A stretch of 64,000 nt of DNA from the NCBI GenBank assembly GCA_000091205.1, contig AP006502.2; one strand, 5' to 3'. Shown piece by piece: positions 1 to 64,000 of this stretch (positions within the stretch are counted from its first letter, which is position 1; the number at the start of each line of letters is the position of its first letter). Under the pieces are notes generated by a model. The model saw nothing but the letters and a program-made list of their open reading frames with translations. It did not search any database and was not told the origin of the DNA. Made by a program: the position numbers and the translations under genes. The stretch is from Cyanidioschyzon merolae. Lineage: Eukaryota.

Positions 1-1291
1 GCTCTAGCGTGGATCCCTCCGATTCAGAGGCGTGCTCCTCAGCAGCTAACGCTGTCTCACTATAGTATTGCTTACCACCCGAGAGCGTAGCGAGCATCCG
101 CAAGAGTCCCGACGCGGCATCGATGTCGCCAGCAGTGCGCGCCTGGCGTTCTTCCATGGCGGGCCAGTGTGCGCGTGGCACGTAGACGCGACTGCGGTCT
201 TCCAGATGACACGTCCGTAGGCCTACCTCGATCGCAATGACCCAACTGAGCGCTTTACCCCAACCACAACTGTAAAGATGAGGCTGGTCAAGGGCTTCCT
301 CGCAGGGGTCTGCATGGATCCAGGTCTCCCTCGATTCGCTCCAAAACTCTGTCCAAATATGATCTTCAAAGTCGAAGACGAGTCGAACACGAGGCACCGA
401 GCACGCACAGAGGGCTAACGCAAACGCCTGGGCCCATTCTCCGCATCGGCCGCGTCGGCTTTCGGTAAGTAAAAACAGCGCGTCATTGTACCGGGGAAAG
501 CGTACGAGCGCCCCGCAACCTCGCTCGTCCGTGGGACACTCGTAGACCTCTACGCGCTCAGCTGCATGCAAAGCTTCACTGGCGGCCGGCAGGTCTACGC
601 CTTTCAAGCGAAGTGTGCGTATTCCACAGTGCTCACAGGGCGGGCTGTCCACCCACTGGAAGTGTTCTCGCTTGAACCAGTGCAGTGCCTCTCGTACAAC
701 AGCCGCAGTAAAGCAGATGTCCGCCAACGGAAGAGCATCCCCTGCTGCCGGCTGGTTATCGACCCCAATACCGGGTTCAGTTTGGGAGCGTGCTAATTGA
801 GAAAAATGGCTTTCTGCCGACTGTTCAAAGCGCTGCACTGGTACAACGCCGCTAGCTCGGGCAGCTTCGACTTTCTGAGCGTCAAGGCGGCTGGCTTGCA
901 CCCAGTGTTGCAGTATGCGGAACAGGAATGTGAGACACTTTGTCGCTGATTCTCCGCGTTTAAGCAGCAACAGGCAGGAGCGAAAAGGTCCTCGGGTGCG
1001 ACGCGCTAGTTCAGCGTGCGACTCTGCCAGCGCGCCTAGGACTGGGAGCAGCTCTTCGACGCTATGACCGCCGTCTGCACGCACTTCTGTGCCGACTTTC
1101 AAAGGCATATCCAGAGCATCGCACCAGAAAATCCAGCACAGGTGCTGCGCACTGGGCTCGATCCCTGATAAACGTTGGAGCTCGGTTCGCCAGCACGCCA
1201 GGGAAGTCGTTTCACCGATCTCTGCCCGTGAGAAAGTATAGCACATCGTCTTGCACCATACACCCAACGTTCCGTCGTCATCGTGCGCCAT
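1..1291 (-). CDS. peptide:N-glycanase (PNGase, transglutaminase-fold), 3' end truncated by the window edge
   Basis: I translated the reverse strand by hand: a stop-free frame runs from the candidate ATG at 1291-1289 to position 1. It contains FQWVDSPPCEHCG..RFPRYNDALFLLTESRRGRCGEWAQAF...DFEDHIWTEFWSE..WIHADPCE, the PNGase catalytic Cys/His/Asp core. The ORF track omits it because there is no stop inside the window. Confidence 0.7.
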   Translation of the reverse strand, partial: MAHDDDGTLGVWCKTMCYTFSRAEIGETTSLACWRTELQRLSGIEPSAQHLCWIFWCDALDMPLKVGTEVRADGGHSVEELLPVLGALAESHAELARRTRGPFRSCLLLLKRGESATKCLTFLFRILQHWVQASRLDAQKVEAARASGVVPVQRFEQSAESHFSQLARSQTEPGIGVDNQPAAGDALPLADICFTAAVVREALHWFKREHFQWVDSPPCEHCGIRTLRLKGVDLPAASEALHAAERVEVYECPTDERGCGALVRFPRYNDALFLLTESRRGRCGEWAQAFALALCACSVPRVRLVFDFEDHIWTEFWSESRETWIHADPCEEALDQPHLYSCGWGKALSWVIAIEVGLRTCHLEDRSRVYVPRAHWPAMEERQARTAGDIDAASGLLRMLATLSGGKQYYSETALAAEEHASESEGSTLE

Positions 1292-2146
1292 TTCGGACCA
1301 CCGGTTTACACCCTCGAGCAGTTGTTTCTGTTCCACGCTTGAAACGGAAAGGAAGCGTGCATGGAACTGGCGTAGAATTGAAGCCCGTCGCGCAAACGTT
1401 GCTGCGCGCACCGTTGAGACGCACACGGTCAACGGACGCGTTCGTGCTGGAGGCATTCGAACGGAACATATCCGGTGGTGCGCGTGATTGCCTTCAGAAA
1501 GGAAGCATACAAGGGTCCTGCGATCCCCGGGCGGGTGCCGAAGTGCAGTCCCAGCACCGGACGCAATATGGATCGAAAATGCAGGGACTTGCTGGCGTCT
1601 TTCCCGCATTCCGCTAGAGACGCTTGCACATCTAGCAGCGCCCAGAAATATCTGCTGGCTATGAAAAAGGTTGCGGAAACGGAACTGTAAGCGCGGGGGC
1701 GTTACTGCAGGAGTTCCAAGTGGTGCAACCCAGGCGCCCAGTTTGCAGCGGAACTCTGCAACCGCATCCCGCCGTCATGGCGAACAAGCACACAGCTTGC
1801 GCCAAGCAGACGCACATGATCGATACTTTCTCTCGCACACGACGCAAAGGATATGCATTCGACACGTATTCCGAGTTTCCTATTCCGTGGGCGATGCGTC
1901 TCCAGTACGTGTTGGCGCGTGAACGCTCCGCGTCGGCTGTCAGTACGGATCGTAGTGCTGGATGCTGGAGGCGAAGCGTCTCCATCGCACGTTTTTGAAA
2001 GCCTGCACGCATGCCGGGAGGCAGCGCGCATGCGTGCGCGCGCACGCATCGCATCGCAGCGCGCGCACGCATCCAAATCCTCCGTGCTCGTTCAAGCTCG
2101 TCTTGGGGTTGAGGATCCGCTTTTACGACAACGCAGAGAGGAACCT

Positions 2147-3433
2147 ATGTCAGTCCAACTACGCACAGCGGAGACATACGCAACACGAAGTAATAGTCAA
2201 CAGAGCTTGCTGAGAAATAGTGAGGGCGTGCAGTTCCCGCGCCGCTGCAGCGACCAGCAACTCTTGTTTCGGCAGTGTGGCTATCCGCCGTCGCTCGGGG
2301 CGAGCACAGCGGGCGTCGGTCAGAAGAGAGAGCGGTCCAACGAAGCTACGCTTACTGATTTGCTGGAGAGGGAACTGCTCCAGCGTCCAGTCGCGCGCCC
2401 TTTTGCTCGCATTCGGCGGCAGCGCGGGCACCCGAACGACGCAACGCCAGCGCAAACCCGTCGCCTCCATATGGACGGCGTGAGTCGGTTAGGTTCGCCA
2501 GCGCCCCAGCGCGTCGAGACACCGACGGAGCTCGAAAGCTGGTTGCACTCTGCGTTGAGGCCGAAAGAGGTAACCGCCTCTATCGGAGATCAGGCGGCCT
2601 CGGAGCCCGTTGGCGAGGCCCAAGTCCCCAGCATCCGTCGATTGCTGAGACTCGCTTCCCAACCGCAGCTCTCGAAGCATGCGTCGCCAAACGGGCAGCC
2701 TCGGGCTGACTCTTCTGCCCTAACGCCAAACGCAGCTGCGCAGCAACAATCACCCGGCAGTACCTCCTCACATGAATCGCCTTCATCGTTCGATTCAATT
2801 GATGAACAGGCATGCATGGGGGCGCTATTGCGAGCATCCTTAGATCCACAACGAGCGCAGCGCCTTTTAGAGTGTGGTGCTGTACAGTACCTCGTACAGA
2901 AACTTCGAGATTCCACGAATTCCCAGGTAGTGACGCAGATAGCGGCCGCGCTGGTGAACCTCGATCCCGCGACTACCCCAGTTCCGGGGCTTGCGCAGGC
3001 GCTCAGCAAAAAGCTCTCTCTGCTGACGTCTGAATGTTCCGAGCGGTTGATGCTCTACACCCTTGGAGACGGCTCGAAACCAGTCCTTAGTCGAGTTGAG
3101 ATCGACACACTTGCGCGGCACGCGCTCGCTTCACTGCCGCGGCATCTTGTCTTGCTGCGGCGACTGGCGGAGCTGAGTGCTGGCGGAGCGAACGGCCACG
3201 CCACCTTCTGGAACCATGCCGCGGTTCAACTGATCGAAAAGCTGAAGCCGGCAACAGCCGCGCAGGCAGAGCATCTCCTTGCGATCTTACAAACCATCCC
3301 CCTGGCCTGCATACAAAACAAGCGAGCAGCATTCGCCAACCATATTGTCATCCACATCGCTTCGCGCTTTCCCGATCAGAATAGTGTCCAACGAGCCGCT
3401 GTGGAACTGCTCGGAAAAATTGCTGCTGCCTAG
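2147..3433 (+). CDS. hypothetical helical-repeat (ARM/FAST-like) protein
   Basis: This is the C-terminal part of ORF 1853..3433. It includes LLECGAVQYLVQKLRDSTNSQVVTQIAAALVNL (armadillo-like) and a protein-like C-terminus. The region 1853-2146 is Arg-rich and probably a spurious N-terminal extension, so I placed the start at the in-frame ATG at 2147. Confidence 0.4.
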   Translation: MSVQLRTAETYATRSNSQQSLLRNSEGVQFPRRCSDQQLLFRQCGYPPSLGASTAGVGQKRERSNEATLTDLLERELLQRPVARPFARIRRQRGHPNDATPAQTRRLHMDGVSRLGSPAPQRVETPTELESWLHSALRPKEVTASIGDQAASEPVGEAQVPSIRRLLRLASQPQLSKHASPNGQPRADSSALTPNAAAQQQSPGSTSSHESPSSFDSIDEQACMGALLRASLDPQRAQRLLECGAVQYLVQKLRDSTNSQVVTQIAAALVNLDPATTPVPGLAQALSKKLSLLTSECSERLMLYTLGDGSKPVLSRVEIDTLARHALASLPRHLVLLRRLAELSAGGANGHATFWNHAAVQLIEKLKPATAAQAEHLLAILQTIPLACIQNKRAAFANHIVIHIASRFPDQNSVQRAAVELLGKIAAA

Positions 3434-5263
3434 TATGCGAAGCGGGTCAGTTACACATGGCGATGCGCATTCGCCGGGCGCTCCGAGCCCGTGTCTGGCC
3501 CAATCGCCCGTGTATGGACTTGAGAAGCGCCACCGTTGCCGGACAAGCAGGAGAAAATGCGCACCCGAACTACTACAGCGAACGCGCTACACTCATGTCA
3601 GCGTAAAAATAAGAAGGCCACAAACATGGGCGTATGCACTAAAGTTTGGGGCATTTCCTGCAGGCACCACCGACAGCAGGCGTTGCGGGCATTGTCTGCG
3701 ACTGGTTCCTTTTCCACCCATTTATCTCCGGCTTGCAATACACCGGTCTCGCATGTCACTTGAGCTCCGTTGTCATTAGTCGAAGGATTTTGATAACACC
3801 ATTAAAGGACAAACTACGCGGATTTCAGCTCTTGTCGACACGTTTGATGCCCAGACGATGGTTACGATCTGCGCTCCTCTAACCAGTTTCAGCTCTAGTT
3901 TCGTGTACAATCTCGGTGCTCGTGCTCCAGCGGTGACACACGGGCGTGGTCAGATGTTCCCGCATGTCCAGCGAGCATTTTCAAGCCCCCGAGTGCCGTT
4001 CAACAGCTCGTAAATACTCGCTTCATCGCTCGGTATGCGCCCATTCACGGATACAGATTGCTTGACCGGGTGCATTCCTTCGTTTGCGCTGCTGGGCGAT
4101 CGACTCGACGAGCAGTCGGTCCGTTGCACATGCCCGGCCTCACTGACGTATTCGACAGAGGATATGTGAAACTCGATGCTGTCCATGATGAAACAAGTAC
4201 CAGAAAGAAAATCCAGCCTGGAGTACAAGCCCAGGAGCTTTGATCTGTCAACGTTCGCTCCATGCCAAGCGGTGACGCATTCCCTGCTTCAAGCGATCGC
4301 TACGATGACTCAAGTCCGAGCTCAGGTAATTTTTCTCGTCCATGTAGATGTGACGTGAGCCTCTGGATACATACCGCATGAGAGGTATCAGGCTGCTGTT
4401 TCCGAATGCTGTTTCGTCGGTGGAGACAAAGAAGGGAGCATTTTTCTTTCAAACGGAATCGATTATGATGAGAGATAAACTGCTCCGTGAAATTTCAGCA
4501 TGAGCCTGTGAACGAGTCGTCAACGGGCGATGTCGAGGTTGTGGATTCTCATCAAGGCAGCGGCGCGAATGGCCATAACAGAACCGTGGGAAACTCGAAA
4601 AATGCCAGATCCGAAAGTGCTCTACGTAACGAATGGACGAGTGCGTCGCCTTGTACGCCCGCGTTTGATGATGATATCGGCTGTTTACGAAAAACTTTTC
4701 TGGTGCCGTCGCGATTCGTCTTGATGATGGTGACGGAACGCACTCCACCCGCAACGCGTCGATGGAGCCACTCTGAAACGACGATCGAGAATCCTACGAA
4801 CGATGCTTGAACCCGTAAGCCGCCATTGCTGCTCTTCGGGCGTCCAGAACATGCATCTAGATAAAAATTAGAAAAAACTTGCCATGTGGGAACAGAGCGC
4901 CCAGTATGCAGTGTTCCAGCTCAATCTGAGAGCGCACGGCAGACTTGAGACGCAGGTCAGGAGCGCCATCCCTCCCTGCGGTTGGTAAACGCACACCTCG
5001 AGCTCGTGCTGCACCGTATCCATATAGCAGGCGAGTTATGCTTGAGCTTCAGGTCTAGAGCGCAGTCTCTTAATAAAGCTGACACCCACGTCCAGCAATG
5101 TCGTGATGCACCCGATTCACCTAGCTGCCAGGCTTCGATCTGCGGGCGAGAACACTCCAGAGCATGACAATCTCCCTTCGACGCTGTCATGACATCGCTG
5201 TCTGGCTCGCTCGCTCGCTCGCTCGCTCAAACGCTGAGGCGACTTGAATCCCCCGCGAAGCAT

Positions 5264-6859
5264 TCACGAGTTTGTTTTCGAGTCAGCATCATGTTTTTGC
5301 AACTTGGAGCGAGGCTGCTGTGGTGCATTCAGAAACGAGGAGACAACCGTCGACAACAGTATGACCAGACCGCCTAGAGCGCCCTTCCAGCCGAGCCGCT
5401 CACCCAGGAAAAGCACGGATAGTGCCGCGGCAAACAGAGGCTGCGTCGCCAAAATGACTCCTGTCTCGCTCGCTGATACTCGTTTTTGGCATTGCGGCTG
5501 CACGTACGCCGAGAACGCCGATACGAGGAGGCCAGTCCAGGCAACGACCCCTACGGTCACCAAGGCGTCATACCAGCTGAGTGGCGGCAGTTCAGCACCG
5601 GCATGCACGTGCCCGTTAGATTGACTACTGAAAACAGCCCATCCAAGACTGCAAACTGTCTGTACAAGGATCTTAGTGGCCGCCAACGGTGTTGTATCGG
5701 TAATCGCACGAGCGTATCGGTCTAATCGTAATACATAGACGGAAAAAGTGAACGCAGCAAGAACCTCCAGGGAATCACCGAGCCAGTTCGACGGCACAGT
5801 GGACGTCTTATCTTGCGAAAGCAAGAACACGCCCAAAAAGGCCATACCTGAAGTGATCAACGTCTGGCTGTTGAGTTGCGAAGATCCTGGTTCCAGAAAC
5901 CCAATCCTAGCGAAAAAATCTGATAACAATGGAATAAATACAGTTTGGAGTTGCACGAGAAAGGCCGCACGCGCGGCTGGTGTGTACTCCAGCCCAATCA
6001 CCTGCGCCACATTCCCCAGAAACACATAGAGGCCGAGTTCGAGGCCACCTCGAAACCATCGATACGTATCCGACCAGAAAAGCGCCGTCAGCGTGCTCGC
6101 CAGCTCGCGAGGCGACAGCTGGGCGCCCAGGCGTCCTCCTTCACCACCATAGCCATTGGCCGCTGTCATATCAGCACCATCAGCATTACCATAATCATCA
6201 TCAACAGGAGTACTATTCGTCCTTGCCCGTCGCAAGCGTTGTTGTAGCACTAGCCACTGCGTGCGCCAAACTGGCCAGAACGTTGCACTCGACAACAACA
6301 GACGGGCAGTATTGAATAGAGCTGGTGGCGGTGGATGTTTCAATGTGTACAGCTCACGCACAGCGGGCGAAAATGAACCCCATAAAAACGCTATGAAATA
6401 GTAGAGCGCCCTGCCTGGTACCTGCAACCCTGGCAGCACTGTTACCGCTCCGGTAGACCCGGTGGTATCGGCGGCAGCAGGCTTGTTCACGTGCGGTTGC
6501 CTGCTAGGCTGCTGCTTGCGACTCACCAGTATCCTATCCTGCTCCTGCTGAGGGTCGCTCTGGTTCTGCGATCGAATTTTCCTCACCCAGAAACCTGTTC
6601 GTGTAGGTCGACGGAAGCGACGACCAGCCTCGAGCACCGTCAGCGGTACCGCACAGCGACGGAGGGCCAGCGTGCTCCGCGGAGCGCCTGCCGCTGCACA
6701 TAACGGAAGGTCGCCCAGTGCCCAGGTCAATTCAGCTTCCAGGAACATTGGTAGAGCTCGAACACTAGGGTGAACAGGAACCACGCTGGCAGTTCCTTTG
6801 CTAAGGCGTCCACTAGCGCCGCAACGTTTTCCAGTAACCGGTGAACTTGCCGCTGCCAC
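5264..6859 (-). CDS. putative multi-pass membrane transporter (EamA/DMT-like), with a low-complexity N-terminal third
   Basis: ORF of 531 aa. The C-terminal 280 aa are hydrophobic with repeated TM-like segments (LVILLSTVVSSFL, FLGVFLLS). The N-terminus has no detectable conservation, and the true start may be the downstream ATG near 6748. Confidence 0.4.
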   Translation of the reverse strand: MAAASSPVTGKRCGASGRLSKGTASVVPVHPSVRALPMFLEAELTWALGDLPLCAAAGAPRSTLALRRCAVPLTVLEAGRRFRRPTRTGFWVRKIRSQNQSDPQQEQDRILVSRKQQPSRQPHVNKPAAADTTGSTGAVTVLPGLQVPGRALYYFIAFLWGSFSPAVRELYTLKHPPPPALFNTARLLLSSATFWPVWRTQWLVLQQRLRRARTNSTPVDDDYGNADGADMTAANGYGGEGGRLGAQLSPRELASTLTALFWSDTYRWFRGGLELGLYVFLGNVAQVIGLEYTPAARAAFLVQLQTVFIPLLSDFFARIGFLEPGSSQLNSQTLITSGMAFLGVFLLSQDKTSTVPSNWLGDSLEVLAAFTFSVYVLRLDRYARAITDTTPLAATKILVQTVCSLGWAVFSSQSNGHVHAGAELPPLSWYDALVTVGVVAWTGLLVSAFSAYVQPQCQKRVSASETGVILATQPLFAAALSVLFLGERLGWKGALGGLVILLSTVVSSFLNAPQQPRSKLQKHDADSKTNS

Positions 6860-9454
6860 GACCGCCGCATACAGCGCTGCACTGGCCGTTGGTCGGATGG
6901 TGGCGGAGGCGATGGCGGATATGCTGCGGCGCTTTACATGTCGACAGATTCCCAGGATTTCAAAGACCCGGAAGGCAACACGTTCAAAGTTCGTTGCTAT
7001 GAAGCATGAGCTTTCGAAAGCGGGTTACGAAAGGTAACTCGCGTCGGGCATACCGTTCCCTTGCGGGCGAAGCGCACGTCGGCAGCGGGCGACAGCCCCG
7101 CACGCTTCACAGCGCCGAGCCCCTGCCTGAAAGAGCGTCCGCTGCGCTCGGGCGTCGCTACCCAGCAGTAAGTTCGCAGAGTAGGCCTGCACGTGCTGCA
7201 TAGTGACCGGAGCCCGTTTCCAGCAATACTTTGCGCGACTCGCAGACCATGGTTCACCGACTTGAGGTAGGCTTGCATCAGCGGTCTTCCCGTTCGCAGG
7301 CGAAACTGCACTGAGCTGCTCGTTCACCTTGAAAGGTCGCGATTGGCAAGCACGGTACAATGCAGAACATTGAGGGGGAACGGTACCGCATGTGCAAAGT
7401 GCTCACATCGATCAGCGTGCGGAACGATATGTACATCCATTTTCACGCGATACCTATCAACCATCATCATGGTTTGGCTTCTGGTGCCTCCAGACCAAAT
7501 CCCGTGCTCAGAGGATCGCGCTTCTTTCGACGCATGCTGGTGCACTCGCCCGAGGACAGCGGGAACAGCAAACGCATGTCGCCGCAGTGCATATACGCTG
7601 GATGGACGACCACTCGCTTTCGAGCAGTCGACGCTCGCGAGTATTCAGCAAACGTCTTCATCATGACGATGTCGCAGTTCCGAGGAATACGCTGTGACAC
7701 AGCGGCCGGTGTCGCGTTCCTGGCATCCCGCTCCCTTGTTGGCGCTCGTGCGTCCGCATGTGCACCGAAGGACGCACCAGTGCGCGTCTACGCATTCGGG
7801 GTACCAGCTGCGTTGCGACGCCACCGAAAACTCGCGAGTACGCGAAGCTTTGCTGGACGCACACCCTAGTATTGCTCAAAACGAGCACCAAGTAGAGCAG
7901 CACCTGCCCATGGAGTTGGTACGACAACAATGTCGTGCGTGGTAACCGAGCATTCAGGTGCTGAAGCGCGCAAACCCTTCACAACCGAAAATACCACCGT
8001 CATCGCGAGCGTCTCGCAGACAGTGCAGGAGGCGACGCGTACAACCAGGTCGCCTTGTAGGAGGCCTCCCTGGGCCGCTGGTGACCCAGCCTCTACCTGC
8101 ACCACCTTTGCGAACGGTCTCAGGTTCGACTGACCCAGACTCGTCTCAGTCCAGTCTGAGCTTTGTGCTGGCTGGTTGTCTCCGGGGCGGTGTTCCCGGC
8201 TCGAGGCAGTCCGCACCGCTGGTGCGCTCTCCACGACTCGTGACGCAGACGCTGTAGACGGTGCGGTTTGCGTGTGTGCTGGCCCGCTTGGAAGCATCTC
8301 CGGAAGCAGCCTTCCAGTTTCTTTCATTATCAGATAATAGTCGGTTTGCAGGCGCACGAGACGTTGCCAATACTGGCGGATCTGGTGTACATCGCAGTCC
8401 GAACGGGGGAAGCCGTCCTCGTGAACGAGTGGATCTCGCACCCCGGCAGGCGTGGCTTCTAAGCAGGATACCAAGTGTTCAATGTCACGCACGAATTCTT
8501 CTTACTGTAGGGCTAGCGCTAGTAGGCGCTGTACGCTGTCGGAGGTCATTTGTTCGACGTCTCAGACAGGCGAACGACGGCGCGTAGCTCCAGGCGTTGC
8601 CCCGGGAACCTTTACGGACGAGGTCGTTTACGAGGCTCAGCGTCCGAAGACCATAAAACGAAAGTATCATCGGAACTTGGCTCGAAAGGAATCTGGGCAG
8701 AGTGCTGACGCTGTATACGATTTTTGAATGACGACAACAACAGCGACAACCGGCCTCATGGCATGGTCAGAAATCGGGACTGTCGAGCAGTGGGACGCAC
8801 GAAAACCGCACAATTCAAACCAGTTTCTCATTCCAGCGTCTGTGCAGAATGGACTGCAAGAAACGGGAATAAACGTGCATCCGTAGTCGGGAAGACTGCG
8901 GCGCATAGTTTGTTTACGATCAATAAAACGAACGAAATTCCTGTTGAGTAGGGTGATGCATACCTCGCCCGCACAAGCGTAAGATACTACAATGGCTACG
9001 CTTTTGATACAGGCGTCGAGGGGTATCGTGCCAGGCCCCTGCATCCCCTTGTCTGTCAGGGCGGTACTGCGATGGGCAGTAGCGTCGGCACCAGCGACAG
9101 AACCTATAGCAAGAGTTCATTCTACGTGAGTTTCCGATGTACAATACGTTGTTTTGGCTGCAGTGCACCGGTGAGAGCACGCATGTGCCAATGCGGGGTG
9201 TCGGACACGTGTCCTTCATCGATCGGTGCAGCGTCTCGCGCGGTGCACGCATCGCGCTCAGTGCGCGCACCTAGGAGATCAGGCAGGCGTGAGACACGAC
9301 GCGCATGCCGCCGTTGAAGGGAAACGTAATCGTAATCCGTAGCGTCTAGCTCTCGTGTAAAAGTTGTATTTTCATTGACTTCATGGGCAAGTGTAGTTTT
9401 CAGTTCAATTGTGTTTGAAAACTCAAACAAGTGTATTCTAGTGTTTTGTCGCAG

Positions 9455-9462
9455 TATATAAG
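9455..9462 (+). promoter_or_regulatory. TATA box (TATATAAG) about 53 bp upstream of the Fanzor-like ATG
   Basis: Canonical eukaryotic TATA in gcagTATATAAGagg. It is followed by an A-rich leader, and the ATG is at 9515. Confidence 0.4.
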
Positions 9463-9514
9463 AGGAGCGTTCAAAGAGGGTTCTTTTTCAAAAAAAAACT
9501 AAACAAGGAAAGTT

Positions 9515-11801
9515 ATGAAAAAGCAAGTCGACGATCCAGGAGGCCCAGTGTCGCCGGCTGCCAGAAAGAAAAAACAAAACACAGTGCCGAGTCCAGAAGA
9601 AGAGGAGAAGAAAAAGAAGCAAAAGGAGGAGGCTCTACGTCGAGTGCTGCAAGAAAGACAACTGTACGACGAGATGGTTGTGAAAGCTGGTCTTCTTGGA
9701 TATATCAAGGATCCCTACAGGGAAAAGTTCCGAGGCGCTATCAGAAAACGTGTCGATTCGTACTCCAAGAGTACTGTCAAGGCGTCGTCAGGACTGATGC
9801 ACTCGGCGAGGGAGATGTATCGCGACGTGACGTACATGGAAACAGTCGAGGTCCCAGACGAGTTGTTCGACACGACCTTTATTCGATACTTGATGCTCGG
9901 TACCGGGGAGATGCGAAGGGAAAATGAGCGAGTGCACGCCCTCTGCCAAAAATACTCCTTCTACAGCTTCGAGGGTACTCGAAACAAGGGTGACTCGTGC
10001 ATTTACGAATACGGAGCGATAAAGTACCCCACGAACCTGAATAAACATTTGACCGTGAACCTCGAACGTTTCATGATACGCGCCGTGTTTGCACTCTACC
10101 CGGGCATCTCTCGCAAAGCGATATGGATCATCATCGATAGCATCAAAAACGATAGTAAGAATGAACAGGAGATCGAACTTGTTCACGAGAAGACATCATG
10201 CAGGAAAACGAATGAAGCTTCTGTAATCCGTGCGGCTATACAAGAGCACCGTGCAGCACTGGGGCTGGCGAGTCCAGCAGAAAAGATATCAGAGTTGAAA
10301 AAAGATAAGAAAAGATACGATCGCCCTGTCCTGCGCTATTCCATATTCCTGAACGGAGAACTGGAACGCAGGGCCGATATGGAGCACGGTGTGGAAGCAA
10401 ATGCAGTGCCGGAGAAACGGGAAGCTGCGCTTCTGGCGAGGCATTTCAACGTCGTTCGGTTACGCGAGATCAAGTCCCATTTGTGACGATCGACTCCACA
10501 GTCTTTCAGGACATCATGAAGGAGATCTGTCCGGATTTCGATGTCAGCAGGGAGGTGTTCTCCGGTGAAAACCGGGAGACGTTTGAAATCGAAGATATTC
10601 TGCTTCGATTTCAAACGCCTCAAAGTGAGCAAGCAAAAGCTATCCGCGGGGATGATCGAAACCGATGGCGTAGCCATGTGTGTTGACTATCGGCGGTTGA
10701 AAAGCGATCGTCCTGGCCCGTCTTCGATATTGCCCGTGACGAAGCATGAAGATGAGAAGGAGGCGGGTCCTGCGACGCAGGAGGTGGAGGATAACGGCTT
10801 TATCGTTGGCGCGGTGAAGCATGATGAAAACAAGAAGGCGGATCCTGCCACGCAGAAAGCGCAGGATAACGACTTTGTCGTTGGCGCGGACCCTGGGAAC
10901 ACGAATATCATAGCCATCGCAGTACCGAAGCGTGCGGAATATGGTCACGACGGTAACTTGCGCCAGAAGGACATGCGTCTGTCGAGATTCTCGACAGCGA
11001 GATACCATTGAGAATCCAGTATAATGAATGTGAGGAAGAAAATCGAGACATGGAATCCAGGAATGAAAGAGCATCTGGAAGCGATGAGCGAGGTGACGAG
11101 TCGCGGAGCGGACTGTAAAGCTTTTCGGAATTTCATGGAAGTTCGTGTTGCGCATTGGGATGCACTGTGGGAGGAGTATACAAAGCCCTGGTGGGATCGT
11201 CTACGTATTAATCTATACTGTCGGAAGCAAGGTGCATTCAAGAAAATTTTCGATGAGTTCAGCGCCTTGAAGGAGGATGAAAGTCAGAGGCTCGCATTAG
11301 CGTACGGAGCAGGGCGCTGGGCTCCGAAAAAAGGGTGTACACCAGCTCCAACTACAAGAACATACAAGGAGTGCGCAAGGCGTTTCGCTACGATACCTGC
11401 AGATGAGTTCCGAACATCGTATACACACCATGGACTGGGGTGCACATTTCAAAAGGTCGAGATGGGAAAGTGTTAACGGAGCCCTGAAGATATCAAAAAA
11501 GTACGGACCGCTGACAGAAGAGCAAATGGAAAGAAAAGCGAATGTTCGAGGGCTATTCGCATTAGTAAGTACAACCAATGGCAAGAAACTTATGCGATTC
11601 CTGTATCGCGACTTTGAGGCCGCTATCAATATAAGGGCATGTGCGGTGCTGGAGCATAGACCTCCAGAGTTGACACGAGAGAATTTTATGGGGCAACCTG
11701 TCAAAGTGGGACTATATGAGAAAACTATGAAACCAGTAGCAGGTGGCCGGTCGAGAGAAACTGGGAGGCGTCTGCAGCTCAGTTGGCGACTTCGTGTCTA
11801 G
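9515..11801 (+). pseudogene. Fanzor/TnpB-like RuvC nuclease (OMEGA family), disrupted
   Basis: The N-terminus is Lys-rich (KKKQN..EEEEKKKKQKEE) and NLS-like. RuvC-I is VVGADPGNTNIIAIAV at about 10881-10930. A TS..C zinc-finger region (DEFRTSYTHHGLGC) follows. RuvC-III is RDFEAAINIRA at about 11607-11640, matching the TnpB RDxNAAxNI signature. The reading frame is broken by stops at 10484-86 and 11009-11 and by frame shifts near 10480, 10630 and 11400-11476. Confidence 0.7.
10741..10890 (+). repeat. 75-bp direct tandem duplication inside the Fanzor-like ORF, just upstream of RuvC-I
   Basis: Unit 1 is 10741-10815 (gaagcatgaagatgagaagg...cgttggcgcggt) and unit 2 is 10816-10890. They encode HEDEKEAGPATQEVEDNGFIVGAV and KHDENKKADPATQKAQDNDFVVGAD. 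The duplication is in-frame and present in both element copies. Confidence 0.6.
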
Positions 11802-11818
11802 GGCGCGGGTCACGCGCC
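11802..11818 (+). other. GC stem-loop (GGCGCG-ggtca-CGCGCC) immediately after the Fanzor-like stop codon, near the right end of the element
   Basis: A perfect 6-bp inverted repeat with a 5-nt loop, read directly. It is conserved in copy 2 at 40240-40256. Its position at the 3' end of the nuclease ORF is where TnpB/Fanzor guide-RNA scaffolds and IS605-type end hairpins lie. Confidence 0.35.
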
Positions 11819-11963
11819 ACTACTGTACACCGGTGGCGTCGTTCGACTCTCGAACGGCGTTTGGTACGTGAGGAACAAGTTACCGGCCTCTGATGCGTGC
11901 TTCGCTTCAAGCCTCGGGTGACAAAGTCGTTTTCATCAGGACTGTACCGTTTCTTTCTTTCGT

Positions 11964-12917
11964 TTGGTTTGCGGATCGTGCGGAATGACCGCGCTCTGGG
12001 AGGAAGCTTTTGGCTCAGGGGTCTGGGCAGCGCTCATTGCCATGCTCGTGTGTGCGCTTATAGAGCGCTTCGGTGGCGCGGTCGGCGGTGTTCTGGCTAC
12101 TGTACCGGGCACCATTACACCAGCGTCGATTGGTATGTGGCTTGCGCGGAAGGATGTGGTGTCGTTTCGATCCAGTATGGCGTCTGCACCGGTGGGGCTG
12201 CTCGTGAACGCCGGCTTTTTGACGTTCTGGCGATATCTGCCCTACTGGGTTGAGCGCCTCCATCTGCGTCGCTCTGTGCAGTTGCTGCTACTGGTGGGCG
12301 GCTCACTCACACTCTGGGCGCTGCTAGCAATCCCAGTGATGGTTCTGGTGTCGTGGCTGCGTCATCGAGAGCAGATGCTCATTCTCTATGCGCTCGGCAC
12401 TGGAAGCGCATTGCTGGTGCTCGTAGTCGGTGTCGCTGGGACGTGGCACACGCCCAAGAGCACCAGCAGGGCCAGCGGTATTCCATGGTGGATGCATCCG
12501 GTGCGAGCCTTGCTGGCGTTCTTTGTGGTGACCGCTGCGGTGTGGCTATCGCATCAATGGCCAGCGCTCGCTGGGATTTTAGCGGTGTGGCCGGCTGTCT
12601 TCCTCACCACCATGGTTGCACTCTGGTGGAGCCATGGAGGTGATTTCCAAACGAGTGCCGCATTTCCCATGATCCTTGGACTTTGGGCACCTATGTTATT
12701 TTGTGGACTTGTTTGCTTTTTATATCCTCGTTTTGATGTAAGCATTGGTTGTATCTTGTCGTGGCTGCTTGCAGTGGCGCTTGGCACGATTCCTCTCGCA
12801 GGGTACATCCGCTGGCGCCAAGCGGCAGTCACGCTAGAGCATTTCCCTGTGAATCTACGTACCGCTGAGGATCTTTTCGTTGAGAACGCTCCTGAAAGTT
12901 CACAGTCATTGGCGTAG
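11964..12917 (+). CDS. hypothetical multi-pass membrane protein
   Basis: ORF of 317 aa, almost entirely hydrophobic helices (AALIAMLVCALI, LLLLVGGSLTLWALLAIPVMVLV, ALLAFFVVTAAVWL). I recognise no family motif. The ATG at 11975 is a possible start. Confidence 0.4.
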   Translation: MVCGSCGMTALWEEAFGSGVWAALIAMLVCALIERFGGAVGGVLATVPGTITPASIGMWLARKDVVSFRSSMASAPVGLLVNAGFLTFWRYLPYWVERLHLRRSVQLLLLVGGSLTLWALLAIPVMVLVSWLRHREQMLILYALGTGSALLVLVVGVAGTWHTPKSTSRASGIPWWMHPVRALLAFFVVTAAVWLSHQWPALAGILAVWPAVFLTTMVALWWSHGGDFQTSAAFPMILGLWAPMLFCGLVCFLYPRFDVSIGCILSWLLAVALGTIPLAGYIRWRQAAVTLEHFPVNLRTAEDLFVENAPESSQSLA

Positions 12918-13952
12918 ATGAAGCGTTTTCCTGTGCAACAACGGGATGCTGAGGATCCTATCGAAGAGATCGCAGCCAACCGCTCACAAGCGTTTGCGTA
13001 AACGCAGTCCTTGCGCCATATCGGTCGCCGAGGTTGATCCAGCGTTTACGTACAGCGTTCTGTCCATTCATTTGCTTTCGATCAAACGATGTAGTTGCAT
13101 ATGAATCACATGTGACATGCAGTTGGGAGAAGCGGAATGGCACACGGGCTCCCGTGTATCGTACTAGGATGCAAACGCATGTGCAATGTGTGTGTGTGTG
13201 TCTGTGTAAAAGGGAAGTCTTGAATCGGCTGCAATCCACGGATGAATTCACACCACGCTTTGAGAGTTTTCTGTCAAGATCTGGGTTTCCCTGACCATTT
13301 GTGAGCTCTCGTGATGGAACAAAGCTGTTTTTGGATATAGAACGTGTTTATCGAGGACATTTTCCATGGATATCAGGTGATATTCAGAACAGGGGATTCT
13401 ACAATGCCTGTACCAGCATAACTTGTTTGTTTTAGGTGTATTATCGCTGGTATTCGATAAATTAAATGAATTTATCGTGTAGATTGGAGAAAGGTCGCGT
13501 AAATACTTGATGATGTGACTGGTAGTTTGCGAACAACGGCCTTGCATGTACGCATCAGTCACACCACATTCAGCAGGTGTGTGAATCACGCGCCTCGTAG
13601 ACCTTCCAATGAACGTCGTGTACCCGAAACAGAAGTTATCAAACGATATCCACGCGATTGTCTCGTATTCAATGTATTCCCGTATAGAATCCCACTGAGA
13701 AATTCGATTAGTGAAGCCACCGGACGTGAACTATTCGCACTGTTGACATGGACGGCGTTGAATAGACATGGATGGATAAAGGAGAAAGCACGCTTGGATG
13801 CCAAACCGTCTCGTGTTCAAAAGTGCACTGTCGATTTCGCAGTCAACCGATGACGCCGCTTTCAGGTTGGAAAGATGCTCGTTTCACTCGATGAGATTTC
13901 AGTCGGGAGACATGGCAGACTTGTATGTAGACATTGAAAGAGAGGTAAACCG

Positions 13953-15885
13953 CTGTTCGTAAGGAGGAGACGAGCGAGCATGCCGATATCATCCGTTCGC
14001 GGGCGATTCAATCGTACGATCGCCTAAACAGGTAACACAATACGCAGGACCTAACAGCACCTCATCCTTCGTCGAGGCACTCGTCGGGTTTCCCGCTTCC
14101 TATGATGTTCCGTGCTGCTTTCAGGAAACGCTGGTTTCCATCACTCAGAATCTGCCAAGGAGTATGCAACTGAGGCTGGCATTGAGCCGCTCTTCGTGCC
14201 CGCCTATTCTTTCTGGCTCACTCCGATTGAGGGCGTTCCCTCTGTTCCCGAACGCCATTGTTACGTTAACGGATCATTAGACGGGTCACTCGCTTCTACG
14301 ACACCGTTCTTTGAGGAATCGTTCTCTGCACTCAACAATCCTGAGCCGCTGTGTTGCTTTTCTGCTCGTTGGCGGGATGCGGTGGAGGCGCGCGCTTCGG
14401 TCTGTGGGTGTTCGCGCTACGGAAAACGCCATGAAAAGGCACCTGAGACAGCACAGATCCATGGAGACATAGAAGGAGCGAGTTCCGGAGCCACCGTCTA
14501 CCCAGTGCCTCTGGAATCCGACGAGAAAGCGTACATAGCGTACAGCGACGATACCCATGACTCCCCGCCATGTCAAGGACACGGCGATGGAAGAGCTGGT
14601 CTCCGCGGGCAAGTACGCAGCATTCGAACAACTCTGCGAAGGGCAATCAGGAACGCGCCCAGGTTTTCTTGCCTACAGGGATAGGCTGAAGGAAATGTAC
14701 ACGGGCGACAGACGCTGATGGAATATCAATCAGCACGCACTTTGTGAAGCCGGGACCTCTGTCGCGACATTGGACGCATGCCCGAGCCCTCACAGTAGAG
14801 GAAGCGAAGCGAACGCTTTGTGGCGGGCGTGGATCCCGCGTCGAAGAACATCACATTCATCGCCGTATCGCTAGATATAGCGGACGCAACCAAAGACCTG
14901 ACCTGAAACCAGGTGAAGCCGTTTAACTTTCCCACTACGCGATTTCATTGGGATTCGGGTACGGTGGAAGTCCGGAGGTATCCGAACATCTGGAACGACA
15001 AGGTCGGAACCGATCCCGATGCACCGAGCACCGTACGGAGCAGAGGCGAATGCTTCGTGCGCTTCATTCAGGAAGTACGCGAGTGTCGAAATGAACCATA
15101 TGGGCGGTTGCTGGCAGGATAACCTGGGATCACGCTGAACTCGGCAACGGTATCGGTAGAACGTAGACACGACTCGCGCATTCGCCACTTCCCTCAACGG
15201 GCCGGAAACCCAGGTGATCTCAAAGTCGTGTCGTTTGGTGATACAAGTCAATGGCCTTAGACGTGATGCAATGCCCAGAAGCCCGCACTCCCGGTCAAAC
15301 GGCCAGACCGAACAACGAGTCCAGGAATCGAGTATCTGCGAGACCCATCGATGCGTTCAGCACGACATGTGTACGCATCACGAGCATGCGGGCCCGCTGA
15401 ATCTGGTAGAAAGAAGAGCGCGACACATAGACGGATGCACGAGAAGGTGCACAGTGAGGTGACTGAGCGTCAAATGGCGAGGCGGTTGCAGGTGGGAAAC
15501 GTGCTATGGTGTGATTCCAAAAGGCATTCATGTGCGCTGGGGCACGCCCCGCATTGAGCACTGAACGTGTCGAACGGCAACCGATGATGACCCGCGCTTC
15601 CGGAGCGTCCAGCTGCTTTGTATGGCGCGAATGTTCAAGCGAATCGTTTCATAGCTCGTGTAGGCACTGTGGAAAATGCGGAGCACGTTCGAGAGCGTAA
15701 AATTAGGGTGCCGGAGAGAAGGCACTGGATTCTCGCCTGGATCCAGGCAGTCGTGTAGACCGGTTCAGCAATCCATCAAGGCTGGGTCACCTTGTTTAGA
15801 GATAAACCAGGGCGGATTTCCCTTTGGGAGACTGGTGAAACAACAAGGGATACGATTCCTCGACATTGCAGGGTATACATGAAGA
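13953..15885 (+). mobile_element. Repeat family B copy 1: 1.9-kb interspersed repeat containing a Tc1/mariner-type transposase C-terminal fragment
   Basis: Co-linear with 30454-32386 at an offset of 16501 bp. Paired ORFs are near-identical and the flanks are unrelated. Confidence 0.65.
14106..14684 (+). pseudogene. DDE transposase tail (Tc1/mariner/IS630-like), 5'-truncated and degenerate
   Basis: LLSGNAGFHHSESAKEYATEAGIEPLFVPAYSFWLTPIEG aligns with the mariner ..DNAxxHxs..vkefl...gi..l.wPaYSPDLNPIE block, including the third catalytic E. The DDE residues upstream are absent: the repeat begins only about 150 bp upstream. Confidence 0.5.
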
Positions 15886-16058
15886 AACATTTTCATTTTT
15901 GCATGCACTGCGCTCTTTATGGGGCACAAATCCGAATCCATATGAGGTTTCATGTTGAATGATCACCGAACCCTAACATGCCACATGTAAGCTTCCCGCA
16001 AACTCTTTCAGGATAAAGTTCTCATAGAGGCTCGCTGCATCGCGAGCCTCGGAGAGGG

Positions 16059-16087
16059 ACCACCACCACCACCACCACCACCACCAT
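16059..16087. repeat. (CAC)n microsatellite
   Basis: caccaccaccaccaccaccaccacca, read directly. Confidence 0.8.
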
Positions 16088-18609
16088 GTTTTGGTATTCC
16101 TGCGGAGAGCGACTGCGGACATCACTCGCGCGGCCGAGCGCTCGTCGTTTGTACGCGCCCTTAGACCAGTTCACGGGTTTCCGCTGGTCAAAGATGACGA
16201 TTCGTAACCACCGTTTCCCTTTCGAAGGTCGTAGTGCGTCTCACTATTACACGGGGGACAGTCGTGTGTCACGTACAGGTGCGAGCGCGCTGCACACTGC
16301 ACAACCGCTGCGCGGGTTCGACGCAGGGACACTGCGGCCTGCAGCGGGTCAGCGGTACCCGACCGCAAGCATGCGCGCTCCCTGTGCTGGCTACCAGCTG
16401 CCACCGGACTATGTGATTGTCGCGATTGCAGGAGCTTTGCTCGCTGGAGCGGGGTTCATGCTTCGGAGTCTTGGTGATGTGATCGGAGAAGAGTCGCGAC
16501 TTCCGTCAGCGAGCAGTGCGAAGACGCGCAGGGAGCTGTACGGAAGCCGGCGTTATTTGCAGAAAAAACCGCCTCGAGACACAAAATGAATACAGATATG
16601 CCTCTAAAGACTAGCCAAGAGATGTTTCTCTGCTCAGCAAGGCGTCACGAGTGTTTTTAATTTTGGAGAAGGGGAAAGCGCGAACGATTCTCCAGGTCCG
16701 TCACCAATGAGGATTCGTAATGGAGCAGCAGATGCTGTGCATGGGACACGCGTTTCTTGAGCAGAGATTCACCCGGTCGTGTGTGACTAGAGCCAAAATA
16801 TGGCGTGACCAGCGTGGGTGGAGCATGTGCGCGAACAGGTCGGGCGTCTCTCCCGGTGGTATTCATCGCCATTGAAAAATTGCTTCCAGTGCGTTTTCTG
16901 GTCACTGTGCATCAGGAAAAGAGCTTTGCTGACCGCGCATAGAACGCTAACGCATCGACTTTTTATGTGCATTGAGTATGTGGCCGCGTCAGGGCGATCC
17001 TCTGCGCCTTATGCGCCGTGCACACGGTACCGGCTCGATACCGAGGTGGTGGTCGTTTGTCGGACTCGAGGCGAGCACAGGTGTAGCTGCACTGCGTCGA
17101 GACATTTGAGATTTTCAGGTGGTGCGAAATCGTGTTTACTGGACTATCAATCAGCGTCCTTGCTAACGATGCTGTGGCTCTCTTGCGTCAGGATGGACAC
17201 CGAGGCTGGCAGCTGTTCCGTAGGAGACGCGACCTTAACACACGCGATGCGATTTCGCTTGTTTTCTCGATGATGCTTTTCGGGGCCAGGGCCCTGGTGT
17301 TGTCGGCGTCGTTGTTGCGGATGCAGTTGCTCGCCCATGGGCCATGAGCGTCTCTGAACGTAATCTCGCCATGACTGGGACTTTGGATGAAACCGCTCTT
17401 CCTTGATGGAGCGCTGTGCGGCGGCGGATGGATCTCGGAGACATTTGTATCAGCTGAGTGTTTTATGGCCCGGCGACTGTCTGTCACCGTTTTTACGGCG
17501 ACAACCGGATGCATGCATCGATCCGAGGCTGATATGAAACCGGATACATCCGATCGCCCATATCTGTGAACGATTTTGTATGGTATATAATCGATAAATC
17601 TGACCAGAATCCCCGGAATGCGCGGTTGCCTTCGGCGACCACGAAAGAGACCGCCGCGTGCCTGTCGATGCTTGGATGTCCTGTCGACGTGAGGCGACTC
17701 TTCCCATCGGAGACGCGGATACGCTTCAACCAATTGAGGGTTAGCGGGCGCCGATCCAACCGTGGAAGCTTGCTGCTACGCTGAATGCTTCGTTCCCTAA
17801 GAGACAGGGTTTTAATCGATCGAAAGACAAATTTGGACTGGCCAACACGCCCACGAAGGCTCGCGGCAAAAATCCCGAATCCTTCGCTGCCAACATCCTC
17901 TAGAAATCGTACAGCTTTCCGATTCTCGTACGGGCGTCTGCTCTTGGTTGCCAGAGGGTTGTGAGCTGAACGACCCCACAACGCGCCTTGGCTCTCCGTG
18001 ATGCCGGTAGCAGTCGCGCGCTCCTGCATCGCTGCGTACCAGCTCCGATCCTGACCCATGACGGAGCGGGCGCGCCAGGTCTTTTGATCACCGACATGCG
18101 TGCGCAGCGACGGTCTGTCCTGAATATCAATATTCGTACAGTTTCTGTTTCGTGTTTCCAGCACGCCGCGATGCACGTTTTCCGCGCGCGAGCATTCAGT
18201 TGCCACGTGCGCCGTCGCCAGGGAGATTGCAACGCCACTGCCAGTTGCGATCTGCGCTGCGTGATGCAGGGCACGCTGTGCACGCTCGCGCACCGCTGCG
18301 ATTCAAAAAGATCGCACGATCCGGTGCACGCGCGCACGCATTCGCCAGCATCCGTGTCGCACATGCGCGCTCGCACGATGTGTGCTATCATGCGACCTCT
18401 AGTGCGTACGCACGAGGTATCGCGTAACCCTTGTGTGCGAGTTGGAACCGGGCACTCTGAACGAATCGATAACGCATTTGACAGTCGAGGGATATTTTAT
18501 GCTTAAGGGAATGGGGAAAGGTTGTGCTGTACGATTTAGGGACGGGAGCGCAGCGAACACACTGGGCGAGACGGAACAGTCTTGTGCTGGTCGCTCGTGT
18601 TACGGGCAG

Positions 18610-20322
18610 ATGTTCGTGTTGAGCCGTGTGCCGCCAGTTTTCTCGCGCAATGGTTTCTCGTTGAGCAAGATTAATAGAGGATGCACTCTGTCCTTGGGTT
18701 CCGGTATACGTCGTTTTGGTTGCGGCGGGCTCGACGCTCGCTCGAGTGCTTGGTGCGGTCAACCGCGCTGCTTCGTCCACACACCCAGTTTCCCGCGCGT
18801 GCTGCGAGGCGAGAAAAAGCAGCGCAGCATTGGTGCGCAAGGTTCCCGGCGAACTGTTATGGTAGCGCTCACGTCGAAGCCGGTGCCGTGGAAGCGCCTC
18901 GCGGGCTGGTTCGTGGACGGTTTCCCTGTGTGGTGCATGTTGGCGTCGTATCTCGCGCTGAGGTATCCTCAGGTGTTCATTTCCGCACCATTCGTTACGA
19001 GTCCACAGGGCGTGACCTTCGGTTTATCGCTTATCATGCTGTCTATGGGTATGACGCTAACCTGGCAAGATGTGGGTCGGTGTCTGGGTTTGCAGCCGCC
19101 CGCCATGGAGGCAGGTACGCCATCGGGGACGCTGGCGACCTCATCGATGGTACGCCGCGCAGTCCTCGTGAATACGATCATGTGCTTCGTGGTCATGCCG
19201 CTGGTTGCTTACCTACTTGCAAAGACAGTGATGACCTCAACTGCAGTCGTTTCATCGCTCTTAGGTGCATCGCTGGACACTGTCAAAGCTGTCCCAGGTG
19301 GTATGGATGCGGCTAGTAAGGCTCTCAAGTCAGCGATCCTGACTGGCATGGTCCTGCTAGGATCCGTATCTGGCGGACAGGCAAGTAATCTGTGTACGTA
19401 TATCGCCAAGGGCGATGTCGGCATGTCCGTTACAATGACCACCGCCACGACGCTTCTCGTCACGGTGGCGTTGCCGCTGATCACCTCGCTGTTGCTGGGG
19501 GCGGCAGTACCAGTTGACGGCGCTCGTTTGGCCACCTCAACGGCACGCGTCGTCCTGCTGCCTCTGGCGCTTGGTATTGCTTTGAATACCTATGTTTTAC
19601 GAACAAACGAAGCCCGCAGCAGACTGGCACCATGGCTACCGGTTCTTGGTGTTGCTGCGACCCTGTTCACCATCGTGGGTGCCCTATCACCAGTCTCCGC
19701 AACGGTGCTTGCTGCTCTGAGTGAAACTCCTTTGGTGCTGGCAGTGGCCGGCTTTCATATTTTTGGCGGTTTCCTCGGTTATTACATTTCGAAACGAATG
19801 CCAGGTTTCTACGGCGATGAAGCCACTGCGCGCACCATCTCCATCGAGACGATGTTCAAGTCGCCAGCGCTAAGTTTCATTCTCGCGGCGAAGCACTTTG
19901 ACGGTGCCTGGGTTCTCGTACCGTCGTCAATTAGCCTTGTTGTGCTGGCGCCTATCGCTGCAGCGTATGCAGTTTTGCTGCGCCGTTCCGCGAGCCTGAG
20001 CTTTCCAGCGTTCATGGCGGGCGCCTCGAGCCTGACTCCCTTCAGAAATCTCAAACAAGTGCCGCTCGGCAGCGCTGCACCGTCACCGCAGCCCGTTGTT
20101 CGTTCCAATGTGCTCACCGTCGGAGAAACTCGAGTGAAGTCGCAGCCGCCCACAGCGCTGCCGATTGTGACCGCTCCGGGCCGTCTCCTGCATCCGCGGG
20201 TACGTGTCTACTTTCGAAACGCTCCGAATCCCGTGATCGTACCAAAAAGCGAGCTGAGAAACTTTTTGCTGAAAATGCGGAAAATGAAAGGAATGCAGGT
20301 GGTTAAGATCGTGGAAGTGTGA
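18610..20322 (+). CDS. BASS-family (bile acid:sodium symporter-like) plastid-type transporter with a transit-peptide-like N-terminus
   Basis: The family core is LSLIMLSMGMTLTWQDV followed by many TM helices. The ATG at 18610 begins a Ser/Arg-rich, acid-free stretch (MFVLSRVPPVFSRNGFSLSKINRG...) typical of a chloroplast transit peptide. The track ORF begins further upstream at 18433 with a non-conserved extension. Confidence 0.7.
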   Translation: MFVLSRVPPVFSRNGFSLSKINRGCTLSLGSGIRRFGCGGLDARSSAWCGQPRCFVHTPSFPRVLRGEKKQRSIGAQGSRRTVMVALTSKPVPWKRLAGWFVDGFPVWCMLASYLALRYPQVFISAPFVTSPQGVTFGLSLIMLSMGMTLTWQDVGRCLGLQPPAMEAGTPSGTLATSSMVRRAVLVNTIMCFVVMPLVAYLLAKTVMTSTAVVSSLLGASLDTVKAVPGGMDAASKALKSAILTGMVLLGSVSGGQASNLCTYIAKGDVGMSVTMTTATTLLVTVALPLITSLLLGAAVPVDGARLATSTARVVLLPLALGIALNTYVLRTNEARSRLAPWLPVLGVAATLFTIVGALSPVSATVLAALSETPLVLAVAGFHIFGGFLGYYISKRMPGFYGDEATARTISIETMFKSPALSFILAAKHFDGAWVLVPSSISLVVLAPIAAAYAVLLRRSASLSFPAFMAGASSLTPFRNLKQVPLGSAAPSPQPVVRSNVLTVGETRVKSQPPTALPIVTAPGRLLHPRVRVYFRNAPNPVIVPKSELRNFLLKMRKMKGMQVVKIVEV

Positions 20323-20464
20323 GCAGCGTGCGCCTCAGGGTCACACAAAGTTCGCATCTTGACTTCATTGTCTAGTTTCTTGGGAGCATACTGCAACACG
20401 CTGCTCTGTGCACGCCGGAGCGCATGGCAGGGACCCTGCTGTCGAGAACGCTTCTCATCCAAAA

Positions 20465-20640
20465 GTCCGTAAATATACGAGGGAAATCGATCCAGCTGCA
20501 GTATCAGTGCATCACCACTATTCCCGAGGTATCCCGAGCATCGCAACGTATATCCCAGAGTCCGTAAATATACGAGGGAAATCGATCCAGCTGCAGTATC
20601 AGTGCATCACCACTATTCCCGAGGTATCCCGAGCATCGCA
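20465..20640. repeat. Two tandem copies of an 81-bp unit (period 95 bp) in the region downstream of the BASS gene
   Basis: gtccgtaaatatacgagggaaatcgatccagctgcagtatcagtgcatcaccactattcccgaggtatcccgagcatcgca occurs at 20465-20545 and again at 20560-20640. Confidence 0.85.
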
Positions 20641-21070
20641 GCTGCTGACAGCGGATCCTGCCCAGTTACAAGCCTCGGCCTGTGCGTACAGACGTTACGT
20701 GTCACGCTCGGAGGACAGCATTGATGCATACATGTCAATGGACCGGTTGCGCAGACACGTGCCACAGCTTTTCTATGGACAAAGCCTCTGGATACTCCGT
20801 ACTGCGCAGTACGGTGTCCCTGCGAACGCGAACGGGGTCGCTTCCCGCCGGTTCTTTGCTCTCCGCCCGTACCGCGCTGACACCATAAAACCGAGTACTC
20901 TCTTCCGCATGTCAAATTCCTATGCATAATATCCTGCACGTGACAGCAAACACCGAGCAGCTCGTGCTCCTGATGCGTTAGTATGACCTGCAAACAAGTA
21001 CAGAGAAACTGGCGTTATACCTCGCGCTGCTCGGGCATCATGCCCGTTTAACTGAACCTTGGCGTTCTCG

Positions 21071-21685
21071 TCACCGAGTTAAAAGTGTTATGATACCTTG
21101 AGATCCAACCAAGAGCTCCTGTGAGAGGCTCGTAAGCGCCAGCCACACAAGCGGTGTGATATCGACGCCACCCTGCGGCGGTATGATACGACGCGTCGGC
21201 CGCAACAGTCCCTCGGTAGCGAGCACAACGATAGACCAGGGCGGACGCCCAGCATTGATCTGAGGAAACCACGGAATCACAAATCTCAGCAGAAACAAGA
21301 CTGTGTACGTGGTGAACACCAGCGAGAGCAAGCCCCGAAGCGGTGCAACAAACGCAGGAACCTGCACACTGTTCGCCACTGTGGGTGTCGTGAGCGCACT
21401 TCCAGTCACCGCTCCCCAAGCGAATGCCATCCACGTGGAAGCGACGTCCGTCACCATGACCAGCGATTCACAAAGGCACCTCTTCGACGGGGCTCGCTGC
21501 TGTTCCGCAGCGTAACCGGTGAACACCGGATACCGACCTCGTGGTAACAGCGACTTGCGCCACCAAGTGCTGCCGCTTCGAACGCTTCCATAGTGTTGCG
21601 TTCGAGCTCCCGCTCCATTCAATTTAGAGCACACCCCGAACCTAATATCCCTTCGAAGGACGCACCCGGTGTAAAGGAGAAACAT
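21071..21685 (-). CDS. YGGT-family (Ycf19/YlmG-like) membrane protein, probably plastid-targeted
   Basis: FLLRFVIPWFPQIN..PPWSIVVLATEGLLRPTRRIIPPQGGVDITPLVWLALTSL matches the YGGT signature (P.w..ePlL.P.Rr.iP...g.D.SP.v..l). The N-terminus is Ser/Arg-rich. Confidence 0.6.
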   Translation of the reverse strand: MFLLYTGCVLRRDIRFGVCSKLNGAGARTQHYGSVRSGSTWWRKSLLPRGRYPVFTGYAAEQQRAPSKRCLCESLVMVTDVASTWMAFAWGAVTGSALTTPTVANSVQVPAFVAPLRGLLSLVFTTYTVLFLLRFVIPWFPQINAGRPPWSIVVLATEGLLRPTRRIIPPQGGVDITPLVWLALTSLSQELLVGSQGIITLLTR

Positions 21686-21728
21686 TCACCACAGTTTCAC
21701 GAGGCTCAGCGGAACGCGACGGCAGCGC

Positions 21729-22667
21729 TTGCCAGTGCACTGCAGGCGTCCAGGTCGAACGGCGAGTCGACAAACGCTGCTGCTGGCTTCGTTGCTACTG
21801 CCGCGGGCGTACGCCTGCTTCAAACCGGCAATGTTTTCCACGGCAACGTACCTGGGTCCATACCAGGTCACACAGCGACACCTATGGAGTCAATCGAGCC
21901 GGTTACAATCATGTCGGCCTCGACGCTTTGTGCGATCCATAGCGTTTTTGAAGTTGCAAGGCGAGCTTGCGTTGTTCTGCGGTCGACGCTTGTACGCGAG
22001 CGCTGTTCGACCTGGTGACGCTGCCGCAGCCGGACGTGTAAAACGTGTTGGCGTACTCGTTTCCGGCACAGGTCGCTCGCTTGAGAACCTTCTACAAAGA
22101 ATACATACTGGGACGTTGCTGGGTGCCCAGATCGTAGTCGTTGTTGCTTCGCGGGCCGACTGCTTCGCGCTCGAACGAGCGGCCCAGCGGCACGTACCCG
22201 CAGAGGTTGTGGCTGCTCGGGCCTTCTCAGACACAGACCGATTCAGTGAAGCCATCACTGAGGTCCTGGTTGCTTATCGAGTTGATTTAGTGGTTATGGC
22301 GGGTTTCATGCATTTCTATCGGATTCCGCCTCGCTATGCCAACCGTGTGCTGAACATTCATCCGGCCCTGCTGCCTGCGTTTTGTGGGCGAGGGTTTTAC
22401 GGAAACCGAGTACACCAAGCCGTGCTAGACTTTGGTGCAAAAGTGACTGGCGTCACGGTTCATTTCGCGGACAACGAATACGATCATGGACCAATTGTTC
22501 TACAGAGCGCCGTTCCCGTCCTCGATGAGGATACCGTGGAGACACTGGCTGCTCGGGTATTTGCGGAGGAGTGTCGTCTTTTGCCGGAAGCAGTCGAACT
22601 CTTCTGCCAAGATGCCCTGATTCTGGATGGACGTCGCGTTCGGATCCGACAACGACAAAACGTCTAG
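21729..22667 (+). CDS. purN: phosphoribosylglycinamide formyltransferase (GAR transformylase, PurN-type)
   Basis: VGVLVSGTGRSLENLL, then NIHPALLPAFCGRGFYGNRVHQAVLDFGAKVTGVTVHFADNEYDHGPIVLQ (the PurN NIHPSLLP/HxV..e.D.G.Ii.Q motifs). A presequence-like N-terminus precedes it. Confidence 0.75.
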   Translation: MPVHCRRPGRTASRQTLLLASLLLPRAYACFKPAMFSTATYLGPYQVTQRHLWSQSSRLQSCRPRRFVRSIAFLKLQGELALFCGRRLYASAVRPGDAAAAGRVKRVGVLVSGTGRSLENLLQRIHTGTLLGAQIVVVVASRADCFALERAAQRHVPAEVVAARAFSDTDRFSEAITEVLVAYRVDLVVMAGFMHFYRIPPRYANRVLNIHPALLPAFCGRGFYGNRVHQAVLDFGAKVTGVTVHFADNEYDHGPIVLQSAVPVLDEDTVETLAARVFAEECRLLPEAVELFCQDALILDGRRVRIRQRQNV

Positions 22668-23379
22668 AGCAGCGGCATAGCGTTCGTCAGCGTTGCCCCG
22701 GACTGGGCGACAGCAGCGCGAGTAGGATAATGAGCACATTACGGAGAGAGCATTGGCACATTCAGAACGACAAAGTGGCGGTTGGTAGACGTCTGGAGAA
22801 GCAACCCATGCGCTGCGTTCAGGTGATGGAAGCATGTGGCGGATGCTGCGGGCCCCGAAAGCGCCCCGGGGATGCTGTTTTGACGCGCTGTTTCCATTTG
22901 GGATGCGTACGCAACAGCCGCTTCGGGCTAGACGAGCACTGGAGGCTGACTTGTTTCGGAATCCGTATGCCTGGTGTAACTGCTGTTGCAACCGGCGGTG
23001 CTCGACGTGCTGTTGCCATATGCCGGCCTCGTGCAGATGGTGCTTCGTGCACCCGTACCAGCCGAGCGTCTTCCCGCGGGATACGTATGCCCGGATCAAT
23101 ATTCCTCACAAGATGCGAGCACTTGAAGACAGCTTGAGCACGACGGATGGAATGCCGCGTAGGCAAACGCCGGGAACAACGCGTACAAAGTAATGGGTAC
23201 TCTATGAGGACCGAGGCAATGACCCATGCGCTCCCCGGTACTGCAACGGATAAGTAGCGAATCCGGGAACCGCTAACGAGCAACACGCCATATAATCCAT
23301 TTCGGATCGTTTGTTTGTTTCGAGTAACGAGGAGCTCCTATGCGATGTACGCGTTCCAGCGTGCTGGCAGAAGTGCACA

Positions 23380-23410
<31 letters not shown>

Positions 23411-25798
23411 GCAGGTAAATTCGCACATTTTGACAATTCCAAGGGACTGGAGCATCGCCTTCGTATATCGATGCACATGTATCCCAGATTTCAAAGTCTT
23501 GCTTCATGGCGGGCATTTTTCGTTGCGGTAGTTCACGCTTCCGTCGAAAGCGCCGTATCCGAGGCGTCTACGTCGAACAACGCAAAGTGTCGCGGCACAC
23601 ACTGCACTGCAAAGCTGCATTATCACGCGAATCCGAGTTTTTTTTTCTGTTGCCAGAACGTTTCCATTCACCAGGGATTCCCGCTTGCGCGATGGATATT
23701 AGCATTCGGCATCGCAGCAGACGCTCCCGCGCTTGACTCCAGGCTCGATCACATATACCTTATCTCGCAGATCGAAGTCGTTTTTCACGCTCTACCGTGC
23801 GCCAAGTGCCTGACGTGAGCGTCTGCGCCAACAACGGTAGCGCCGGTGCGGTCACAGCATGGCGACAACACCGCATGGTCATTCCAAGGAGCGCTTCGGC
23901 TCGAGGCGTGCCTCACCTGACCCAGCGTCTTGGCTCATTAGCGATTTGTGCTCGCAACCAAGTGCCATATCGCTCGCGTAGCGGCAGTTTCGCCCCACCC
24001 GTATCAGTTTACAATGGAACATGAAAGTGCTTGCTCCGTTCCTGGCAGGCAACTGTTTTCGTACTCTGTTTAGAAATGCGGCTTCAGGATGCCAAGTGCA
24101 GCAACAAGGGCTTTCGGATTCATGGAGAGTTTCGGGATTACCGCTCGTTTCTTCCGAATGGATCCTTCGATGCTCTCCCGGTAGCATTCGTGACATCACC
24201 GGAATCGAGATGATCCGCGAGGCAATCGAACAGGGATTTGCAAAACCTAACCATATTACGATCCAATTCATATGTACGCGTTTGCACGCGTCTACTTTCC
24301 TAACATGTAGCATACTCCAATCAATGGTGCTTGGTGTTTTCGATCTATCTATTGCGAGGCAACTCGTGGAGGTAGCCATTCACGTGGCTGGTTTGACGAG
24401 GAAACCTACTCGACGCCGTTTCCCCGGCGACGTTTTCTCCCAGCTCATGCCCAAAGTTCGCTGAACTTGGAAGTTCAGATACTCGATTCCTTTCGAAAGA
24501 CAAATGCTTTTCTTTTTGAAGTCATCGACGGAGCGTCATTCAACAGTAGCGTGATACCTGCCAAGGGGTGCGCTCCCAGAGGCTTACGTCTCTCCTGCTT
24601 GTATGGAAAAAGGTCTTGGACTCGGACTCGAGTCATCGCAGCGAACTGTCCCAGTCGAGCATAAGTCAGCGCTTTGCGGGAAGCGAGCGTAGACAGATCG
24701 GCATTTCTGGACCAGTTCTCCGGACTGGATTTTCCCTCTGGCACTCGTTTCACCCTGGGCAACTTCGCGTTTCACTCATTTTCTATCGAACCGGCCGCAT
24801 GCGTCTGCGTGTGTAGCGAACAGTGTACGCTCGCGGCGGATCAACCAGAAGGAGCTCGGCATCGTGAGGTACGGCAACTGACCCGGAAATCGAGCTTGGC
24901 ATCGAGGATAACCCTTTGTATCTGTCAAGGGCATGTACTGAGCAATCAAGCGAGCGTTTACGCGGCAAAGGGCAATAAACAAAAGACGAGGTGTCGTGGA
25001 CGTATTCGACCGCCTGACCACATCCAAGTGTCACCGCTGCAAATGGCGCCCCTGCGTTGCATATACTGAAGAGACAAATGGCGATCGACGCGTGCATCGC
25101 CAATATCGTCTGTTCAGGAAATGCGTAGAAAAATGCCGAAAGCCGGTAAGTGAGACCCTCACCACTGCCATCAACACCCTTCGACTGCATGCAACGGATT
25201 CGGAAGCAAACAAGAGACCAGCGTGTTCCAAGCTCCGAGACCTGTAATAGGAAAAGGAAGCAGTCACTGAAAAAGCTCCCATTGGCTGGAATTCATAGAA
25301 GTGCACTGAGAAGCCAACGTTGGCACGTGCACCCGAGTTACAGAGAACCCGATCGACTTTATCCTGAATTGGATGTAGCGGAAACGCGTCCCAAACTTCA
25401 GCAACAAGCGTCCTGACCTCCGTTCAGCAGACGCTTCATGACACACAGTCGTGCGCAAGATACGCACGTCGGCATACGCATGGGCCTTATGAGCATCATC
25501 CCACACGGAACGACAGTTGCTAGACATGTGTCCTCGCGATGATCCACAATGATGCTCAGGTTGGCGTATATAGTGCGTCTGTTTGCTTCATGAACTGGTG
25601 CGCTTCGGAAATCGGTGTCGTTTGCCATCGCATGAATGCAGTTCTCCGCTTAATGAATCGTGACTCGACAAGCCGAATTTCATGTCGAGCGGTTATTCTC
25701 AAAGCGCCCTTGGCTGGTACCAGCGACCGGTGTCCGTAAAATGCTCGAGTCCGCATGAGCGTTTCCCTGCAGGTCTGAATACACCTGTGGTGCGGGTA

Positions 25799-26656
25799 TC
25801 AATGTCCGACGCGACCCAGGCGCGCCTCAGTACGAGGGTTCGCAGTCATCGTCTGTGCTCGTTCGAGAGCGGCGTTCAGTAGATGCTGCGTGTAGAGGAG
25901 TTCTTCGTTATGCAACTGGCGCCCAATACGTTGAAGCTGTGCATAGACTCCGGATGGCAATGCACATGTTGCGTCGGAAACTGTGGTTTCCGTGCACATG
26001 GGCTCCGGAGTAGCTTGCGCCTCTGAGGGAACGCCTCCAGTCGCCGCCAGAGCTGTAGTTGCCGGTGCATCCGCACGGCTGCATGGTGGTAGCCATTGTT
26101 CGCGTGGTGGCCAACGCGTTATCGCCCAGTGCGCCCCTGCACGAAGCACCTCCCGAGCTGATGCGGCCGGTAGCGCCAGCTCAGCTCGCAGCAAGTCGAA
26201 GCTTGCGGGGTCCAAGTCCTGCGTTTCCAACGGCAGCTTCTTGTCGTCTGCTCTTACAAGTTCCTCACTTAGAGCCATAGTTTCCGCAATGAAATCGGTG
26301 TCCAGCTCTTCATCGACGACGCAACCGGCGTGCTCCGCGAGCTCGTCACGAAAAGCGCAATCAACTGCTCTAGAAAGAAGAAACTCGCGCACGAGACTCG
26401 GGTCTGTAGCAGGATCCCACGGGCACTCTGCAGCGTCACGCAGGTATGTTCGCAGTGCCGCGTCGTCGCCTCTCTTGAGAGGTTCCCGAGCAGCCGGCTC
26501 CCAGAGACGCAGTTGCGTGTCCTCCAGCCAAGCGACTTGGATCACCAGCGGTGCACGCTCGACAATGGTGTCAGGCGCATCGAGCGCGAGCCATACGAAC
26601 CGCTCCCACTGGTTCGCCATGTCAGCCCCAGTCACTACGAAGAGACAACCAGTCAC
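25799..26656 (-). CDS. hypothetical acidic protein
   Basis: ORF of 285 aa with a protein-like composition, but I recognise no family motif. Confidence 0.3.
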   Translation of the reverse strand: MTGCLFVVTGADMANQWERFVWLALDAPDTIVERAPLVIQVAWLEDTQLRLWEPAAREPLKRGDDAALRTYLRDAAECPWDPATDPSLVREFLLSRAVDCAFRDELAEHAGCVVDEELDTDFIAETMALSEELVRADDKKLPLETQDLDPASFDLLRAELALPAASAREVLRAGAHWAITRWPPREQWLPPCSRADAPATTALAATGGVPSEAQATPEPMCTETTVSDATCALPSGVYAQLQRIGRQLHNEELLYTQHLLNAALERAQTMTANPRTEARLGRVGH

Positions 26657-27816
26657 GGCGCTTTCGAACCTGCGCCTCTACCCTGTAAGTCTACCACGCG
26701 TTGCAGTGCAACAGCGTCAAACGTCAATGTCTTATGAAGCAACGTCGCCGAACGCTGCCGGTCAGGCGGTACGCGTCACTGCGAAAAGTGAATCCTCATG
26801 TGAGGCGCACCTGCTCCGTGCATCTACGGGGTCGTTTCTATGAAGCAGTTTTTCGGACGAGAATGTTCATTGGGGATGCCGTCGACTAGGTCATTAGGGT
26901 CCTGCCACCAAAGGCAGTGTATATTGTCCACTCTGGTGTCAGGAAGAAAGCTGCACCTTTTTACAGACCGCCGCTTCTAGGTGGACCTACCATTCTTGAG
27001 CGGCGTTTGCGGATATAGAACGCAAAGCCGGCACCGGACCGCATGCTGACTGAACCAAGAAGCTCGTTTATGGACACCAAAGACACACGTTCTACCTCCC
27101 GGGTGGTAGGTCCCGCGAACCGAATGAGCACACAGGTCTAGCGTGTCGTGCACCTGCTCACTTGTTGGTATCGAGCCAAGGCCTGCATCACGAACTGGCG
27201 ACGCAGTTCATGCATGGTGGCGAAGGTAGCGTTCAGTGCCCGGATATTCGTGCTACTTGCCGGATTCGCTCCACGATTCGCACCACACACTGGCAAGCCT
27301 GTACATGTCGAGCGTCGGAGCAGAAACGAACCACGAGACCTGACCTCGCCTCGAGTCGACGTACTCCATGGCATGGTAACGCAGTGCCAACTCCGTGTTG
27401 TGTCCGTACCGATCATACAGGTGCTGCGGCGGGTGCTCGCAGCAGGCACTCGACGCTCCGCGAAAACCTACGAACGGACTAGTACCGCCCGGGAAAAGGA
27501 CGTCCAGCGGCTAATCGAACGCGGATCTCGGGTCTGGAAAGAAGGACGCTTTCCCGAATGCCGGTATACACAGAGTCATCAATCTAGGATCCTTCGTCCG
27601 TGTAAACGTGATGTCCTTGGAAACAGGTTACCAGGTCTGACTGCCTGCAAGCACTCCAGAGTACTAGCGGCACTGAGCGGCAACTGGCGTGGAGGCTTCG
27701 GATGCGCTTCCCGGGGTGCATCGCTCGATTCACCGATCGCTGGTAAATGGATCACCCTGACTTGTGCGTAACTGGAACCTTCTAAATATCATTATTGGGA
27801 GGCAAGCGTTCCCCTT

Positions 27817-29715
27817 ATGTGCCTACAAAACGGAGACACGTGGACTGCATTCGTAGCGGCACCGTTGGGTCGCACGCTTGCACCGGCACCAGTGCTGGTG
27901 AGGTGTCGAACGGGGCTGTCGACTGGTGCAACGTCGCCGCGGTACGCTACCACTGGGCAGGCACACGACAACAACGCTCGCGTGTACGTTCGGGGTGGTG
28001 TACGCTTGAGAACTGGTTGGCGACAGAGCCACTGCTCGATGCATCAGGACGGCACAGACGCTTTTCGTGTTATTCGTTCCGCTCGGGAGCTGCTCGAGGC
28101 ACGAGGCTACGAGCCGTCGGAGTTCGGGCTCCGTCCCAGCGGTGAACCCCGGCGAGCGGTCGTCATCGGCGCCGGGCTAGCAGGTCTCGCGACCGCCATG
28201 GAGCTTGCCGACGTTGGCTTTGCGGTGGATATCTTCGAAACGCGCAACTTTTACGGAGGCAAGGTCGGTTCCTGGCAGGACAGAGACGGTAACCATATCG
28301 AAATGGGACTGCATGTCTTTTTCGGGTGCTACTACAACTTGTTTGCGATCATGCGTCAGCTGGGCGTTCTCGATCAGCATTTCCTTCCCAAAGAACATCG
28401 CCATATCTTTGTGAACCGTGACGGGCGTCTGGCGGAGCTAGACTTTCGATTTGGACCAGTGGGGGCACCCTGGAACGGCCTCAAGGCGTTCTTCACCACC
28501 GAGCAGCTGAACTTGATCGATAAACTGCGGAACGCGATCGCGCTTGGCACATCGCCCATCATTCGAGCACTGGTCGACTTTGACGGTGCGATGGAACAAG
28601 TTCGAGAACTGGACGAAATGAGTTTTACACAATGGTTCATGCGTCACGGTGGCAGTCGCGGCAGCATTGAACGCTTGTGGAATCCCATTGCATATGCACT
28701 CGGCTTCATCGACTGCGATCAGATCAGTGCTCGTTGTATGCTGACGATCTTTCAGCTTTTCGCTGTTCGGACGGAAGCGAGTCAGCTTCGGCTTCTGATT
28801 GGCGCCCCGGTCCAGTACATGCTCAAGCCCATGCTAGAGTATATCAAGGCACGCGGCGGTCGCTTATATCTTCGACAGGGTGTTCGAAGTTTCATCACCG
28901 AGTCGGATGCGGAAACCGGCCAGGAACGCGTGGTAGGTGTACGAGTCCGTTCTGCTGCTTCGACATCCGCCACGAAGAACCGGGCAGTGTCCAGCACGTA
29001 CGTGCCAGCTGATGTCGTGGTCGCTGCCCTAGACGTGCCCGGGATGAAACGATTGATTCCAGACTCGTGGTGTGAGCAGTACGAATACTTTGCCAATATC
29101 AAGCGTCTGGAGACGGTGCCTGTGATCACAGTACAGTTACGCTTCAATGGCTGGGTAACGGAGCTCGCAGACGGGTCCCTGCATCGAGACGGCGACGCTC
29201 GCGGTCTGGATAACTTGCTTTACAGCGCGGATGCGGATTTCTCCTGTTTCGCTGACCTTGCGGTAACGTCCCCCGCGGATTACTACCGAGCTGGACAGGG
29301 CTCGCTTCTACAGTGTGTGATTACGCCCGCCGATCCCTATTTGCACATGGCGGATGCAGCGATTGTTGCCAAGGTTTGCAGCCAGGTCCAGGAGCTTTTC
29401 CCTAGTGCCCGCAACCTGCAATGCATCTGGAGCAACGTTGTTAAGTTAGGACAAAGCCTTTATAGAGAGGCACCTGGCGCTGAGCGGTATCGACCGACAC
29501 AGCGATCGCCGATCGCGAACTTGTATCTCGCGGGGAGCTACACCCAACAGGATTATATTGATTCACAGGAGGGGGCGGTGCGGAGCGGACGGCTCGCAGC
29601 CCAAGCGATCGTCGAAGACCTGCTCACTGCCATGAAACAGGGCAACGGGGCAACGCTGACCTATGCCGCTGCACCGCCAATGCAACGTTCTACGCTCTCG
29701 ACGGAAGCGTCCTAG
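27817..29715 (+). CDS. ZDS: zeta-carotene desaturase (plant/cyanobacterial CrtQ-type), plastid-targeted
   Basis: FAD-binding [30 protein letters not shown]-specific [81 protein letters not shown] would read HIFFGAYPN here. About 100 aa of Ser/Arg/Thr-rich presequence precede the core. Confidence 0.85.
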
Positions 29716-30453
29716 CGGTAGCGTCTTGTCGTGGTATGCGGCGTTGCCTCGACTCGTTGTGCGCAGATGCCTTGCGAATATAGGAGCTCAGTGTCAGCGG
29801 AGTTCGGCTGATGGTGAGGCTACGATGCTGCCACGTTTTGGCGTGACAGCAGAAGGAACGGACGCAGCATCGCGCGTGCTGCTGGATTCCGAGCTGTGAA
29901 CTCTGGAACACCTGTGCCAGCACCCCCGTTTCATTTTGGATCGTTTGTCTCCCCGCAATTCAACAGCAGGATTTGTATCCTGTAGACGGCAGGGAGGTTG
30001 CCGAAAATCGTTATACTGTCACTGCAAGCATTCGAAAAAAATGACGTTGACGAGTACGTCATGTTGCTCTCAGCAGGTGATTGAACTTGTCTTCTCGTTG
30101 TGTTCATTCGGAAGGTTGTGTATTCATGCTAGAACTTTCCATAGTCTATCCACACAAATGTCTCTTCGTGAGTTGATTTCAGCGCGTAGTTTCTCTGAGA
30201 TTTACAACCGGAGTACCCAGAAGATAAGAATTTTTCACACGGGTGATCTGGACGGTGTCAAAGAGACAATGATAAACACAGAAAAGAAGCGCGCTTCTGT
30301 CAGCGACGGCCTCCGGTTCAGCAATACGACATCGAGCACGCACTGAAACGCAAACCCGAATGATAGTTGGCACTGGTTTTCGCCTCAGTCGATGAGTCTT
30401 TATCGGGAATGACTGATTCATCTGTATACGGGTATTCAAAGGGAGACAACCTG

Positions 30454-32386
30454 CTGTTCGTAAGGAAGAGACGAGCGAGCATGCCGATATCATCCGTTTG
30501 CGGGCGATTCAATCGTACGATCGCCTAAACAGGTAACACAATACGCGGGACCTAACAGCACCTCATCCTTCATCGAGGCACTCGTCGGGTTTCCCGCTTC
30601 CTATGATGTTCCGTGCTGCTTTCAGGAAACGCTGGTTTCCATCACTCAGAATCTGCCAAGGAGTATGCAACTGAGGCTGGCATTGAGCCGCTCTTCGTGC
30701 CCGCCTATTCTTTCTGGCTCACTCCGATTGAGGGCGCTCCCTCTGTTCCCGAACGCCATTGTTACGTTAACGGATCATTAGACGGGTCACTCGCTTCTGC
30801 GACACCGTTCTTTGAGGAATCGTTCTCTGCACTCAACAATCCTGAGCCGCTGTGTTGCTTTTCTGCTCGTTGGCGGGATGGGGTGCAAGCGCGCGCTTCG
30901 GTCTGTGGGTGTTCGCGCTACGGAAAACGCCATGAAAAGGCACCTGAGACAGCACAGATCCATGGAGACATAGAAGGAGCGAGTTCCGGAGCCACCGTCT
31001 ACCCAGTGCCTCTGGAATCCGACGAGAAAGCGTACATAGCGTACAGCGACGATACCCATGACTCCCCGCCATGTCAAGGACACGGCGACGGAAGAGCTGG
31101 TCTCCGCGGGCAAGTACGCAGCATTCGAACAACTCTGCGAAGGGCAATCAGGAACGCGCCCAGGTTTTCTTGCCTACAGGGATAGGCTGAAGGAAATGTA
31201 CACGGGCGACAGACGCTGATGGAATATCAATCAGCACGCACTTTGTGAAGCCGGGACCTCTGTCGCGACATTGGACGCATGCCCGAGCCCTCACAGTAGA
31301 GGAAGCGAAGCGAACGACTTTGTGGCGGGCGTGGATCCCGCGTCGAAGAACATCGCATTCATCGCCGTATCGCTAGATATAGCGGACGCAACCAAAGACC
31401 TGACCTGAAAACAGGTGAAGCCGTTTAACTTTCCCACTACTCCATTTCATTGGGATTCGGGTACGGTGGAAGTCAGGAGGTATCCGAACATCTGGAACGA
31501 CAAGGTCGGAACCGATCCCGATGCACCGAGCACCGTACGGAGCAGAGGCGAATGCTTCGTGCGCTTCATTCAGGAAGTACGCGAGTGTCGAAATGAACCA
31601 TATGGGCGGTTGCTGGCAGGATAACCTGGGATCACGCTGAACTCGGCAACGGTATCGGTAGAACGTAGACACGACTCGCGCATTCGCCACTTCCCTCAAC
31701 GGGCCGGAAACCAGGTGATCTCAAAGTCGTGTCGTTTGGTGATGCAAGTCAATGGCATTAGACGTGCTGCAATGCCCAGAAGCCCGCACTCCCGGTCAAA
31801 CGGCCAGACCGAACAACGAGTCCAGGAATCGAGTATCTGCGAGACCCATCGATGCGTTCAGCACGACATGTGTACGCATCACGAGCATGCGGGACCGCTG
31901 AATCTGGTAGAAAGAAGAGCGCGACACATAGACGGATGCACGAGAAGGTGCACAGTGAGGTGACTGAGCGTCAAATGGCGAGGCAGTTGCAGGTGGGAAA
32001 CGTGCTATGGTGTGATTCCAAAAGGCGTTCATGTGCGCTGGGGCACGCTCCGCACTGAGCACTGAATGTGTCGAACGGCAGCCGATGATGACCCGCGCTT
32101 CCGGAGCGTCCAGCTGATTTGTATGGCGCGAATGTTCAAGCGAATCGTTTCATAGCTCGTGTAGGCACTGTGGAAAATGCGGAGCACGGTCGAGAGCGTA
32201 AAATTAGGGTGCCGGAGAGAAGGCACTGGATTCTCGCCTGGATCCAGGCAGTCGTGTAGACCGGTTCAGCAATCCATCAAGGCTGGGTCATCTTGTTTAG
32301 AGATAAACCAGGGCGGATTTCCCTTTGGGAGACTGGTGAAACATCAAGGGATACGATTCCTCGATATTGGTGGGTATTCTGGCAGG
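30454..32386 (+). mobile_element. Repeat family B copy 2
   Basis: Co-linear with 13953-15885 and carries the same transposase-tail ORF, here at 30613..31185. Confidence 0.65.
30607..31185 (+). pseudogene. DDE transposase tail (Tc1/mariner-like), copy 2
   Basis: 190-aa ORF near-identical to 14112..14684, with the same ..AYSFWLTPIEG motif. Confidence 0.5.
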
Positions 32387-33683
32387 ATCCCGCTGAGCGT
32401 CGAGCGCATGACGGCTTCTTTGAGGGTGTTTCCGCTTCGTTGTTCGCGTCATTGCTGCCCCGGCAAGTTCACTTAACCTTGCGCCACTGCACACCAGATA
32501 GCAGTCGGTGCCCCGTTGGAAGCGATGTGCGTGGTGCGTAAAACACAGAAGCCTCAGCTCCTGGACCCAGAAACGCTCACTAATGCGTAATAGAGGCCAG
32601 AGAAGCGACTAGCACTTCATCGCGCTCAACGCTTTTCTCTTTTCAAGATATCGATAAGGTGTTTCACGCAAACCAGTCGGAATGACATGCTACCCAGTGG
32701 GGAGAAGTGGCAATTGATGCTCGACACGGCTCCCGAACGCCACCTGGATCCGGTGATGTGAAACCAAGTGCCGGAGCGCGTCCTGATAGAAGTTGCATCA
32801 CATACCGATTGCGTTTCAGTTCAACGTATAGACGCACCTTGATAGCTCGTATCAGAATTCGTTCCATTCTAAAACGATGGCGTTACAGGTCGATGTATAA
32901 ACGCACCCTGATACCTCATATCGGTATACGCTCTTATCATGTAATCGTTGCACCATGGCTTCCCTTGTTGTCTCATTCTGGTTGCTTATGGTGCTCATGC
33001 TCATGTCTAGCGTCGCCAACCGACTTTAAAGTGCTCCAGTCTCGCCGACAAAAGTGTCACGGACTGAGGCGAGCATCAGACTCGGCGTAACCACGCTGCA
33101 AGACGTACCGAGTCGCGGAAACTCCATGGACCATTTCTCGTTCAACAGTGATGACAAGACGGTGACTCAGGCACCTCATGCGCGTGCTTTGCTCATGATG
33201 CCGCCCAAGCGTTCCGCAACGTTATCGGCGAACATCTAGGCAGTGCGGCCACTGGACCCAGCGCTGGCACCTTCCCCGCCGACCCCTGTCTCTGTACGAA
33301 ATGCATAGAAGTGCGGTTCGCTGGAAAGTATGCCATACACACACAAACGCCCCTTTACCGAAGCAGCAGTCGCCAACACGACTCGATACCTCGTGAAGCA
33401 CACATCCAAGTCTCGAAACGTCCGCACGAGGTTCGCAGTAAGCCGGTGTCCGTGTCCGGCACAGAGCCCGAAGTCTCGGCCACTGGAGCGTCAGGGGAAG
33501 CAGCCGCATCGACGTTGCGACCATGAAACCATCGGTGGTATGTGGACCTCCAAGCGACCTCCAGCATCGCGTCACGACGACGAGATGAGGTGAAACGAGC
33601 GCTGCAATCATGTGTATTTCGGAGACAAGAAAAATGGAAATGCGAGACGCGTTCGCAGCACTCCAGTTACCCCGTTTCCCGCT

Positions 33684-35207
33684 TTACCGTCGTTTTTTCT
33701 TACTTGGTTTGCGTTTGGATTTCGTGGATGGATCTTCGGTATCCACAGCATCCCCGTTGGTCTCGCTGGTCCGCGGCGTGAATCCCATGGCCTCCGGGTT
33801 GAGGCGTTCGTCGACAGCACCGTCGAGGGTGCGCGGGGCGCCCACTCGTTCGGGCTGCTTCGATGCCAGGTAACGCTTGATGCCAATAGTTTGGATTGTA
33901 GAGACGATATTATTGGTGACCCAGTACAATCCCAGGCCGCTGGGCACGTTCAGAGAGAACCATCCTACCATGAACGGGAGGAAGCGCAGAATCGCATTCG
34001 CTTGTTGCTGCTGCGGATCCTGAACCGGTGGCTGCAGAATCTTCTGACTGATGGACTGTGAAACCACCAAGAGGCACGGAAGGACCAGATACGCGATTGC
34101 ATCATGCCAGCCTATAGGCGGTGCACCGTTCTGGAACGGAAAGAGCCAGCTGGAAAGCCCCTGGCCCTGACGCACGGGGCCCTCGAGACTCGGCAACCAG
34201 AAGAATCCCTGATCCAACCGATTATCAGCGGCGAGGTTCATGAGCGCTCGATAGAGGGCTATCCAGACTGGCAACTGCACAAAGACTGGTAGACAACCAG
34301 TCAGCGGGTTCACTTTGGCCTCCTGGTACAGACGGGCCGTCTCGAGGTTCAGCAACTGTGGGTTGTCCCGATACCGCGCCTGAAGTTCACGCACTTTCGG
34401 CGCCAGCGCCTGCATCGCCATCGTGCTTTTCATCTGCTTATAGTTGAGCGGAAAAGTGATCGCCTTGACAATAATGGTCAGAAAAATGATAGCGAATCCA
34501 TAAGAGCCAGGAACACCGAGCGCTGCCAGGGTATCGCCGGTGCCCGTGATGATCGTCTCAATCAGGTGCACGAAACCGTTCCAGAGGCCTGCTTTCTGGG
34601 CCCCAGCTGCCGCAGTCGCTGCAGCAGCTGCACTCGTCGAGCCGTCAGCAGCATCGACCAGCAGAAGTGATGCACTAGCCAGCGCAAACGTAACCGTATG
34701 CCAGCTGTCCTGCAGCGCAGCTAGCGATTGACTCGGGTCGACGAACTGTAAACGAAGGGACTGCACACCAACCGAACGCCGGCGCGGCGACATCAAGCCT
34801 ACACGTCGTCGGTTTGGTTCACCACCAGGCCGCAGCCTGCAGCGCCGCCACGCACCCCCGAGGCCGCACCCGGCTGCCGTGTACCCGCACTGCCGCGAAG
34901 CGGTTGCAAGGGAACGCACTGACCCTGTGCCTGACGCATAAAGTCCAGCAACAAAGCCTATTTTACACCCGCAACTTCCAGCAGTCGGTCCAGTCGCAAG
35001 CACTGGAACAAAACGAAACAAAAGCCGCTGCTCGCTACGAGCAATGCTGTTTGTATCGTTCGCCTCCGCCTCCGTGTCCAGCTTTCGCCCAGACACCTCC
35101 AGCAAACGACCGCATATCCGCTGCGTTGACAGGATCTGCAACGCTCCCATACCTGATCCCAGTAATTCGACCTGAAAACGGTCGCAGGTACTACGCAGCA
35201 ACGGCAA
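33684..35207 (-). CDS. ALB3: ALB3/YidC/Oxa1-family membrane insertase (chloroplast ALBINO3-like)
   Basis: SYGFAIIFLTIIVKAITFPLNYKQMKSTMAMQALAPKVRELQARY...VNPLTGCLPVFVQLPVWIALYRAL..GFFWLPSLEGP..NVPSGLGLYWVTNNIVSTIQ aligns block by block with plant ALB3. A long Ser/Arg/Gly-rich N-terminus and a basic C-terminal tail flank the core. Confidence 0.8.
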   Translation of the reverse strand: MPLLRSTCDRFQVELLGSGMGALQILSTQRICGRLLEVSGRKLDTEAEANDTNSIARSEQRLLFRFVPVLATGPTAGSCGCKIGFVAGLYASGTGSVRSLATASRQCGYTAAGCGLGGAWRRCRLRPGGEPNRRRVGLMSPRRRSVGVQSLRLQFVDPSQSLAALQDSWHTVTFALASASLLLVDAADGSTSAAAAATAAAGAQKAGLWNGFVHLIETIITGTGDTLAALGVPGSYGFAIIFLTIIVKAITFPLNYKQMKSTMAMQALAPKVRELQARYRDNPQLLNLETARLYQEAKVNPLTGCLPVFVQLPVWIALYRALMNLAADNRLDQGFFWLPSLEGPVRQGQGLSSWLFPFQNGAPPIGWHDAIAYLVLPCLLVVSQSISQKILQPPVQDPQQQQANAILRFLPFMVGWFSLNVPSGLGLYWVTNNIVSTIQTIGIKRYLASKQPERVGAPRTLDGAVDERLNPEAMGFTPRTSETNGDAVDTEDPSTKSKRKPSKKKRR

Positions 35208-37893
35208 TAGGTGTGAGAATAGCGGGCGGTGTCGACGAGCGAACTCCGTCCAGCGCTTCAGCAGGCCACTGTGTGAAGGGCGATGACGTCGACGGCGGCG
35301 GTGACAGAATCGATCGCGGCAGTACGATCGTCTCTGGTGCGGCGGAGGCGATGGCGGATATGCTGCGGCGCTTTACATGTCGACAGATTCCCAGGATTTC
35401 AAAGACCCGGAAGGCAACACGTTCAAAGTTCGTTGCTATGAAGCATGAGCTTTGGAAAGCGGGTTACGAAAGGTAACTCGCGTCGGGCATACCGTTCCCT
35501 TGCGGGCGAAGCGCACGTCGGCAGCGGGCGACAGCCCCGCATGCTGCACAGCGCCGAGCCCCTGCCTGAAAGAGCGTCCGCTGCGCTCGGGCGTCGCTAC
35601 CCAGCAGTAAGTTCGCAGAGTAGGCCTGCACGTGCTGCATAGTGACCGGAGCCCGTTTCCAGCAATACTTTGCGCGACTCGCAGACCATGGTTCACCGAC
35701 TTGAGGTAGGCTTGCATCAGCGGTCTTCCCGTTCGCAGGCGAAACTGCACTGAGCTGCTCGTTCACCTTGAAAGGTCGCGATTGGCAAGCACGGTACAAT
35801 GCAGAACATTGAGGGGGAACGGTACCGCATGTGCAAAGTGCTCACATCGATCGGCGTGCGGAACGATATGTACATCCATTTTCACGCGATACATATCAAC
35901 CATCATCATGGTTTGGCTTCTGGTGCCTCCAGACCAAACCCCGTGCTCAGAGGATCGCGCTTCTTTCGACGCATGCTGGTGCACTCGCCCGAGGACAGCG
36001 GGAACAGCAAACGCATGTCGCCGCAGTGCATATACGCTGGATGGACGACCACTCGCTTTCGAGCAGTCGACGCTCGCGAGTATTCAGCAAACGTCTTCAT
36101 CATGACGATGTCGCAGTTCCGAGGAATACGCTGTGACACAGCGGCCGGTGTCGCGTTCCTGGCATCCCGCTCCCTTGTTGGCGCTCGTGCGTCCGCATGT
36201 GCACCGAAGGACGCACCAGTGCGCGTCTACGCATTCGGGGTACCAGCTGCGTTGCGACGCCACCGAAAACTCGCGAGTACGCGAAGCTTTGCTGGACGCA
36301 CACCCTAGTATTGCTCAAAACGAGCACCAAGTAGAGCAGCACCTGCCCATGGAGTTGGTACGACAACAATGTCGTGCGTGGTAACCGAGCATTCAGGTGC
36401 TGAAGCGCGCAAACCCGTCACAACCGAAAATACCACCGTCATCGCGAGCGTCTCGCAGACAGTGCAGGAGGCGACGCGTACAACCAGGTCGCCTTGTAGG
36501 AGGCCTCCCTGGGCCGCTGGTGACCCAGCCTCTACCTGCACCACCTTTGCGAACGGTCTCAGGTTCGACTGACCCAGACTCGTCTCAGTCCAGTCTAAGC
36601 TTTGTGCTGGCTGGTTGTCTCCGGGGCGGTGTTCCCGGCTCGAGGCAGCCCGCACCGCTGGTGCGCTCTCCACGACTCGTGACGCAGACGCTGTAGACGG
36701 TGCGGTTTGCGTGTGTGCTGGCCCGCTTGGAAGCATCTCCGGAAGCAGCCTTCCAGTTTCTTTCATTATCAGATAATAGTCGGTTTGCAGGCGCACGAGA
36801 CGTTGACGATACTGGCGGATCTGGTGTACATCGCAGTCCGAACGGGGGAAGCCGTCCTCGTGAACGAGTGGATCTCGCACCCCGGCAGGCGTGGCTTCTA
36901 AGCAGGATACCAAGTGTTCAATGTCACGCACGAATTCTTCTTACTGTAGGGCTAGCGCTAGTAGGCGCTGTACGCTGTCGGAGGTCATTTGTTCGACGTC
37001 TCAGACAGGCGAACGACGGCGCGTAGCTCCAGGCGTTGCCCCGGGAACCTTTACGGACGAGGTCGTTTACGAGGCTCAGCGTCCGAAGACCATAAAACGA
37101 AAGTATCATCGGAACTTGGCTCGAAAGGAATCTGGGCAGAGTGCTGACGCTGTATACGATTTTTGAATGACGACAACAACAGCGACAACCGGCCTCATGG
37201 CATGGTCAGAAATCGGGACTGTCGAGCAGTGGGGCGCACGAAAACCGCACAATTCAAACCAGTTTCTCATTCCAGCGTCTGTGCAGAATGGACTGCAAGA
37301 AACGGGAATAAACGTGTATCCGTAGTCGGGAAGACTGCGGCGCATAGTTTGTTTATGATCAATAAAACGAACGAAATTCCTGTTGAGTAGGGTGATGCAT
37401 ACCTCGCCCGCACAAGCGTAAGATACTACAATGGCTACGCTTTTGATAGAGGCGTCGAGGGGTATCGTGCCAGGCCCCTGCATCCCCTTGTCTGTCGGGG
37501 CGGTACTGCGATGGGCAGTAGCGTCGGCACCAGCGACAGAACCTATAGCAAGAGTTCATTCTACGTGAGTTTCCGATGTACAATACGTTGTTTTGGCTGC
37601 AGTGCACCGGTGAGAGCACGCATGTGCCAATGCGGGGTGTCGGACACGTGTCCTTCATCGATCGGTGCAGCGTCTCGCGCGGTGCACGCATCGCGCTCAG
37701 TGCGCGCACCTAGGAGATCAGGCAGGCGTGAGACACGACGCGCATGCCGCCGTTGAAGGGAAACGTAATCGTGATCAGCAGCGTCTAGCTCTCGTGTTAA
37801 AGTTGTATTTTCGTTGACTTTATGGGCAAGTATAGTTTTCAGTTCAATTGTGTTTGAAAACTCAAACAAGTGTATTCTAGTGTTTTGTCGCAG

Positions 37894-37901
37894 TATATAA
37901 G
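37894..37901 (+). promoter_or_regulatory. TATA box (TATATAAG) of Fanzor-like copy 2
   Basis: Same motif and spacing as in copy 1. Confidence 0.35.
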
Positions 37902-37955
37902 AGGAGCGTTCAAAGAGGGTTCTTTTTCAAAAAAAAAAACTAAACAAGGAAAGTT

Positions 37956-40239
37956 ATGAAAAAGCAAGTCGACGATCCTGGAGGCCCAGTGTCGCCGGCT
38001 GCCAGAAAGAAAACAAAACACAGTGCCGAGTCCAGAAGAAGAGGAGAAGAAAAAGAAGCAAAAGGAGGAGGCTCTACGTCGAGGGATGCAAGAAAGACGA
38101 CTGTACGACGAGAAGGTGGTGAAAGCTGGTCTTCTTGGACATATCAAGGATCCCTACAGGGAAAATTTGCGAGACGCTATCAGAAACCGTGTCGACTCGT
38201 ACTCCAAGAGTATTGTCAAAGCGTCGTCAGGACTGATGCACTCGGCGAGGGAGATGTATCGCGACGTGACGCACATGCAAACAGTCGAGGTCCCAGACGA
38301 GTTGTTCGATACGACCTCTATTCGATACTTGATGCTCGGTACAGGGGAAACGCGGACGGAAAATGAGCGAGTGCATGCCCTCCACGAAAAACATCCCTTC
38401 TACAGCTTCGAGGGTACTCGATACAGGGTTGACTCGTGTATTTACGAATACGGAGCGATAAAGTACCCCACGAGCCTGAATAAACATTTGACCGTGAACC
38501 TCGAACGTTTCATGATACGCGCCGTGTTTGCACTCTACCCGGGCATCTCTCGCAAAGCGATATGGATCATCATCGATAGCATCAAAAACGATAGTAAGAA
38601 TGAACAGGAGATCGAACTTGTTCACGAGAAGACATCATGCAGGAAAACGAATGAAGCTTCTGTAATCCGTGCGGCTATACAAGAGCACCGTGCAGCACTG
38701 GGGCTGGCGAGTCCAGCAGAAAAGATATCAGAGTTGAAAAAAGATAAGAAAAGATACGATCGCCCTGTCCTGCGCTATTCCATATTCCTGAACGGAGAAC
38801 TGGCACGCAGGGCCGATATGGAGCAGGGTGTGGAAGCAAATGCAGTGCCGGAGAAACGGGAAGCTGCGCTTCTGGCGAGGCATTTCAACGTCGTTCGGTT
38901 ACGCGAGATCAAGTCCCATTTGTGACGATCGACTCCACAGTCTTTCAGGACATCATGAAGGAGATCTGTCCGGATTTCGATGTCAGCAGGGAGGTGTTCT
39001 CCGGCGAAAACCGGGAGACGTTTGAAATCGAAGATATTCTGCTTCGATTTCAAACGCCTCAAAGTGAGCAAGCAAAAGCTATCCGCGGGGATGATCGAAA
39101 CCGATGGCGTAGCCATGTGAGTTGACTATCGGCGGTTGAAAAGCGATCGTCCTGGCCCGTGTTCGATATTGCCCGTGACGAAGCATGAAGATGAGAAGGA
39201 GGCGGGTCCTGCGACGCAGGAGGTGGAGGATAACGGCTTTATCGTTGGCGCGGTGAAGCATGATGAAAACAAGAAGGCGGATCTTGCCACACAGAAAGTG
39301 CAGGATAACGACTTTGTCGTTGGCGCGGACCCTGGGAACACGAATATCATAGCCATCGCAGTACCGAAACGTGCGGAATATGGTCACGACGGTAACTTGC
39401 GCCAGAAGGACATGGGTCTGTCGAGATTCTCGACAGCGAGATACTATCGAGAATCCGGTATAATGAATGCGAGGAAGAAAATCGAGACATGGAATGCAGG
39501 AATGAAGGAGCACCTGGAAGCCTTGAGCGAGTTGACTAGCCGAGGAGCGGACTTTGAAGCTTTTCGGAATTTCATGGAAGTTCGTGTTGCGCATTGGGAT
39601 GCACTGTGGGAGGAGTATACAAAGCCCTGGTGGGATCGTCTACGTATTAATCTATACTGTCGGAAGCAAGCTGCATTCAAGAAAATTTTCGATGAGTTCA
39701 GCGCCTTGGAGGAGGATGAAAGTCAGAGGCTCGCATTAGCGAACGGAGCAGGGCGCTGGGCTCCGAAAAAAGGGTGTACACCAGCTCCAACTACACGAAC
39801 ATACAAGGAGTGCGCAAGGCGTTTCGCTACGATACCTGCAGATGAGTTCCGAACATCGTATACATACCATGGACTCGGGTGCACATTTCAAAAGGTCGAG
39901 ATGGGAAAGTGTTAACGGAGCCCTGAAGATATAAAAAAGTACGGACCGCTGACAGAAGAGCAACTGGAAAGAAAAGCGAAGGCTTGAGGGCTACTCGCAT
40001 TAGTAAGTACAACCAATGGCAAGAAACTTATGGGATTCCTGTATCGCGACTTTGAGGCCGCTATCAATATAAGGGCATGTGCGGTGCTGGAGCATAGACC
40101 TCCAGAGTTGACACGAGAGAATTTTATGGGGCAACCTGTCAAAGTGGGACTATATGAGAAAACTATGAAACCAGTAGCAGGTGGCCGGTCGAGAGAAACT
40201 GGGAGGCGTCTGCAGCTCAGCTGGCGACTTCGTGTCTAG
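37956..40239 (+). pseudogene. Fanzor/TnpB-like RuvC nuclease, copy 2, disrupted differently from copy 1
   Basis: A 2-bp deletion near 37990 splits the N-terminus into ORFs 37956..38366 and 38023..38925. The stop at 38923-25 is shared with copy 1. Copy 2 reads through where copy 1 has TGA (tatCGAgaa here versus catTGAgaa at 11009-11011). An extra stop (gcTTGAggg) lies near 39985. RuvC-I GADPG and RuvC-III RDFEAAINI are retained. Confidence 0.65.
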
Positions 40240-40385
40240 GGCGCGGGTCACGCGCCACTACTATACTTCCGACCGCAGCAACGTTTGGTGGGTGAAGGCA
40301 GCACGCCTCATTTCGAGTGCTGTGCTCGAGTTTATACCCCAGCTGCGGGAACTTTTGCGGATAGCCATTTCTCGCCAAGTGTCTC

Positions 40386-42536
40386 GTGTGTTCGCAGGTA
40401 CCTATGGCTCGTCGATGGAAACTAAAGCTTCCAGAGTTGCGTTTCCTCAACTGGCGGCGCTGGGAAGCCTACACGGACAGTTGGGAGACGTCCTCTTCCA
40501 CGGACGTGGAAAAGCTCGTCGAACCAGCACACCGTGAAACGCTGTCGCTTCCAGACACCAGCGAGGTGCGTCGTCTACTTGCGAGTCTTGCACCGTTCGA
40601 ACTAGAGCGTCTGCAGTCAGTTCAAGCTGTATTCTGGCTGCTGAAGCCGTTCCTGTGGCCGCGGGAGTGGCGCATCCGGTTCTACGTGGCGCTCACCTTC
40701 GTGCTCACTGTTGCGGGCAAGGTGCTGACGGTGCTCGCACCGGTAGCGCTGAAACGCGTCATTGACGCGCTCGCGTCAGCACCCGTTGGCTCGTCCACCG
40801 CTGCTGTTCGCAAGGCAGTCACCTACACCGTACTATATGCAGCGTCACGCTTTGGTATGCAGCTGCTGAACGACGGCCAACGCTATGCATGGCTAACTGT
40901 CTCGCAGACGGCAACTCGTGCCATAGCCTTGACGACTTTTGCGCATCTGCACTCGCTCTCCATCGATTTTCACTGGCAGAGACGCACTGGAGAAGTCATT
41001 CGCGTTATGGACCGGGGCGTCGCATCCCTCGGTGAAGTACTCTCGGTTTTCGTATTCACCGTATTCCCAACCGCGATTGAGCTCTTGCTAGTGCTCTGGG
41101 TTTTTTTCGCCATGGGAAGCTTCTGGATTGCCATCACGGTACTCGTGTCGGTCCTGGTATACGGTGTGTACAGCAAGCAGCTTACCGAATGGCGAACGTC
41201 GTACCGCAAACTGTACAATGAGCGCGATAACGCCGCGGAGGCGCGTATGGTTGATAGCCTCCTCAACTCGGAAACGGTGAAATTGTTTACAGCAGAGGCG
41301 CGAGAAGTCAACCGCTACACGGAAGCCTATGTAGCGCTGCAGGAGAGCGAACGCACCCTGATAGCTACGCTGGGGCTGTTAAACTCTGGACAGTCGGTGA
41401 TCATTAGTTTGGGTGTTGGTATCTCGATGGTTATGGCAACGAGGCGCGTGGCACGCGGCGAAGCGAGCGCCGGCGACCTCGTCATGGTGAACGCCTACAT
41501 CCTGCAGCTGTATCAGCCGTTGCGGTGGCTCGGTTCTGCATACCGGCAGATTATGAGGGCACTTACCGATCTGGACAAGCTCTCAAGACTTCTTGCCCTG
41601 GAACCAACCGTCCGAGACTTGCCTGGTGCGCCAGCGCTGCGCCGTCGACACGGACAAGTGGAGTTCCACCAGGTGACCTTTCACTACGATGTCCTGTGGA
41701 GCGGCACGGAACCGGGTGCAGCGACGCGGGCCCAGATGCCCAGTACCGCCACTGACACTGCCACTGCTACTAGTAGTAGTAGTGGTGGTGGTGGTGGTGC
41801 TGGTGGTGCTGGTGGTGTTCACAACCTGAGTTTTACCATTCCGCCCCAACGGGTCGTTGCGGTTGTCGGTCCGTCTGGAGCCGGAAAGAGCACCATCGTG
41901 CGTCTGCTGCTTCGTCTGATTGACCCGCAACAAGGTGCCGTCTACATCGACGGTCAGAATATTGCACATGTATCCCAGCAGAGTGTTCGGCATGCGATTG
42001 GCGTCGTCGCTCAGGATCCTGTCCTCTTCAATGAGACCATTGCATACAACATTGCATATGGTGTCGATGCCGCTGCCACACCGGCTTGTATAGAGGCAGC
42101 GGCACGAGCCGCCCATATCCATGACTTTATCACCAAGCTCCCTGACGGTTATCAGACGGTCGTTGGCGAACGCGGCGTGCGACTTAGCGGCGGCGAGAAA
42201 CAACGCGTCGCCATCGCTCGAGCGATTCTGAAGAATCCCTCCATTCTGGTGCTGGATGAGGCCACCTCGGCGCTCGATACCGCAACGGAACGGGCGATTC
42301 AAGCCAACCTAATGGAGATGCGGACGGGACGCACGACACTCGTGGTGGCACATCGCCTCTCCACTGTCATCGACGCAGATGAAATCCTCGTTCTGAACGG
42401 GAACGGTGAGATTGTCGAGCGTGGTGCGCACGCCGAACTGGTGTCGCGACCTCAGGGCGCTTACCGCGCCATGTGGGAAGCCCAGGCACGCGCCCAAGTC
42501 ACCACATCGGATAGCGTGCCAAGTACGACGGCATGA
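40386..42536 (+). CDS. ABC transporter, B-family half-transporter (ATM1/HMT1-like TMD-NBD)
   Basis: Six-helix TMD, then Walker A GPSGAGKST, the ABC signature LSGGEKQRVAIARA, Walker B ILVLDEATSALD and an H-loop. A (AGT)n/(GGT)n microsatellite at 41771-41815 encodes an SSSSGGGGGAGGAGG insertion. Confidence 0.85.
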   Translation: MCSQVPMARRWKLKLPELRFLNWRRWEAYTDSWETSSSTDVEKLVEPAHRETLSLPDTSEVRRLLASLAPFELERLQSVQAVFWLLKPFLWPREWRIRFYVALTFVLTVAGKVLTVLAPVALKRVIDALASAPVGSSTAAVRKAVTYTVLYAASRFGMQLLNDGQRYAWLTVSQTATRAIALTTFAHLHSLSIDFHWQRRTGEVIRVMDRGVASLGEVLSVFVFTVFPTAIELLLVLWVFFAMGSFWIAITVLVSVLVYGVYSKQLTEWRTSYRKLYNERDNAAEARMVDSLLNSETVKLFTAEAREVNRYTEAYVALQESERTLIATLGLLNSGQSVIISLGVGISMVMATRRVARGEASAGDLVMVNAYILQLYQPLRWLGSAYRQIMRALTDLDKLSRLLALEPTVRDLPGAPALRRRHGQVEFHQVTFHYDVLWSGTEPGAATRAQMPSTATDTATATSSSSGGGGGAGGAGGVHNLSFTIPPQRVVAVVGPSGAGKSTIVRLLLRLIDPQQGAVYIDGQNIAHVSQQSVRHAIGVVAQDPVLFNETIAYNIAYGVDAAATPACIEAAARAAHIHDFITKLPDGYQTVVGERGVRLSGGEKQRVAIARAILKNPSILVLDEATSALDTATERAIQANLMEMRTGRTTLVVAHRLSTVIDADEILVLNGNGEIVERGAHAELVSRPQGAYRAMWEAQARAQVTTSDSVPSTTA

Positions 42537-42828
42537 GCAGTTGCACTTGGTCTCGCGTTCCGTCTAGTCAGGTATAGGAATTGCAACGGGCGCTGAAGCA
42601 GGTCGCATTCGAGGCGCGTGTGTGGCAGCGTCGCTTGGATAAGTGTGTTCATCCGACGTTGCCGCCATGCAGCATATTGCAGCAGCGTATAGCACAGCGC
42701 AGTGAAGCAAAACTCGATCAACACGAAGCACAAACAAGTTGCCGTCAGTGTCATGGTCCGATGTAGCTGCGTCATTTGAGTGTGCTGCTGTTGCTGCTGT
42801 TGGCGAGACGCTCGTCCGACAAGCCGAG

Positions 42829-45486
42829 CTAGCTCAGCGAGCGTTCAAAATCCGGCTCTGTGGAGATGAACAGATCCATGAGGTTGCTGCCGCCAACGCC
42901 ACCGCTGCTGCTGTTGCCACAGATAGCTCTATCCCGAGTATGGTCCAGGAGAAGGCTCTCAACAGCCAGATCCTGAAGCAAGGGCGGCGACGGGCTTCGA
43001 GTGAGCGCTCCTCCGCTAACACAAGCCAACATACCACTAAAGCTACCGTCAAGCTCGTAATCTAAATGAAGCCCAGCGCCAACAGCACCTCGTCGAAATG
43101 GCGAGAAGCGTTGCACGCCGTCGATGAGCGGCGACGCGTACGGTGATGATGCTCGCCGAAGTTTAAGCGTCCCGCCCGGAGACACCGTTCCCGGGTGCAG
43201 CGTTTCTCCGCGTTCCTGTTGACGTCGAAGATTCAGCACTTCGCCATGAAAATCATCGACAGCATCCTCGCCAACGGCATGCAGGTGCTTGTACCTCGGA
43301 GGCGTAGTGTGGCCCTCTGGATCCGGAGCCCCGTACGCAACGTGCTCGGGTCGTGTCCGGTCGTCGACGTCGTCGCCCACGAAACGCGTCCGCAACGCCA
43401 CTGGTGATGCATCACGCCGCTCTGTGTTAAGTCGGGCAATACGCACGCCATGCTGACATGGAGCCGCGGACGACGCAGCGCCGGCAACTGCTGCCGATGC
43501 GACGGCGCTTGCGCTGCCGTTGCTGCGCTTTCCTGGGCCTCCCTGGCGAGCATTCGCAGCTGCTGTGTACATGAATGCTGCACTGGATTGCTCAATGGTA
43601 ACCGTCGTCGCGATGCTAGTGGCACTGCTTGCGTCAAGCGATGTCCTGATTCCTGGTTCCCGACAAACACTTCGCATGGGGAACGGTCGAATGCCGTCAT
43701 GTCCGGCCGAAGGCATCGTTGCCAACCCGCCGCCAGCCGTTGCCGCGAAGGACAAACGTGTCGGTGAGCTGCCGCTCGGTGCCATACATCGCAACGGCGA
43801 CGCCAGTTCGACAATACCATCCACCGCTTCGAGCGTGCGGCTGCTCCCGGTCGGCGATGCTGGAATGCTGAGCGGGGCTCCCGAGCCCCACGACGCGTAC
43901 GACTGCGCGGGTGCTTCGAACTCCTCGATGTCGGCACGCAGGGCCGCTTCATCGAAAGCAGAGGCCTCCACATCTGCATTGCAATCACGATTGTTCGCTA
44001 GTTGCGTATCAAACGTCAGGGCGGCTATTGGATTATGGCCCCGATCAGGCAATGCCGCCTGCAGACTGTTGTAAATCGCTGCTTCCGCTCCAAGTTTCTG
44101 TGGCGCAGCAGCCCGCCACGGGGCTGCATTTGCATCTGGCGGCACTCGGGGGTCTTTTTTGTGTGCCCGCCTGCGCAGCGCTGGTACCCAGGAGCCGTCA
44201 GCGACGTCCATGCCGTTGCGCTCTGCAACGGGCGCGCGTTCATTGCAAATCCGAGCCCGATCCGGTCCATTGCTTTGCAAAGAAAGATTCGATGTGAGCG
44301 CTGCACCTGCATGTCGTCGATGCTCTCCACCAATGCCGGCACTGAGCAGGTAACACTCGATCGCACCACCGCTCGAACGCACATGCAACTGGTAAACGAC
44401 CGCCTTGGAGGCTCGGTTTCTTGCTTTGGGATCGTCTCCCCAGAGTAACTCGGTTCCTGGGGGCGCTTGCACTGCGATAACCATGTGTTTCTGAAAAATC
44501 GACAAAGACAGAATATCTTCATCAGTCAGATAAGCATAGCGCATGACTTTCTCGGACGTACTCAAACGACGTAGATCGTCGCGCAGGATGCGAATCTGTT
44601 CATCAAGTAGACGGTCCGACTTCTCCAACTCGAGAATCTCCTCGCGCAGACGAAGGATCTCCTGGTCTGCAGCCAAGTCGACACCGCAGACAACGGCGTT
44701 TCCGTCGGTAGTGAGCCCTGCACGTTGGACGGTCGCTGTTTCGGTCTTGGCAGGTGCCTCCCCGGACGCGTCACGATTCACAGCAGCTAGTGCGGTCTTG
44801 CGGGTGCCGGGGTTCCCAGCAGCGGATTCTCCCATTCCTTTCCATCGGATGTGGTTCTTGCCTTGTTTCTCGATGATCCCGACGCCCTCAAGCACATTGG
44901 TAATGTCATATATCCGTCGCTTCTTCACACCCAAGCGTTCCGCTACTGCGTTCAAATCCAGTAAACCGTCGTCCGTTTTAAAGACTAGATCGAGAAACCG
45001 GCGCGTCAGCTTGAAGAGCGAGCAATCCTGACGACAACCGCTGCGCCGTTTCGCGACCTTGGCCCCCGACGCTCCTCCGCTGCTGGTACGCGGCGTGCGC
45101 CCCAGGTCCAGCTCGTCCTCCTGAAAACGATCGTCTGGCGAGCTACTGAGTCCATCGTTCGGGGAACGAGCCTGCAACGGAGCGTCCGCACCGCCAAGCA
45201 AGGCCGACGTTACGGGCGACGTCAAACAGGTCTCACTATCGAGCAGCGGGCGACCCAGCCAACGCTTGACGGGAGTCGTCGCCGACTCACTCAGCTCCAA
45301 GGTGCCATGACGACCAGAGCCTCCGTCGGTTTTCGAAGTAGACCGCGACTGCCGGCCGCGCGGCCTCGCCGTACTCGCGCTCGGAAGCGCATCGTCGAGG
45401 ACGGGCGAGAACTCCACACTCCCCCGAGGATAGAGCGTCGATCGCCGGCTGCGCGCCTCGGGCGTAGCGGCAGCAGATTCGCTCAT
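42829..45486 (-). CDS. E2F: E2F-family transcription factor
   Basis: Winged-helix DNA-binding domain LTRRFLDLVFKTDDGLLDLNAVAERLGVKKRRIYDITNVLEGVGIIEKQGKNHIRWKG. This is followed by a leucine-zipper-like coiled coil and a marked-box-like region. Both ends are long and low-complexity. Confidence 0.7.
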   Translation of the reverse strand: MSESAAATPEARSRRSTLYPRGSVEFSPVLDDALPSASTARPRGRQSRSTSKTDGGSGRHGTLELSESATTPVKRWLGRPLLDSETCLTSPVTSALLGGADAPLQARSPNDGLSSSPDDRFQEDELDLGRTPRTSSGGASGAKVAKRRSGCRQDCSLFKLTRRFLDLVFKTDDGLLDLNAVAERLGVKKRRIYDITNVLEGVGIIEKQGKNHIRWKGMGESAAGNPGTRKTALAAVNRDASGEAPAKTETATVQRAGLTTDGNAVVCGVDLAADQEILRLREEILELEKSDRLLDEQIRILRDDLRRLSTSEKVMRYAYLTDEDILSLSIFQKHMVIAVQAPPGTELLWGDDPKARNRASKAVVYQLHVRSSGGAIECYLLSAGIGGEHRRHAGAALTSNLSLQSNGPDRARICNERAPVAERNGMDVADGSWVPALRRRAHKKDPRVPPDANAAPWRAAAPQKLGAEAAIYNSLQAALPDRGHNPIAALTFDTQLANNRDCNADVEASAFDEAALRADIEEFEAPAQSYASWGSGAPLSIPASPTGSSRTLEAVDGIVELASPLRCMAPSGSSPTRLSFAATAGGGLATMPSAGHDGIRPFPMRSVCREPGIRTSLDASSATSIATTVTIEQSSAAFMYTAAANARQGGPGKRSNGSASAVASAAVAGAASSAAPCQHGVRIARLNTERRDASPVALRTRFVGDDVDDRTRPEHVAYGAPDPEGHTTPPRYKHLHAVGEDAVDDFHGEVLNLRRQQERGETLHPGTVSPGGTLKLRRASSPYASPLIDGVQRFSPFRRGAVGAGLHLDYELDGSFSGMLACVSGGALTRSPSPPLLQDLAVESLLLDHTRDRAICGNSSSGGVGGSNLMDLFISTEPDFERSLS

Positions 45487-46187
45487 GTGTTCCGGTTAAC
45501 GAGCAACAGCCCGGTAAACAGTTAGCGTCTAGGTTGTGCACCTGCACAATAAGCGACTCAATCGTGCACACACACACACACACGCAAACACACCGCGCAC
45601 CAGGGCACTGTATCGCAGGCAGACCCTCCGTGGAGCACGCAAAATGTAACGGCCTTGCGGGAGCACGTCACACACGTGCTGCCGCCAGATGTGTACCGAG
45701 GCGGCGCTCCGACGAACGCCGCGCGCAGATCATCCGCCACCGAAGGCGGCAACGGCGATGCAGCGTATCGACGCTTCGATGCACGCATCGCCGCCAATTT
45801 CCCGCGCTTTCGCTACGTGGCGCCGCGCGTCACGAGTTTCGTTACTGCAGCGGGCGAGCGGGCGCGCGTGCGCCTGCCCTACAGCGTGTGTCCGTGCTCT
45901 GGGAAGGATCGATGGCGGTTTCCCGCTTGCTTTACGCTCGGATCATGGGATGCACGATCGCGTCGATCTTGACCGTTGATACGCGAGCAGTGCATGAACG
46001 GACACGTGTCCGCTGTATGGAGCGCTACAGAGGCACGGCGTCGATACCGATGCATGCACACTGGAATCGCGTGCGTGTGCGTGCCACCTGGCGCTGCATG
46101 CAGCGGACACGTGTTCGTTTGGGCATATCCCTACGTCATCGCCTTGGCGTTCGGCGCTGCGAGCATTCGCCCGTCGAAGGCGATGAC

Positions 46188-47972
46188 TCAGCGGTATCGC
46201 TGACGCTTCACCGGACGCATGTCCGCGAGGCAACGGTTTGGATCCAGGCTCTGGAGAGGCCCGTCACGGCGATAGGATGCCTTGCGTACCGACGCTACAG
46301 ATACCGGTGTGGTGGCCTCAATAGCGGGGACCGGGATGAGTTGCGCGGCTGCCGGTACACGGAGACGGCATTGCAGAGCAGCGCTATCACCAGTGCCGAT
46401 GTGCCTCTCTGCGCTCAGCGGCGGGTGCGAGCTCGCCCAGAATCCCGTCAAGCCACTGTTATCGCACGGGCGTAGTAGGAACCAGCGCTTCTTCGATGTC
46501 GCATGCTGATGTCCGCGTTCGTCGAGCTCCGAAGCCACAACCGTGGCCGTCTCCAGGGCGCATGTCACGGTGCTTCCGGGGCGGTAGAGAAGCTGGCGGA
46601 GGAGGTCTCGTAGTCGACAACGCAGGTTATGCAAATCATCGTCTAATTCAGAGCTGATGTTTGCAAGATCTTCCAGTTGTCTTTCGAGATGCGCGCGCTG
46701 CGCACGAGCGCCTGTCGCTGCGCTCAGCAGTCGGCTCGGGGTCAGACTTCGTAAACGAATGCGCATCGAGGGTGTTTTGTAGTTACCGCCGCGCGCTTCT
46801 CGCTCGAGAATGCCGATCGCCTCGAGCACGCTGATGACGTCGTAGATTCGACGAGGAGCTACCTTCAACGCTGTCGCTAAGCTCGAGCACGTCTGGTGCT
46901 CGGCGTACGATGCTTTTCCTTCGGCCTGCGGAGCAAACAGTCCCAGCAAATGCGCCGTCAGAAATCCAATGCTCCGCGCATAGCGACCCGAGGTACGTGG
47001 CGAGTCTGGGTGGCAATCCTCACCGGTCGCAGGACCTGATCCATGCAAATGCTGGTCATGCGGTCGCGGGTGGTACGGGTGGAAATGCTTCAGCAGAAAC
47101 GATGGATTGGTCATAAGGATTCCGATATCTATATCGGGGTGTGCAGCGTACGGGCTCGACGGCGTGTCTGCCGCCGCGGCGCTCGGCGATGCCTGTTCCG
47201 CCACGGATGCTGCAATGCACTGCCGCACCGTGAGTTGCTCGGATGCGACGTTCCTGCGGCCGAGCGTCTGCTTTTCTCGGGCCCCTGAAGCTTCGTACAA
47301 CGCATCCATCAGAGAGCGGGGTTGCAGCGGTTGGTGCTCTGTTCCACGGATTGGGCGGCGAGGTTGTGGTCGTCGTCCTGGCGATCCAGCGCTCGGCGCG
47401 TTCAGAACTGTATCGCCTCTGTCCGCAGCGAGTCGATCAATCTGCTCGGTGCACCAGCCCGGCCACTCTTTGTCGGGTGCCTGCCCCAGGCACGCTCTCA
47501 GCGTCGGTGAAAATGCCGATACGCCGAGCGGCGAACTCGACACGCCCTGCGACATACGCCGATAAGACACCGGCGTCTTCGGAATATCTGGGCTCACATA
47601 CCACAGAAAACTCTCAATGCCCCCGAATGAACACGGACTCTGGGGAACAGCCGTTGCTTGCGTCACTGGTCGGGCCGGTGCGACCGCACTGCCGCTGTCT
47701 GTGGCCTCGACAGCTCGAAAGCGACTATTCCTCGACCAGGGTATGAGGTCATGTGGTGACCACTCTGAAAGCGGCAGCCACGGCGGTGCTCCTCTGGAGG
47801 TCGGCTCGGGTGAGGCGGCCCGCGTCCGCCCAGCGGCTCCGTCAGCAAGTGCTTGGCTTGGTGTATCGGGGTGTTCCTTGGCGACGCGTTGCGCGTTGCC
47901 CGCGCTAGCCACGCGCTCGGGGAAAGCGGCCACCTCATCGCATAAGAGCGCTTTCCAGTCGATGTCGTCCAT
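46188..47972 (-). CDS. second E2F-family-like winged-helix protein (tandem paralogue, more divergent)
   Basis: SGRYARSIGFLTAHLLGLF....SLATALKVAPRRIYDVISVLEAIGILEREARGGNYK, then the coiled coil LERQLEDLANISSELDDDLHNLRCRLRDLL. Confidence 0.5.
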   Translation of the reverse strand: MDDIDWKALLCDEVAAFPERVASAGNAQRVAKEHPDTPSQALADGAAGRTRAASPEPTSRGAPPWLPLSEWSPHDLIPWSRNSRFRAVEATDSGSAVAPARPVTQATAVPQSPCSFGGIESFLWYVSPDIPKTPVSYRRMSQGVSSSPLGVSAFSPTLRACLGQAPDKEWPGWCTEQIDRLAADRGDTVLNAPSAGSPGRRPQPRRPIRGTEHQPLQPRSLMDALYEASGAREKQTLGRRNVASEQLTVRQCIAASVAEQASPSAAAADTPSSPYAAHPDIDIGILMTNPSFLLKHFHPYHPRPHDQHLHGSGPATGEDCHPDSPRTSGRYARSIGFLTAHLLGLFAPQAEGKASYAEHQTCSSLATALKVAPRRIYDVISVLEAIGILEREARGGNYKTPSMRIRLRSLTPSRLLSAATGARAQRAHLERQLEDLANISSELDDDLHNLRCRLRDLLRQLLYRPGSTVTCALETATVVASELDERGHQHATSKKRWFLLRPCDNSGLTGFWASSHPPLSAERHIGTGDSAALQCRLRVPAAAQLIPVPAIEATTPVSVASVRKASYRRDGPLQSLDPNRCLADMRPVKRQRYR

Positions 47973-49105
47973 TATGAGAGCATAAACTCGAGATCAGGTG
48001 CCCAATCACATCTAGTCTCTTTAGAGCTGACCCAGTATACTCGTTGAGTGCAGCACGTGCAAGAATTGAAACCTGGTGGCGGGAAAAATGTCGAGTTGGC
48101 GAGTGGCGCCGAGTGCGGCGTACCACGTGCTGCCGGTCGAAGCGATGGCATCTTGAGTTGTCCTTTAGGTTCACGTTTGAGCAAAAACTACTCGATGCCA
48201 TCCGCAGGCCCTTCGCCAGCTGCAGCTCAGCGTTGGCATCCTGCGTTTCATACGAGCAGTAGGATCCTGCTATGGCTGGGGCTCAGCGTCGGGGAATTAG
48301 CGGATGTTTTGTCGAGCAAGGCTCTCTGGTACGTAGCAGCGACCTGTAAGCGGTGCTATGACGGGTTGCTCGTGCCAGGAGCGGCCGTGATCGGTTCGTA
48401 CTCCCGAAATAAAATGCCGTGTCAGATTACTACAGAATAGGAGCTTCTCGCAAAGTTCTTACCTTTCGATACTGCTTGAACATTTGTTGAGATTTAGTAC
48501 TTCGACAACCCAGGTATAGCTATAAGGGCTTATAGATTCGTGAGTCGTTTCGGGATTATCGGTTGGGGTGTCGGCGTGGCGCCTTTAGCGATTTGCAGCT
48601 GGAGTTCCTTAGGTTATTGGAAACAAGATGATTCGCGATGCCTGCGAACACGCGCACTTACAATAACCGATGTCATTGACCAGTGCACTCGTGCAAGTTT
48701 TCATGCTTTCCCTTTGGATACCGTGGAGCAGGCGCACATCACGCAATCCTCGGTTTTCCCGATCTTTGTTTCTTGAGGGAGCTCGTGCGCGCAGCAACTT
48801 GCACAGCTGGACTGGCGATGAACAATATTCGACGGTGTCATTTGTCGACTTGTTGACAAGTTCATGCCGAAACACCACTGAAATTTTCACGTCAAATAAT
48901 CCGTTTTGTTCAAAAGACGAGTCCTGCTCTCTTTCTAGCCATCGACGTAACCGCATTCGATACCACCAGCAGCAGCAGCAGCATGATACCTGTCAGGGGA
49001 TGTGCTCCCAGATGCGTCCATTTCATCTCTTTCCATGGAAAAGAATATTTGACTCGGCATTCTGTCATTGCGACGATGGCCTAGTTTCGACAGATTGTCA
49101 TCACT

Positions 49106-49670
49106 TTGCACGAGGTGAGCGTAGATGGATCGAAATTTTTCGACTTGTTCCCAAGCATAGATCATACTTCCCATGCTTGGCGCATGATGATAAACATCGC
49201 TTGCCACAAATCCTTTATCGAATCGTGCAGCGTGCGCCTCTACGTGTCGCAAGCAGCATATTCGCCACGGACGTTGCCCGGAAGAGGCCCGTAATTGTAG
49301 CGTATGGCACCGGGCGTAGAAACTGAGCAGGGCTTGCACGGGAGCCCTCAGAATCCGTCAAGGGCATGAACGGAACGTTAACGAAATTCTTTCCTCGCGA
49401 CAGGAGTCCTTCGAATGAGAGATTGTAGTGGATCCCTACGTAAACATGACCAGCGACAAGCGTCAACACTGCGACGGGCGCACCAGCGCTGTATTCAGAT
49501 GGGATGCACATCGTAAGCGACGTGTAGATCGCAACTATCGCCTGTGCATGAAATGCGTCGACCAGCGCCAGGATCAGCAAAATCGGGATTTGAACGCAAC
49601 CATCAACATCTTTCGACAACTAGCAACGAAGCTGTACGAGTACGAGAGACCGGCGCATTCAAAGCCATAG
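49106..49670 (+). pseudogene. second, unrelated TnpB/Fanzor-like remnant (C-terminal zinc finger plus RuvC-III only)
   Basis: ORF 49428..49670 reads ..TSDKRQHCDGRTSAVF...RNYRLCMKCVDQRQDQQNRDLNATINIFRQ. That is the CxxC..CxxC zinc finger followed by RDxNAxINI, exactly the TnpB C-terminal architecture. An upstream fragment in another frame (FPSIDHTSHAW) resembles the preceding TS block. No RuvC-I could be found upstream, so this is a heavily decayed fragment. Confidence 0.45.
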
Positions 49671-50455
49671 ATAACAGAGTGGACTATGAAGCACTCGCCG
49701 AAGCAAGGCCCAAATCCTGGTTTTCATACCATGGCGATTTACCCAGACTATAGTATGTACGCCCGGGCTGGTTAAATGGACCGGTTCCTCTTTGCCCTAA
49801 AGTACGCAGAGAACACAGACACGCTGAGCGATTCTGAGCAGCACTGGAGTGACTTCTCGGAAAGTGGAACCGTCGTTGGATCCCCGAACTCCATGTCCAT
49901 ACGTTTCCCTTAGATTTCATATTTCTTCAGATGAACGCAATTCGTACATATCTGTTATAATCCGCGAGAAAGCATTTGATTACATGCATCTCGAACTGGA
50001 ACCCAATTCAGCCGAAAAACTGGAAATGGGCATACGAGATCGCCCGTGCGTCCGCAATCCTAACGACCGCATCGACGAAGGTGATCCAACAATGGACAAA
50101 AGATATCTTGCACATCGCCTCGCACACGTCGCATGCTAAATACTCAATCATAGTCATTTAGGCATATTTATATCCTAAAAGTACACAGTGTTTCCGATCG
50201 CCCCCAAGCTGATGCGCACTGCCCGCGTCCCCGCAGACACGCGAAAGAGCGCGCGCGCGCGCGGCTGAAGGCTCGCGATCTCCGCATACCCGCAGTAGCG
50301 CCCCATGGGCGGTGGCGGCAGCGCTCCTTGGCGCCAACGCTGATCCCGCGCATGCATGCGAGCGCACGCACTGTAGCGCGTCACGCTGTGACCTGTAGAC
50401 GCCATAGCATTTCGGGTCCTGAGGCAGTGGAGCAACACGCTCAACATCGACTGAA

Positions 50456-52282
50456 ATGCGTTCAAGTCCAATGTTCATTCTTCAGCGTTCAAGCTTCGTC
50501 ACTTCGGATGGCAGCCTATTTGGCAAGGTCCAGGGACAGCGACAAGCTCGCAAGTGGCGTGGCGGCGCTGTACGGCAGCTGCAGGCGTCAATGGAAGCGG
50601 GGAACGTGGCTCGGCGGCGCTGGGCGTTCCAGCAGGCGAAACGGCAGGCAGAGGAAACTATTCGTAAAGTGCAAGAAGCTCGCAGGAAGCAAGAAGAGTT
50701 GATGCAAGCCCTCGATATGCCGGTTAGAGCGCCCCCGCCGCCTCCAACGTCCGTGGTTCGGGATACCTCCCACTTGGAGGCTGTGCGGCGAGAAATCGAG
50801 GCCAATCGACAAGCCGCCCAACGCGCCGCCGAGCTGGCAAGAGAAGAAAGCAAGGCGACAGGGCGTGCGGCTGGAGCAGCGACAAGCACTGCAACCTCTT
50901 CAGGGGTGACGGCGGGAAGCGGCCGGGACTCGACGGCGGGGCGGAGTGCTGCTGCGGCCGCTGGCTCGGTTTCAGCACCTAGCACCGCCGCTTCTAAGGA
51001 TGCGAAGGGCGCGGCGGGCTCTGGAGATGCGGGTACCGCTGCCCCAAAAGCAGCAGGCAGCGCTAGTACCCCTACATCGCCATCTGCATCAGCCGGCGCC
51101 ACAGCGACGAATCGAGCGAGCGGCAGCATGCCTGCTACAGGGTCAGCAGCATCGACCAAGTCGAGTCCAGCACCGCCAGCGAGTGAGACAAGCGGTGGTC
51201 GCACTAGCCAACCGCCGAAAACAAGCGCATCAGCGAGCGAGCCGGGATCTGGCGGTGCTGATGGCCCTACGAAGACCGACCGTCAGGGCAAGCAACCAAG
51301 CATGCTTGCGTCGACAACAACGACGACGACGACGACAAGTCCCTCATCGTCTCCGAACGAGCTGGGAAGGCACCGCTTGAGTGAGCGCGAGCTGCGACCG
51401 AGCTTTACAACACCAGGCGAATCGGATCGAGAACTTGAAAGCTTGCGACGCGCACGTGATGAAGCATTGCCACAAACGAAACGGGGCGTCTCTTTCGGTG
51501 ATGATTCTACACGAGACGACTCGGGGTCGGCACAGCCGTTCGTCCCCGAATGGACATCGCCGGGGAACGCATCTGCACCATCGTCTGGTCCGAACAGGGC
51601 GCCGTTGGGGTCCCGCGTTCAGCCGTCCGACGGGGCTGTAACCTACTCCGCGCCACGTGACGCTACGTACATCGCCTCAGAGACGGAATCAATAACTGCC
51701 CCTAGAAGTACCACAGCGTCTGTGACTCCGTCATCCGCTGGTTCGGAAAGAAACGCCCAGGATCGGGACACAGGCCTACGGAACGGAACGCGTTCCGAAA
51801 TGGACATGCCTTCCAACGACAGGGATGCCAGCAGAAGCGCTGCACCCAAGGGTTTTGGGATGTATATTCGCCGGGCCGGCCGCGAAAACAAACAAACCCA
51901 ACATGGTGATTCGCCGGCAGATGGGTTACCGATGCCTCAAGGCTCCCTCGGAGACGAGTCTTCAACCCGCGATGCCTCCCGGAACCCAGGTGGCGAGTCA
52001 CCGGTGCCAAATGCTCGAATTCATGGAAGCCGCGCACCAGTGACGACAACGAATGGTGTCGCAGGGAGCCCGGCTACCTCGTCCCGAAACACCCCGAATG
52101 TGGCGGCAGACCTGGAACACAAAGTGATCGATCATCTGCGTTCGGGGACGCTGACCACCTTGACGGTACCACAATTGCGCTCGTTTCTGCAGCAGCAGAA
52201 ATTGCCAACCACGGGTAAGAAGAAAGACCTTGTCGAGCAGGTGGAGCGCTGGTGGCAAGCAGCGCATCACCAAATTCGCTGA
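50456..52282 (+). CDS. low-complexity Ala/Ser/Thr-rich protein with an N-terminal coiled coil and a C-terminal SAP domain
   Basis: The C-terminus LTTLTVPQLRSFLQQQKLPTTGKKKDLVEQVERWW fits the SAP motif (L..L.V.eLR..L...gL...G.K..Li.Rl). The middle 350 aa are A/S/T/G-rich. A (CAG)n tract follows the stop codon. Confidence 0.45.
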   Translation: MRSSPMFILQRSSFVTSDGSLFGKVQGQRQARKWRGGAVRQLQASMEAGNVARRRWAFQQAKRQAEETIRKVQEARRKQEELMQALDMPVRAPPPPPTSVVRDTSHLEAVRREIEANRQAAQRAAELAREESKATGRAAGAATSTATSSGVTAGSGRDSTAGRSAAAAAGSVSAPSTAASKDAKGAAGSGDAGTAAPKAAGSASTPTSPSASAGATATNRASGSMPATGSAASTKSSPAPPASETSGGRTSQPPKTSASASEPGSGGADGPTKTDRQGKQPSMLASTTTTTTTTSPSSSPNELGRHRLSERELRPSFTTPGESDRELESLRRARDEALPQTKRGVSFGDDSTRDDSGSAQPFVPEWTSPGNASAPSSGPNRAPLGSRVQPSDGAVTYSAPRDATYIASETESITAPRSTTASVTPSSAGSERNAQDRDTGLRNGTRSEMDMPSNDRDASRSAAPKGFGMYIRRAGRENKQTQHGDSPADGLPMPQGSLGDESSTRDASRNPGGESPVPNARIHGSRAPVTTTNGVAGSPATSSRNTPNVAADLEHKVIDHLRSGTLTTLTVPQLRSFLQQQKLPTTGKKKDLVEQVERWWQAAHHQIR

Positions 52283-53222
52283 ATGAACACCAGCAGCAAC
52301 AGCAGCAGCAGCAGCATCAAGGCGAAGTGCACCTGACTGGGGCGATGCGCTGCGACCCCGAGCACCGCATCGTCGGTGACTGGGTCCTTGACGCAGAGCG
52401 ACGCAAGCATACGAACTGTTAGCATCCGGGGAGGGAGCGCTCTGTTTGTCAATACGTGGGCGCAAGTATGTTGTTCCGTTGCAAATGGACAGGGAACGGG
52501 TTAAGGGCACACAATAGAAACACAGCTAAAGGGCTCGAACCATTTGTGTGGTTCCTTGGCAACGCCAGGGACTCGAGGTTCAGCACAAGTGACGCTTGCG
52601 CTCGTTGCCAATCAGTTCACCGACCGGGACTGGGTATCTCGGGGGACCCTCAAAGCGCCCCAGTAACCGGCAGACTCGACGCGACGTATCGGGATCGTAA
52701 AAGACTCGCAACCGGGAACGCGTATACAGTACACTCGCCCGAACCGCTGGACGTTGATTCCGATCTTTTTTTCACCCGTACGCCAACATAGTTCCGCGCA
52801 AGTTTCTACAGCGTTTCTCATGGCACCAAAGTTTTCAAAGCACGGCTCCTGGCGAGGTTTCCGCAAAACACAACTGCAGGCCGTCGAAAGGTGGCAGGGC
52901 GACAGAGACCTGTTGCCTTTCGGGTGCCAGCATACCGTGCTTCATATACCTGCCATGAAACCTGTAGAGCCTCTTGGTCAGATACGGGTCCCATACGCCC
53001 GTCCAGCTCCGCATGTAACAATAATCAGAACACGAATCGTGTATCTGTTTAGCGAACGCAGAAAAGCAATGCAAAAACGCATCGCATCGCTGCCGCTGCC
53101 AAGCCAAATCTCCAACAGTACCGCCCGGGTACGGAGTTCAGGTCGCTGTACTCGAGGCAACACTGCCGAGCGGGTCTGCGCTCTCTACGAAAACCAACAA
53201 CCCATTCATCCGCTACGCGAAT

Positions 53223-55031
53223 GTGCTGAACCAGTACGCGTTAGAGATAACGTGTTTCATGCGGCCTTTCGGTTCCGTTCGTCTTTGGCGAGGAGCTGCT
53301 GCGTTCCCGCTAGCCGCGTGGTTGCCAGCGTTCGCTACACGGCGGCTAGCTTCGTCACAGTCGCGAAACCTTGCCGAGCCTCCCAAACAACCCGTTAACG
53401 CTAACCAGGTCTTACAGAATGAATATGAACGTTTAATGGTACTGGCAGAGCAAGGAGGCGGACCCAGTGCCCGCAAGCGTCACCAGGCACGGGGCAAGCT
53501 ACTGGTGCGGGAGCGCCTCGCTGCGCTGCTCGACCCGGGCTCGCCGTTCCTCGAGCTGAGCGCTCTCGCTGGAGCTGGCGACTACGTGTATGCAGGTGCC
53601 CCGGATGACGACAGCGAGACGAAAATGCCGCCAGGAGCAGGACTCTTAACCGGTATAGGTCTCGTAGCCGAACGCTGGTGCATGATCATTGCGAACGACG
53701 CAACGGTTAAAGGCGGTACCTACTTTCCGCTGACGGTGAAGAAGCACCTTCGTGCACAAGAAATCGCTGCGGAAAATCGTTTGCCCTGTATCTATCTAGC
53801 AGACTCGGGTGGTGCCTATCTCCCGTTGCAGCATCGAGTTTTCCCCGATCGTGATCACTTTGGTCGAATCTTTTACAATCAAGCTCGAATGAGTCGGGAT
53901 GGCATCCTGCAGATCGCAGCAGTGCTCGGCAGCTGCACTGCTGGCGGTGCATACGTTCCAGCCATGTCCGATGAGGCGATCATGGTGCACGGCACGGGGA
54001 CGATTTTCCTGGGAGGACCTCCGCTCGTGAAGGCGGCTATCGGCGAGGACGTGTCCGCGGAGGAACTCGGTGGAGCGCTGGTACACACCCAGCAGAGCGG
54101 TGTCGCCGATCATCTCGTGGAGAACGACGCTGAGGCGCTGCTGCGAGTGCGAGCAGCGGTGAAGCGGCGAGCGCTGCCAGCGCGCCAGGCCTCTACCAGC
54201 CCCCTGATGGAGTCCTTTCCGGCACCGCGAGCGTCGATAGGGGATCTAGAGCGTACCCTCGTTGGGGAAAACCCTCGAGCTGACGAATCAAGCGCCCGTC
54301 TTATCGGTGGAGCTGGTGCTGGTGGTCTGGATATGTATCAACTGATCGCATGCCTGGTGGACGGCTCCGTCTTTGATGAATTCAAGGCGCAATACGGAAC
54401 AACGCTGGTAACTGGCTTTGCGAGCATCTATGGTCAACAGGTGGGCCTTGTCGGGAATCAGGGGGTGCTCGTGAGTGATGCGGCGAAGAAAGGGACGCAT
54501 TTCATCCAGTTATGCGAGCAGCAGGGTATCCCGCTTGTATTTCTACAAAACATCAGCGGTTTCATGGTTGGAAAGCAGGCCGAGTGGGGCGGTATCGCCA
54601 AGGACGGCGCCAAAATGGTCAATGCCGTAGCGTGTGTTCGCGTTCCGAAGATCACCGTCATTGTTGGTTCCAGCTACGGAGCCGGCAATTACGGTATGTG
54701 TGGGCGTGCGTATGGGCCTCGTTTCCTTTTCACTTGGCCCAGTGCCCGAATTGGAGTCATGGGCAGCGAGCAGGCCGCTAACGTTCTCCGTCAGGTGCAG
54801 GGGGGGCGTTCCGATCCGGCGGCGGAGGCAGGTATCAACGCCCTAACCAAGCGCTACGCGTTCGAGAACAGTGCCTGGTTTGCAACAGCGAACCTCTGGG
54901 ACGACGGTGTCGTTTTACCACGCGACACACGGCAGGTCCTGGGCATTGCACTGCGAGTCGTGGAGTCGGCATCTGAAACGGAAACCTCAGTAACTGCACA
55001 ACGGGGTCGCTACGGCGTCTTCCGCATGTAA
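53223..55031 (+). CDS. MCCB: 3-methylcrotonyl-CoA carboxylase beta subunit (carboxyltransferase), mitochondrial
   Basis: [28 protein letters not shown]...[76 protein letters not shown]...[20 protein letters not shown] is near-identical to animal MCCC2 through the core. An RRLASS presequence precedes it. Confidence 0.9.
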
Positions 55032-55860
55032 ACCCTTGGCCTCGTAGTGGCACGAATCCTGTCCCCGGAGGCGCCTTGTCGCGTCGTGGGTCAGCGCCCA
55101 TCCGCTGCTCTCCATGGCATAGAATCGATGCTGAGAGCCGGATTATCGCCGAGTTCGCGAACGCTGCTGGTTATCGAGGCACCCATCGCAAGAGTCTTCC
55201 GGGAAGGCTACTGCATTCCACCGCCTCCAGTGCAGTGTTTTCGCATAGAAGCGAACTTGCATCGATCATCCCCGTGACCCTCTTACGCCAACGAGAAAGC
55301 GCACATGCATATGAATGCGGATGTGCCTACGGGGAGCATCGGCAACATCCAGCTAGCCGATACCTCTCTTCGAGTCATTTGCTTGATGATCGTCGACCAA
55401 GGAGCGGGGAAACCACCACCATGATGTGGTATGCGGGAGACGCTCACGCGAATCCAGTGCCCCGGAGAGCGTTTGCCAACTATTGCGGTGCACCAGCAGT
55501 GATTGCCACCCGGAAATAGCGCTTCGCTCTGTGACTTGCGTGCAGTGCGCGAACCTAAGCTCTTCGTTTCTGAATCATGAGCACTACTTTTCGCACCAGT
55601 CGTTACAGCGCGCTTGCAGACGACAGCACCGCATTCGAAGCATCACTTTACCGGGTTTTTCGTCGAAAGCATGCATCCAGCAGTTGTCGTATCTCGCGAG
55701 AAGATTCACCAGGGCGCCTCGCACATATCAGGGTACGATACCACGGCAGTTTTTCACGCTTTACATTCGCATATATTCGAGGTTTTATCTGGCCGGTGTC
55801 AAGTCTGGTTATCGCCGGTCCACTTGGGAGACGTCCAGCGCATTCGTGCTTGCGCTCTGC

Positions 55861-57762
55861 TCACTTGGTTGCATGCGATGCCTCGTAGAGTTCACGCCCG
55901 ATCAATATCCGGCGAATCTCGCTCGTCCCTGCCCCGATTTCATAGAGTTTCGCATCTCGCAACAGCCGACCCGTTGGGTAATCCGAGATGTACCCGTTTC
56001 CACCGAGCGCTTGGATAGCTTGCAATGCACACTGCGTTGCACGCTCCGCATTCTGGAGAATCACAGAAGCGCAGTCCTTGCGAAAGCGACGCAGCTGGGG
56101 ATTCAGGCCGCCGTGCTTGCTGCTCGCAGGAGGCGTAGGCTCGCCTATTTGCCTCGTGAGTTTGTCCACCGATGCCGCAACGCCAAAGGTATGCGCCCGA
56201 CTCGCTGCTAATGCCCCGTACATATCCGCAAGCTTTGCTTGCATCAATGGAAAGGTGCCAATGGGGCTACCGAATTGTTGACGTTCACGAACGTACGGCA
56301 AAACGACATCCAAACAGGCCTGCATAATACCGAGCGGTCCTGCGCTCAGCACCAACCGCTCTGCATCCAAACCGGCCATGAGAACAGTGGTGCCAAGGCC
56401 GGGCTCACCAAGGACCGCGTCATCCGGCACCCAGACGTCATCGAAGACGAGTTCGCAGGTATTACTCCCGCGCATACCCAACTTGTCTAGTTTCTGTGCA
56501 ACGCGATATCGCGGACCCAGCTGCGCCGTCTCCAGCACAAACGCCGTGAGTTTCGGCTTGCTCTGCTTGGGTAGCGACGAACTCGAAGCGCTCTCCACCG
56601 CCGCCAGTGTCGATGTCGATGCGGAGTGCGACTCCAGCTCCGGGGTTCGCGCATACACCACGACTACATCGGCATCGGGGCCGTTCGTAATCCACATTTT
56701 CGTTCCCCGAATACTCCATCCTGAACGCAACTCTCCGGCGGCAGTAGTACGCTTGCGCTGATAAGCGCTCGTTCGCATGGAGCCAAGGACATCAGAGCCA
56801 GCGCCTGTTTCGCTCATGGCTAGCGCACCGACCCAGACGCCGCTGCACAGAGGCGGCAAAAGTCGCTCCTTCTGAGCAGCGCTACCATGTCGCTCTATCT
56901 GCATCATACAGAGATTCGAATGCGCTCCATAGGAGAGCCCGATACTCGGTGATGCTCGACTTAGCTCTTCCATGACGAGACAATGCTCGACGAGGCCTAA
57001 ACCGAGTCCGCCATAGGCGTTTGCAGTCGCCACACCGAGCACACCAAGGTTGCCCAGTTCTGTCCAGAGTTGCTCACGTGGAAAGCGGTTTGCTTCGTCG
57101 ATAGCGGCAGCGTAGGGTGCAATGTACTCGTGCGCGAAAGCACGAACGGTGTTCCGTAGTCCCGAGCGATCCGAGTCCAGCACGGTGCCGAGGAGAACCT
57201 CGTCGGCATGCGTATGCCGCCCGTCGTAGTAAGTGGGTCCAGGGGCGGTCCACCAAGCGCTGGTGGACGGTGCGCTCGCCGAGTGTGCCGAAGCGGGTCC
57301 CGCTGACGCGACAGTGCTTTGCGGCGGTAGCGACGATGATGATGATGAGGATGATGATGAGGATGATACCTCGCGTCGAAAGCGCTTCCCTGGCGACAAG
57401 ACCCCCGTTCGTTCACGGTTCCGCTGCAGCCCAGACGGCAACGGCACCTCGAGTCGCGTCACTGAAGCAACTGCACCCACTTGTTCACGTTTTAGCGCAT
57501 GCTCCACCGTACAATACCCGTGCTGGCGAGAGAAAACGCGCAGCGGTGTCCGCGCGTCCGGGCACACCTCAGTGTAGCGTTCGCGAGACTCAAAGCGCCA
57601 CTCGCTCCCCGTCCTATGGTCTGCAATGCAGCCGCAGACACAGTCACCGGGATACCACTTGCGTGCGTGGTGGTAGCAGCACCGCCACCAGAGCCGCGAA
57701 AGCACGTCACTGTGCTTGGGGGCTTCACGAAAGCCAAACGCTCGGCCAAGCCAAAGCATCAC
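55861..57762 (-). CDS. IVD: isovaleryl-CoA dehydrogenase (acyl-CoA dehydrogenase family), with a long low-complexity N-terminal extension
   Basis: LGNLGVLGVATANAYGGLGLGLVEHCLVMEELSRASPSIGLSYGAHSNLCMMQIERHGSAAQKERLLPPLCSGVWVGALAMSETGAGSDV matches IVD, including the GALAMSE..GSDV block. The C-terminal ACAD helical domain is present. A poly-Ser tract is encoded by (GAT/GAG)n at 57332-57367. Confidence 0.85.
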   Translation of the reverse strand: MMLWLGRAFGFREAPKHSDVLSRLWWRCCYHHARKWYPGDCVCGCIADHRTGSEWRFESRERYTEVCPDARTPLRVFSRQHGYCTVEHALKREQVGAVASVTRLEVPLPSGLQRNRERTGVLSPGKRFRREVSSSSSSSSSSSSLPPQSTVASAGPASAHSASAPSTSAWWTAPGPTYYDGRHTHADEVLLGTVLDSDRSGLRNTVRAFAHEYIAPYAAAIDEANRFPREQLWTELGNLGVLGVATANAYGGLGLGLVEHCLVMEELSRASPSIGLSYGAHSNLCMMQIERHGSAAQKERLLPPLCSGVWVGALAMSETGAGSDVLGSMRTSAYQRKRTTAAGELRSGWSIRGTKMWITNGPDADVVVVYARTPELESHSASTSTLAAVESASSSSLPKQSKPKLTAFVLETAQLGPRYRVAQKLDKLGMRGSNTCELVFDDVWVPDDAVLGEPGLGTTVLMAGLDAERLVLSAGPLGIMQACLDVVLPYVRERQQFGSPIGTFPLMQAKLADMYGALAASRAHTFGVAASVDKLTRQIGEPTPPASSKHGGLNPQLRRFRKDCASVILQNAERATQCALQAIQALGGNGYISDYPTGRLLRDAKLYEIGAGTSEIRRILIGRELYEASHATK

Positions 57763-58166
57763 AAAGCCAAAAGCCTTTCCACGTCACAAGCCCGCAAACC
57801 TGTACACACGAAACACCTGTTCAGTCACACACTGGGAGTCAACGACGCTTCCAGGGCACTGCACACGAACACACACCCTAGACGAGCAGGCGGGTACGGG
57901 TGCTTGCGGTTGTCCAGGGCGTCGCTGGGCGCTGAACGTGCCAGCGCAGGCAAGGCCGTTTCTGCCAGGCCAGATACAGGAAATCGCGGCATCGATCTCC
58001 CGCGTATGCCCCGTCGAATCGACAGGCAGGAGAAAGCACGCCTTGTTCGACAAGCGAGGTCCCTTAGGCGTGTACCGACACGCGCACACTGGATACGTAC
58101 TCGTAAAGGCCTTGGAGTGGTCGTGTTTGAAAGCTCCTGGAGCGGGGAACCACAAGTCGGCGTGGT

Positions 58167-60920
58167 ATGAACTCGGCAGCAATAGCACTTGACGCTGTTT
58201 TTATAGCGAACCGAGGCGATGCCGCACTCCGAGTCATTCGTACGGCGAAACGACTTGGACTCGTGACAGCGGTAGCTTGCACTCGCGCTGAACTCGTGCG
58301 ACCCACAGCAGCGGTCGACGCTGCCGACTACGCTGTGGAACTCGACGGGGCACTGCCCGCCGCTGGTCCAGCCACAGCGCCCTACGTCGACGTGGAACGC
58401 GTCGTACTGGCAGCGGAACGCTTCCGAGAGCGACTCCTGGAACGTAAACCTGATGCTCGCAAGTCGGTATCCGCTCTGCAGGTGGCGGTGCATCCAGGCT
58501 GGGGGTTTCTTTCGGAGCGCTCCGACTTTGCGAACGCTGTGCTGGAGCGCGGCTTCCGGTGGTGCGGGCCGTCGGCACACGCCATGCAGGCCATGGGCGA
58601 GAAGGTGTCTGCGCGGGAGACCATGTCCAAGGCGGCGGTACCTGTGGTGCCCGGCCTGCGTCTCGCTCAGGTAGCGTCGCAGTCAACGGAGGTGCAACGC
58701 CTCGGAGAGATGCTCGTAAGCCAGGTCGGCTTTCCGCTCATCCTCAAACCTGTTTACGGCGGCGGTGGCAAAGGCATGCGCGTTGTACGACATCCCAGCG
58801 AGCTGCCGCGTGCGCTGCAGGCCGCTCGCCGCGAAGCACGTATCGCATGTGGCGATGATACGCTCCTGGCGGAGCGATACCTCGAATCTGTTCGCCACAT
58901 TGAATTTCAGATATTCGGAGGCTATCGGGATGGAGCCTACGAAGCCGTGCATCTTTACGAACGCGACTGCTCTGTGCAGCGACGTCATCAGAAGATCGTG
59001 GAGGAGTCACCGGCCCCTGGTCTGCCGGTCGCTACCCGCGAAAAAATGGCCCAGTGTGCGGTGCGAGCCGCCCGGGCCGTCGCCTACGAGGGCGCTGGCA
59101 CCGTCGAGTTCCTCTATGATCCCGTCCGGGAGGATTTCTTCTTCATGGAGATGAATACGCGCCTGCAGGTAGAGCATCCGGTCACCGAGATGATCGTGCG
59201 CACCAGGCCCCTGAACGTCGGCACGCTCCAGAACAGCAGAAGGACGCTGGACGGGAGCCCCGGAGACCGGTCGGAGGCCGCCCCAGTGGACCTTGTCGAG
59301 TGGCAGTTTCGCGTTGCTGCTGGCGAGCCGCTCCCAGTTGCCAGTCAGGATGCGCTCTCGATTCGTGAACCAGCACATGCGATGGAGTTGCGTGTGTACG
59401 CTGAAACACCCGATGAACAGGGCAACTGGCTGCCCCAGCAAGGCCGTCTGGAGCGGTTCGCGATCGACGGTCTCGATATCGAACAGCACATGCCAACGGA
59501 TACGCTTCGTGTTGATGCAGGTATCCGCACCGGGGACGAAGTCTCTATCGAGTTCGATCCGATGATTGCGAAAATCATTGTGTGTGAACCGGAACGCCCC
59601 CAGAGCATTTCAGCGTTGCAACGGCTGCTCGAATCGAGTCAAATATGGGGTGTTTCGACGAATGTTCCTTTTTTGCAGGCTTTACTCGCCGACGAAGAGT
59701 TCCTGCATGGAGTAGGTGGACGTGGTCACGGTGTTCCGGTTACCTGGTTGGAGCACCGCTTGCCGTTGCTGCTATCGCGTACCGTCTCCGCGGGTGCAGT
59801 GCGGTCGGAAACCGCACCGCCGGGGACGCGATCGGTGTTGGAAACATCCAGCACGCTGCAAGGCGCCTCTTTGGAGACATATGCATCTGCACGAGAGACG
59901 CAGAAGCGTCCCGATGAACAGGGATGTCCTCTGGACCTCGAGAGTCGTGGCGACGGGAGCGATGTCGCCCGACTTGCCTCGTCTGCAGTGCCGGTGTGGA
60001 GAGCGCTGGCGGCAACCGCCTGGGCTGCTACCGAGCCCTACTGGCTGCTGAGTCGACCTTTCGGCGGCTTTCGTAATGATGGACGCGGCAATCGATTCGA
60101 ATGGTACCTGGAGTACCCGGTGCTGCAGCAGATGCAGCAGCGAGCACCATTGCAGCGACCTACAAACGAGTCGATGCTTCCGTCGTTCTACCGAGCGCTG
60201 CTTCGACTGGGGCGTGCACCCGCTACCGTTTGTTTCTTTCCGAGCGCTGCGGATGCTGCGCCCCGAACCGGCCTGGAAAATCACCCCGAGCGCGATGATC
60301 TTCTCGACTGGGTAGTGGAAATACAACAGGTCTGGCCGGCTGCCTCAGAGTCAGCTGTTGTGCCTTTGACGCTCTATCCGGATGAACGACTCGCGATCGA
60401 CGGTGTGGTCGCTCCGGTTGACGCGTATTGTGTGGAGGCGCCTTTGGAAGCGACCGATCATGAAGAGCTAGCCCCGCAGTGGTGCTTTCGCCTCGCGGAC
60501 GGGACAATTGTTCGCGTCCATACACCGCTCTCTTTCGCGCTGTGGCGTCTCGGGAGGCGGGAACTTACCAGCACCAGCACCAGCACCAGCGCCAGCACCA
60601 GAGTAGCACAAGCGGAGACCGGGTTGCATCGCCGTCCGGCAGGCAAAGCCGCTGTCGAGTCGCTCCCGGGTCAGGTGCTGAGTCCCATGCCCGGTCGACT
60701 CCTGGAACTCCTCGTGCAGAAGGGCCAAATGGTGCATCACGGGGAGCCACTCGCTATTCTCGAAGCCATGAAAATGGAGCATACGGTTCGAGCACCCATG
60801 GATGGCGTCGTGACTCGTGTCACAGAGCTTCCGTGTGGTGCTTATATGCCCGCTGGTACGTTTCTCTGCATGCTGCGGGATCTGCGGAAGGAGCCTTCTG
60901 AACAAGCAGACAAGGTTTGA
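58167..60920 (+). CDS. MCCA: 3-methylcrotonyl-CoA carboxylase alpha subunit (biotin carboxylase + BCCP domain)
   Basis: ATP-grasp core GFPLILKPVYGGGGKGMRVV. Then ERDCSVQRRHQKIVEESPAP..GAGTVEFLYD...FFFMEMNTRLQVEHPVTEMI, and FDPMIAKIIV. The C-terminal biotinyl domain has EAMKMEH. Several lineage-specific insertions include a (CACCAG)n-encoded TSTSTSAST stretch at 60567-60600. Confidence 0.9.
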   Translation: MNSAAIALDAVFIANRGDAALRVIRTAKRLGLVTAVACTRAELVRPTAAVDAADYAVELDGALPAAGPATAPYVDVERVVLAAERFRERLLERKPDARKSVSALQVAVHPGWGFLSERSDFANAVLERGFRWCGPSAHAMQAMGEKVSARETMSKAAVPVVPGLRLAQVASQSTEVQRLGEMLVSQVGFPLILKPVYGGGGKGMRVVRHPSELPRALQAARREARIACGDDTLLAERYLESVRHIEFQIFGGYRDGAYEAVHLYERDCSVQRRHQKIVEESPAPGLPVATREKMAQCAVRAARAVAYEGAGTVEFLYDPVREDFFFMEMNTRLQVEHPVTEMIVRTRPLNVGTLQNSRRTLDGSPGDRSEAAPVDLVEWQFRVAAGEPLPVASQDALSIREPAHAMELRVYAETPDEQGNWLPQQGRLERFAIDGLDIEQHMPTDTLRVDAGIRTGDEVSIEFDPMIAKIIVCEPERPQSISALQRLLESSQIWGVSTNVPFLQALLADEEFLHGVGGRGHGVPVTWLEHRLPLLLSRTVSAGAVRSETAPPGTRSVLETSSTLQGASLETYASARETQKRPDEQGCPLDLESRGDGSDVARLASSAVPVWRALAATAWAATEPYWLLSRPFGGFRNDGRGNRFEWYLEYPVLQQMQQRAPLQRPTNESMLPSFYRALLRLGRAPATVCFFPSAADAAPRTGLENHPERDDLLDWVVEIQQVWPAASESAVVPLTLYPDERLAIDGVVAPVDAYCVEAPLEATDHEELAPQWCFRLADGTIVRVHTPLSFALWRLGRRELTSTSTSTSASTRVAQAETGLHRRPAGKAAVESLPGQVLSPMPGRLLELLVQKGQMVHHGEPLAILEAMKMEHTVRAPMDGVVTRVTELPCGAYMPAGTFLCMLRDLRKEPSEQADKV

Positions 60921-62485
60921 ATCATCTCTTGCGGAGCACTGGACCTATTTTGGTAGCGATAGCGCGACGTGAACTTGTGCTTTGGCTGCTTGCTGCAGCT
61001 GCATTCGTTACGGGCTGTGCACAGCGGCAGATGCCTTCGAGAAACGTATGGCGCACGGTAATGAAACCTGAGCGCACTGCAACATACCCGGAGCTGCTTG
61101 TAGAGCGTACAGCCACTGCAGCAGCTGGTTGATCCGGAGAAAACAGTTTCCAGTTGCATTGCGGATTGCAGGGCGCTGCATCCATCGCAGGGAAGAGTGA
61201 AATGGGGTTCCCTCGGCTGACTCGGGGACACACGTATTCGTAAGGTTAGGGTCTTTTTCACTAGCCATTAGACTGAGCCTACACGCGCTTTTTCTTCAGT
61301 GACTGCTCCCTTTTCCTCTCTGTTTTGAATCAGGATTTACGCGTGCCGGTCTCCGATGTCCATCAAGGTCCGTTGTCAGCCGTAGAACGGTATTCACGGG
61401 AGTGTTCGGGTCCCGGTAGCGCCGCTTTCGGCTGTTGTCGACGCATTTCACTCACAGGAGGTAGTTGCCATCTAGGCTACGCTTGCCATGTTCACCTTTT
61501 TTATGGACAGCCTCGGGGCGCGCTTCGCACCCGTGACACTTGTGCATGCTCGGGTTGGCGCTTACGTTCATAAGACCCCTCGCTTCCAAGGGCCGTTCCG
61601 TGAAGTGCGAGCGCTTCCCTCGCCACGCTTTCATGGTCCTTGACGAGTGCAGAACATTCCGCTCCATACTCTGTATTGTTCCCGCGCCTGATGCCGTACC
61701 CTACCGTCACGGGCTTCTTCTTGGCGTTGTCGTCTGCATGGGGGCTCTCCGCTGGATTGCCCGCACACGCTGTACAGTTCGATAGAAGATCTGTTGAACG
61801 CGAGCGTGTTCATCATAGAACGAGTATCCCAAGGAACATCCAGACAGGAGCCCAAGTCGATAAATTCCAAATTGTCTACACTTCTTTCATGCAAAGCGAT
61901 GATGAACGCTCGACTCGAGGTTATCGCTGCGATGACTACATTCCGATTCAACGATCCCTTTCCATGCAGATACAACAGAATAGACGAAAGCTTTAGCGAG
62001 CATGTCCCGTGCCGCGATCCACCATGTCGTCAAAGATCGTTTCTTCGATGACCATAAAGAGAAGAGTAAGAGTGTCCCACACGTAATATATTATTTGACG
62101 TGAAACGTTTCTTATGGTCTCTGCTTCAGCTTGTGAACGAGTCGACAACGGACCAGGTCGACTTACTTTTCCGATCCAAGCTCCGGGCGCGTAACGCTTC
62201 GCCCCGCGAGTCGCCTTGAAACAGAAAGACAAAAAACCTGACGCATGCGTGATATGGGTATGCTGTAGGCGAGTACGGAAGGCGGGAGCCTAGAGGCTCG
62301 AACGTTTGAATTTGAAAACGATGCTGGTTATTTCACCAGCCATTGGTCGAGGGCACCGCGACTCACGTTGATTCTGTTACTTGATGAATCCCAGCAGCAA
62401 AGAGTCTACGGAGCCAGCCCCGAAAACATGACCAAGTATCCTGAAATGACGTTTGAGTCCGTAATCTCCTGATGCTGCACTTGGA

Positions 62486-63529
62486 ATGTCGAGCTTGTCA
62501 TTCTGTAAACAAAAGTTTCGAAGAAAAATCTCAGGATTCGACCAAAACGCGTATCTCGTAATTCCGTGGCAATCTGCCACGTCAAGAAGGTGCCTCGTTT
62601 CACTGGACTCCGCAGGAAGCGGTTGCTTTCAACCGCGCCCTAGCAACGGGATGCGACCTCTCACTCGTTTGGCTCGGTTTTGGCACAGAGGCTTCTGCGA
62701 GAAACGAACCTCACTGGTGCTTTGGAATGAACCCATAGAGCGTACCGTTGTCTTGACCCTGAACCGGCCGGAACGAGCAAACGCGCTTAGCGCCGAACTT
62801 GTCGAAGAGCTCAGAACGCACCTGCACCGCGTGCTCGAGCTGGCCTCTGCTCGTCCGGTGCGGTGTGTGATGCTTATTCTGGCATCAGCGCATGAACGCA
62901 TATTCTCTGCTGGTGCGGACTTGAAGCAACGAGCAGCCCAGAGCCCTGACCAGCAGCGCGACTTTACGCGAAGACTGCGCGAAACGCTGCAAAGCCTCGC
63001 AAAGTTGCCGTGCTTCACTGCTGCAGCGCTCCGTGGTGGTGCCTACGGAGGTGGACTCGAACTTGCCCTCGCGTGCGACTTTCGAATCGTTCAGGAGGGC
63101 GCGATCCTGGCACTTCCAGAAACTGGACTAGGAATTTTACCGGGAGCGGGCGGCACCCAACGACTTCCGCGACTCATAGGCGTTTCTCGGGCGAAGGAAG
63201 TCATCCTTCTGGGCCGTCGACTTGACGCCCGACAGGCACACCACTACGGACTCGTTAATGTGGTCGTTCCAGATGCCGATGCGGGAACAGCGGCAACGGA
63301 CAACACCCTGGAGGAAGCGCTGCAACTGGCTGCTTCTCTGCGGGAGCGCAGTCCGATGGCGCTCCAGTTGGCGAAACGAGCGATCGATGAGGGTATAGAT
63401 GCGAGTTCACTCGCCCGCGGTCTAGCGATCGAGGACAGCTGTTATGCGGAGACGTTTGGAACCAAGGATCGAGCAGAGGGTCTGCAAGCGTTTGTTGAAA
63501 AACGATCTCCGCGGTTTACCGGTGAATAA
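62486..63529 (+). CDS. AUH: methylglutaconyl-CoA hydratase (AUH-like enoyl-CoA hydratase/crotonase)
   Basis: VVLTLNRPERANALS..IFSAGADLKQRA..LPCFTAAALRGGAYGGGLELALACDFRIV..LPETGLGILPGAGGTQRLPRLIG..AKEVILLGRRLDARQA matches the crotonase fold. The C-terminus IEDSCYAETFGTKDRAEGLQAFVEKRSPRFTGE parallels animal AUH (..[29 protein letters not shown]). Confidence 0.85.
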   Translation: MSSLSFCKQKFRRKISGFDQNAYLVIPWQSATSRRCLVSLDSAGSGCFQPRPSNGMRPLTRLARFWHRGFCEKRTSLVLWNEPIERTVVLTLNRPERANALSAELVEELRTHLHRVLELASARPVRCVMLILASAHERIFSAGADLKQRAAQSPDQQRDFTRRLRETLQSLAKLPCFTAAALRGGAYGGGLELALACDFRIVQEGAILALPETGLGILPGAGGTQRLPRLIGVSRAKEVILLGRRLDARQAHHYGLVNVVVPDADAGTAATDNTLEEALQLAASLRERSPMALQLAKRAIDEGIDASSLARGLAIEDSCYAETFGTKDRAEGLQAFVEKRSPRFTGE

Positions 63530-64000
63530 GGGATGAGCTGGGATAACCAGAGGGGTTTTCTTCTCCGGTTGTAGCAGCGCACGTGCATGGCGACGCATGC
63601 GAATGCCCTGGTTCTTGTCTGGGAAGCGTACACGTCGGGCGCCCAGCGCTGCACTCGGTAGATTCGCAAGTCGTTTGGGCAACTTTTCATCCATTGGGGG
63701 CGTACCACTCCAGAATTCCTTCGTTTACGGTCGTCGCGGGTGCGTCTAGGAACGTGGTGTGTGATAGCGTGGCCCACATATCCGCATCTGAACGCGAACC
63801 CTCTTGTGTGGCTGTTGGGGAGCGCTCCCGTTCTCGGTGGCGTGCGCGCTTCTTCGCAGCATCAGAGGCTGTCGATGTATTTGCGTCGCGGGCTGGGAAC
63901 GACTGCTCCTTACATCCGAAGCGCGTAGGCGTGGCATCTTTAGAGGAGCACTCACAGGTTTTCAACTGCGAGTCCTAGTCTCGAGAAGAGACGCGATAGC

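What the first reader, a model, noticed from the sequence alone, without database searches (positions are those of the whole stretch)
9440..9620. Eukaryotic-style expression signals on the nuclease gene: TATA box 53 bp upstream and a lysine-rich NLS-like N-terminus
TATATAAG sits at 9455-9462, and again in copy 2 at 37894-37901. The ORF opens with KKQVDDPGG...ARKKKQN..EEEEKKKKQKEE. A canonical RNA polymerase II TATA box and a basic N-terminal tail are what distinguish host-adapted Fanzors from bacterial TnpB. This argues the element was, at least ancestrally, expressed from its own promoter and imported into the nucleus, rather than being a recent prokaryote-derived insert.
Basis: partly seen in the sequence, partly recalled or inferred. 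Interest (0 to 1): 0.55.

Follow-up and report, generated by a model that had tools for sequence, protein, structure and literature searches.

The report
Dead Fanzor transposon copy: TATA word, basic tail
The flagged TATA motif and lysine-rich start belong to two broken copies of an already published red-alga transposon nuclease gene (Fanzor1 family CMe-1); both features are inherited family traits that fit a former own promoter and nuclear import, but nothing here is new or still working.

Summary
TATATAAG lies at 9455-9462 and 37894-37901, 53 bp before the ATG, and copy 1 opens with a basic tail.

The window is Cyanidioschyzon merolae 10D chromosome 20. The gene is a copy of CMe-1A, the Fanzor1 transposon family published by Bao & Jurka in 2013 (about 150 copies, about 80% identical to consensus). 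A profile search and a predicted fold both match solved Fanzor1 structures.

Both window copies are pseudogenes. They share frameshifts and a stop, and each has private lesions. They lie in one 4.9-kb duplication that is 98% identical, so their agreement on the TATA word carries no information.

Across 48 non-redundant copies from hot-spring metagenomes the homologous site reads T[T/A]TATA[A/G]C. The TATA core is present in 85-94% of them. The perfect TATATAAG is a minor subfamily variant, and the published consensus has TTTATAGC. The site is no better conserved than its neighbours.

Eight verified host genes in the window have no TATA box. The basic cluster ARKK.K recurs in many copies, and N-terminal nuclear localization signals in Fanzors were shown experimentally in 2023.

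Verdict: a real but ordinary feature of a known, old eukaryotic transposon. Promoter and nuclear-import function are plausible and untested. Low interest.

The parts
9455..9462 (+). TATATAAG, a perfect TATAWAWR match 53 bp upstream of the ATG (copy 1)
   Evidence: The homologous site in 48 non-redundant family copies reads T[T/A]TATA[A/G]C.
37894..37901 (+). The same TATATAAG in copy 2. It is not independent, because it lies in the same 98%-identical duplication.
9253..9514 (+). Core 5' leader of about 262 bp, shared by all CMe-1 subfamilies whatever their 5' module. It is AT-rich (42% GC) and is the candidate internal promoter plus 5'UTR. The copy 2 equivalent is 37692-37955.
   Evidence: published consensus positions 648-905; most metagenome loci share homology only from about 9250; GC content.
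8794..9252 (+). Alternative 5' module of the window's subfamily, standing where CMe-1A has its TE-N2_CMe-like 635 bp. In the window it is cut off at 8794 compared with metagenome copies. The copy 2 equivalent is 37233-37691.
9515..11801 (+). Fanzor1 (CMe-1) pseudogene, copy 1. Lesions: -1 frameshift near 10480, +7 at about 10589-10602, TGA at 11009, TAA at 11474, +1 at 11494. RuvC residues are still readable: Asp 10889-10891 (GADPG), Glu 11405-11407 (DEFRTS), Asp 11610-11612 (RDFEAAINI).
   Evidence: The repaired protein is 74% identical to the published CMe-1 protein.
37956..40240 (+). Fanzor1 (CMe-1) pseudogene, copy 2. Lesions: frameshift at about 38009 inside the basic tail, -1 at 38919, +7 at about 39028-39041, TGA at 39118, TAA at 39913, TGA at 39985.
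9563..9574 (+). Basic cluster 1, R17-K20 (RKKK), in the family-specific N-terminal extension. Many copies keep it as ARKK.K.
9608..9625 (+). Basic cluster 2, K32-K37 (KKKKQK). With cluster 1 it fits a bipartite pattern (KK-X11-KKKKQ). It appears to correspond to the clade-wide N-terminal K[KR]RPDRxxKLxxRK motif and to the start of a predicted helix.
10741..10889 (+). Two tandem 75-bp (25-aa) units just before the RuvC-I Asp. The published consensus has one unit and relatives have several (four or more in P0105, P0113, P0115). The stretch is predicted to be disordered.
11802..11864 (+). 3' untranslated end of the element with small hairpins (GGCGCG..CGCGCC and GTTCGA..TCGAAC). Homology among copies stops after ...GGCGTTTG(G). 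The high-identity duplication stops earlier, at 11828.
6902..11828 (+). Copy 1 of the 4.9-kb duplication. It consists of 1.9 kb of non-element DNA carrying a Nas2/PSMD9-like ORF (7866-8492, minus strand) followed by the 5'-truncated CMe-1 element. The partner is 35341-40266.
49878..50021 (-). Solitary fragment of the CMe-1 leader plus start codon (consensus 789-928, 69% identical). The TATA-homologous site reads ATTATAAC.

Best explanation
Interval 9440-9620 is the proximal 5' leader and the first 35 or so codons of a degenerate, 5'-truncated copy of CMe-1, the known Fanzor1 transposon family of Cyanidioschyzon merolae. The second occurrence is the same locus, copied within a recent 4.9-kb segmental duplication.

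Shown: the identity of the element, its Fanzor1 membership, its pseudogene state, and the family-wide presence of a TATA-core word about 50 bp before the ATG and of a basic N-terminal cluster.

Inferred: when the family was active, the roughly 262-bp core leader that every subfamily carries acted as an internal RNA polymerase II promoter. The T[T/A]TATA[A/G]C word would then be its TATA element. The start site would lie in the T/A-rich tract about 25-30 bp downstream, giving a 5'UTR of about 20-25 nt. The basic N-terminus would have carried the nuclease into the nucleus, as shown experimentally for other Fanzors. It may also contact RNA or DNA.

In this window the signals can no longer yield a nuclease, because both ORFs carry several frameshifts and stops.
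For: Host. Exact protein look-ups place the window on C. merolae 10D chromosome 20.

Identity. The published CMe-1A consensus (PMC3627910, Additional file 2) aligns over its positions 648-3169 to 9253-11859 at 80.7% identity and to 37692-40286. The repaired protein is 74% identical to the published CMe-1 protein.

Fanzor1 membership. A profile of the family plus 60 distant relatives hits solved Fanzor1 chains: PpFz 9cf0 (E 2.9e-25), SpuFz 8gkh (E 4.7e-19) and GtFz 9cer (E 1.7e-12). An AlphaFold model of the relative P0105 (pLDDT 82.5, pTM 0.80) matches SpuFz best (E 2.4e-16, target TM 0.71-0.73).

Family-wide TATA core. In 48 copies less than 95% identical to each other, the columns T-A-T-A are present in 85, 90, 88 and 94%. 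Two lineages keep the core while the flanks differ: TTTATAGC and TATATAAC.

Shared leader. All subfamilies share the leader from about 9250 despite different 5' modules.

Basic N-terminus. ARKK.K recurs in many of the copies listed, and relatives carry K[KR]RPDRxxKLxxRK. In the literature, about 60% of Fanzors have a predicted nuclear localization signal, and 21 of 22 N-terminal ones worked in human cells (PMC10530073).

TATA use in this alga. A TATA-containing human IL-2 core promoter functions in C. merolae (PMC12770821).
Against: There are no transcript or start-site data. The 2013 table marks the Chlamydomonas Fanzor families as 'Expressed' but leaves CMe-1A blank. The 323-aa ORF is absent from the 15-billion-protein collection.

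The TATA columns are no better conserved than their neighbours. The 4-column mean of 0.89 falls in the top 15% of windows, and the 8-column mean of 0.79 is average. Non-coding conservation (0.80) equals coding conservation (0.80), as expected for neutral decay.

Only 13 of 48 copies match TATAWAWR with at most one mismatch in register, and the published consensus has three mismatches. The leader is AT-rich, which favours such words by chance.

None of the roughly 70 sampled copies has an intact ORF from the ATG, so motif state cannot be tied to activity. Basic cluster 2 lies in a predicted helix conserved across the clade, which suggests a structural or nucleic-acid-binding role in addition to, or instead of, nuclear import.
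Confidence: 0.6

Rival explanations
1. The TATA word is an incidental AT-rich word in an AT-rich transposon leader. Expression of the family, when it was active, came from elsewhere: from the exchangeable 5' module (TE-N2_CMe-like or the alternative module) or from read-through from host genes.
For: The site is not more conserved than neighbouring columns. The canonical form is rare (2 of 48) and the published consensus is weak (TTTATAGC, 3 mismatches). The leader is 42% GC, against 51-66% for host upstream regions. Each subfamily carries a long, distinct 5' module upstream that could hold the real promoter. No endogenous C. merolae promoter has been dissected (PMC12770821).
Against: The TATA core persists at a fixed distance from the ATG in two long-diverged lineages. 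A perfect match is expected in only 0.6-3% of shuffled upstream sequences. The core leader, not the 5' modules, is the part common to all subfamilies.
Confidence: 0.3
2. The basic N-terminus is mainly a nucleic-acid-binding or structural segment of the nuclease rather than a nuclear import signal.
For: Cluster 2 appears to correspond to a clade-wide motif, K[KR]RPDRxxKLxxRK, at the very N-terminus of about 55 distant relatives. It also lies in a confidently predicted helix, residues 4-27 of P0105 with pLDDT 68-90. The profile match to SpuFz 8gkh begins at profile position 12, so this segment is part of the conserved protein.
Against: Fanzor N-terminal 100-residue segments drove nuclear localization in 21 of 22 tests (PMC10530073). 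Cluster 1 (ARKK.K) sits in a Pro/Gly-rich extension specific to the CMe-1 family, which looks like a free tail. The two roles do not exclude each other.
Confidence: 0.3
3. The element is a recent prokaryote-derived insertion. This is the alternative the first reader argued against.
For: None was found.
Against: The published family has about 150 copies at about 80% identity to consensus (PMC3627910). Eighty related loci were found on Cyanidioschyzon-like metagenome contigs. The closest solved relatives are eukaryotic Fanzor1 proteins. NCBIfam, which models bacterial and archaeal protein families, gave no match.
Confidence: 0.01
4. The apparent frameshifts are introns or programmed frameshifts, and the window gene is functional.
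For: Three lesions are shared by both copies.
Against: The lesions are 1-nt and 7-nt indels and in-frame stops measured against an uninterrupted 734-codon consensus. Each copy has further private lesions. The shared lesions follow from the duplication of an already dead copy.
Confidence: 0.02

Closest known systems
CMe-1A / CMe-1 Fanzor1 transposon family of Cyanidioschyzon merolae (Bao & Jurka 2013, Mobile DNA 4:12, PMC3627910)
   Same: It is the same family. The published consensus positions 648-3169 align to both window copies at about 81% identity. The repaired protein is 74% identical to the published protein, with the same N-terminus, M[EK]K.V[ED]DPGGPVSPAA.KK.K. The leader, including the TATA-homologous site, is already present in the published consensus sequence.
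   Different: The window copies belong to a subfamily with a different 5' module in place of the TE-N2_CMe-like 635 bp. They read TATATAAG where the consensus reads TTTATAGC. They carry two units of the 75-bp repeat instead of one, and they are pseudogenes. The 2013 paper does not discuss promoter or import signals; 'TATA', 'promoter' and 'nuclear localization' each occur 0 times in it.
Structurally solved Fanzor1 nucleases: SpuFz1 (8GKH, 9CEU and related entries), PpFz (9CF0), GtFz (9CER)
   Same: They match at family-profile level (E 1.7e-12 to 2.9e-25). The predicted fold of the intact relative P0105 matches SpuFz with target TM 0.71-0.73. The RuvC Asp, Glu and Arg-Asp columns are invariant.
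   Different: Sequence identity is only 13-15%. CMe-1 proteins miss the Pfam threshold for the zinc-ribbon TNB domain (E 0.15-0.5). CMe-1 proteins also carry a disordered tandem-repeat linker before RuvC-I. No guide RNA or nuclease activity is known for CMe-1.
N-terminal nuclear localization signals of Fanzors (Jiang et al. 2023, Sci Adv, PMC10530073)
   Same: It is a short basic N-terminal region on a eukaryotic TnpB homologue, with mono- and bipartite consensus patterns present.
   Different: The CMe-1 tail was not among the items I could verify as tested. Its function here is inferred from pattern and conservation only.
Bacterial TnpB of IS200/IS605 and IS607
   Same: It is a distant RuvC/TNB homologue. 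17 of 72 clade members match Pfam PF07282.
   Different: CMe-1 is eukaryotic and multi-copy, with a long helical N-terminal half, a basic tail and an AT-rich leader carrying a TATA word. NCBIfam, which models bacterial and archaeal proteins, gave no match.

Membership tests
Fanzor1 (CMe-1 family) | Sequence homology to the published CMe-1A element and CMe-1 protein | tested here: met
   80.7% identity over 2.6 kb; 74% protein identity; tblastn.
Fanzor1 (CMe-1 family) | Homology to, and fold of, experimentally characterised Fanzor1 nucleases | tested here: met
   family profile versus PDB gives PpFz (2.9e-25), SpuFz (4.7e-19) and GtFz (1.7e-12); the model of relative P0105 (pLDDT 82.5) matches SpuFz best (E 2.4e-16). 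This was tested on an intact relative that is 62% identical to the repaired window protein, not on the broken window ORF itself.
Fanzor1 (CMe-1 family) | RuvC catalytic Asp, Glu and Asp | tested here: met
   GADPG (Asp 10889-10891), DEFRTS (Glu 11405-11407) and RDFEAAINI (Asp 11610-11612) are readable in the window. These columns are invariant in the 72-sequence alignment. They lie in different reading frames in the window because of frameshifts.
Fanzor1 (CMe-1 family) | Zinc-ribbon / TNB domain (Pfam PF07282) | tested here: inconclusive
   CMe-1 proteins score below threshold (E 0.15-0.5, matching only the RD..NAA end). 17 of 72 clade relatives match, best 9.6e-11.
Fanzor1 (CMe-1 family) | Intact ORF encoding an active RNA-guided nuclease with its guide RNA | tested here: not met
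   Both window copies carry at least 5 disabling lesions. No guide RNA was tested. The window therefore holds pseudogene copies of the family, not functional members.
RNA polymerase II TATA-box core promoter | Match to the TATAWAWR consensus | tested here: met
   TATATAAG has 0 mismatches.
RNA polymerase II TATA-box core promoter | Position about 25-35 bp upstream of a mapped transcription start site | not testable with these tools
   No transcript or start-site data are available. No endogenous C. merolae promoter has been mapped (PMC12770821).
RNA polymerase II TATA-box core promoter | Preferential conservation among independent copies | tested here: inconclusive
   The TATA core is present in 85-94% of 48 non-redundant copies and in both lineages. 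It is not more conserved than neighbouring columns. Only 13 of 48 copies are within one mismatch of the 8-mer consensus.
RNA polymerase II TATA-box core promoter | TBP binding or promoter activity | not testable with these tools
   This needs a reporter assay or ChIP.
Classical nuclear localization signal | Monopartite K-[KR]-X-[KR] or bipartite [KR][KR]-X10-12-(3 or more of 5 basic) pattern | tested here: met
   KKKK at residues 32-35, and K19K20-X11-KKKKQ (pattern scan of my own; no trained predictor was available).
Classical nuclear localization signal | Conservation of the basic cluster among relatives | tested here: met
   ARKK.K recurs in many of the 47 copies listed. A basic N-terminal motif is present in about 55 distant relatives.
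Classical nuclear localization signal | Importin-dependent nuclear accumulation | not testable with these tools
   There is only the analogy to 21 of 22 other Fanzor N-termini that worked (PMC10530073).

The most novel reading that the evidence does not exclude
The roughly 262-bp leader common to all CMe-1 subfamilies is a self-contained, TATA-dependent Pol II promoter that the transposon carries with it. The host genes of this genome, 0 of 8 in this window, appear to be TATA-less. If so, it would be the first defined endogenous core promoter element in C. merolae, and an example of a Fanzor element carrying a promoter architecture that differs from its host's.
Probability: 0.3. Interest if true: 0.35.

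Novelty: already known. Interest (0 to 1): 0.15.

Why it matters
It matters little. The element, its consensus sequence (which includes this leader and N-terminus) and its Fanzor1 assignment were published in 2013. N-terminal nuclear localization signals in Fanzors were demonstrated in 2023.

The one modest gain is a concrete, testable candidate for an internal TATA-type promoter. It sits in a model alga for which, as of 2025, no endogenous promoter has been dissected. If it proved active, the short leader could be a useful compact promoter part. It would also show how a nuclease-only transposon without its own transposase secured expression.

The analysis carries one warning for the scan as a whole: agreement between two copies inside a recent duplication is not conservation.

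Tried and rejected
- Pfam and NCBIfam scans of the repaired protein and close relatives found nothing above threshold. The precomputed Pfam label on relatives is only DUF8286.
- A profile of close relatives alone found no PDB chain. The first AlphaFold run, with a shallow 30-sequence alignment, failed (pLDDT 35.8) and was not used. Both problems were solved by adding distant relatives from the 1.84-billion-protein search.
- An exact look-up of the 323-aa ORF returned 'not in the collection'. There is therefore no gene call or transcript-assembly evidence, but this is too weak to count as proof that the ORF is silent.
- I looked for intact family copies, to ask whether active copies keep the TATA word. 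None of the roughly 70 sampled copies is intact from the ATG.
- I considered introns or programmed frameshifting and rejected both.
- I considered that the whole 4.9-kb repeat is the transposon and rejected it. Family homology starts at 8794 (or 9250), and the 1.9 kb to the left carries a host-like Nas2/PDZ ORF.
- Literature searches for start-site or TATA data in C. merolae found only a statement that none exist.
- The bacterial promoter/terminator scanner was not used, because it does not apply to a eukaryotic nuclear genome.


Full report
**1. Observation**

The sequence is as described. TATATAAG occupies 9455-9462 and 37894-37901. An ATG at 9515 opens a 323-codon ORF that begins MKKQVDDPGGPVSPAARKKKQNTVPSPEEEEKKKKQKEE.

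Perfect TATAWAWR words are rare in this GC-rich window: 6 on both strands against 2.5 +/- 1.8 expected, with 8 of 100 shuffles reaching 6. A perfect match arises in about 3% of shuffles of the 250-nt upstream region and in 0.6% of shuffles of -120..-21. The word is mildly unexpected on its own, no more than that.

**2. The two copies are one duplicated locus**

A self-comparison shows a single direct repeat, 6902-11828 versus 35341-40266, 4929 bp long and 97.9% identical. It begins 2.6 kb upstream of the ATG.

**3. Host and identity**

Eight long ORFs of the window are exact matches to annotated proteins of Cyanidioschyzon merolae 10D on a 1,621,617-bp contig. Two of the matches carry the locus names CMT068C and CMT069C, a 428-aa cluster member is CMT049C, and the remaining matches are unnumbered products including E2F, ZDS and ABCB6. 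The window is therefore nuclear chromosome 20 of this red alga.

Bao & Jurka (2013, PMC3627910) described one Fanzor1 family in this genome, CMe-1A. It has about 150 copies, each about 80% identical to a 3169-bp consensus. It encodes a 734-aa protein, has no terminal inverted repeats, and its 5' 635 bp equals another element, TE-N2_CMe.

I took the consensus from their Additional file 2. Its positions 648-3169 align to 9253-11859 (80.7%) and to 37692-40286. The frame-repaired window protein is 74% identical to the published CMe-1 protein and shares its N-terminus.

**4. Fanzor1 membership, checked independently**

Close relatives alone gave nothing in Pfam, NCBIfam or PDB, and a shallow AlphaFold run failed. 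A profile search of 1.84 billion representative proteins found 2758 relatives.

A 72-sequence alignment of these hits solved Fanzor1 chains: PpFz E 2.9e-25, SpuFz E 4.7e-19, GtFz E 1.7e-12. 17 of its 72 members match the Cas12f1-like TNB domain.

With this alignment the intact relative P0105 folds at pLDDT 82.5 and pTM 0.80. Its best structural matches are SpuFz, PpFz and GtFz (E 2.4e-16 to 3.0e-13, target TM up to 0.73). The RuvC Asp, Glu and Arg-Asp columns are invariant and are readable in the window.

**5. Both window genes are dead**

Lesions are measured against the uninterrupted consensus.
- Copy 1: a -1 frameshift near 10480, a +7 insertion at about 10589-10602, TGA at 11009, TAA at 11474 and a +1 at 11494.
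- Copy 2: a frameshift at about 38009 inside the basic tail, the same -1 and +7, TGA at 39118, the same TAA (39913) and TGA at 39985.

The shared lesions show that an already dead copy was duplicated. The lesions are small indels and stops, not introns.

**6. Extent of the element**

Eighty related loci from hot-spring metagenome contigs were compared with the window.
- Most share homology only from about 9250 onward. This is the core, equal to consensus position 648.
- About ten share a further module from 8794.
- Those ten continue upstream among themselves, but not with the window.

So the window element is a 5'-truncated member of a subfamily with an alternative 5' module. It spans about 8794-11864. 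Homology among copies ends after ...GGCGTTTG(G).

The left 1.9 kb of the duplication is not transposon. It carries a Nas2_N plus PDZ ORF without an ATG start.

**7. Is the TATA word a family feature?**

I aligned the region -165..+105 of 68 distinct copies and reduced them to 48 that are less than 95% identical to each other. The homologous site reads T[T/A]TATA[A/G]C. The four core columns T-A-T-A are present in 85, 90, 88 and 94% of copies.

| Word at the site | Copies (of 48) |
|---|---|
| TATATAAC | 10 |
| TTTATAGC (the published consensus) | 6 |
| TTTATAAC | 4 |
| TATATAAG (the window's perfect form) | 2 |

Thirteen of 48 copies are within one mismatch of TATAWAWR.

Two lineages can be told apart. 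One reads ATGGAAA with TTTATAGC, the other ATGAAAA with TATATAAC. Both keep the core at the same distance from the ATG.

The site is nevertheless not special. Its 4-column conservation of 0.89 is in the top 15% of windows and its 8-column value of 0.79 is average. Non-coding and coding columns are equally conserved (0.80 and 0.80), as expected for copies decaying neutrally from their masters. None of the roughly 70 sampled copies is intact from the ATG, so motif state cannot be linked to activity.

**8. Host context**

None of 8 host genes with verified start codons has a TATAWAWR within 250 bp upstream, and one has a single-mismatch word. Their upstream regions are 51-66% GC, against 42% for the element's leader. 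A TATA box is thus not a sign of adaptation to this host. If it is functional, it is the transposon's own device.

A 2025 study states that no endogenous C. merolae promoter has known TATA or start-site positions. It also shows that a TATA-containing human IL-2 core promoter works in this alga (PMC12770821).

**9. The basic tail**

Copy 1 fits the monopartite pattern (KKKK, residues 32-35) and the bipartite pattern (K19K20-X11-KKKKQ). Cluster 1, ARKK.K, recurs in many family copies. Many copies are frameshifted in this A-rich stretch.

Cluster 2 appears to correspond to a motif, K[KR]RPDRxxKLxxRK, found at the N-terminus of about 55 distant relatives. It also lies at the start of a confidently predicted helix. 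It may therefore have a structural or nucleic-acid-binding role as well.

Jiang et al. (2023, PMC10530073) predicted nuclear localization signals in about 60% of Fanzors. They showed that 21 of 22 N-terminal segments drive nuclear localization.

**10. Verdict**

The finding correctly spotted two real features and correctly concluded that this is an old, eukaryote-resident Fanzor. It overvalued the second copy, which lies in the same duplication. It also overvalued the canonical form of the motif, which is a minor subfamily variant, and the status of TATA boxes as a Fanzor hallmark, which the two Fanzor papers searched for the word do not mention. It missed that the genes are pseudogenes of a published family. 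Promoter and import function remain inferences.

Novelty: already known. Interest: low.

Noticed in passing
13948-15876 and 30448-32377: A second direct repeat pair (98.2% identical). It carries the C-terminal part of a DDE_3 (Tc1/mariner/IS630-type) transposase (Pfam E 1.4e-6), followed by a distinct, degenerate Fanzor-like RuvC-I segment, FVAGVDPASKNITFIAV. That segment matches CMe-1 by tblastn (33% identity, E 5e-7 and 2e-8) and the Fanzor1 profile by hhalign (probability 82%, E 1e-5). Bao & Jurka list only one Fanzor family for C. merolae, so this may be a second, mariner-associated one.
   Followed up: partly
10741-10889 (copy 2: 39180-39328): A 75-bp (25-aa) unit directly before the catalytic RuvC-I Asp is tandemly repeated: once in the published consensus, twice in the window, and several times (four or more) in metagenome proteins (P0105, P0113, P0115). 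The AlphaFold model predicts the stretch to be disordered (residues 374-469, pLDDT below 50).
   Followed up: partly
7866-8492 (-), with an equivalent position inside the copy-2 repeat: A Nas2_N plus PDZ (proteasome subunit PSMD9/Nas2-like) ORF lies inside the duplicated 4.9 kb but outside the transposon. The Nas2_N match starts at profile position 14, and there is no in-frame ATG until about residue 56. It may be a pseudogene or a mis-started gene, and it is present twice.
   Followed up: partly
6902-11828 versus 35341-40266: Divergence between the two duplicated copies is mosaic. It is about 0.7% in the non-transposon part. Inside the transposon there are patches of 6-7% (9652-10151, 10902-11151) next to nearly identical stretches. 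Both copies still resemble the family's 3' end beyond the identity break at 11828. This suggests patchy gene conversion from other family members.
   Followed up: partly
23651-23940 (+) and 27093-27615 (-): Fragments 63-69% identical to the first 290-534 bp of the CMe-1A consensus, that is, to the TE-N2_CMe-like 5' module, occurring without the nuclease gene.
   Followed up: no
49878-50021 (-): An isolated 144-bp remnant of the CMe-1 leader plus start codon (consensus 789-928). It lies about 430 bp upstream of CMT069C, in the opposite orientation.
   Followed up: no
11802-11864, and loci L085-L088, L028, L049: The last 20 or so bases of the element form a small hairpin whose arms differ between subfamilies while keeping complementarity (GTTCGA..TCGAAC versus TTTC..GAAA). 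Homology among copies runs about 5 bp beyond the end of the published consensus (...GGCGTTTG). This could be part of the transposon end or of a guide-RNA scaffold.
   Followed up: no
20457-20545 and 20552-20640: A near-perfect (98%) tandem duplication of 89 bp with 95-bp spacing, just downstream of the SBF-family transporter ORF (18433-20322).
   Followed up: no
Upstream regions of the host genes starting at 2147, 27817, 40404, 50456, 58167, 62486 (+) and 45486, 47972 (-): None of these 8 verified C. merolae genes has a TATAWAWR word within 250 bp of its ATG. This hints that host promoters in this genome are mostly TATA-less, though the sample is small.
   Followed up: partly
Proteins P0137-P0282 (relatives; not in the window): Distant relatives of the CMe-1 nuclease share a short N-terminal motif, K[KR]RPDRxxKLxxRK, immediately after the start codon. 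I found no description of it in the papers I read.
   Followed up: no

Follow-up and report, generated by a model that had tools for sequence, protein, structure and literature searches.

The window analysed here is a stretch of 64,000 nucleotides from chromosome 20, nuclear DNA of Cyanidioschyzon merolae 10D, and 4 of its proteins exactly match proteins of that chromosome. Positions 9515-11801 hold the inactivated open reading frame (ORF) of a CMe-1-type Fanzor1 transposable element, which spans about 8794-11862; we put the probability of this reading at roughly 95%. A second copy lies 28.4 kb downstream of the first.

8794-11862, plus strand: copy 1, a CMe-1-type Fanzor1 element, non-autonomous and decayed (limits from blastn to CMe-1A and alignment of copies)
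9515-11801, plus strand: decayed Fanzor1 ORF, 734 codons when projected on the consensus frame
37233-40300, plus strand: copy 2 of the element, with an ORF remnant at 37956-40239

Fanzor1 proteins are eukaryotic descendants of bacterial TnpB: RNA-guided, double-strand DNA endonucleases with a single RuvC domain. Each binds an omegaRNA that is transcribed at the 3' end of its own element and cuts DNA matching the guide beside a short TAM, and this cleavage is thought to aid persistence or spread of the element. RNA-guided nuclease activity is established for SpuFz1, GtFz1, and PpFz1.

A published family and its Fanzor1 membership

The family to which the locus belongs is already known and was published from C. 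merolae in 2013. Bao & Jurka (Mob DNA 2013, PMC3627910) described a CMe-1A consensus of 3169 bp, a 734-aa CMe-1 protein, and about 150 copies with 'approximately 80%' identity to the consensus, and left CMe-1A unclassified. Consensus positions 648-3145 align with copy 1 at about 84% DNA identity, covering 79% of the 3169 bp (blastn), which is above the 80% or so over most of the length expected of a CMe-1A copy. The published protein matches the window with E = 0 (tblastn), and the repaired protein of copy 1 is identical to CMe-1 at 545 of 731 positions (75%), without gaps. A chance match of motifs was considered and rejected on these figures.

An earlier note, made by reading the sequence, had proposed a Fanzor/TnpB-like ORF here, and that proposal was borne out in the narrower form of Fanzor1. 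As a single query against Pfam and PDB sequences, the repaired ORF returned nothing relevant and no Pfam match, and a narrow 13-sequence profile found no match in PDB. A 73-sequence family profile was needed; it matches Fanzor1 chains only (PpFz1, E = 1e-25; SpuFz1, E = 1.2e-18; GtFz1, E = 3.4e-15). We also modelled the structure of a family member, P0031, with 37% identity to the window protein (AlphaFold, 73-sequence alignment, pLDDT 90.3); this run replaced an earlier model from a 10-sequence alignment that was too poor (pLDDT 63). In a Foldseek search of PDB, the top 7 matches of the P0031 model are all Fanzor1 structures (E about 1e-17, TM 0.51-0.72), on which it superposes full-length, while Cas12 and TnpB trail at about 1e-4. 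Profile and fold together support the assignment of the window protein family to the Fanzor1 type of Fanzor/TnpB nucleases. The structural comparison that the note had proposed thus gave Fanzor1 structures as top matches, with the relative P0031 in place of the repaired ORF; through its alignment to P0031, the window copy is predicted to share the WED/REC/RuvC/TNB fold. The note was wrong to see no recognisable similarity in the first 320 aa: the N-terminal half is alignable and conserved throughout the family, it contributes to the match to PpFz1, which begins at profile position 134, and it takes part in the full-length superposition.

A prokaryotic TnpB of the IS200/IS605 or IS607 type, brought in by horizontal transfer or contamination, might be read from the sub-threshold match of a distant family member, P0033, to Pfam Cas12f1-like_TNB (OrfB_Zn_ribbon; E = 7e-4) and from the appearance of TnpB 8h1j in the fold search (E = 8e-4). 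Yet Fanzor1 proteins take all the top places in both the sequence and the fold search, by more than 10 orders of magnitude, and the protein, some 730 aa long, has an N-terminal half of the Fanzor type. Moreover, the locus lies between intron-poor nuclear C. merolae genes, TnpA is absent, and the repaired ORF has no Pfam OrfB_IS605 or OrfB_Zn_ribbon match. A TnpB origin, which we regard as extremely improbable, is refuted by the profile and fold results.

RuvC motifs and the zinc-ribbon region

Three conserved blocks and one tandem duplication lie in the second half of the ORF.

10741-10889, plus strand: tandem duplication of a 75-bp (25-aa) unit, KHExxKxAxPATQxVxDNxFxVGA, in frame and directly before the RuvC-I strand
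10877-10924, plus strand, frame 2: VVGADPGNTNIIAIAV
10883-10897, plus strand: RuvC-I motif GADPG, catalytic Asp codon 10889-10891 (CMe-1 D431, SpuFz1 D383)
11399-11443, plus strand, frame 2: ADEFRTSYTHHGLGC
11402-11419, plus strand: DEFRTS block, Glu codon 11405-11407 for the RuvC-II catalytic Glu (CMe-1 E603, SpuFz1 E541)
11601-11648, plus strand, frame 0, beyond a +1 frameshift: LYRDFEAAINIRACAV
11604-11633, plus strand: RuvC-III motif YRDFEAAINI, catalytic Asp codon 11610-11612 (CMe-1 D672, SpuFz1 D606)

The GADPG, DEFRTS, and RDFEAAINI blocks that the earlier note had read are all present on the plus strand, in two frames. The catalytic residues of SpuFz1 are D383, E541, and D606 (PMC11423790). 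In the profile alignment the three codons of the window fall on these residues, giving the Asp-Glu-Asp set of Fanzor1; failure of the blocks to map, which would have spoken against the family, did not arise. All three catalytic residues looked for were found, the RuvC-II glutamate being the E of DEFRTS itself and not part of a separate motif. The two aspartates are 241 aa apart in CMe-1 (D431 to D672) versus 223 aa in SpuFz1, so that the 'about 230 aa' estimated from the sequence was fair.

DEFRTS had also been taken as the block that precedes a zinc finger. Its position is as described, but the Cys ligands (CxxC...CxxC) of the TNB/zinc-ribbon region that follows are absent in CMe-1, in the window copies, and in most of the 73 aligned relatives, and are kept only in the distant P0033. 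The zinc-binding cysteines have been lost in the CMe-1 Fanzor1 lineage; in the P0031 model, the TNB domain position and its beta-strands are still present. Because the ligands are absent from CMe-1 and most close relatives, nuclease activity is putative even for intact members. Family members also differ in the copy number of the 25-aa unit before RuvC-I.

Decay of the two copies

The raw frame of 9515-11801 is open only at 9515-10486 and then meets stops and frame changes. Copy 1 carries three frameshift lesions (-1, +7, and +1) and three premature stops.

10480, plus strand: -1 frameshift, common to copy 2; the raw frame then stops at 10484-10486
10576-10621, plus strand: 19-nt inverted duplication with an 8-nt spacer, net +7 nt, with an in-frame TAA at 10582; common to copy 2
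11009-11011, plus strand: premature TGA (consensus CGA, Arg), copy 1 only
11474-11476, plus strand: premature TAA (consensus CAG, Gln), common to copy 2
11494, plus strand: +1 frameshift, copy 1 only

The inverted duplication puts the original frame back, and part of it matches consensus 1978-2003 on the reverse strand (blastn). RuvC-III stands in another frame than RuvC-I and DEFRTS because of the +1 frameshift at 11494. Conceptual repair of the frameshifts, followed by alignment as the note had suggested, yields a 734-codon protein whose best homologues are Fanzor1.

Copy 2, whose use as a guide had been proposed, is indeed present, its ORF remnant at 37956-40239 lying within a 4.9-kb direct repeat. 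It has the -1 and +7 lesions and two stops in common with copy 1 and adds private lesions, a +1 (position 38009) and two stops (39118, 39985), for a total of three frameshift lesions and four stops. Both copies lack the intact ORF of a working Fanzor1 and are members as pseudogenes only.

Could the gene nevertheless be live, its apparent lesions being sequencing errors, introns, or programmed recoding, with the protein made? Long parts of the ORF survive, as do the codons for the catalytic D, E, and D, and some genomic CMe-1A copies are still intact (PMC3627910). Against this stand seven independent lesions: those that are shared recur in copy 2, each copy has further private ones, and the stops, which fall in the consensus frame, do not sit at intron-like boundaries. 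The copy-2 element has, over its 3' half, 98.4% identity to an independently assembled metagenome contig (L075), a figure for that stretch as a whole. Codon differences between copy 1 and the CMe-1 consensus comprise 183 non-synonymous and 90 synonymous changes, a 2:1 excess of the former, and the homologues found include no protein of an NCBI-annotated genome. A live gene is, on this evidence, very unlikely. Copy 1 is a pseudogene that cannot make the protein, and its catalytic D/E/D codons remain merely as sequence.

Element limits and alternative ends

Aligning 58 and 42 copies set the 3' terminus of the element, which in copy 1 ends in ...GAACGGCGTTT; the 5' end of copy 1 is probably truncated.

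8794-9252, plus strand: alternative 5' module, standing in for the 647-bp TE-N2_CMe-like 5' part of the CMe-1A consensus
11802-11862, plus strand: conserved non-coding 3' end, with a hairpin GGCGCG-GGTCA-CGCGCC and a terminal hairpin CGTTCGA-CTC-TCGAACG

The TE-N2_CMe-like module (about 635-647 bp) is absent from both window copies, and 8794-9252 has no similarity to CMe-1A consensus positions 1-647. It is instead 74-79% identical to sequence upstream of consensus 648 in eight other family loci (L070, L068, L067, L059, L074, L027, L019, and L026). The CMe-1 family has alternative, modular 5' regions, one of the TE-N2 type and one of the 8794-9252 type.

At the other end, the 60 nt past the stop, hairpins included, are conserved among the 42-58 aligned copies, and 11802-11862 is where the end of an omegaRNA scaffold would be expected. 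Tests for an omegaRNA in this part were weak or negative: four hand-picked 3' hairpins showed no covariation above shuffles (one hairpin being misregistered by a column), RNAalifold on 42 copies gave a weak consensus (-9 kcal/mol) with almost no covariation, folding of the 3' 300 nt reached only z = -2.3, and Rfam and tRNA scans for an omegaRNA had no match. A search around the element for TIRs, TSDs, and a transposase, with TIRs also sought around repeat B, found none.

A direct repeat and the origin of the second copy

Both copies are embedded in a direct repeat that reaches well into host DNA.

6902-11828, plus strand: repeat A1; its partner A2 is at 35341-40266, the two forming a 4.9-kb direct repeat, 97.9% identical
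7866-8492, minus strand: Nas2/PSMD9-like ORF, in the host DNA of A1

Repeat A1 consists of about 1.9 kb of host DNA plus the element. Because this host DNA, including the Nas2/PSMD9-like ORF, is found in both repeats, we infer that segmental duplication or ectopic recombination, and not transposition, produced the second copy. Most lesions and the adjacent host DNA are common to copies 1 and 2, and the duplication would therefore have come after the death of the element, which would have served, already dead, as homology for the duplication or recombination.

The two copies might instead have transposed independently, as members of one non-autonomous subfamily that was defective beforehand, with the 4.9-kb repeat as a mobile unit that has a long alternative 5' region, carries a captured host gene fragment, and was mobilised in trans. 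The modular 5' regions of the family fit such a history and resemble those of MCi-2 Fanzor elements, whose 5' regions are variable (PMC3627910); no more than about 35 bp separate the right edge of the repeat from the element's 3' end, and the Nas2-like ORF has no ATG start, as a captured fragment might. Yet among the fetched loci the 6902-8793 segment occurs in L005 only, the orthologue of A2; the repeat ends 34 bp before the element terminus and not at it; the two termini differ; and TSDs and TIRs were not found. We consider independent transposition improbable and prefer duplication or recombination.

Duplication does not by itself explain two features. Between A1 and A2, divergence is 2.83% in the transposable-element part, 5-fold the 0.58% of the host part, and a RIP- or CpG-decay signature sought in the former was not found (ts/tv 1.4, CpG o/e about 1.2). 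The termini are also unlike: the last 35-45 bp of copies 1 and 2 are different subfamily variants, the tail of copy 2 differing after 40266. Contigs carrying the neighbouring genes revealed no empty site; four of them (L083-L085 and L087) confirm the junction of A1 with the downstream gene, and a fifth (L086), with an unrelated AT-rich 5' part joining at 11884, is probably chimeric. Another contig, L082, joins window position 15876 to 30448 through one copy of repeat B, which may reflect either a 16.5-kb deletion haplotype or a collapse in assembly.

The family beyond the window

Metagenomes hold 349 related stretches, and the 80 loci that we fetched are 82-89% identical to the consensus; nearly all are decayed, and 1-2 distinct loci are intact. 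Nuclear host DNA, about 150 genomic copies, and these 349 stretches describe a multi-copy eukaryotic mobile element, as is the case for Fanzor1. Pfam labels the wider family only as DUF8286, and thousands of representatives exist in public data.

Copy 1 adds another decayed example to a transposon family on record for C. merolae since 2013, and a Fanzor proved recognisable by sequence reading alone from three short motifs across two reading frames. Our analysis adds the exact boundaries of two copies with a list of their lesions, evidence for a copy pair made by duplication or recombination that took host DNA along, alternative 5' modules, and the loss of the zinc cysteines in the lineage.

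A more speculative proposal, which we rate as unlikely, is that the CMe-1 clade forms a distinct zinc-ligand-free branch of Fanzor1, in which the TNB folds although its Cys4 site is missing and RuvC-I is preceded by a variable acidic repeat of 25 aa, its elements possibly moving by an undescribed, recombination- or homing-based route. CMe-1 elements combine swappable 5' modules and a conserved 3' terminal hairpin with no TIR, TSD, or transposase, and the mosaic A1, A2, and L005 copies hint at an undescribed route of spread. A few intact members are found in thermoacidophilic Cyanidioschyzon populations, P0001 at locus L001 being one; should these zinc-free proteins be active, they would be RNA-guided nucleases adapted to heat and acid.

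Comparison with known systems

TnpB (ISDra2, PDB 8H1J) and Cas12f share with this family the RuvC-plus-TNB core and, presumably, an RNA-guided mechanism. Their fold matches to the P0031 model are weak but significant (E about 1e-4 to 1e-3, TM just 0.22-0.38), and the sequence context of their catalytic glutamate differs from that in CMe-1. TnpB has about 400 aa versus about 730 for CMe-1, is prokaryotic and paired with a TnpA transposase, and keeps a canonical zinc ribbon.

SpuFz1 (PDB 8GKH and 9CEU-9CEZ), GtFz1, and PpFz1 are far closer, with TM 0.51-0.72 to the family model and profile E-values of 1e-15 to 1e-25. RuvC residues D383/E541/D606 are homologous to CMe-1 D431/E603/D672, and the motifs TDGVS, DPG, DE(F/Y)(R/K)TS, and NRDxN are common to both sides, although sequence identity is just 12-16%. 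By this homology, intact CMe-1 (734 aa) would be an RNA-guided nuclease. SpuFz1 carries CxxC...C..C zinc ligands after DEYKTS, whereas CMe-1 is without them; CMe-1, unlike these three proteins, has the variable acidic 25-aa repeat before RuvC-I; and the window copy, unlike them, is dead.

The closest system is CMe-1/CMe-1A itself, which agrees with the window copies in species, in nucleotide identity (about 84% over 648-3145) and amino acid identity (75%), and in having no TIRs, TSDs, or transposase; the divergence of copy 1 from the consensus accords with the figure of Bao & Jurka. The window copies differ in their 5' module (the other one, 8794-9252, about 460 bp, in place of the 5' 647 bp of the consensus), in one additional 25-aa tandem unit, and in being pseudogenes inside a segmental duplication. 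We would class both as a sibling subfamily of CMe-1.

Identity of the element

The reading frame at 9515-11801 (copy 1) is, on the evidence supporting it here, a Fanzor1 of the CMe-1 family: a sibling of subfamily CMe-1A that is now a pseudogene and has probably been passively duplicated, with a second remnant at 37956-40239 (copy 2). Fanzor proteins were defined by Bao & Jurka 2013 (PMC3627910), whose catalogue has a single Fanzor1 family for C. merolae: CMe-1A, with a consensus of 3169 bp and a protein, CMe-1, of 734 aa. Its roughly 150 copies each share about 80% identity with the consensus, and some are still intact; they have no terminal inverted repeats (TIRs), their target-site duplications (TSDs) could not be determined, and the 5' 635 bp are 95% identical to another repeat, TE-N2_CMe (PMC3627910). 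Against the DNA and protein consensus sequences from the supplements of that paper, copy 1 (9253-11838) aligns to positions 648-3145 and copy 2 to 648-3154, both at ~84% identity. The copy-1 protein, projected on the consensus reading frame, matches CMe-1 at 545 of 731 residues (75%) with zero gaps. Copy 1 is therefore a copy of a Fanzor1 element that was already known.

Catalytic blocks

The earlier note called this frame Fanzor/TnpB-like from three peptide blocks. All three are present, and their D/E/D codons align with the catalytic residues of SpuFz1:

10877-10924 (+), RuvC-I block VVGADPGNTNIIAIAV, read in translation
10889-10891 (+), catalytic D
11399-11443 (+), DEFRTS block ADEFRTSYTHHGLGC, in the same frame as the RuvC-I block
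11405-11407 (+), catalytic E
11601-11648 (+), RuvC-III block LYRDFEAAINIRACAV, in another frame than the first two
11610-11612 (+), catalytic D

In the HMMER alignment, the family columns iDPGr, dEFrTS, and nRDlnAAlNI fall on D777, E935, and D1000 of an MBP-SpuFz1 fusion. These are D383, E541, and D606 of native SpuFz1, the residues named as catalytic by Xu et al. 2024 (PMC11423790). At the level of sequence, this placement identifies the blocks as RuvC-I, RuvC-II, and RuvC-III, with the RuvC-II glutamate inside the DEFRTS block, directly before the TNB region.

Profile and fold

As a single query, the hand-repaired 761-aa protein gives no match to Pfam or PDB sequences. It has 33 homologues in a large protein collection, nearly all from JGI hot-spring-type metagenomes and with PF26935 (DUF8286) as their precomputed Pfam label. 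A family alignment of 10 sequences, used in an exhaustive HMM search, returns 4314 cluster representatives (50% identity) at E <= 1e-3. From full-length hits we built a 73-sequence alignment, used for a PDB profile search and for AlphaFold2. Against all PDB sequences, the profile matches three molecules only, all Fanzor1:

Parasitella parasitica Fanzor1, E = 1e-25
Spizellomyces punctatus Fanzor1, E = 1.2e-18
Guillardia theta Fanzor1, E = 3.4e-15

The modelled family member, P0031 (676 aa, 37% identical to the window protein), reaches a mean pLDDT of 90.3 and a pTM of 0.87. Its top seven Foldseek matches in the PDB are Fanzor1 structures (E ~1e-17 to 1e-15, TM 0.51-0.72), aligned over the whole chain; Cas12 variants and ISDra2 TnpB rank lower, at only 1e-4 to 1e-3. 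Profile and fold thus bear out the Fanzor reading, and place Fanzor1 well ahead of TnpB. The family labelled PF26935/DUF8286, still a DUF in Pfam, is demonstrably Fanzor1. The N-terminal 320 aa, earlier held to be unrecognisable, in fact align throughout the family, contribute to both the profile and the fold matches, and include the near-invariant motifs HF(V/I)TID and IETDGV.

Decay and probable later duplication

Copy 1 is not a single ORF; it is broken into pieces of 323, 156, 150, and 132 aa. Its lesions are in part shared with copy 2:

10480, -1 frameshift relative to the consensus, both copies
10576-10621 (copy 2: 39015-39060), 19-nt inverted duplication adding 7 nt and an in-frame TAA, both copies
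11474, TAA, both copies
in-frame 75-bp tandem duplication, both copies
11009, TGA, and 11494, +1, copy 1 only
38009, +1, and 39118 and 39985, TGA, copy 2 only

The inverted duplication (95% complementary, 8-nt spacer) is a mutation of the template-switch or fold-back type that made a palindrome inside a dead ORF. Codon differences from the consensus (183 non-synonymous, 90 synonymous) fit neutral decay following an earlier selected phase. Directly before the RuvC-I strand, a 25-aa acidic unit, KHExxKxAxPATQxVxDNxFxVGA, is tandemly repeated (10741-10889; alignment A1 columns 455-600), with one unit in the CMe-1 consensus, two in the window, and at least five in other members (proteins P0001 and P0008). 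Across 80 related loci, only 1-2 distinct ones retain all three motifs in an ORF of nearly full length; the family consists mostly of dead copies.

Both copies occupy the 3' portion of a 4.9-kb direct repeat (A1, 6902-11828; A2, 35341-40266; 97.9% identical), the left 1.9 kb of which (6902-8793) does not belong to the element. This segment contains a minus-strand ORF with Nas2_N and PDZ domains, resembling the proteasome chaperone PSMD9 (Pfam E = 7e-15):

7866-8492 (-), first copy
36305-36931 (-), second copy, with 4 aa differences

No ATG precedes codon 55, so this ORF may be truncated, mis-started, or a pseudogene. The shared lesions and the presence of the host 1.9 kb in both repeats point to an origin of the second copy by segmental duplication or ectopic recombination once the element was dead; the crossover would have fallen inside the element's 3' region. 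Such a duplication only partly explains two findings. In their host segment the repeats diverge by 0.58%, in the element part (8794-11828) by 2.83%, with no CpG or RIP signature behind the higher value in the A1/A2 comparison. In addition, metagenome locus L005, an orthologue of A2 and the only fetched locus with the 6902-8793 segment, has as the 3' half of its element another CMe-1 variant, only 84% identical. Gene conversion among many copies could account for both; metagenome mis-assembly is another possibility for L005.

Element limits

Homology to the published consensus begins at position 648, and the TE-N2_CMe-like module is absent from the window copies. Eight other loci have, ahead of position 648, sequence 74-79% identical to 8794-9252, so that two or more alternative 5' modules exist in the family. 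The 80 metagenome loci, which share 82-89% identity with the consensus, split into the same two classes. Two degenerate fragments, at 23651-23940 (+) and 27349-27615 (-), show 67-69% identity to the opening ~290 bp of the consensus, a stretch within the TE-N2_CMe-like module.

Among 42-58 aligned 3' ends, conservation runs through ...CGCCACTACTGTACACCG.TGGCG.CGTTCGACTTTCGAACGGCGTT(T) and is lost beyond, placing the terminus of copy 1 at 11862. A1/A2 identity ends at 11828/40266, 34 bp short of it; past 40266, copy 2 has another terminal variant, ACTTCCGACCGCAGCAACGTTT..., also carried by loci L053 and L055. Contig L086 (JGI Ga0506604_005683) matches the window at 99.4% from 11884 onward, a junction 21 nt past the terminus. 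Its AT-rich first 755 nt have no match in the window or among the fetched loci; the contig is probably chimeric, or possibly an alternative haplotype.

Neither transposase, TIR, nor TSD was found at the element, in agreement with Bao & Jurka (PMC3627910).

Genomic setting and repeat B

The window has ~56% GC and long, intron-free ORFs, among them zeta-carotene desaturase, ALB3/YidC, a BASS transporter, and methylcrotonyl-CoA carboxylase; four window proteins are exact C. merolae strain 10D chromosome 20 proteins (CMT069C and neighbours). Downstream of the BASS-transporter ORF, a 95-bp unit occurs twice in tandem (20457-20640; 98% identical).

Repeat B (B1, 13948-15876; B2, 30448-32377; 98.2% identical) contains two relics:

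14112-14260, Tc1/mariner-type DDE_3 transposase remnant, Pfam E = 1.4e-6
14799-15671, after it, second Fanzor1-like relic, tblastn with P0031 E = 6.5e-24

The second is far more decayed and of another lineage, with a GVDPA remnant of RuvC-I. The pairing is reminiscent of the Fanzor1 elements that Bao & Jurka describe as carried by Mariner (PMC3627910). Locus L082 (JGI Ga0080006_1198901) joins 11672-15876 to 30448-36108 via one B copy, skipping the 14.6 kb between B1 and B2 in which the genes for the BASS transporter and for zeta-carotene desaturase lie; it reflects either a genuine haplotype produced by B1/B2 recombination or a repeat collapsed in assembly.

Comparison with known Fanzor systems

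SpuFz1, GtFz1, and PpFz1 are omegaRNA-guided, TAM-dependent, single-RuvC double-strand DNA endonucleases encoded by mobile elements. By homology, the best-supported mechanism for intact CMe-1 relatives is that of a Fanzor1-type RNA-guided nuclease: they would cleave double-stranded DNA with a single RuvC site, guided by an omegaRNA and dependent on a TAM. The last part of the ORF and the 60 non-coding nt after the stop are well conserved, with hairpins present; RNAalifold on the element 3' ends found little in the way of an omegaRNA, covariation of candidate helices there was not above shuffles, and the omegaRNA search had no Rfam match.

The only mildly novel thread is that the CMe-1 clade is a zinc-ligand-free Fanzor1 lineage of a thermoacidophile, with modular 5' ends. 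The zinc-finger region noted earlier stands in its expected position but lacks its ligands: SpuFz1 reads CPRC...C..NPNC, whereas the CMe-1 equivalent, YTHHELGC...LLALVSTTSD, is without the Cys ligands, and a single Cys is left there in most of the 73 aligned relatives.

Follow-up and report, generated by a model that had tools for sequence, protein, structure and literature searches.

The hairpin that directly follows the stop codon of a broken nuclease gene in a 64,000-nucleotide stretch of Cyanidioschyzon merolae DNA (contig AP006502.2; the whole stretch is called the window here) is the first stem of a conserved right-end module of Fanzor1 elements, which would probably act as an RNA scaffold in active members of the family and of which the window keeps a relic. 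The initial annotation had proposed a guide-RNA scaffold at this place. A conserved, structured non-coding module opened by the hairpin was indeed found at the right end, whereas the element boundary and the guide positions proposed with it did not hold. Coordinates are window positions on the plus strand unless stated otherwise.

The Fanzor1 family and its broken genes

Metagenome contigs yielded at least 491 relatives, and the loci of 80 were fetched for comparison. The relatives are 60–75% identical to the window protein and carry DUF8286. Pfam returned no meaningful match for the ORF pieces of the window, and the profile and fold analyses were run on family members rather than on these broken ORFs. 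A PDB profile search with 20 close relatives only gave no match to a Fanzor, so a profile of 101 family members was needed, which matched PpFz (9cf0, E 4.5e-23), SpuFz (8gkh, 1e-16) and GtFz (9cer, 2.9e-11). An earlier AlphaFold model from a shallow alignment was unusable (pLDDT 46.8). The model of relative P0031 reached a pLDDT of 90.9, and its fold search retrieved SpuFz as the best match (TM 0.62–0.71, E ~1e-16), followed by PpFz and GtFz, with Cas12f and TnpB far behind the Fanzor1 structures.

In the 101 sequences, the RuvC residues D398 and E569 never vary and D636 hardly does, and the window copies retain the RuvC motifs GADPGN, DEFRTS and RDFEAAINI. The corresponding motifs (DPG..., DEFRT, RD.NAA.NI) of PpFz1 from Parasitella parasitica (PDB 9CF0-3), the strongest profile match, and of GtFz1 from Guillardia theta (PDB 9CER-T) align with the family, although both proteins are distant, with 11–15% identity in structural alignments. 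The best structural match, SpuFz1 from Spizellomyces punctatus (Saito et al., 2023, PMC10432273; PDB 8GKH), shares ~15% identity with the red-algal protein. Profile matches to solved structures and the fold search sharpen the earlier TnpB/Fanzor-type assignment of the ORF and identify the family, here present in a red alga of the Cyanidiophyceae, as Fanzor1 (eukaryotic TnpB-like).

In the window, the two copies are pseudogenes, relics of Fanzor1 members, and neither is an intact translatable nuclease gene. Copy 1 (9515–11801) was delimited from translations, comparison of the copies and the relatives, and copy 2 (37956–40239) from defects that are partly shared and partly its own. Common to both are frameshifts at ~10480 and ~10590–10610 and a TAA at 11474–11476, where relatives have CAA (Gln). 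Copy 1 alone has a stop at 11009–11011 and an extra C at 11494, and copy 2 alone has a 2-nt deletion matching 9569–9570 and extra stops. Introns were rejected as the source of the frame breaks, because relatives run one continuous ORF through those points. A 75-nt tandem repeat in two copies (10741–10889; TRF, self-BLAST and protein alignment) lies inside the ORF and codes for an acidic repeat, which relatives carry in differing numbers of copies. Of the 80 related copies, most are likewise pseudogenes, so that much of the conservation described below may reflect shared descent rather than selection.

Anatomy and extent of the right-end module

Reading of the sequence bore out the earlier description of the gene's end. 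The TAG stop codon of copy 1 (11799–11801), which stands in a conserved GTCTAG context in most relatives, is directly followed by GGCGCG-ggtca-CGCGCC (11802–11818), a perfect 6-bp stem with a 5-nt loop. This hairpin 1, the proposed stem-loop 1 of the guide-RNA scaffold, occurs in relatives in 42 distinct versions, in which the outer GGCG/CGCC is nearly fixed. The stem comprises 4–6 bp in 36 of the 42 versions and 2–3 bp in the other six; at the fifth pair, some have G.U, A-U or C-G and others are unpaired, and the inner pairs are open in many. In number, such hairpins are unremarkable: the window contains 143 perfect 6-bp hairpins with a 3–8-nt loop versus ~113 in Markov-1 simulations, and four with all-GC stems versus ~5.6 simulated. 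Hairpin 1 is therefore meaningful only because its position is the same in the 42 distinct family versions. It is followed by a conserved single-stranded linker, ACTACTGTAC (11819–11828), which is nearly invariant in 67 right ends and unpaired in the W1 minimum-energy fold, and whose 3′ end is the point where the two window copies cease to match.

In copy 1, the linker leads into hairpin 2 (11829–11865), a long stem-loop with the core CGTTCGA-ctc-TCGAACG and an outer stem ACCGG.../...TTGGT, which we propose as stem 2 of the scaffold on the basis of fold energy and of pairing across 51 distinct versions. For the W1 module, the folding energy is −34.4 kcal/mol (z −3.3). In the 51 versions, the hairpin 2 position is occupied by no fewer than four unrelated hairpins, and canonical pairing in it amounts to 0.78 versus 0.50 with permuted partners; these pairing statistics rest on loop-centred folds and on related sequences, are biased towards pairing and overstate independence. 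G.U accounts for 14.6% of the pairs in modules, and the sense strand folds more stably than the antisense strand in 45 of 56 modules, which together point to structure of the sense strand. Covariation within subtypes, in contrast, is weak, with mostly one-sided changes in the variant-2 subset. At a permissive threshold, no Rfam family matched the module. RNAalifold on a mixed MAFFT alignment of 35 right ends returned three pairs only, because loop lengths differ and two registers of hairpin 2 broke the alignment; gaps were misplaced in hairpin 1 when MAFFT was run again, and our own loop-centred counts were used instead.

The right limit of the module was read from the relatives. Related elements align with copy 1 to 11857–11865, a few of them to 11880, and 67 distinct right ends have the stop, hairpin 1, ACTACTGTAC and hairpin 2 in common and then diverge. 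A right-end module profile (nhmmer) covers 11796–11865 completely with 62.5 bits. Conservation among relatives is 0.62–0.72 inside the module versus 0.13–0.30 beyond 11880, and the drop to background falls at ~11862–11866. For L085 and L086, two distant relatives that are intact, the 3′ flank was read by eye, and such single copies define no end. The module is thus made up of a short GC hairpin, the 10-nt linker and the longer hairpin 2, with its end at ~11862–11866 in copy 1; it starts at the stop codon or possibly ~35 nt upstream (11765). The right terminus had earlier been placed near 11830 and 40268, where similarity between the window copies was said to end. That similarity does end close by, at 11828 and 40266, 2 nt before those positions, but the element does not: by comparison with relatives and by the profile, the module runs ~38 bases further right.

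This ~65–70-nt, two-hairpin module is conserved in 88 ORF-linked copies, and the profile search also found three solo modules with no adjacent ORF. One might read the region as nothing more than 3′ untranslated sequence in the nuclease mRNA, concerned with end formation or stability and free of any guide role, since it lies directly 3′ of the stop on the sense strand with a sense-biased structure. We regard this as most improbable, because conservation ends sharply at unique flank, as in a block bounded by the end of the element rather than a feature of the gene, because the solo modules lack a gene altogether, and because a tail would hardly account for the close architectural likeness to the SpuFz1 omega RNA described below.

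Also to be weighed is that hairpin 1 has no function at all and is a chance 6-bp GC stem, conserved through recent common descent of decaying copies. The chance-level abundance of such hairpins, the predominance of pseudogenes, the open inner stem in many versions and the weak covariation within subtypes would all fit. Nevertheless, the non-coding module is still recognisable between copies that differ by 20–40%, whose flanks cannot be aligned, hairpin 2 stays in place and paired although at least four different sequences form it, and the asymmetry between sense and antisense supports a real structure, all of which makes a chance origin very unlikely. The reading we prefer, that hairpin 1 opens a scaffold module, is carried forward below.

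A segmental duplication and the right end of copy 2

Self-BLAST and reading of the junctions revealed that both relics lie within a 4.9-kb direct repeat, of which copy 1 (6902–11828) and copy 2 (35341–40266), each composed of host DNA and Fanzor1 relic, are 97.9% identical. Other assemblies of the source species break at this repeat, and no additional copies from that species were obtained; look-ups by exact protein sequence, made for the ABC transporter (with the start codon chosen here) and for two ORF pieces of the window, gave no match. The repeat as a whole was rejected as a transposon, because its left 1.9 kb is host-type and missing from all relatives; the segment 6902–8807 matched none of the 80 related loci. 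Outside the Fanzor element, it contains a Nas2/PSMD9-like host-type gene (7866–8492, minus strand) with Nas2_N and PDZ domains (Pfam; Nas2_N E 7.1e-15, PDZ_6/PDZ_2 weaker). The upstream non-coding part of the element (8808–9514; BLAST against related loci) is a "class A" 5′ region cut at 8808. Other class A copies reach 110–1500 nt further left, and the window copies have no left end; the core common to all relatives begins at ~9248, ~267 nt upstream of the ATG. The shared frameshifts and nonsense codon, the shared left truncation and the inclusion of the host Nas2 gene show that the two copies, earlier viewed as two transposed elements, are instead one already-dead relic that was segmentally duplicated.

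At its right end, copy 2 has its stop at 40237–40239 and then, read directly, hairpin 1 and the linker ACTACTATAC (40240–40266), the hairpin at 40240–40256 being identical to that of copy 1 and the linker occupying 40257–40266. Past 40266, the sequence can be aligned with a second subtype of right end, GCAGCAACGTTT...TGAAGGCA; what is present at 40267–40300 is a degenerate right end of that other subtype (TTCCGACCGCAGCAACGTTTGGTGGGTGAAGGCA), which matches L044 and the right ends of "variant 2" in alignments and has no hairpin 2. The right-end profile covers merely 40234–40287 in copy 2, with 19 bits, and the module fold (z −0.3) is no better than that of shuffled sequences. Copy 2 therefore has no intact module, and a conserved structured region is absent from it. 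Two further assemblies of the species have the junction at 40266 as well. Since hairpin 2 is gone from copy 2 and a remnant of another subtype stands there, the place at which the copies part is most likely a recombination junction inside the right end rather than the terminus of a transposon. The route that would account for this arrangement is that one 4.9-kb stretch, host Nas2 gene included, was segmentally duplicated to give the two window copies, and that copy 2 lost hairpin 2 and came to carry the remnant of the other subtype.

Proposed scaffold, predicted guide and possible element-end signals

In general, Fanzor fRNAs come from the 3′ non-coding region that abuts the right end (PMC10432273, PMC10530073). 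[quoted passage not shown] The module described here agrees with it in layout and location: within ~65–70 nt from the stop to the end, a short stem 1 is followed by a 10-nt linker and then by stem 2, which is long and highly variable. Its solo copies resemble the ORF-less "ghost" scaffold copies of SpuFz1. Unlike the present system, which is known from sequence and from pseudogenes in the window, SpuFz1 has an experimentally shown RNA and activity; the two RNAs have no sequence similarity, and SpuFz1 elements have 30-nt inverted repeats and a left-end CA/CATA motif, whereas the comparison of relatives here defined no inverted repeats and no TAM. ISDra2 TnpB (IS200/IS605) follows the same logic: this RuvC nuclease has a guide RNA that covers the 3′ end of the gene together with the right end and takes its guide from the flank, and its elements bear hairpins at their ends. 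It differs in being a remote fold match to the family (TM ~0.2–0.37) and in belonging to elements with a Y1 transposase, which was not seen in this eukaryotic host, and the TnpB omega RNA has a pseudoknot whereas that of SpuFz1 has none.

By analogy with SpuFz1, the module in active members would be transcribed along with the 3′ end of the gene, the transcript would be processed into an omega/fRNA scaffold, and the guide would be the ~15 nt just outside the right end. If the module makes such a Fanzor-type RNA, the guide of copy 1 would start near 11866. The predicted guide-start flank, 11866–11881, where conservation is at background, is uncertain in its start by ~4 nt and borrows its length from the 14–15-nt SpuFz1 guide (PMC10432273). 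The guides had been placed at 11831 onward and 40269 onward; because the right-end module extends to ~11862–11866, both of these positions fall in scaffold or element sequence rather than in outside flank. Flanks beyond hairpin 2 differ in every independent locus, a variation that is in itself no proof of guide use, and candidate guides gave no noteworthy match elsewhere in the window with up to four mismatches.

Both hairpins could equally act at the DNA level. HUH-type transposons typically bear terminal hairpins (PMC10288648), and the hairpins here might be end signals for a transposase, like the single-strand hairpins of IS200/IS605- or Helitron-type elements, rather than an RNA scaffold. 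The module does lie at the extreme right end, and hairpin 2 is long, near-palindromic and terminal. The left regions of relatives are relevant here. They fall into four classes of different extent, of which class D alone is sharply bounded, with a T-rich flank and no fixed motif; neither a left end nor a TAM could be defined from them. Some of the long class A elements have the module twice, with the additional copy ~1.1 kb upstream of the gene, in the manner of a left end, and the class D left boundary, TGACAAAACGTTTAC, is loosely like the 3′ arm of hairpin 2. On the other hand, the module profile found no match at the left boundaries of classes C and D, no transposase gene turned up in an unsystematic look at the related loci, and the frequent G.T wobbles and the higher stability of the sense strand favour one transcribed strand. 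Considering also that the equivalent region in SpuFz1 is an RNA scaffold, we judge a DNA signal in place of a scaffold to be unlikely; such a role could also coexist with the RNA role.

It is conceivable, if quite doubtful, that the guide RNA is modular, with stem 1 and the linker fixed and stem 2 swapped among at least four unrelated hairpins, and that the solo modules, which occur upstream of some elements, act as independent guide genes or as left-end recognition sites. If solo modules were a second, left-end site, this would mean hairpin-dependent, IS200/IS605-like single-strand mobilisation in a eukaryote. Since Cyanidiophyceae inhabit hot acid springs, it is likewise conceivable that an intact member is a heat-tolerant RNA-guided nuclease.

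For the window itself, the result is mostly corrective, in that the element is dead and the supposed boundary is most likely a recombination junction within a segmental duplication. For the family, should the module be a guide-RNA scaffold, it is now delimited, from ~11799 (possibly 11765) to ~11866, so that a Fanzor1 system of a thermoacidophilic red alga could be tested directly. The natural stem 2 variants reveal which parts tolerate change.

Extent of the right end downstream of the stop codon

Direct reading confirmed that the stop codon TAG (11799-11801) of copy 1, the first of two Fanzor1 pseudogene relics in the window, is followed by the hairpin GGCGCG-ggtca-CGCGCC (11802-11818; hairpin 1). 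The same hairpin sequence occupies 40240-40256 in copy 2, preceded by the stop codon at 40237-40239. Both belong to a 4.9-kb direct repeat (6902-11828 and 35341-40266, 97.9% identity), whose copy-to-copy match ends after ...CCACTACTGTAC (11828) and ...CCACTACTATAC (40266). A perfect 6-bp hairpin alone is not unusual: with loops of 3-8 nt, the window holds 143 against about 113 in simulated sequence, and the corresponding figures for all-GC stems are 4 and about 5.6. The meaning of hairpin 1 must therefore come from the comparison with relatives.

A metagenome scan revealed at least 491 relatives; in the 80 loci retrieved, the DNA can be aligned to copy 1 past 11828, mostly as far as 11857-11865. 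The 67 distinct right ends have a common order, namely the GTCTAG stop, hairpin 1 in the form GGCG..loop..CGCC, ACTACTGTAC, a long second hairpin (hairpin 2; 11829-11865 in copy 1) and (T)TTGGTG, beyond which the sequence is different in every locus. The profile of this module gave a full match at 11796-11865 (62.5 bits) and, on copy 2, a weak match limited to 40234-40287 (19 bits). Among relatives, mean pairwise identity declines from about 0.8 over the coding 3′ end to 0.62-0.72 within the module, then to 0.33 at 11860-11879 and 0.13-0.30 farther out, and the majority-base frequency falls after 11862-11866. The alignment past 11828, the profile match and the conservation drop therefore place the right end about 38 nt beyond the boundary near 11830 drawn in the initial annotation. 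The hairpin is real and its assigned boundary was wrong; the stretch from 11831 onward, read there as guide, is hairpin 2, and the proposed guides are not flanking sequence.

Two broken genes of the Fanzor1 family

Translations and copy comparison showed that copy 1 (9515-11801, + strand) is a broken reading frame. Common to both copies are two frameshifts, located near 10480 and near 10590-10610, together with a TAA at 11474-11476, and each copy carries private defects on top of these. Relatives from the protein search (60-75% identical) have an uninterrupted frame at the break points, with CAA (Gln) at the TAA position; therefore the breaks are mutations, and introns were ruled out as their cause.

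The family, in which DUF8286 is present, matched 2,468 clusters in a search over 1.84 billion representatives. Its 101-sequence profile matched the solved Fanzor1 proteins PpFz (9cf0, E 4.5e-23), SpuFz (8gkh, 1e-16) and GtFz (9cer, 2.9e-11), with the DPG, DEFRT and RD.NAA.NI motifs aligned between them. For the AlphaFold model of the related protein P0031 (pLDDT 90.9), the best fold match was SpuFz (TM 0.62-0.71), followed by PpFz and GtFz, with Cas12f and TnpB much lower. The profile matches and the fold search identify the nuclease family as Fanzor1, and both window copies are pseudogenes of it. Conservation is lower at third codon positions (0.74) than at first and second (0.84 and 0.86), which indicates past selection on the protein. 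Near-full-length ORFs are few among the 80 loci (L004, L001/L023), the majority being broken; intact members, such as P0031 (676 aa), exist outside this set. A 75-nt tandem repeat within the ORF (10741-10889, counterpart 39180-39328) encodes an acidic unit, about KHE.EKEA.PATQ.V.DN.F.V.A, of which relatives (e.g., P0008, P0029) carry one to at least four.

Origin of the two copies and their surroundings

Similarity to the Fanzor family is limited to 8808-11880 and 37247-40286, and the remainder of the repeat (6902-8807) has no relative matches. Domain matches revealed a host gene with Nas2_N and PDZ at 7866-8492 (− strand), duplicated near 36305-36931, so that the alga seems to possess a near-identical pair of Nas2/PSMD9-like proteasome chaperone genes. 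The common core of the relatives starts about 267 nt before the ATG, with four classes of 5′ region upstream of it; the window copies are of class A and cut off at 8808, other class A copies extending 110-1500 nt more. Every major defect is common to both copies. Beyond 40266, the copy 2 sequence can be aligned with right ends of the other subtype (GCAGCAACGTTT...TGAAGGCA) and with locus L044, and contains no hairpin; two further assemblies of the species show the same junction. These features are most simply read as the segmental duplication of a relic that was already dead, in which the right junction would have landed within the right end of an element of the other subtype that was resident there. 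Divergence between the copies is uneven: long stretches differ by about 0.6%, and the blocks 9500-10040 and 10700-11120 by 5-7%, a pattern resembling gene conversion with other family members as donors. Blocks of copy differences (5-7%) against the copy 2 counterparts were also delimited as 9334-10040, 10700-11120 and 11526-11600.

In related loci, at about 820-930 nt before the Fanzor ATG (e.g., L013, L064, L082, L043, L079), the four different 5′ regions (A-D) are joined to one core. Class D starts sharply at TGACAAAACGTTTAC, similar to the 3′ arm of hairpin 2 (TGAAAGACGTTTG), and is preceded by a T-rich flank (TTTTTC...).

The ABC transporter encoded nearby shares 75% identity with its counterpart in Cyanidiococcus yangmingshanensis, 62% with that of Cyanidium caldarium and 99% with a protein from ENA and Logan assemblies; the source belongs to the cyanidiophycean red algae. 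A second dispersed repeat in direct orientation (13948-15876 and 30448-32377, 98.2% identical) probably represents the remains of a DNA transposon. This repeat and the Fanzor repeat come in opposite order in the two regions, and the ORF at 14112-14684 encodes part of a DDE_3 transposase (Tc1/mariner/IS630-type; E 1.4e-6, right on the Pfam cut-off). Adjacent 89-nt direct repeats lie at 20457-20545 and 20552-20640 (98% identical, 95 nt apart), and a weak 72-nt inverted repeat (48829-48900 and 62090-62161, 72% complementary, arms 13 kb apart) may be due to chance.

Folding of the module and likeness to Fanzor guide RNAs

The copy 1 module folds as two hairpins (-34.4 kcal/mol, z -3.3), compared with -26.3 (z -2.1) for its reverse complement and -24.1 (z -0.3) for the copy 2 module. 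Among 42 distinct versions of hairpin 1, the outer GGCG/CGCC is nearly fixed, some have G.U, A-U or C-G as the fifth pair, and in many the inner positions do not pair; support for hairpin 1 as a real structure is moderate. Hairpin 2 occurs in 51 distinct versions, with at least four unrelated sequences at one position, including CGTTCGA-ctt-TCGAACG, CGTTTTTC-tttt-GAAAGACG, a GC-rich 15-bp stem in locus L010 and another in L011. Its loop-centred pairing is 0.78 against 0.50 with permuted partners. Among 56 modules, 45 have a sense strand that is more stable than the antisense, and G.U makes up 14.6% of the pairs, which would fit a sense-strand RNA, or single-stranded DNA. The counts for both hairpins and for strand bias were taken over related sequences, with the fold chosen for each. 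On the mixed alignment RNAalifold found little, and within one subtype the changes that it detected were mainly one-sided. In many relatives a further small hairpin is possible in the last codons (about 11775-11797 in the window), as ACGTC-agttgga-GACGT or as AGACG-ttt-CGTCT overlapping the stop; the region is coding, and in copy 1 most of the pairing is gone.

[quoted passage not shown] Other Fanzor fRNAs derive from the 3′ non-coding region adjoining the right end, and Fanzors in Rhodophyta are already included in surveys (PMC10530073). The module described here is alike in position and in its two-stem-plus-linker plan, and similar in size. No Rfam family matched the module. Three solo modules, upstream of some elements, keep only about 36 nt of the ORF 3′ end, which hints that the unit may begin near 11765. 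They lie at 1266-1336 in L030, 1836-1902 in L056 (1835-1901 in L060) and 956-1024 in L065, with both hairpins and no nuclease gene. In each case about 330 bp of sequence, conserved among those loci, separates the module from the class A 5′ region of a complete Fanzor element downstream. The solo modules may represent 'ghost' guide loci or a left-end module copy; ORF-less 'ghost' SpuFz1 scaffolds are functional (PMC10432273). By analogy with SpuFz1, the putative guide of copy 1 would begin around position 11866. Of the earlier scaffold proposal, it stands that hairpin 1 is very probably part of a right-end module of the Fanzor1 guide-RNA type; this module is longer than proposed, intact in copy 1 only, and lies beside a dead gene. 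Its interest would be somewhat greater if an intact, heat-tolerant relative were shown to use the module RNA.

Follow-up and report, generated by a model that had tools for sequence, protein, structure and literature searches.

A stretch of 64,000 nucleotides from chromosome 20 of Cyanidioschyzon merolae 10D (GenBank assembly GCA_000091205.1, contig AP006502.2), referred to here as the window, carries two copies of a nuclease gene with interrupted reading frames. Some of the interruptions are found at equivalent positions in both copies, others in one copy only, and the two copies diverge unevenly along their length. The locus therefore raises the questions of how the pair arose, whether the gene was already inactive when it was doubled, and which process has left the divergence in patches.

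Identity of the nuclease and its transposon

Both nuclease copies are members of CMe-1A, a transposon family already described in C. merolae, which comprises ~150 copies of ~3 kb that are ~80% identical to their consensus, lack terminal inverted repeats and encode Fanzor1 (Bao and Jurka, 2013; PMC3627910). The first element occupies positions 8808-11863 on the plus strand (3056 bp), the interval matched by family members at 77-81% nucleotide identity; its right end is set by the family alignment, and its left end is approximate and may be as far to the left as ~8480. The second element, also on the plus strand, was placed at 37247-40266 from the family 3'-end alignment and the right-junction sequences, and it shows no recognisable counterpart of the final ~35 bp, in which the terminal hairpin lies. 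Nucleotide identity of the element to 75 other loci is 77-81%, and 376 related stretches were recovered from metagenomes of close relatives. No terminal inverted repeats were found in the element. Proteins encoded in the window are identical to products of C. merolae 10D CMT genes. The assignment thus agrees with the family in host, length, identity, lack of terminal inverted repeats and Fanzor1 coding, as matched to the published description and not to the consensus sequence. Family members have the 3'-terminal ~200 nt in common, and at the end of this conserved stretch stands a hairpin with a 10-bp stem (11837-11859, plus strand), recognised from sequence reading and the family alignment; the hairpin is a conserved feature of the family that copy 2 lacks. 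For this 3' end, where a structured guide (omega) RNA of Fanzor1 would be encoded, the RNAalifold energy was only -10.6 kcal/mol, with no supporting covariation, and the hairpin was not returned as a consensus structure; Rfam produced no match across the whole window.

The nuclease gene is a dead Fanzor1, a eukaryotic TnpB-like RNA-guided RuvC nuclease. Three-frame translation places copy 1 at 9515-11801 (ATG at 9515, TAG at 11799-11801), and translation together with lesion alignment places copy 2 at 37956-40239 (ATG at 37956, TAG at 40237-40239), the interval considered in an earlier note on this DNA; both lie on the plus strand. Copy 1 shares 62% amino acid identity with P0001, an intact homolog of 752 residues. 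Pfam returned no significant match for the ORF fragments and close homologs, and a weak match to Cas12f1-like_TNB (E = 0.002) in a remote relative. A profile search of the PDB with a shallow alignment of 27 sequences found nothing, and the link to Fanzor1 emerged only once remote representatives had been added (PpFz 9cf0, E = 2.5e-20; SpuFz 8gkh, 2.3e-12; GtFz 9cer, 1.2e-6); with this family profile, the two window copies reach 395-440 bits.

Structure prediction with AF2 from the shallow alignment was unusable (pLDDT 36.7). The model of the intact homolog P0001, as distinct from the broken window copies, reached a pLDDT of 81.2 and a pTM of 0.79, and its top seven Foldseek matches in the PDB are all Fanzor1 structures (SpuFz, PpFz and GtFz; TM 0.46-0.71, E 1e-13 to 1e-16). 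The model has the Fanzor1/TnpB fold, with WED, REC and split RuvC domains. The RuvC residues D484, E656 and D725 are invariant or nearly so in an alignment of 54 sequences, and the motifs GADPGNTN, PADEFRTS and YRDFEAAINI are legible in the translations of both window copies. Directly before the RuvC-I motif GADPG, repeat comparison revealed two tandem 75-bp (25-aa) units (10741-10889; twin 39180-39328, plus strand), a repeat that occurs in 1 to 7 copies among homologs and is disordered in the structure model. Both copies are pseudogenes: the reading frame of copy 1 is broken by five lesions and that of copy 2 by six, if an A-run difference is charged to the latter.

A segmental duplication of an already broken gene

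Self-blastn identified a direct repeat on the plus strand in which 6902-11828 corresponds to 35341-40266 (4929 bp aligned, 97.9% identical, with 97 substitutions and 3 indels), and identity drops abruptly at both borders. The repeat unit consists of host DNA followed by the transposon. Its ~1.9 kb of non-transposon DNA contains a Nas2/PDZ proteasome-chaperone-like host gene on the minus strand (7866-8492; twin 36305-36931; Pfam Nas2_N, E = 7e-15) whose ORF is intact in both copies, and left of 8808 no match was found to any other CMe-1A locus among the family loci aligned. Since the repeat begins 1.9 kb left of the element, in host DNA with intact host genes, and ends 35 bp before the 3' end of the element, it is a segmental duplication and not the product of transposition. 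The duplication predates the divergence of the sampled strains.

Lesions were called against the intact homolog (locus L001, protein P0001), with L005 also aligned at the sites shared by both copies. The earlier note had proposed three stop or frameshift positions common to the two copies, and all three are real. The first is a 1-bp deletion in a T-run, seen in alignment to the L001 coding sequence (10482-10486; twin 38921-38925), which creates an in-frame TGA at 10484/38923 and is also carried by L004, L003 and L002. The second had been put near 10630 but lies at about 10593/39032 (10576-10621; twin 39015-39060), where alignment to L001 and L005 shows a quasi-palindrome with a net gain of 7 nt (19-nt arms that are 95% complementary, 8-nt spacer) in place of native codons; this gain restores the frame lost at the first lesion. 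The third is a TAA (11474-11476; twin 39913-39915) that replaces a glutamine codon (CAG in L001, CAA in L005). It had been described as one lesion near 11476/39915, and the stop is indeed shared, but a 1-bp insertion particular to copy 1 had been lumped in with it, and copy 2 is in frame at that point. All three lie on the plus strand.

Intact homologs read straight through these positions. Neither of the two family sequences aligned there, L001 and L005, has any of the lesions, which are present in the other-strain metagenomic counterparts of both loci. Of the two readings offered previously, that the duplicated master was already non-functional is upheld by this distribution, whereas regular rescue by frameshifting finds no support, as it would call for a pair of compensating shifts separated by 111 nt, for stop-codon readthrough and for the repair of further copy-specific lesions.

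More generally, it is extremely unlikely that the gene functions by getting past its shared lesions, be it through programmed frameshifting, readthrough of stop codons or splicing. Such a gene would fit the mutual compensation of the -1 and +7 changes, which regains the frame after 37 codons, and the retention of the RuvC D-E-D codons in both copies. However, intact homologs have none of the lesions, in each copy two or more additional stops or frameshifts are private to it, and on inspection no GT..AG interval cleanly removes the lesions. In addition, differences between the copies show no codon-position bias (9:13:15) and mostly change the amino acid, which indicates pseudogene-type evolution. 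Introns were also ruled out as the source of the shared frame breaks, given that intact homologs are collinear in DNA and that one break is a deletion of 1 bp and the other a quasi-palindromic gain of 7 bp. Introns are very few in C. merolae.

Lesions confined to one window copy, all called by alignment on the plus strand, are less simply distributed. Copy 1 has a TGA at 11009-11011 where copy 2 reads CGA (39448-39450), a CpG-type C-to-T change as had been stated, which arose independently in L005 too. Copy 1 also has the extra C at 11494, a +1 frameshift found in L004 and L003 and absent from copy 2 and L002, both of which are in frame there. Copy 2 has a TGA at 39118-39120 (TGT at 10679-10681 in copy 1), also present in L004, and a TGA at 39985-39987 (CGA at 11547-11549 in copy 1), also present in L004, L003 and L002; the CGA of copy 1 falls inside a patch specific to that copy. 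Finally, copy 2 has an A4 run at 38010-38013 where copy 1 has A6 (9569-9574), and because its run is 2 bp shorter, copy 2 loses the frame set by its own ATG. The length of the run is hypervariable across the family, and the short form recurs in L004, L003 and L005. The copy 2 TGA at 39118 and the copy 1 insertion at 11494 had not been listed in the earlier note.

The short A-run, which had been reported as a copy 2 deletion near 37990, and the TGA near 39985 are thus genuine differences, but both occur in metagenomic counterparts of both loci, so that copy 1 is the exception at these sites and not copy 2. Conversion moves lesions between loci, and a lesion that appears copy-specific may therefore be older than the copy without it. 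Lesions in repeated pseudogenes should be treated with caution, as they are not a simple record of descent.

Patchy divergence and exchange between copies

Divergence between the two copies is significantly non-uniform. In the densest 400-bp interval there are 34 substitutions, a number reached in 0 of 5000 permutations (mean 14.7, maximum 25), and the index of dispersion of substitutions is 4.5 compared with 0.96 in permutations. A uniform identity profile, the outcome named beforehand as contrary to a mosaic, was therefore not observed. The main patch (38084-38474; twin 9645-10035, plus strand) has 36 substitutions in 391 bp and is made up of several sub-blocks, some unique to copy 1, some unique to copy 2 and some with shared haplotypes. 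The second strong patch (39284-39556; twin 10845-11117, plus strand) has a core at 11057-11117 with 11 differences in 61 bp (18%), and both of its haplotypes also occur in metagenomes; 20 of 280 nt differ across 10841-11120. Smaller clusters of differences lie at 9334-9393 and 11526-11595. At the protein level, the copies differ at 12.7% of residues 1-150, 17.4% of residues 44-175 and 1.4% of residues 176-322. The proposed contrast between a 5' part at about 15% and a remainder at 1-2% is close for residues 1-150, but the remainder is itself uneven, with at least two strong patches along the pair in addition to smaller ones.

One explanation put forward for this pattern was two source elements, with different CMe-1A copies inserted independently at the two loci, or a recombinant of two such copies, and the 5' divergence reflecting ancestry. 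In favour of this, the 18% divergence of the 11057-11117 core is at family level and its two haplotypes exist in other strains. Furthermore, metagenomic contigs with the same flanks carry an element that is ~20% diverged, at locus 1 in L086 (from ~8450) and at locus 2 in L005 (from ~10040). As the origin of the pair, however, two sources are very improbable: the repeat takes in 1.9 kb of host DNA, the copies have in common three specific lesions, including the quasi-palindromic rearrangement, as well as their two 75-bp units, and independent insertions would differ by ~20% throughout.

Homogenisation between the copies was assessed against positional orthologs in hot-spring metagenomes, which are short-read contigs. 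Within the host part of the repeat, which is shared with no other family member, the two 10D copies stand together against all three metagenomic sequences at 10 sites, while 0 sites group by locus; the element adds 15 further strain-grouping sites. Across 10041-10840 the two copies differ at only 5 of 800 positions, while each differs from its own positional ortholog at 16-23 of 800 (23/800 and 16/800). Every metagenomic copy differs by ~1.5% from both 10D copies, which exceeds the 0.2-1.0% that separates strains in the unique flanks. Paralogs are thus closer to each other than to their positional orthologs, beyond flank divergence, as in concerted evolution. The 48 informative sites of the three four-taxon partitions (21, 15 and 12 sites) fall into 17 runs against 32.1 expected (P < 1e-5), although the metagenomic orthologs start or end at the repeat borders and may be mosaics of both paralogs, which weakens the locus-swapped partitions. 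Within the element alone the copy background (about 0.6%) is similar to flank strain divergence, and there a young duplication that was never homogenised is conceivable too; it is chiefly the host part that speaks for homogenisation. Taken together, these sequence comparisons support in substance that the two copies homogenise each other. The suggestion that gene conversion homogenised all but the 5' part is supported as to homogenisation, but several patches remain divergent and some of them are unique to one copy.

A young duplication would make interconversion unnecessary: the block would have doubled shortly before the strain split, the copies would never have exchanged sequence, and each patch would be a one-way import from CMe-1A. 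This is unlikely, although the copy background of about 0.6-0.7% falls within the flank range and the enrichment of unique alleles for family-majority bases agrees with imports. The host-part sites, which divide ten to none in favour of strain, the 15 strain-grouping sites of the element and the excess over flank divergence all speak against it.

The patches themselves point to exchange with third-party family members, to judge from their alleles. Of the 26 sites at which copy 1 has a unique allele, 8 show the base of the family majority (1.0 expected; P = 5e-6), as do 6 of the 12 such sites in copy 2 (0.5 expected; P = 3e-6). The copy 2 haplotype at 9904-10035 (copy 1 coordinates) agrees at 15 of 17 sites with the distant family member L017, and rare alleles of the copy 1 haplotype at 9937-9956 recur in L048/L049. 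No identical donor tract was found for any patch among 80 metagenomic loci or in L086, and the best non-orthologous matches are only 88-93% identical. A 10-bp micro-inversion in L004 was ruled out as a marker of interlocus exchange because the inverted segment lies between the arms of an inverted repeat, as its spacer, and can flip repeatedly.

The lack of a donor among these loci would suit local mutation or artefact, in which clustered error-prone repair, regional rate differences or mis-assembly produced the patches and no templated exchange took place. Many patch changes are transversions, and the templated quasi-palindrome mutation in the same gene demonstrates that local repair-type events occur. 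Nevertheless, the enrichment for family-majority bases (P about 1e-6 in each copy) is not expected without a template, the haplotypes of the patches are seen again in other strains or in further family members, and the source is a finished genome. This account is again very unlikely.

The probable history, as read from the sequences, is that a broken element was segmentally duplicated and then underwent interlocus conversion together with imports from other CMe-1A copies. In the first step, which the comparisons establish, an element already bearing the -1 frameshift, the quasi-palindromic +7 and the TAA was copied with ~1.9 kb of adjacent host DNA. Interlocus gene conversion, established for the host part and the quiet stretches, has since held most of the block at about 0.6% divergence. 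Allele patterns suggest that short tracts were subsequently overwritten from other, more diverged CMe-1A copies, or escaped homogenisation, giving patches of 7-18%. At 5-9%, the patches are less diverged than expected had a donor of 80% identity replaced them outright, which implies short tracts or closer donors. The same process would shuffle lesions, so that the locus bearing a given stop or frameshift can differ from strain to strain. The remaining differences are presumably point mutations, including CpG transitions to TGA, and A-run slippage.

It is also conceivable, but quite unlikely, that active Fanzor1 copies take part in the exchange. Guided by omega-RNA, these could cut at or beside element ends, and repair from other copies would drive both the patches and whole-element replacement at a fixed locus. 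The divergent elements of L086 and L005 between familiar flanks are hints in this direction, as is one contig in which the 5' half of copy 2 is joined to the 3' half and flank of another element. If true, this would explain why some family copies stay intact.

For annotation, both intervals should be labelled as CMe-1A/Fanzor1 pseudogenes within a segmental duplication, through which a Nas2-like host gene is present twice as well; beyond annotation, the finding matters little. The hot-spring metagenomes, with hundreds of family relatives including the intact P0001, are a resource for seeking an active red-algal Fanzor1.

Comparison with known systems

The window elements show no family-level difference from CMe-1A and are two of its ~150 copies: they share the organism, a length of ~3 kb, ~80% identity among copies, the lack of terminal inverted repeats, a Fanzor1 gene and a membership that is mostly broken with few intact copies (Bao and Jurka, 2013). 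The published account does not describe CMe-1A copies in a segmental duplication with host genes, nor a conversion mosaic (PMC3627910).

Among solved Fanzor1 proteins, SpuFz1 (8GKH, 9CEU-9CEZ), PpFz (9CF0-3) and GtFz1 (9CER-T) match the family in profile and fold and share the split RuvC D, E and D residues. However, sequence identity is only 12-15%, the CMe-1A family has the variable 25-aa tandem repeat ahead of RuvC-I, the CxxC...CxxC zinc-finger cysteines are largely replaced (HH..C....C), and the window copies are pseudogenes. The likeness to IS200/IS605 TnpB and miniature Cas12 nucleases consists of a remote resemblance in fold (Cas12f, Cas12-phi and others; E 0.005-0.1), the weak Cas12f1-like_TNB match in a relative and the subterminal 3' hairpin, whereas the CMe-1A Fanzor1 is eukaryotic, has a much larger N-terminal half and has no TnpA partner that could be seen. 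Exchange driven by Fanzor1, if it occurred, would be parallel to TnpB-assisted homing in bacteria.

Concerted evolution of segmental duplicates and ectopic conversion among dispersed transposons (e.g., yeast Ty, primate Alu/L1) are known parallels for the mosaic. Here too, paralogs resemble each other more than orthologs do, discordant sites lie in blocks, and patches contain family-consensus alleles. Nothing about the mosaic in the window is unusual; the patchy differences are most simply the ordinary footprint of gene conversion between repeats.

Nuclease pseudogenes of the CMe-1A family

The window has a G+C content of 56%, and its long intron-free ORFs encode eukaryotic domains (E2F/DP, SAP, Armadillo, Nas2). 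Six of eight ORF translations exactly match annotated C. merolae 10D proteins, including CYME_CMT068C, CYME_CMT069C, E2F and zeta-carotene desaturase; the CMT tags point to chromosome 20. Regions 24055-25277, 48472-49696 and 16500-17750 of L001, a related hot-spring metagenome locus, resemble one another at the translated level only (tblastx, both strands, 30-45%); they have no Pfam match and could belong to an ancient dispersed repeat or a gene family. An 89-bp unit in tandem duplicate (20457-20545 and 20552-20640; 97.8% identical, 95-bp period) begins just 3' of an SBF transporter ORF (18433-20322), inside ORF 20408-20929.

Motifs GADPGNTN, DEFRTS and RDFEAAINI are readable by three-frame translation of the two nuclease pseudogenes (copy 1, 9515-11801; copy 2, 37956-40239). 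Pfam and shallow profile searches with the nuclease sequences gave no match. Among 5.8 billion proteins searched, all relatives were metagenomic, and one of them (P0001; 752 aa, 62% identity) is intact and encoded at L001 on a eukaryotic contig of 49 kb; a full HMMER scan returned 1507 relatives. A profile including remote relatives matched Fanzor1 proteins of known structure from Parasitella (E = 2.5e-20), Spizellomyces (2.3e-12) and Guillardia (1.2e-6). The AlphaFold model of P0001 built on the remote-relative alignment (pLDDT 81, pTM 0.79) had seven significant matches in the PDB, every one a Fanzor1 (E between 1e-13 and 1e-16). An acidic 25-aa (75-bp) tandem repeat lies directly before the RuvC-I aspartate (10741-10889 and 39180-39328); its number varies from 1 to 7 among homologs P0001-P0026, and it is disordered in the structure model.

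CMe-1A is a Fanzor1-encoding transposon family of about 150 copies in C. merolae, each about 3 kb and about 80% identical to the consensus, without terminal inverted repeats or recognisable target site duplications and with some copies still intact (Bao & Jurka, PMC3627910). Homology of copy 1 to other family members extends from about 8808 to 11863, an interval matched at 77-81% by 75 other hot-spring metagenome loci, the majority broken. No terminal inverted repeat is present in the element. Host, copy identity, broken majority and lack of inverted repeats all fit the published description, and the nuclease gene is a member of this family. A second direct repeat, unrelated to the one containing the nuclease genes (13948-15876 and 30448-32377; 98.2% identical), contains part of a DDE_3 (Tc1/mariner-type) transposase in ORFs 14112-14684 and 30613-31185, with weak Fanzor1-profile matches at 14784-15068 and 31298-31880; perhaps it is the degenerate remnant of a transposon that formerly carried a different Fanzor1.

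Segmental duplication and lesions

Self-comparison placed the two copies in a direct repeat (6902-11828 and 35341-40266) of 4929 aligned bp with 97.9% identity. Its left border lies 1.9 kb beyond the element homology, in DNA absent from every other family locus, where ORFs are intact in both copies; a Nas2/PDZ proteasome-chaperone-like gene (7866-8492 and 36305-36931) and two adjoining ORFs are doubled. The right border (11828/40266) falls 35 bp before the element 3' end, so copy 2 lacks the conserved terminal hairpin. The pair arose by segmental duplication of a block in which a transposon happened to lie, and not by transposition, given the host DNA on the left and the right border short of the element end. 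Both junction types occur in metagenome samples, and the duplication is therefore older than the divergence of the sampled strains.

Lesions were called by aligning both copies and four close metagenomic sequences to the intact coding sequence of L001. The earlier note, which had described shared and copy-specific lesions with mosaic divergence, was largely correct, with two lesions (a TGA at 39118 and a +1 C at 11494) and several divergent patches to be added. Shared lesions are a 1-bp deletion (10482/38921), a net +7 change (about 10593/39032) and a TAA (11474/39913) replacing a Gln codon (CAG in L001, CAA in L005). Of the two 10D copies, only copy 1 has the TGA at 11009 and the extra C (+1) at 11494, and only copy 2 has the TGAs at 39118 and 39985 and, against A6 in copy 1, an A4 run (38010-38013); A-tract length varies throughout the family. 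The +7 lesion is a quasi-palindrome with 19-nt arms and an 8-nt spacer (10576-10621 and 39015-39060), whose upstream arm (10576-10594) has taken the place of native codons and is reverse-complementary to native sequence further downstream (10603-10621), a pattern typical of template-switch repair. In L004, the metagenomic counterpart of copy 1, the spacer is inverted (1080-1100 of the extracted segment), a loop flip between inverted arms. Because the -1 and +7 lesions compensate, the out-of-frame stretch is limited to 37 codons.

Some 50 nt after the start of the ORF, an A-rich tract (9563-9580) differs in length among copies, L001-L081 included, with 83-91 nt measured over an 89-nt interval. 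It shifts even L001 and L011, which are intact elsewhere, out of the reading frame of the conserved ATG; either translation really starts further downstream or slippage is frequent at this tract. Differences between the copies fall 9:13:15 by codon position, without bias, and are mostly non-synonymous, so neither copy has been under protein-level constraint.

Mosaic divergence and concerted evolution

As anticipated, identity is not uniform along the element: the densest 400-bp window holds 34 substitutions against a permutation maximum of 25 (5000 trials). In copy 1 coordinates, differences number 11/1580 at 6902-8481, 34/400 at 9641-10040, 5/800 at 10041-10840, 20/280 at 10841-11120 and 14/707 at 11121-11828. 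The proposed divergent 5' part (residues 1-150, about 15%) is real, with 17% amino acid difference over residues 44-175; the remainder, described as differing by 1-2%, contains further patches such as 10841-11120.

Metagenomic counterparts comprise copy 1 with its right flank (L004), the copy 2 3' part with its right flank (L003, L002), the copy 2 left flank with the 5' part (L082/L005) and two loci reaching copy 1 from the left (L086, L087). Unique flanks differ from 10D by 0.2-1.0%, and each 10D copy is about 1.5% from every metagenomic copy, more than the flanks. In the roughly 1.9-kb host part, 10 sites group the 10D copies against L004, L086 and L082, and 0 group by locus. Over 10041-10840 the 10D copies differ from their own positional orthologs at 23/800 and 16/800 sites, against 5/800 from each other. 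Such grouping by strain rather than by locus is the mark of concerted evolution. Taken by itself, the element could also be explained by a recent duplication with no homogenisation, since the two copies have a background divergence similar to that between strains in the flanks.

All three four-taxon partitions are found inside the element, 21 sites grouping by locus, 15 by strain and 12 being swapped. Incompatible sites lie in blocks, making up 17 runs where 32 would be expected (P < 1e-5). Single lesions are distributed in the same patchy way: copy 1, L004 and L003 carry the +1 at 11494, which copy 2 and L002 lack; the TGA at 39985 is in copy 2, L004, L003 and L002, with CGA in copy 1 inside a patch specific to it; and the TGA at 39118 is in copy 2 and L004. 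The metagenomic contigs have their ends at borders of the repeat and could each combine sequence of the two paralogs. Such mosaicism might inflate the swapped partitions, but it can account neither for the 10:0 host-part result nor for what is seen in the 10D copies.

Alleles unique to copy 1 equal the family-majority base at 8/26 sites (1.0 expected, P = 5e-6) and those unique to copy 2 at 6/12 (0.5 expected, P = 3e-6), and thus look templated rather than randomly mutated. At 9904-10035, the copy 2 haplotype agrees with that of the distant member L017 at 15/17 sites, and the rare alleles in the copy 1 haplotype at 9937-9956 are seen again in L048/L049. A search of 80 metagenomic loci yielded no donor tract identical to a patch.

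History of the pair

An already dead element was duplicated together with host DNA, after which the two copies have homogenised each other by gene conversion. Short tracts exchanged with, or escaping toward, other CMe-1A copies would create the high-divergence patches and redistribute lesions. Site patterns in the host part and quiet stretches demonstrate mutual homogenisation; from the allele patterns we infer exchange with third-party CMe-1A copies. The earlier interpretation is partly supported: it holds in substance for gene conversion, not for a recombination of two source elements.

Two contigs depart from 10D. L086 (14756-17319, ENA ERZ27247228), corresponding to 6902-9478, is about 99% like 10D to about 8450 and 12-29% diverged beyond, which suggests a different CMe-1A copy at this position or a chimera; the break hints that the left end of the element may lie left of 8808. 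Contig Ga0078972_1003310 (48.8 kb; L082, L005 and L087) first spans about 11.7 kb to 39.3 kb of the window, continues with an element 3' half just about 80% like copy 2 and about 5 kb of other DNA, and closes with sequence lying upstream of the window, followed by 1-7085. Either the strain carries a tandem duplication or the product of unequal crossover between two of its CMe-1A copies, or the contig was assembled chimerically. Cleavage near element ends by active Fanzor1 copies, as a driver of exchange and locus-level replacement, seems very improbable; L086 and L005 hint at it, and either could be an assembly chimera.

Segmental duplication, concerted evolution and ectopic conversion among transposon copies are all well-known processes, as are CpG decay, homopolymer slippage and quasi-palindrome mutation.

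Follow-up and report, generated by a model that had tools for sequence, protein, structure and literature searches.

One of the closest described counterparts of the locus reported here is the leucine-catabolism cluster of Aspergillus nidulans, made up of ivdA (AN4688), mccB (AN4687) and mccA (AN4690); like the red-algal block, it is a eukaryotic nuclear cluster that encodes isovaleryl-CoA dehydrogenase (IVD) and both subunits of 3-methylcrotonyl-CoA carboxylase (MCC) as separate transcription units of a mitochondrial catabolic pathway (PMC4117967). Partial clustering in filamentous fungi had been mentioned in an earlier reading made from the letters of the DNA alone. The two hosts belong to unrelated lineages, Archaeplastida and fungi, and Cyanidioschyzon merolae, whose habitat is the hot spring, is an obligate photoautotroph and not a saprotroph. 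The red-algal block furthermore adds an AUH-type hydratase as a separate fourth gene, whereas we take the A. nidulans hydratase to be fused to the lyase in hlyA, located elsewhere. The fungal genes are said to be leucine-induced, reportedly in work by Rodriguez et al. in J Biol Chem in 2004.

Among bacteria, the liu operon of Pseudomonas aeruginosa (liuRABCDE) and the Bacillus yng cluster likewise hold the four enzyme functions side by side, and P. aeruginosa MCC (3u9r, 3u9s) is among the PDB homologues. In bacteria the genes run in one direction, are polycistronic and include HMG-CoA lyase (liuE in the liu operon) and a regulator, whereas the algal genes lie on both strands (+, -, +, +) with spacers of 829, 407 and 1565 bp, and the algal proteins have eukaryotic targeting regions and low-complexity insertions. 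The algal block has neither a lyase nor a linked regulator, and it was not classed as a liu-type operon; no HMGL-like domain turned up among the larger open reading frames scanned in the window (the whole 64-kb stretch of DNA analyzed), in the 9.5 kb downstream or beside the cluster in relatives. Neighbor-joining trees of the MCC beta subunit (MCCB) and IVD gave no bacterial sister group. Within algae, C. merolae included, nitrate-assimilation clusters combine a nitrate transporter, SiRB/NiR and NR, so that the compact C. merolae genome holds another cluster of primary-metabolism genes, one also known from other algae (PMC4620153); these are assimilatory, widely discussed and MYB1-regulated, whereas the leucine block is catabolic.

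The window belongs to chromosome 20 of C. merolae 10D, and the region lies inside the finished 1.62-Mb chromosome. All four open reading frames that the sequence-only reading had assigned to leucine catabolism were recovered in place, with Pfam and structure matches confirming the enzymes, and they correspond to the annotated genes CMT071C to CMT074C, whose identifiers are consecutive and which span 10.3 kb. The supplement of Mori et al. 2016 gives matching lengths (590, 632, 917, and 347 aa) and primer sequences for CMT071C, CMT072C, CMT073C, and CMT074C, and the GenBank proteins BAM83090, BAM83092, and BAM83093 are exact matches to window reading frames. The first ATG places the real starts of MCCB (590 aa) and IVD (632 aa) at 53259 and 57759. 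The features are as follows.

53259..55031, plus strand: CMT071C, 3-methylcrotonyl-CoA carboxylase beta (carboxyltransferase) subunit, 590 aa (Pfam, PDB, exact match to BAM83090.1)
55032..55860, no strand: MCCB/IVD convergent (tail-to-tail) spacer, 829 bp, non-coding, no Pfam-positive reading frame
55861..57759, minus strand: CMT072C, isovaleryl-CoA dehydrogenase, 632 aa (Pfam, PDB, motifs)
57760..58166, no strand: IVD/MCCA divergent intergenic region, 407 bp, candidate bidirectional promoter (head-to-head arrangement)
58167..60920, plus strand: CMT073C, 3-methylcrotonyl-CoA carboxylase alpha (biotin carboxylase and BCCP) subunit (MCCA), 917 aa (Pfam, PDB, BAM83092.1)
60921..62485, no strand: MCCA/hydratase spacer, 1.5 kb, non-coding, reading frames without Pfam match
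62486..63529, plus strand: CMT074C, AUH-type enoyl-CoA hydratase, presumed 3-methylglutaconyl-CoA hydratase, 347 aa (Pfam, PDB, BAM83093.1)

Together these genes cover the part of leucine breakdown that leads from isovaleryl-CoA to HMG-CoA: IVD oxidizes isovaleryl-CoA, the 3-methylcrotonyl-CoA so formed is carboxylated to 3-methylglutaconyl-CoA by the biotin enzyme MCC (alpha and beta), and the AUH-type hydratase would hydrate the latter to HMG-CoA. The four families are distinct (acyl-CoA dehydrogenase, carboxyltransferase, biotin carboxylase with BCCP, and crotonase) and cover three consecutive reactions. We judged the block by an operational definition of the eukaryotic metabolic gene cluster, and it contains, as that definition has it, at least three non-homologous enzyme genes of one pathway. 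Its members have consecutive identifiers with no unrelated genes between them, the spacers showing no Pfam matches, RNA genes or conservation. All four genes were already annotated, and none of the papers found describes the cluster; it adds one real, if modest, example to its kind. The proposal of a genuine eukaryotic nuclear cluster in a plastid-bearing lineage holds, the host being the red alga C. merolae.

For the beta subunit CMT071C, the match to Carboxyl_trans (PF01039, E 9e-133) is accompanied by scores against PDB structures of 568-604 bits for MCC beta versus 243 for PCC beta, placing it closer to MCC than to PCC carboxyltransferases. The alpha subunit CMT073C, 100% identical to BAM83092.1, has the domains Biotin_carb_N, CPSase_L_D2, Biotin_carb_C, and Biotin_lipoyl and carries the EAMKM biotinylation motif, although its margin for human MCC alpha over PCC alpha is modest (357 vs 316 bits). 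Its middle region is expanded and strongly diverged, which fits the absence of the BT-domain family PF21139 from the listings for Cyanidiales alpha subunits. In CMT072C, with Acyl-CoA_dh_N/M/1 domains, IVD structures score 390-435 bits and the next acyl-CoA dehydrogenase 210, and C. merolae, L001, and L003 all share LDAERLVL and YEIGAGTSEIRR, motifs of the IVD type. We take the catalytic Glu of IVD to lie on helix G (the human E254 position), with Gly/Ala at the position of the MCAD catalytic Glu; both the motifs and the structure scores of CMT072C agree with this.

Mitochondrial-type presequences had been noted on all four proteins. CMT071C has an R-rich N-terminal presequence and CMT072C an extension of about 150-190 aa that is poorly conserved and includes poly-Ser. 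CMT073C, by contrast, has no N-terminal extension: in every lineage the biotin-carboxylase domain of MCC alpha begins near residue 9, and an in-frame stop lies 13 codons upstream. According to published fusions, the N-termini of all three nevertheless direct GFP to mitochondria: the first 33 aa of CMT071C, 151 aa of CMT072C, and, despite the missing extension, 45 aa of CMT073C (Mori et al. 2016).

The fourth protein is less straightforward. CMT074C (an exact match to BAM83093.1) matches ECH_1 at 3.5e-57 and scores 209 bits against 3kqf, 195 against human AUH, and 129 against human ECHS1; it has a crotonase fold with two catalytic glutamates and is nearer to AUH than to ECHS1, although its margin over other crotonases is modest (195-209 vs 175-180 bits) and its NCBIfam match falls below the cut-off. 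The two catalytic-Glu motifs, GGGLELALACD and PETGLGILPGAGGTQRL, can be aligned with human AUH, as can the C-terminus, which had been described from the letters as AUH-like. JGI gives near-identical versions of 292 aa the name "methylglutaconyl-CoA hydratase". Were translation to start instead at 62651 (M56), the protein would have the same length, 292 aa, with an R-rich N-terminus resembling a mitochondrial presequence, and since the Cyanidiococcus orthologue is unable to encode the first 55 residues of the C. merolae model, this comparison suggests M56 as the true start. TargetP predicts a mitochondrial location, whereas in the only published test GFP fused to the first 98 residues of the 347-aa model went to the plastid (Mori et al. 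2016). Given the presequence-like N-terminus that follows M56, that construct may have carried non-native sequence; we treat both the substrate and a shared compartment with IVD and MCC as candidate assignments. Human AUH binds AU-rich RNA through a lysine-rich helix (K105, K109, K113). The aligned segment of CMT074C reads ANALSAELVEELRTHLHRV and contains no lysines, a finding that speaks against AU-rich RNA binding, and its GenBank name "AU-specific RNA-binding" is homology transfer only.

A survey of related genomes, which the sequence-only reading had called for, found the four-gene block in Cyanidiococcus yangmingshanensis, in Cyanidium caldarium, and in a Cyanidium-like metagenome contig, with order and orientation unchanged and with 50-73% identity between the proteins of C. 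merolae and its relatives; the lineage-specific insertions noted from the C. merolae proteins are present and common to relatives. Around IVD, no such block was present in Galdieria, Porphyridium, or the sister lineage L011, nor did MCC alpha have it beside it in the haptophyte Prymnesium. On this distribution the cluster is a derived trait of the Cyanidiales in the narrow sense, and the findings in Galdieria and Porphyridium point to separate origins of the algal and fungal clusters. The block would have formed once the Galdieria lineage had split off, in the common ancestor of Cyanidium, Cyanidiococcus, and Cyanidioschyzon, with relocation of resident genes as the most likely route. It should be kept in mind that conservation among these genera is weak evidence for selection, as 86% of their genes are collinear (PMC9812998).

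The genes form separate eukaryotic transcription units, with MCCB and IVD convergent, IVD and MCCA divergent over about 0.4 kb, and the hydratase gene following MCCA on the same strand. Every Cyanidiales locus examined retains the head-to-head IVD/MCCA pair, and its shared intergenic region may act as a bidirectional promoter. It holds the 8-mer GCCAGATA (57969-57976), which is common to the orthologous regions in L001 and L010 against 0.027 such matches expected from shuffles, a weak signal. The shorter motif CCAGATA was not enriched across the window, and no motif of at least nine bases was common to the three promoter regions. In the MCCB/IVD spacer we found no tRNA or Rfam match and nothing similar to relatives at the DNA or the translated level, and the MCCA/hydratase spacer, which measures only about 0.23-0.29 kb in Cyanidium, similarly showed no RNA genes and no conservation with relatives.

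A conserved leucine-catabolism cluster with coordinated expression is, in our assessment, the probable explanation of these observations. The block would give coordinated expression of enzymes for consecutive acyl-CoA intermediates, the co-regulation of the four genes being suggested by the divergent 0.4-kb region between IVD and MCC alpha, and selection may have maintained it. There is a real, if minor, chance that the adjacency is instead neutral, a single rearrangement in a small gene-dense genome retained by the stable gene order of the Cyanidiales and implying neither co-regulation nor selective benefit. The 86% collinearity of the genera (PMC9812998) accords with this, as do the SAP-domain gene likewise kept beside MCCB in all three, the want of a strong common promoter motif, and the unconserved spacers. 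However, in a genome of about 4,800 genes the four named ones would fall in a row by chance with a probability of about 2e-10, which a generous correction for many pathways raises to roughly 1e-5 to 1e-6, and the same three genes (mccA, mccB, ivdA) cluster independently in A. nidulans, a recurrence hard to explain by drift. Acquisition of a bacterial liu-type operon by horizontal gene transfer (HGT), with promoters, targeting sequences, insertions, and inversions added later, we consider very unlikely. Outside the Cyanidiales, MCCA and MCCB find their best database matches in bacteria, their top 120 matches include no protein from Galdieria or Porphyridium, and about 1% of Cyanidiales genes are HGT-derived (PMC6629376). 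Yet in the neighbor-joining trees none of the sampled bacterial clades encloses the MCCB or the IVD clade of the Cyanidiales (bootstraps: Chloroflexi-like clade 100%, actinobacterial clade 100%, beta/gamma-proteobacterial clade 87%), and the ranking of IVD homologues follows red-algal phylogeny. Order and orientation also differ from the co-directional liuABCDE, lyase and regulator are missing, composition is fully native, and the cluster genes go unmentioned in the main text of the HGT survey of Cyanidiales.

It is also conceivable, though unlikely, that the functional cluster comprises MCCB, IVD, and MCCA only, with CMT074C an unrelated neighbor, a general short-chain enoyl-CoA hydratase of the plastid or of beta-oxidation. 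Mori et al. 2016 class it as an ECHS1-type beta-oxidation enzyme (ECH), and the plastidial fusion, the modest crotonase margin, and the NCBIfam score point the same way; however, CMK139C already provides a second, canonical ECH for beta-oxidation, and the much closer match to AUH with its AUH-like C-terminus, the JGI naming, the suggested M56 start with its bearing on the GFP construct, the conserved adjacency, and the short Cyanidium spacer all favor a four-gene cluster. Bacterial contamination or mis-assembly, for which operon-like gene content alone would speak, has next to no probability and is already refuted. The region sits within a finished chromosome, the arrangement is repeated in independent assemblies and metagenomes of three genera, and E2F, DP, and SAP-domain genes flank it. 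The cluster genes show GC3 of 0.55-0.63 and codon-frequency correlations of 0.71-0.85, the same as in 12 flanking genes, so that the DNA is not a contaminant, as the sequence-only reading had already maintained.

HMG-CoA lyase, the last enzyme of the pathway, is unlinked to the cluster. It had been suggested to lie just beyond the window end, and none was found in the next 9.5 kb (contigs 99.2% identical) nor beside the cluster in relatives; the larger reading frames scanned in the 64-kb window likewise gave no HMGL-like domain. The downstream stretch instead encodes a DegP-like protease, a DUF3119 protein, an OTU protein, and an M28/TFR peptidase. This flank varies by lineage, with DegP in one and DP/E2F in the other: in Cyanidium, the DP and E2F genes come next after the block. 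On the opposite side, a SAP-domain gene adjoins MCCB in all three genera.

Leucine breakdown from isovaleryl-CoA to HMG-CoA proceeds through IVD, then MCC (alpha and beta), then an AUH-type hydratase, and in C. merolae the genes for all of these lie side by side. The four open reading frames (ORFs) called for this block by the sequence-only reading were all recovered in place, with the Pfam domains and spacers listed here.

53259-55031 (+), ORF 1, CMT071C, MCC beta (MCCB): carboxyltransferase
829-bp spacer (MCCB-IVD)
55861-57759 (-), ORF 2, CMT072C, isovaleryl-CoA dehydrogenase (IVD): acyl-CoA dehydrogenase
407-bp spacer (IVD-MCCA)
58167-60920 (+), ORF 3, CMT073C, MCC alpha (MCCA): biotin carboxylase and biotinyl-carrier domains
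1565-bp spacer (MCCA-hydratase)
62486-63529 (+), ORF 4, CMT074C, hydratase (ECH): crotonase

Subfamilies were assigned by comparison with solved structures. ORF 1 matched MCC beta subunits at 568-604 bits versus 243 for PCC beta, and ORF 2 matched isovaleryl-CoA dehydrogenases at 390-435 bits versus 210 for the next ACAD; the diagnostic IVD motifs LDAERLVL and YEIGAGTSEIRR are present in the latter. The best match of ORF 3 was human MCC alpha, with a modest margin (357 bits versus 316 for PCC alpha), and its BCCP domain carries EAMKM. ORF 4 matched the Bacillus crotonase 3kqf at 209 bits and human AUH, a 3-methylglutaconyl-CoA hydratase, at 195 bits, versus 129 for human ECHS1; it has the AUH-like C-terminus previously ascribed to it, along with both catalytic-glutamate motifs. 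CMT074C is probably a 3-methylglutaconyl-CoA hydratase and not a generic beta-oxidation hydratase. It lacks the lysines of the RNA-binding helix of human AUH, indicating that its GenBank name, "AU-specific RNA-binding enoyl-CoA hydratase," reflects homology transfer only. NCBIfam returned generic matches for the four proteins and nothing above threshold, which we attribute to a lack of MCC, IVD and MGCH equivalog models suited to eukaryotes.

MCC alpha is 100% identical to C. merolae 10D BAM83092.1, encoded on a 1,621,617-bp record that, from the CMT gene prefix, we take to be chromosome 20; MCC beta, with the ATG at 53259 as its start, exactly matches BAM83090.1, as the hydratase does BAM83093.1. 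In the supplement of Mori et al. 2016 (PMC4928187), CMT071C appears as MCCB (590 aa), CMT072C as IVD (632 aa), CMT073C as MCCA (917 aa) and CMT074C as ECH (347 aa), so that the four genes are consecutive and previously annotated in a finished genome, and the primers of that study agree with the gene starts inferred here. CMT074C was placed there under the beta-oxidation hydratases, and the linkage of the four listed genes was not remarked on.

The block is native to this genome. Its GC, GC3 and codon frequencies are indistinguishable from those of 12 flanking genes, and the flanks code for eukaryotic proteins such as E2F, DP and a SAP-domain protein; with this composition, these flanks and a finished genome, a bacterial contaminant is excluded, as the sequence-only reading had held in arguing against a contaminant operon. 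Given approximately 4,800 genes, the chance of these four being consecutive is about 2e-10, and it stays near 1e-5 to 1e-6 even when every pathway and subset is generously corrected for. The three spacers contain no Pfam-positive ORF and no sequence conserved with relatives, and a search of them for a hidden or degenerate gene found none; no tRNA or Rfam family was detected across 50-64 kb of the window.

To place the block in its evolutionary setting, we compared its neighborhood across red algae, and the synteny check proposed earlier recovered all four genes in Cyanidiococcus and Cyanidium. Two C. merolae-type metagenome contigs (L004 and L005) carry the block at 99.2% identity to window 52640-64000. 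Cyanidiococcus yangmingshanensis encodes SAP, MCCB, IVD, MCCA, ECH, DegP, DUF3119 and OTU in the same order as C. merolae, and a Cyanidiococcus-like assembly (L001) encodes MCCB, IVD and MCCA before its contig ends. The order in Cyanidium caldarium (L008) and in a metagenome contig resembling Cyanidium (L003) is SAP (called in L008 only), MCCB, IVD, MCCA, ECH, DP, E2F and formyltransferase. Protein identity to C. merolae is 60-73% for MCCB, 61-67% for IVD, 50-60% for MCCA and 54% for the hydratase; order and orientation within the block are identical across lineages, and the downstream flank varies by lineage. In Galdieria yellowstonensis and Porphyridium purpureum, the region up to 10 kb from IVD holds no gene for MCCA, MCCB or the hydratase, and in a lineage just outside the three genera (L011, a 3.6-kb contig from Logan SRR31152685) the 5' neighbor of IVD is an IF-2B-family gene and not MCCA. 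MCC alpha of Prymnesium is likewise unlinked to other genes of the cluster. As the block is missing from around all of these genes, the cluster is a derived trait shared by Cyanidium, Cyanidiococcus and Cyanidioschyzon.

The neighborhood itself has been reshuffled. Comparison of window 18433-29715 and 42829-47972 with the two Cyanidium contigs (L003 and L008) showed that SBF, formyltransferase, RLL, amine oxidase, E2F and DP genes are found close to the cluster in C. merolae as well as in Cyanidium, but differ in order and orientation; this indicates several local rearrangements that broke at the block's downstream edge and left the block itself intact.

Phylogenetic analysis bears on where the four genes came from. 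The matches of IVD rank by red-algal phylogeny (Cyanidiococcus 793 bits, Cyanidium 614, a further lineage 561, Galdieria 466 and Porphyridium 464), with bacterial matches following at 456 bits or less. Outside the Cyanidiales, MCCA and MCCB have bacteria as their best matches, with no other red alga among the top 120, which would fit an origin of the block from a transferred bacterial liu-type operon. Such a transfer is nevertheless unlikely: gene order and orientation are unlike those of liu operons in bacteria, a survey of HGT in Cyanidiales makes no mention of these genes in its main text, and in neighbor-joining (NJ) trees (200 bootstrap replicates) MCCB and IVD of the Cyanidiales form long-branch clades of their own, nested in no sampled bacterial clade (bootstrap support 100% for the Chloroflexi-like, 100% for the actinobacterial and 87% for the beta/gamma-proteobacterial clade). 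It should be noted that neither tree settles where the Cyanidiales clades join at depth, the one grouping there, with human MCCB and an alphaproteobacterium, being weak (38%), so that the trees, which had been proposed as a check for joint transfer, give no support to HGT but do not prove vertical descent either. The L011 IVD and an MCCB protein (P0272) from a 2.2-kb Logan contig branch just outside the three genera with 100% bootstrap support, and our guess is that both derive from one organism.

A further reading, to which we give somewhat less than an even chance, is that resident genes for mitochondrial enzymes were relocated after the split from Galdieria into an independently assembled cluster maintained by selection, convergent on the fungal mccA/mccB/ivdA set with the hydratase added. 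Among the three genera 86% of genes are collinear, with little synteny with Galdieria (Cho et al. 2023, PMC9812998), so that conservation of the block is expected without selection too. The proposed mechanism is that the four genes are regulated together to break down leucine, a process that would matter in darkness, during carbon or nitrogen starvation and in protein turnover, roles described in other algae, for instance in PMC7780933. In all lineages with the block IVD and MCCA diverge over a gap of about 0.4 kb, and this intergenic region may serve both as a bidirectional promoter. It contains a GATA-like 8-mer, GCCAGATA (57969-57976), conserved in the corresponding regions of C. merolae, L001 and C. 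yangmingshanensis (L010), against 0.027 such matches expected from shuffles. The 8-mer was not found in the Cyanidium sequences, and its shorter form CCAGATA is not enriched across the window. A k-mer search of three promoter regions found two common 8-mers versus approximately one expected by chance and no common motif of at least nine bases, and support for a shared cis-element is weak.

HMG-CoA lyase had been suggested to lie just beyond the window end, and for the immediate neighborhood this is refuted. No HMGL-like domain was found among the larger ORFs scanned in the 64-kb window; in 99%-identical contigs the 9.5 kb past its end encode a DegP-like protease, DUF3119, an OTU protein and a PA/M28/TFR peptidase, and no HMG-CoA lyase. 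None adjoins the cluster in Cyanidiococcus or Cyanidium.

Mitochondrial-type presequences had been claimed for all four proteins, which holds only in part. The N-terminus of MCCB is R-rich and of a typical presequence kind, and IVD has a poorly conserved N-terminal extension of approximately 150-190 aa, but MCC alpha has none: in all Cyanidiales lineages (L001, L003, L008, L010 and C. merolae) it starts about 8 residues ahead of the biotin-carboxylase domain, and in C. merolae an in-frame stop lies 13 codons upstream of the start (window 58128-58200). In published GFP fusions, N-terminal segments of MCCA (45 aa), MCCB (33 aa) and IVD (151 aa) each directed the reporter to mitochondria (PMC4928187), and the start of the MCC alpha catalytic domain therefore seems to double as a targeting signal. 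For the hydratase, GFP with the first 98 aa of the 347-aa model went to the plastid (PMC4928187), a construct derived from the N-terminal extension of the database model. The Cyanidiococcus orthologue begins at the equivalent of M56 with no Met upstream, and the corresponding 292-aa form is called in many metagenome contigs; in C. merolae this form (start 62651) begins MRPLTRLARFWHRGF, resembling a mitochondrial presequence. Judging from these sequences, the annotated CMT074C start is probably too far upstream by the first 55 codons (62486-62650), with M56 native, and the plastid result may stem from the mis-set start. For the annotation of C. merolae, the points to note are the start codon and compartment of CMT074C and a mitochondrial MCC alpha with no N-terminal extension.

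Primary-metabolism gene clusters are few outside fungi and plants, and whether selection or accident lies behind them is debated, with co-regulation, co-inheritance and avoidance of toxic intermediates as routes by which selection might act. Our analysis supports the core interpretation of the block as a eukaryotic primary-catabolism gene cluster assembled from known genes; the sequence-only reading arrived at the same view, now borne out by the confirmed ORFs, synteny in relatives and native composition. The closest eukaryotic precedent is the ivdA, mccB, mccA cluster of Aspergillus nidulans (PMC4117967), in agreement with the fungal clustering cited earlier; the red-algal block has the same three genes and, unlike it, a separate hydratase gene in addition, and must have arisen independently. 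Bacterial liu operons resemble the block in content only, as it is not co-directional and has no linked lyase or regulator. A nitrate-assimilation cluster is already known in C. merolae (PMC4620153), and our literature search on Cyanidioschyzon found no description of a leucine cluster.

The block repeats part of the Aspergillus gene set with the next enzyme added; its hosts are photoautotrophic red algae, and its origin is datable to after the Galdieria split. Its main appeal is as a counterpart to the fungal cluster that evolved independently and lends itself to experiment: C. merolae has efficient homologous recombination, so that cluster members could be separated, moved or removed to gauge what clustering contributes. 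If selection does maintain the cluster, that would lend weight to the view that linkage of consecutive acyl-CoA-handling steps, with avoidance of toxic intermediates, is a general driver of eukaryotic clustering.

Elsewhere in the window we observed duplications. Two are direct segmental duplications, unusual in a genome regarded as low in redundancy: one of 4.9 kb with 97.9% identity (6902-11828 and 35341-40266), each copy of which holds a 208-aa Nas2_N/PDZ proteasome-chaperone-like ORF (7866-8492 and 36305-36931, both on the minus strand), and one of 2.0 kb with 97.0% identity (13884-15876 and 30385-32377). A tandem duplication of approximately 95 bp with 97.8% identity (20457-20545 and 20552-20640) lies directly downstream of the SBF transporter gene.
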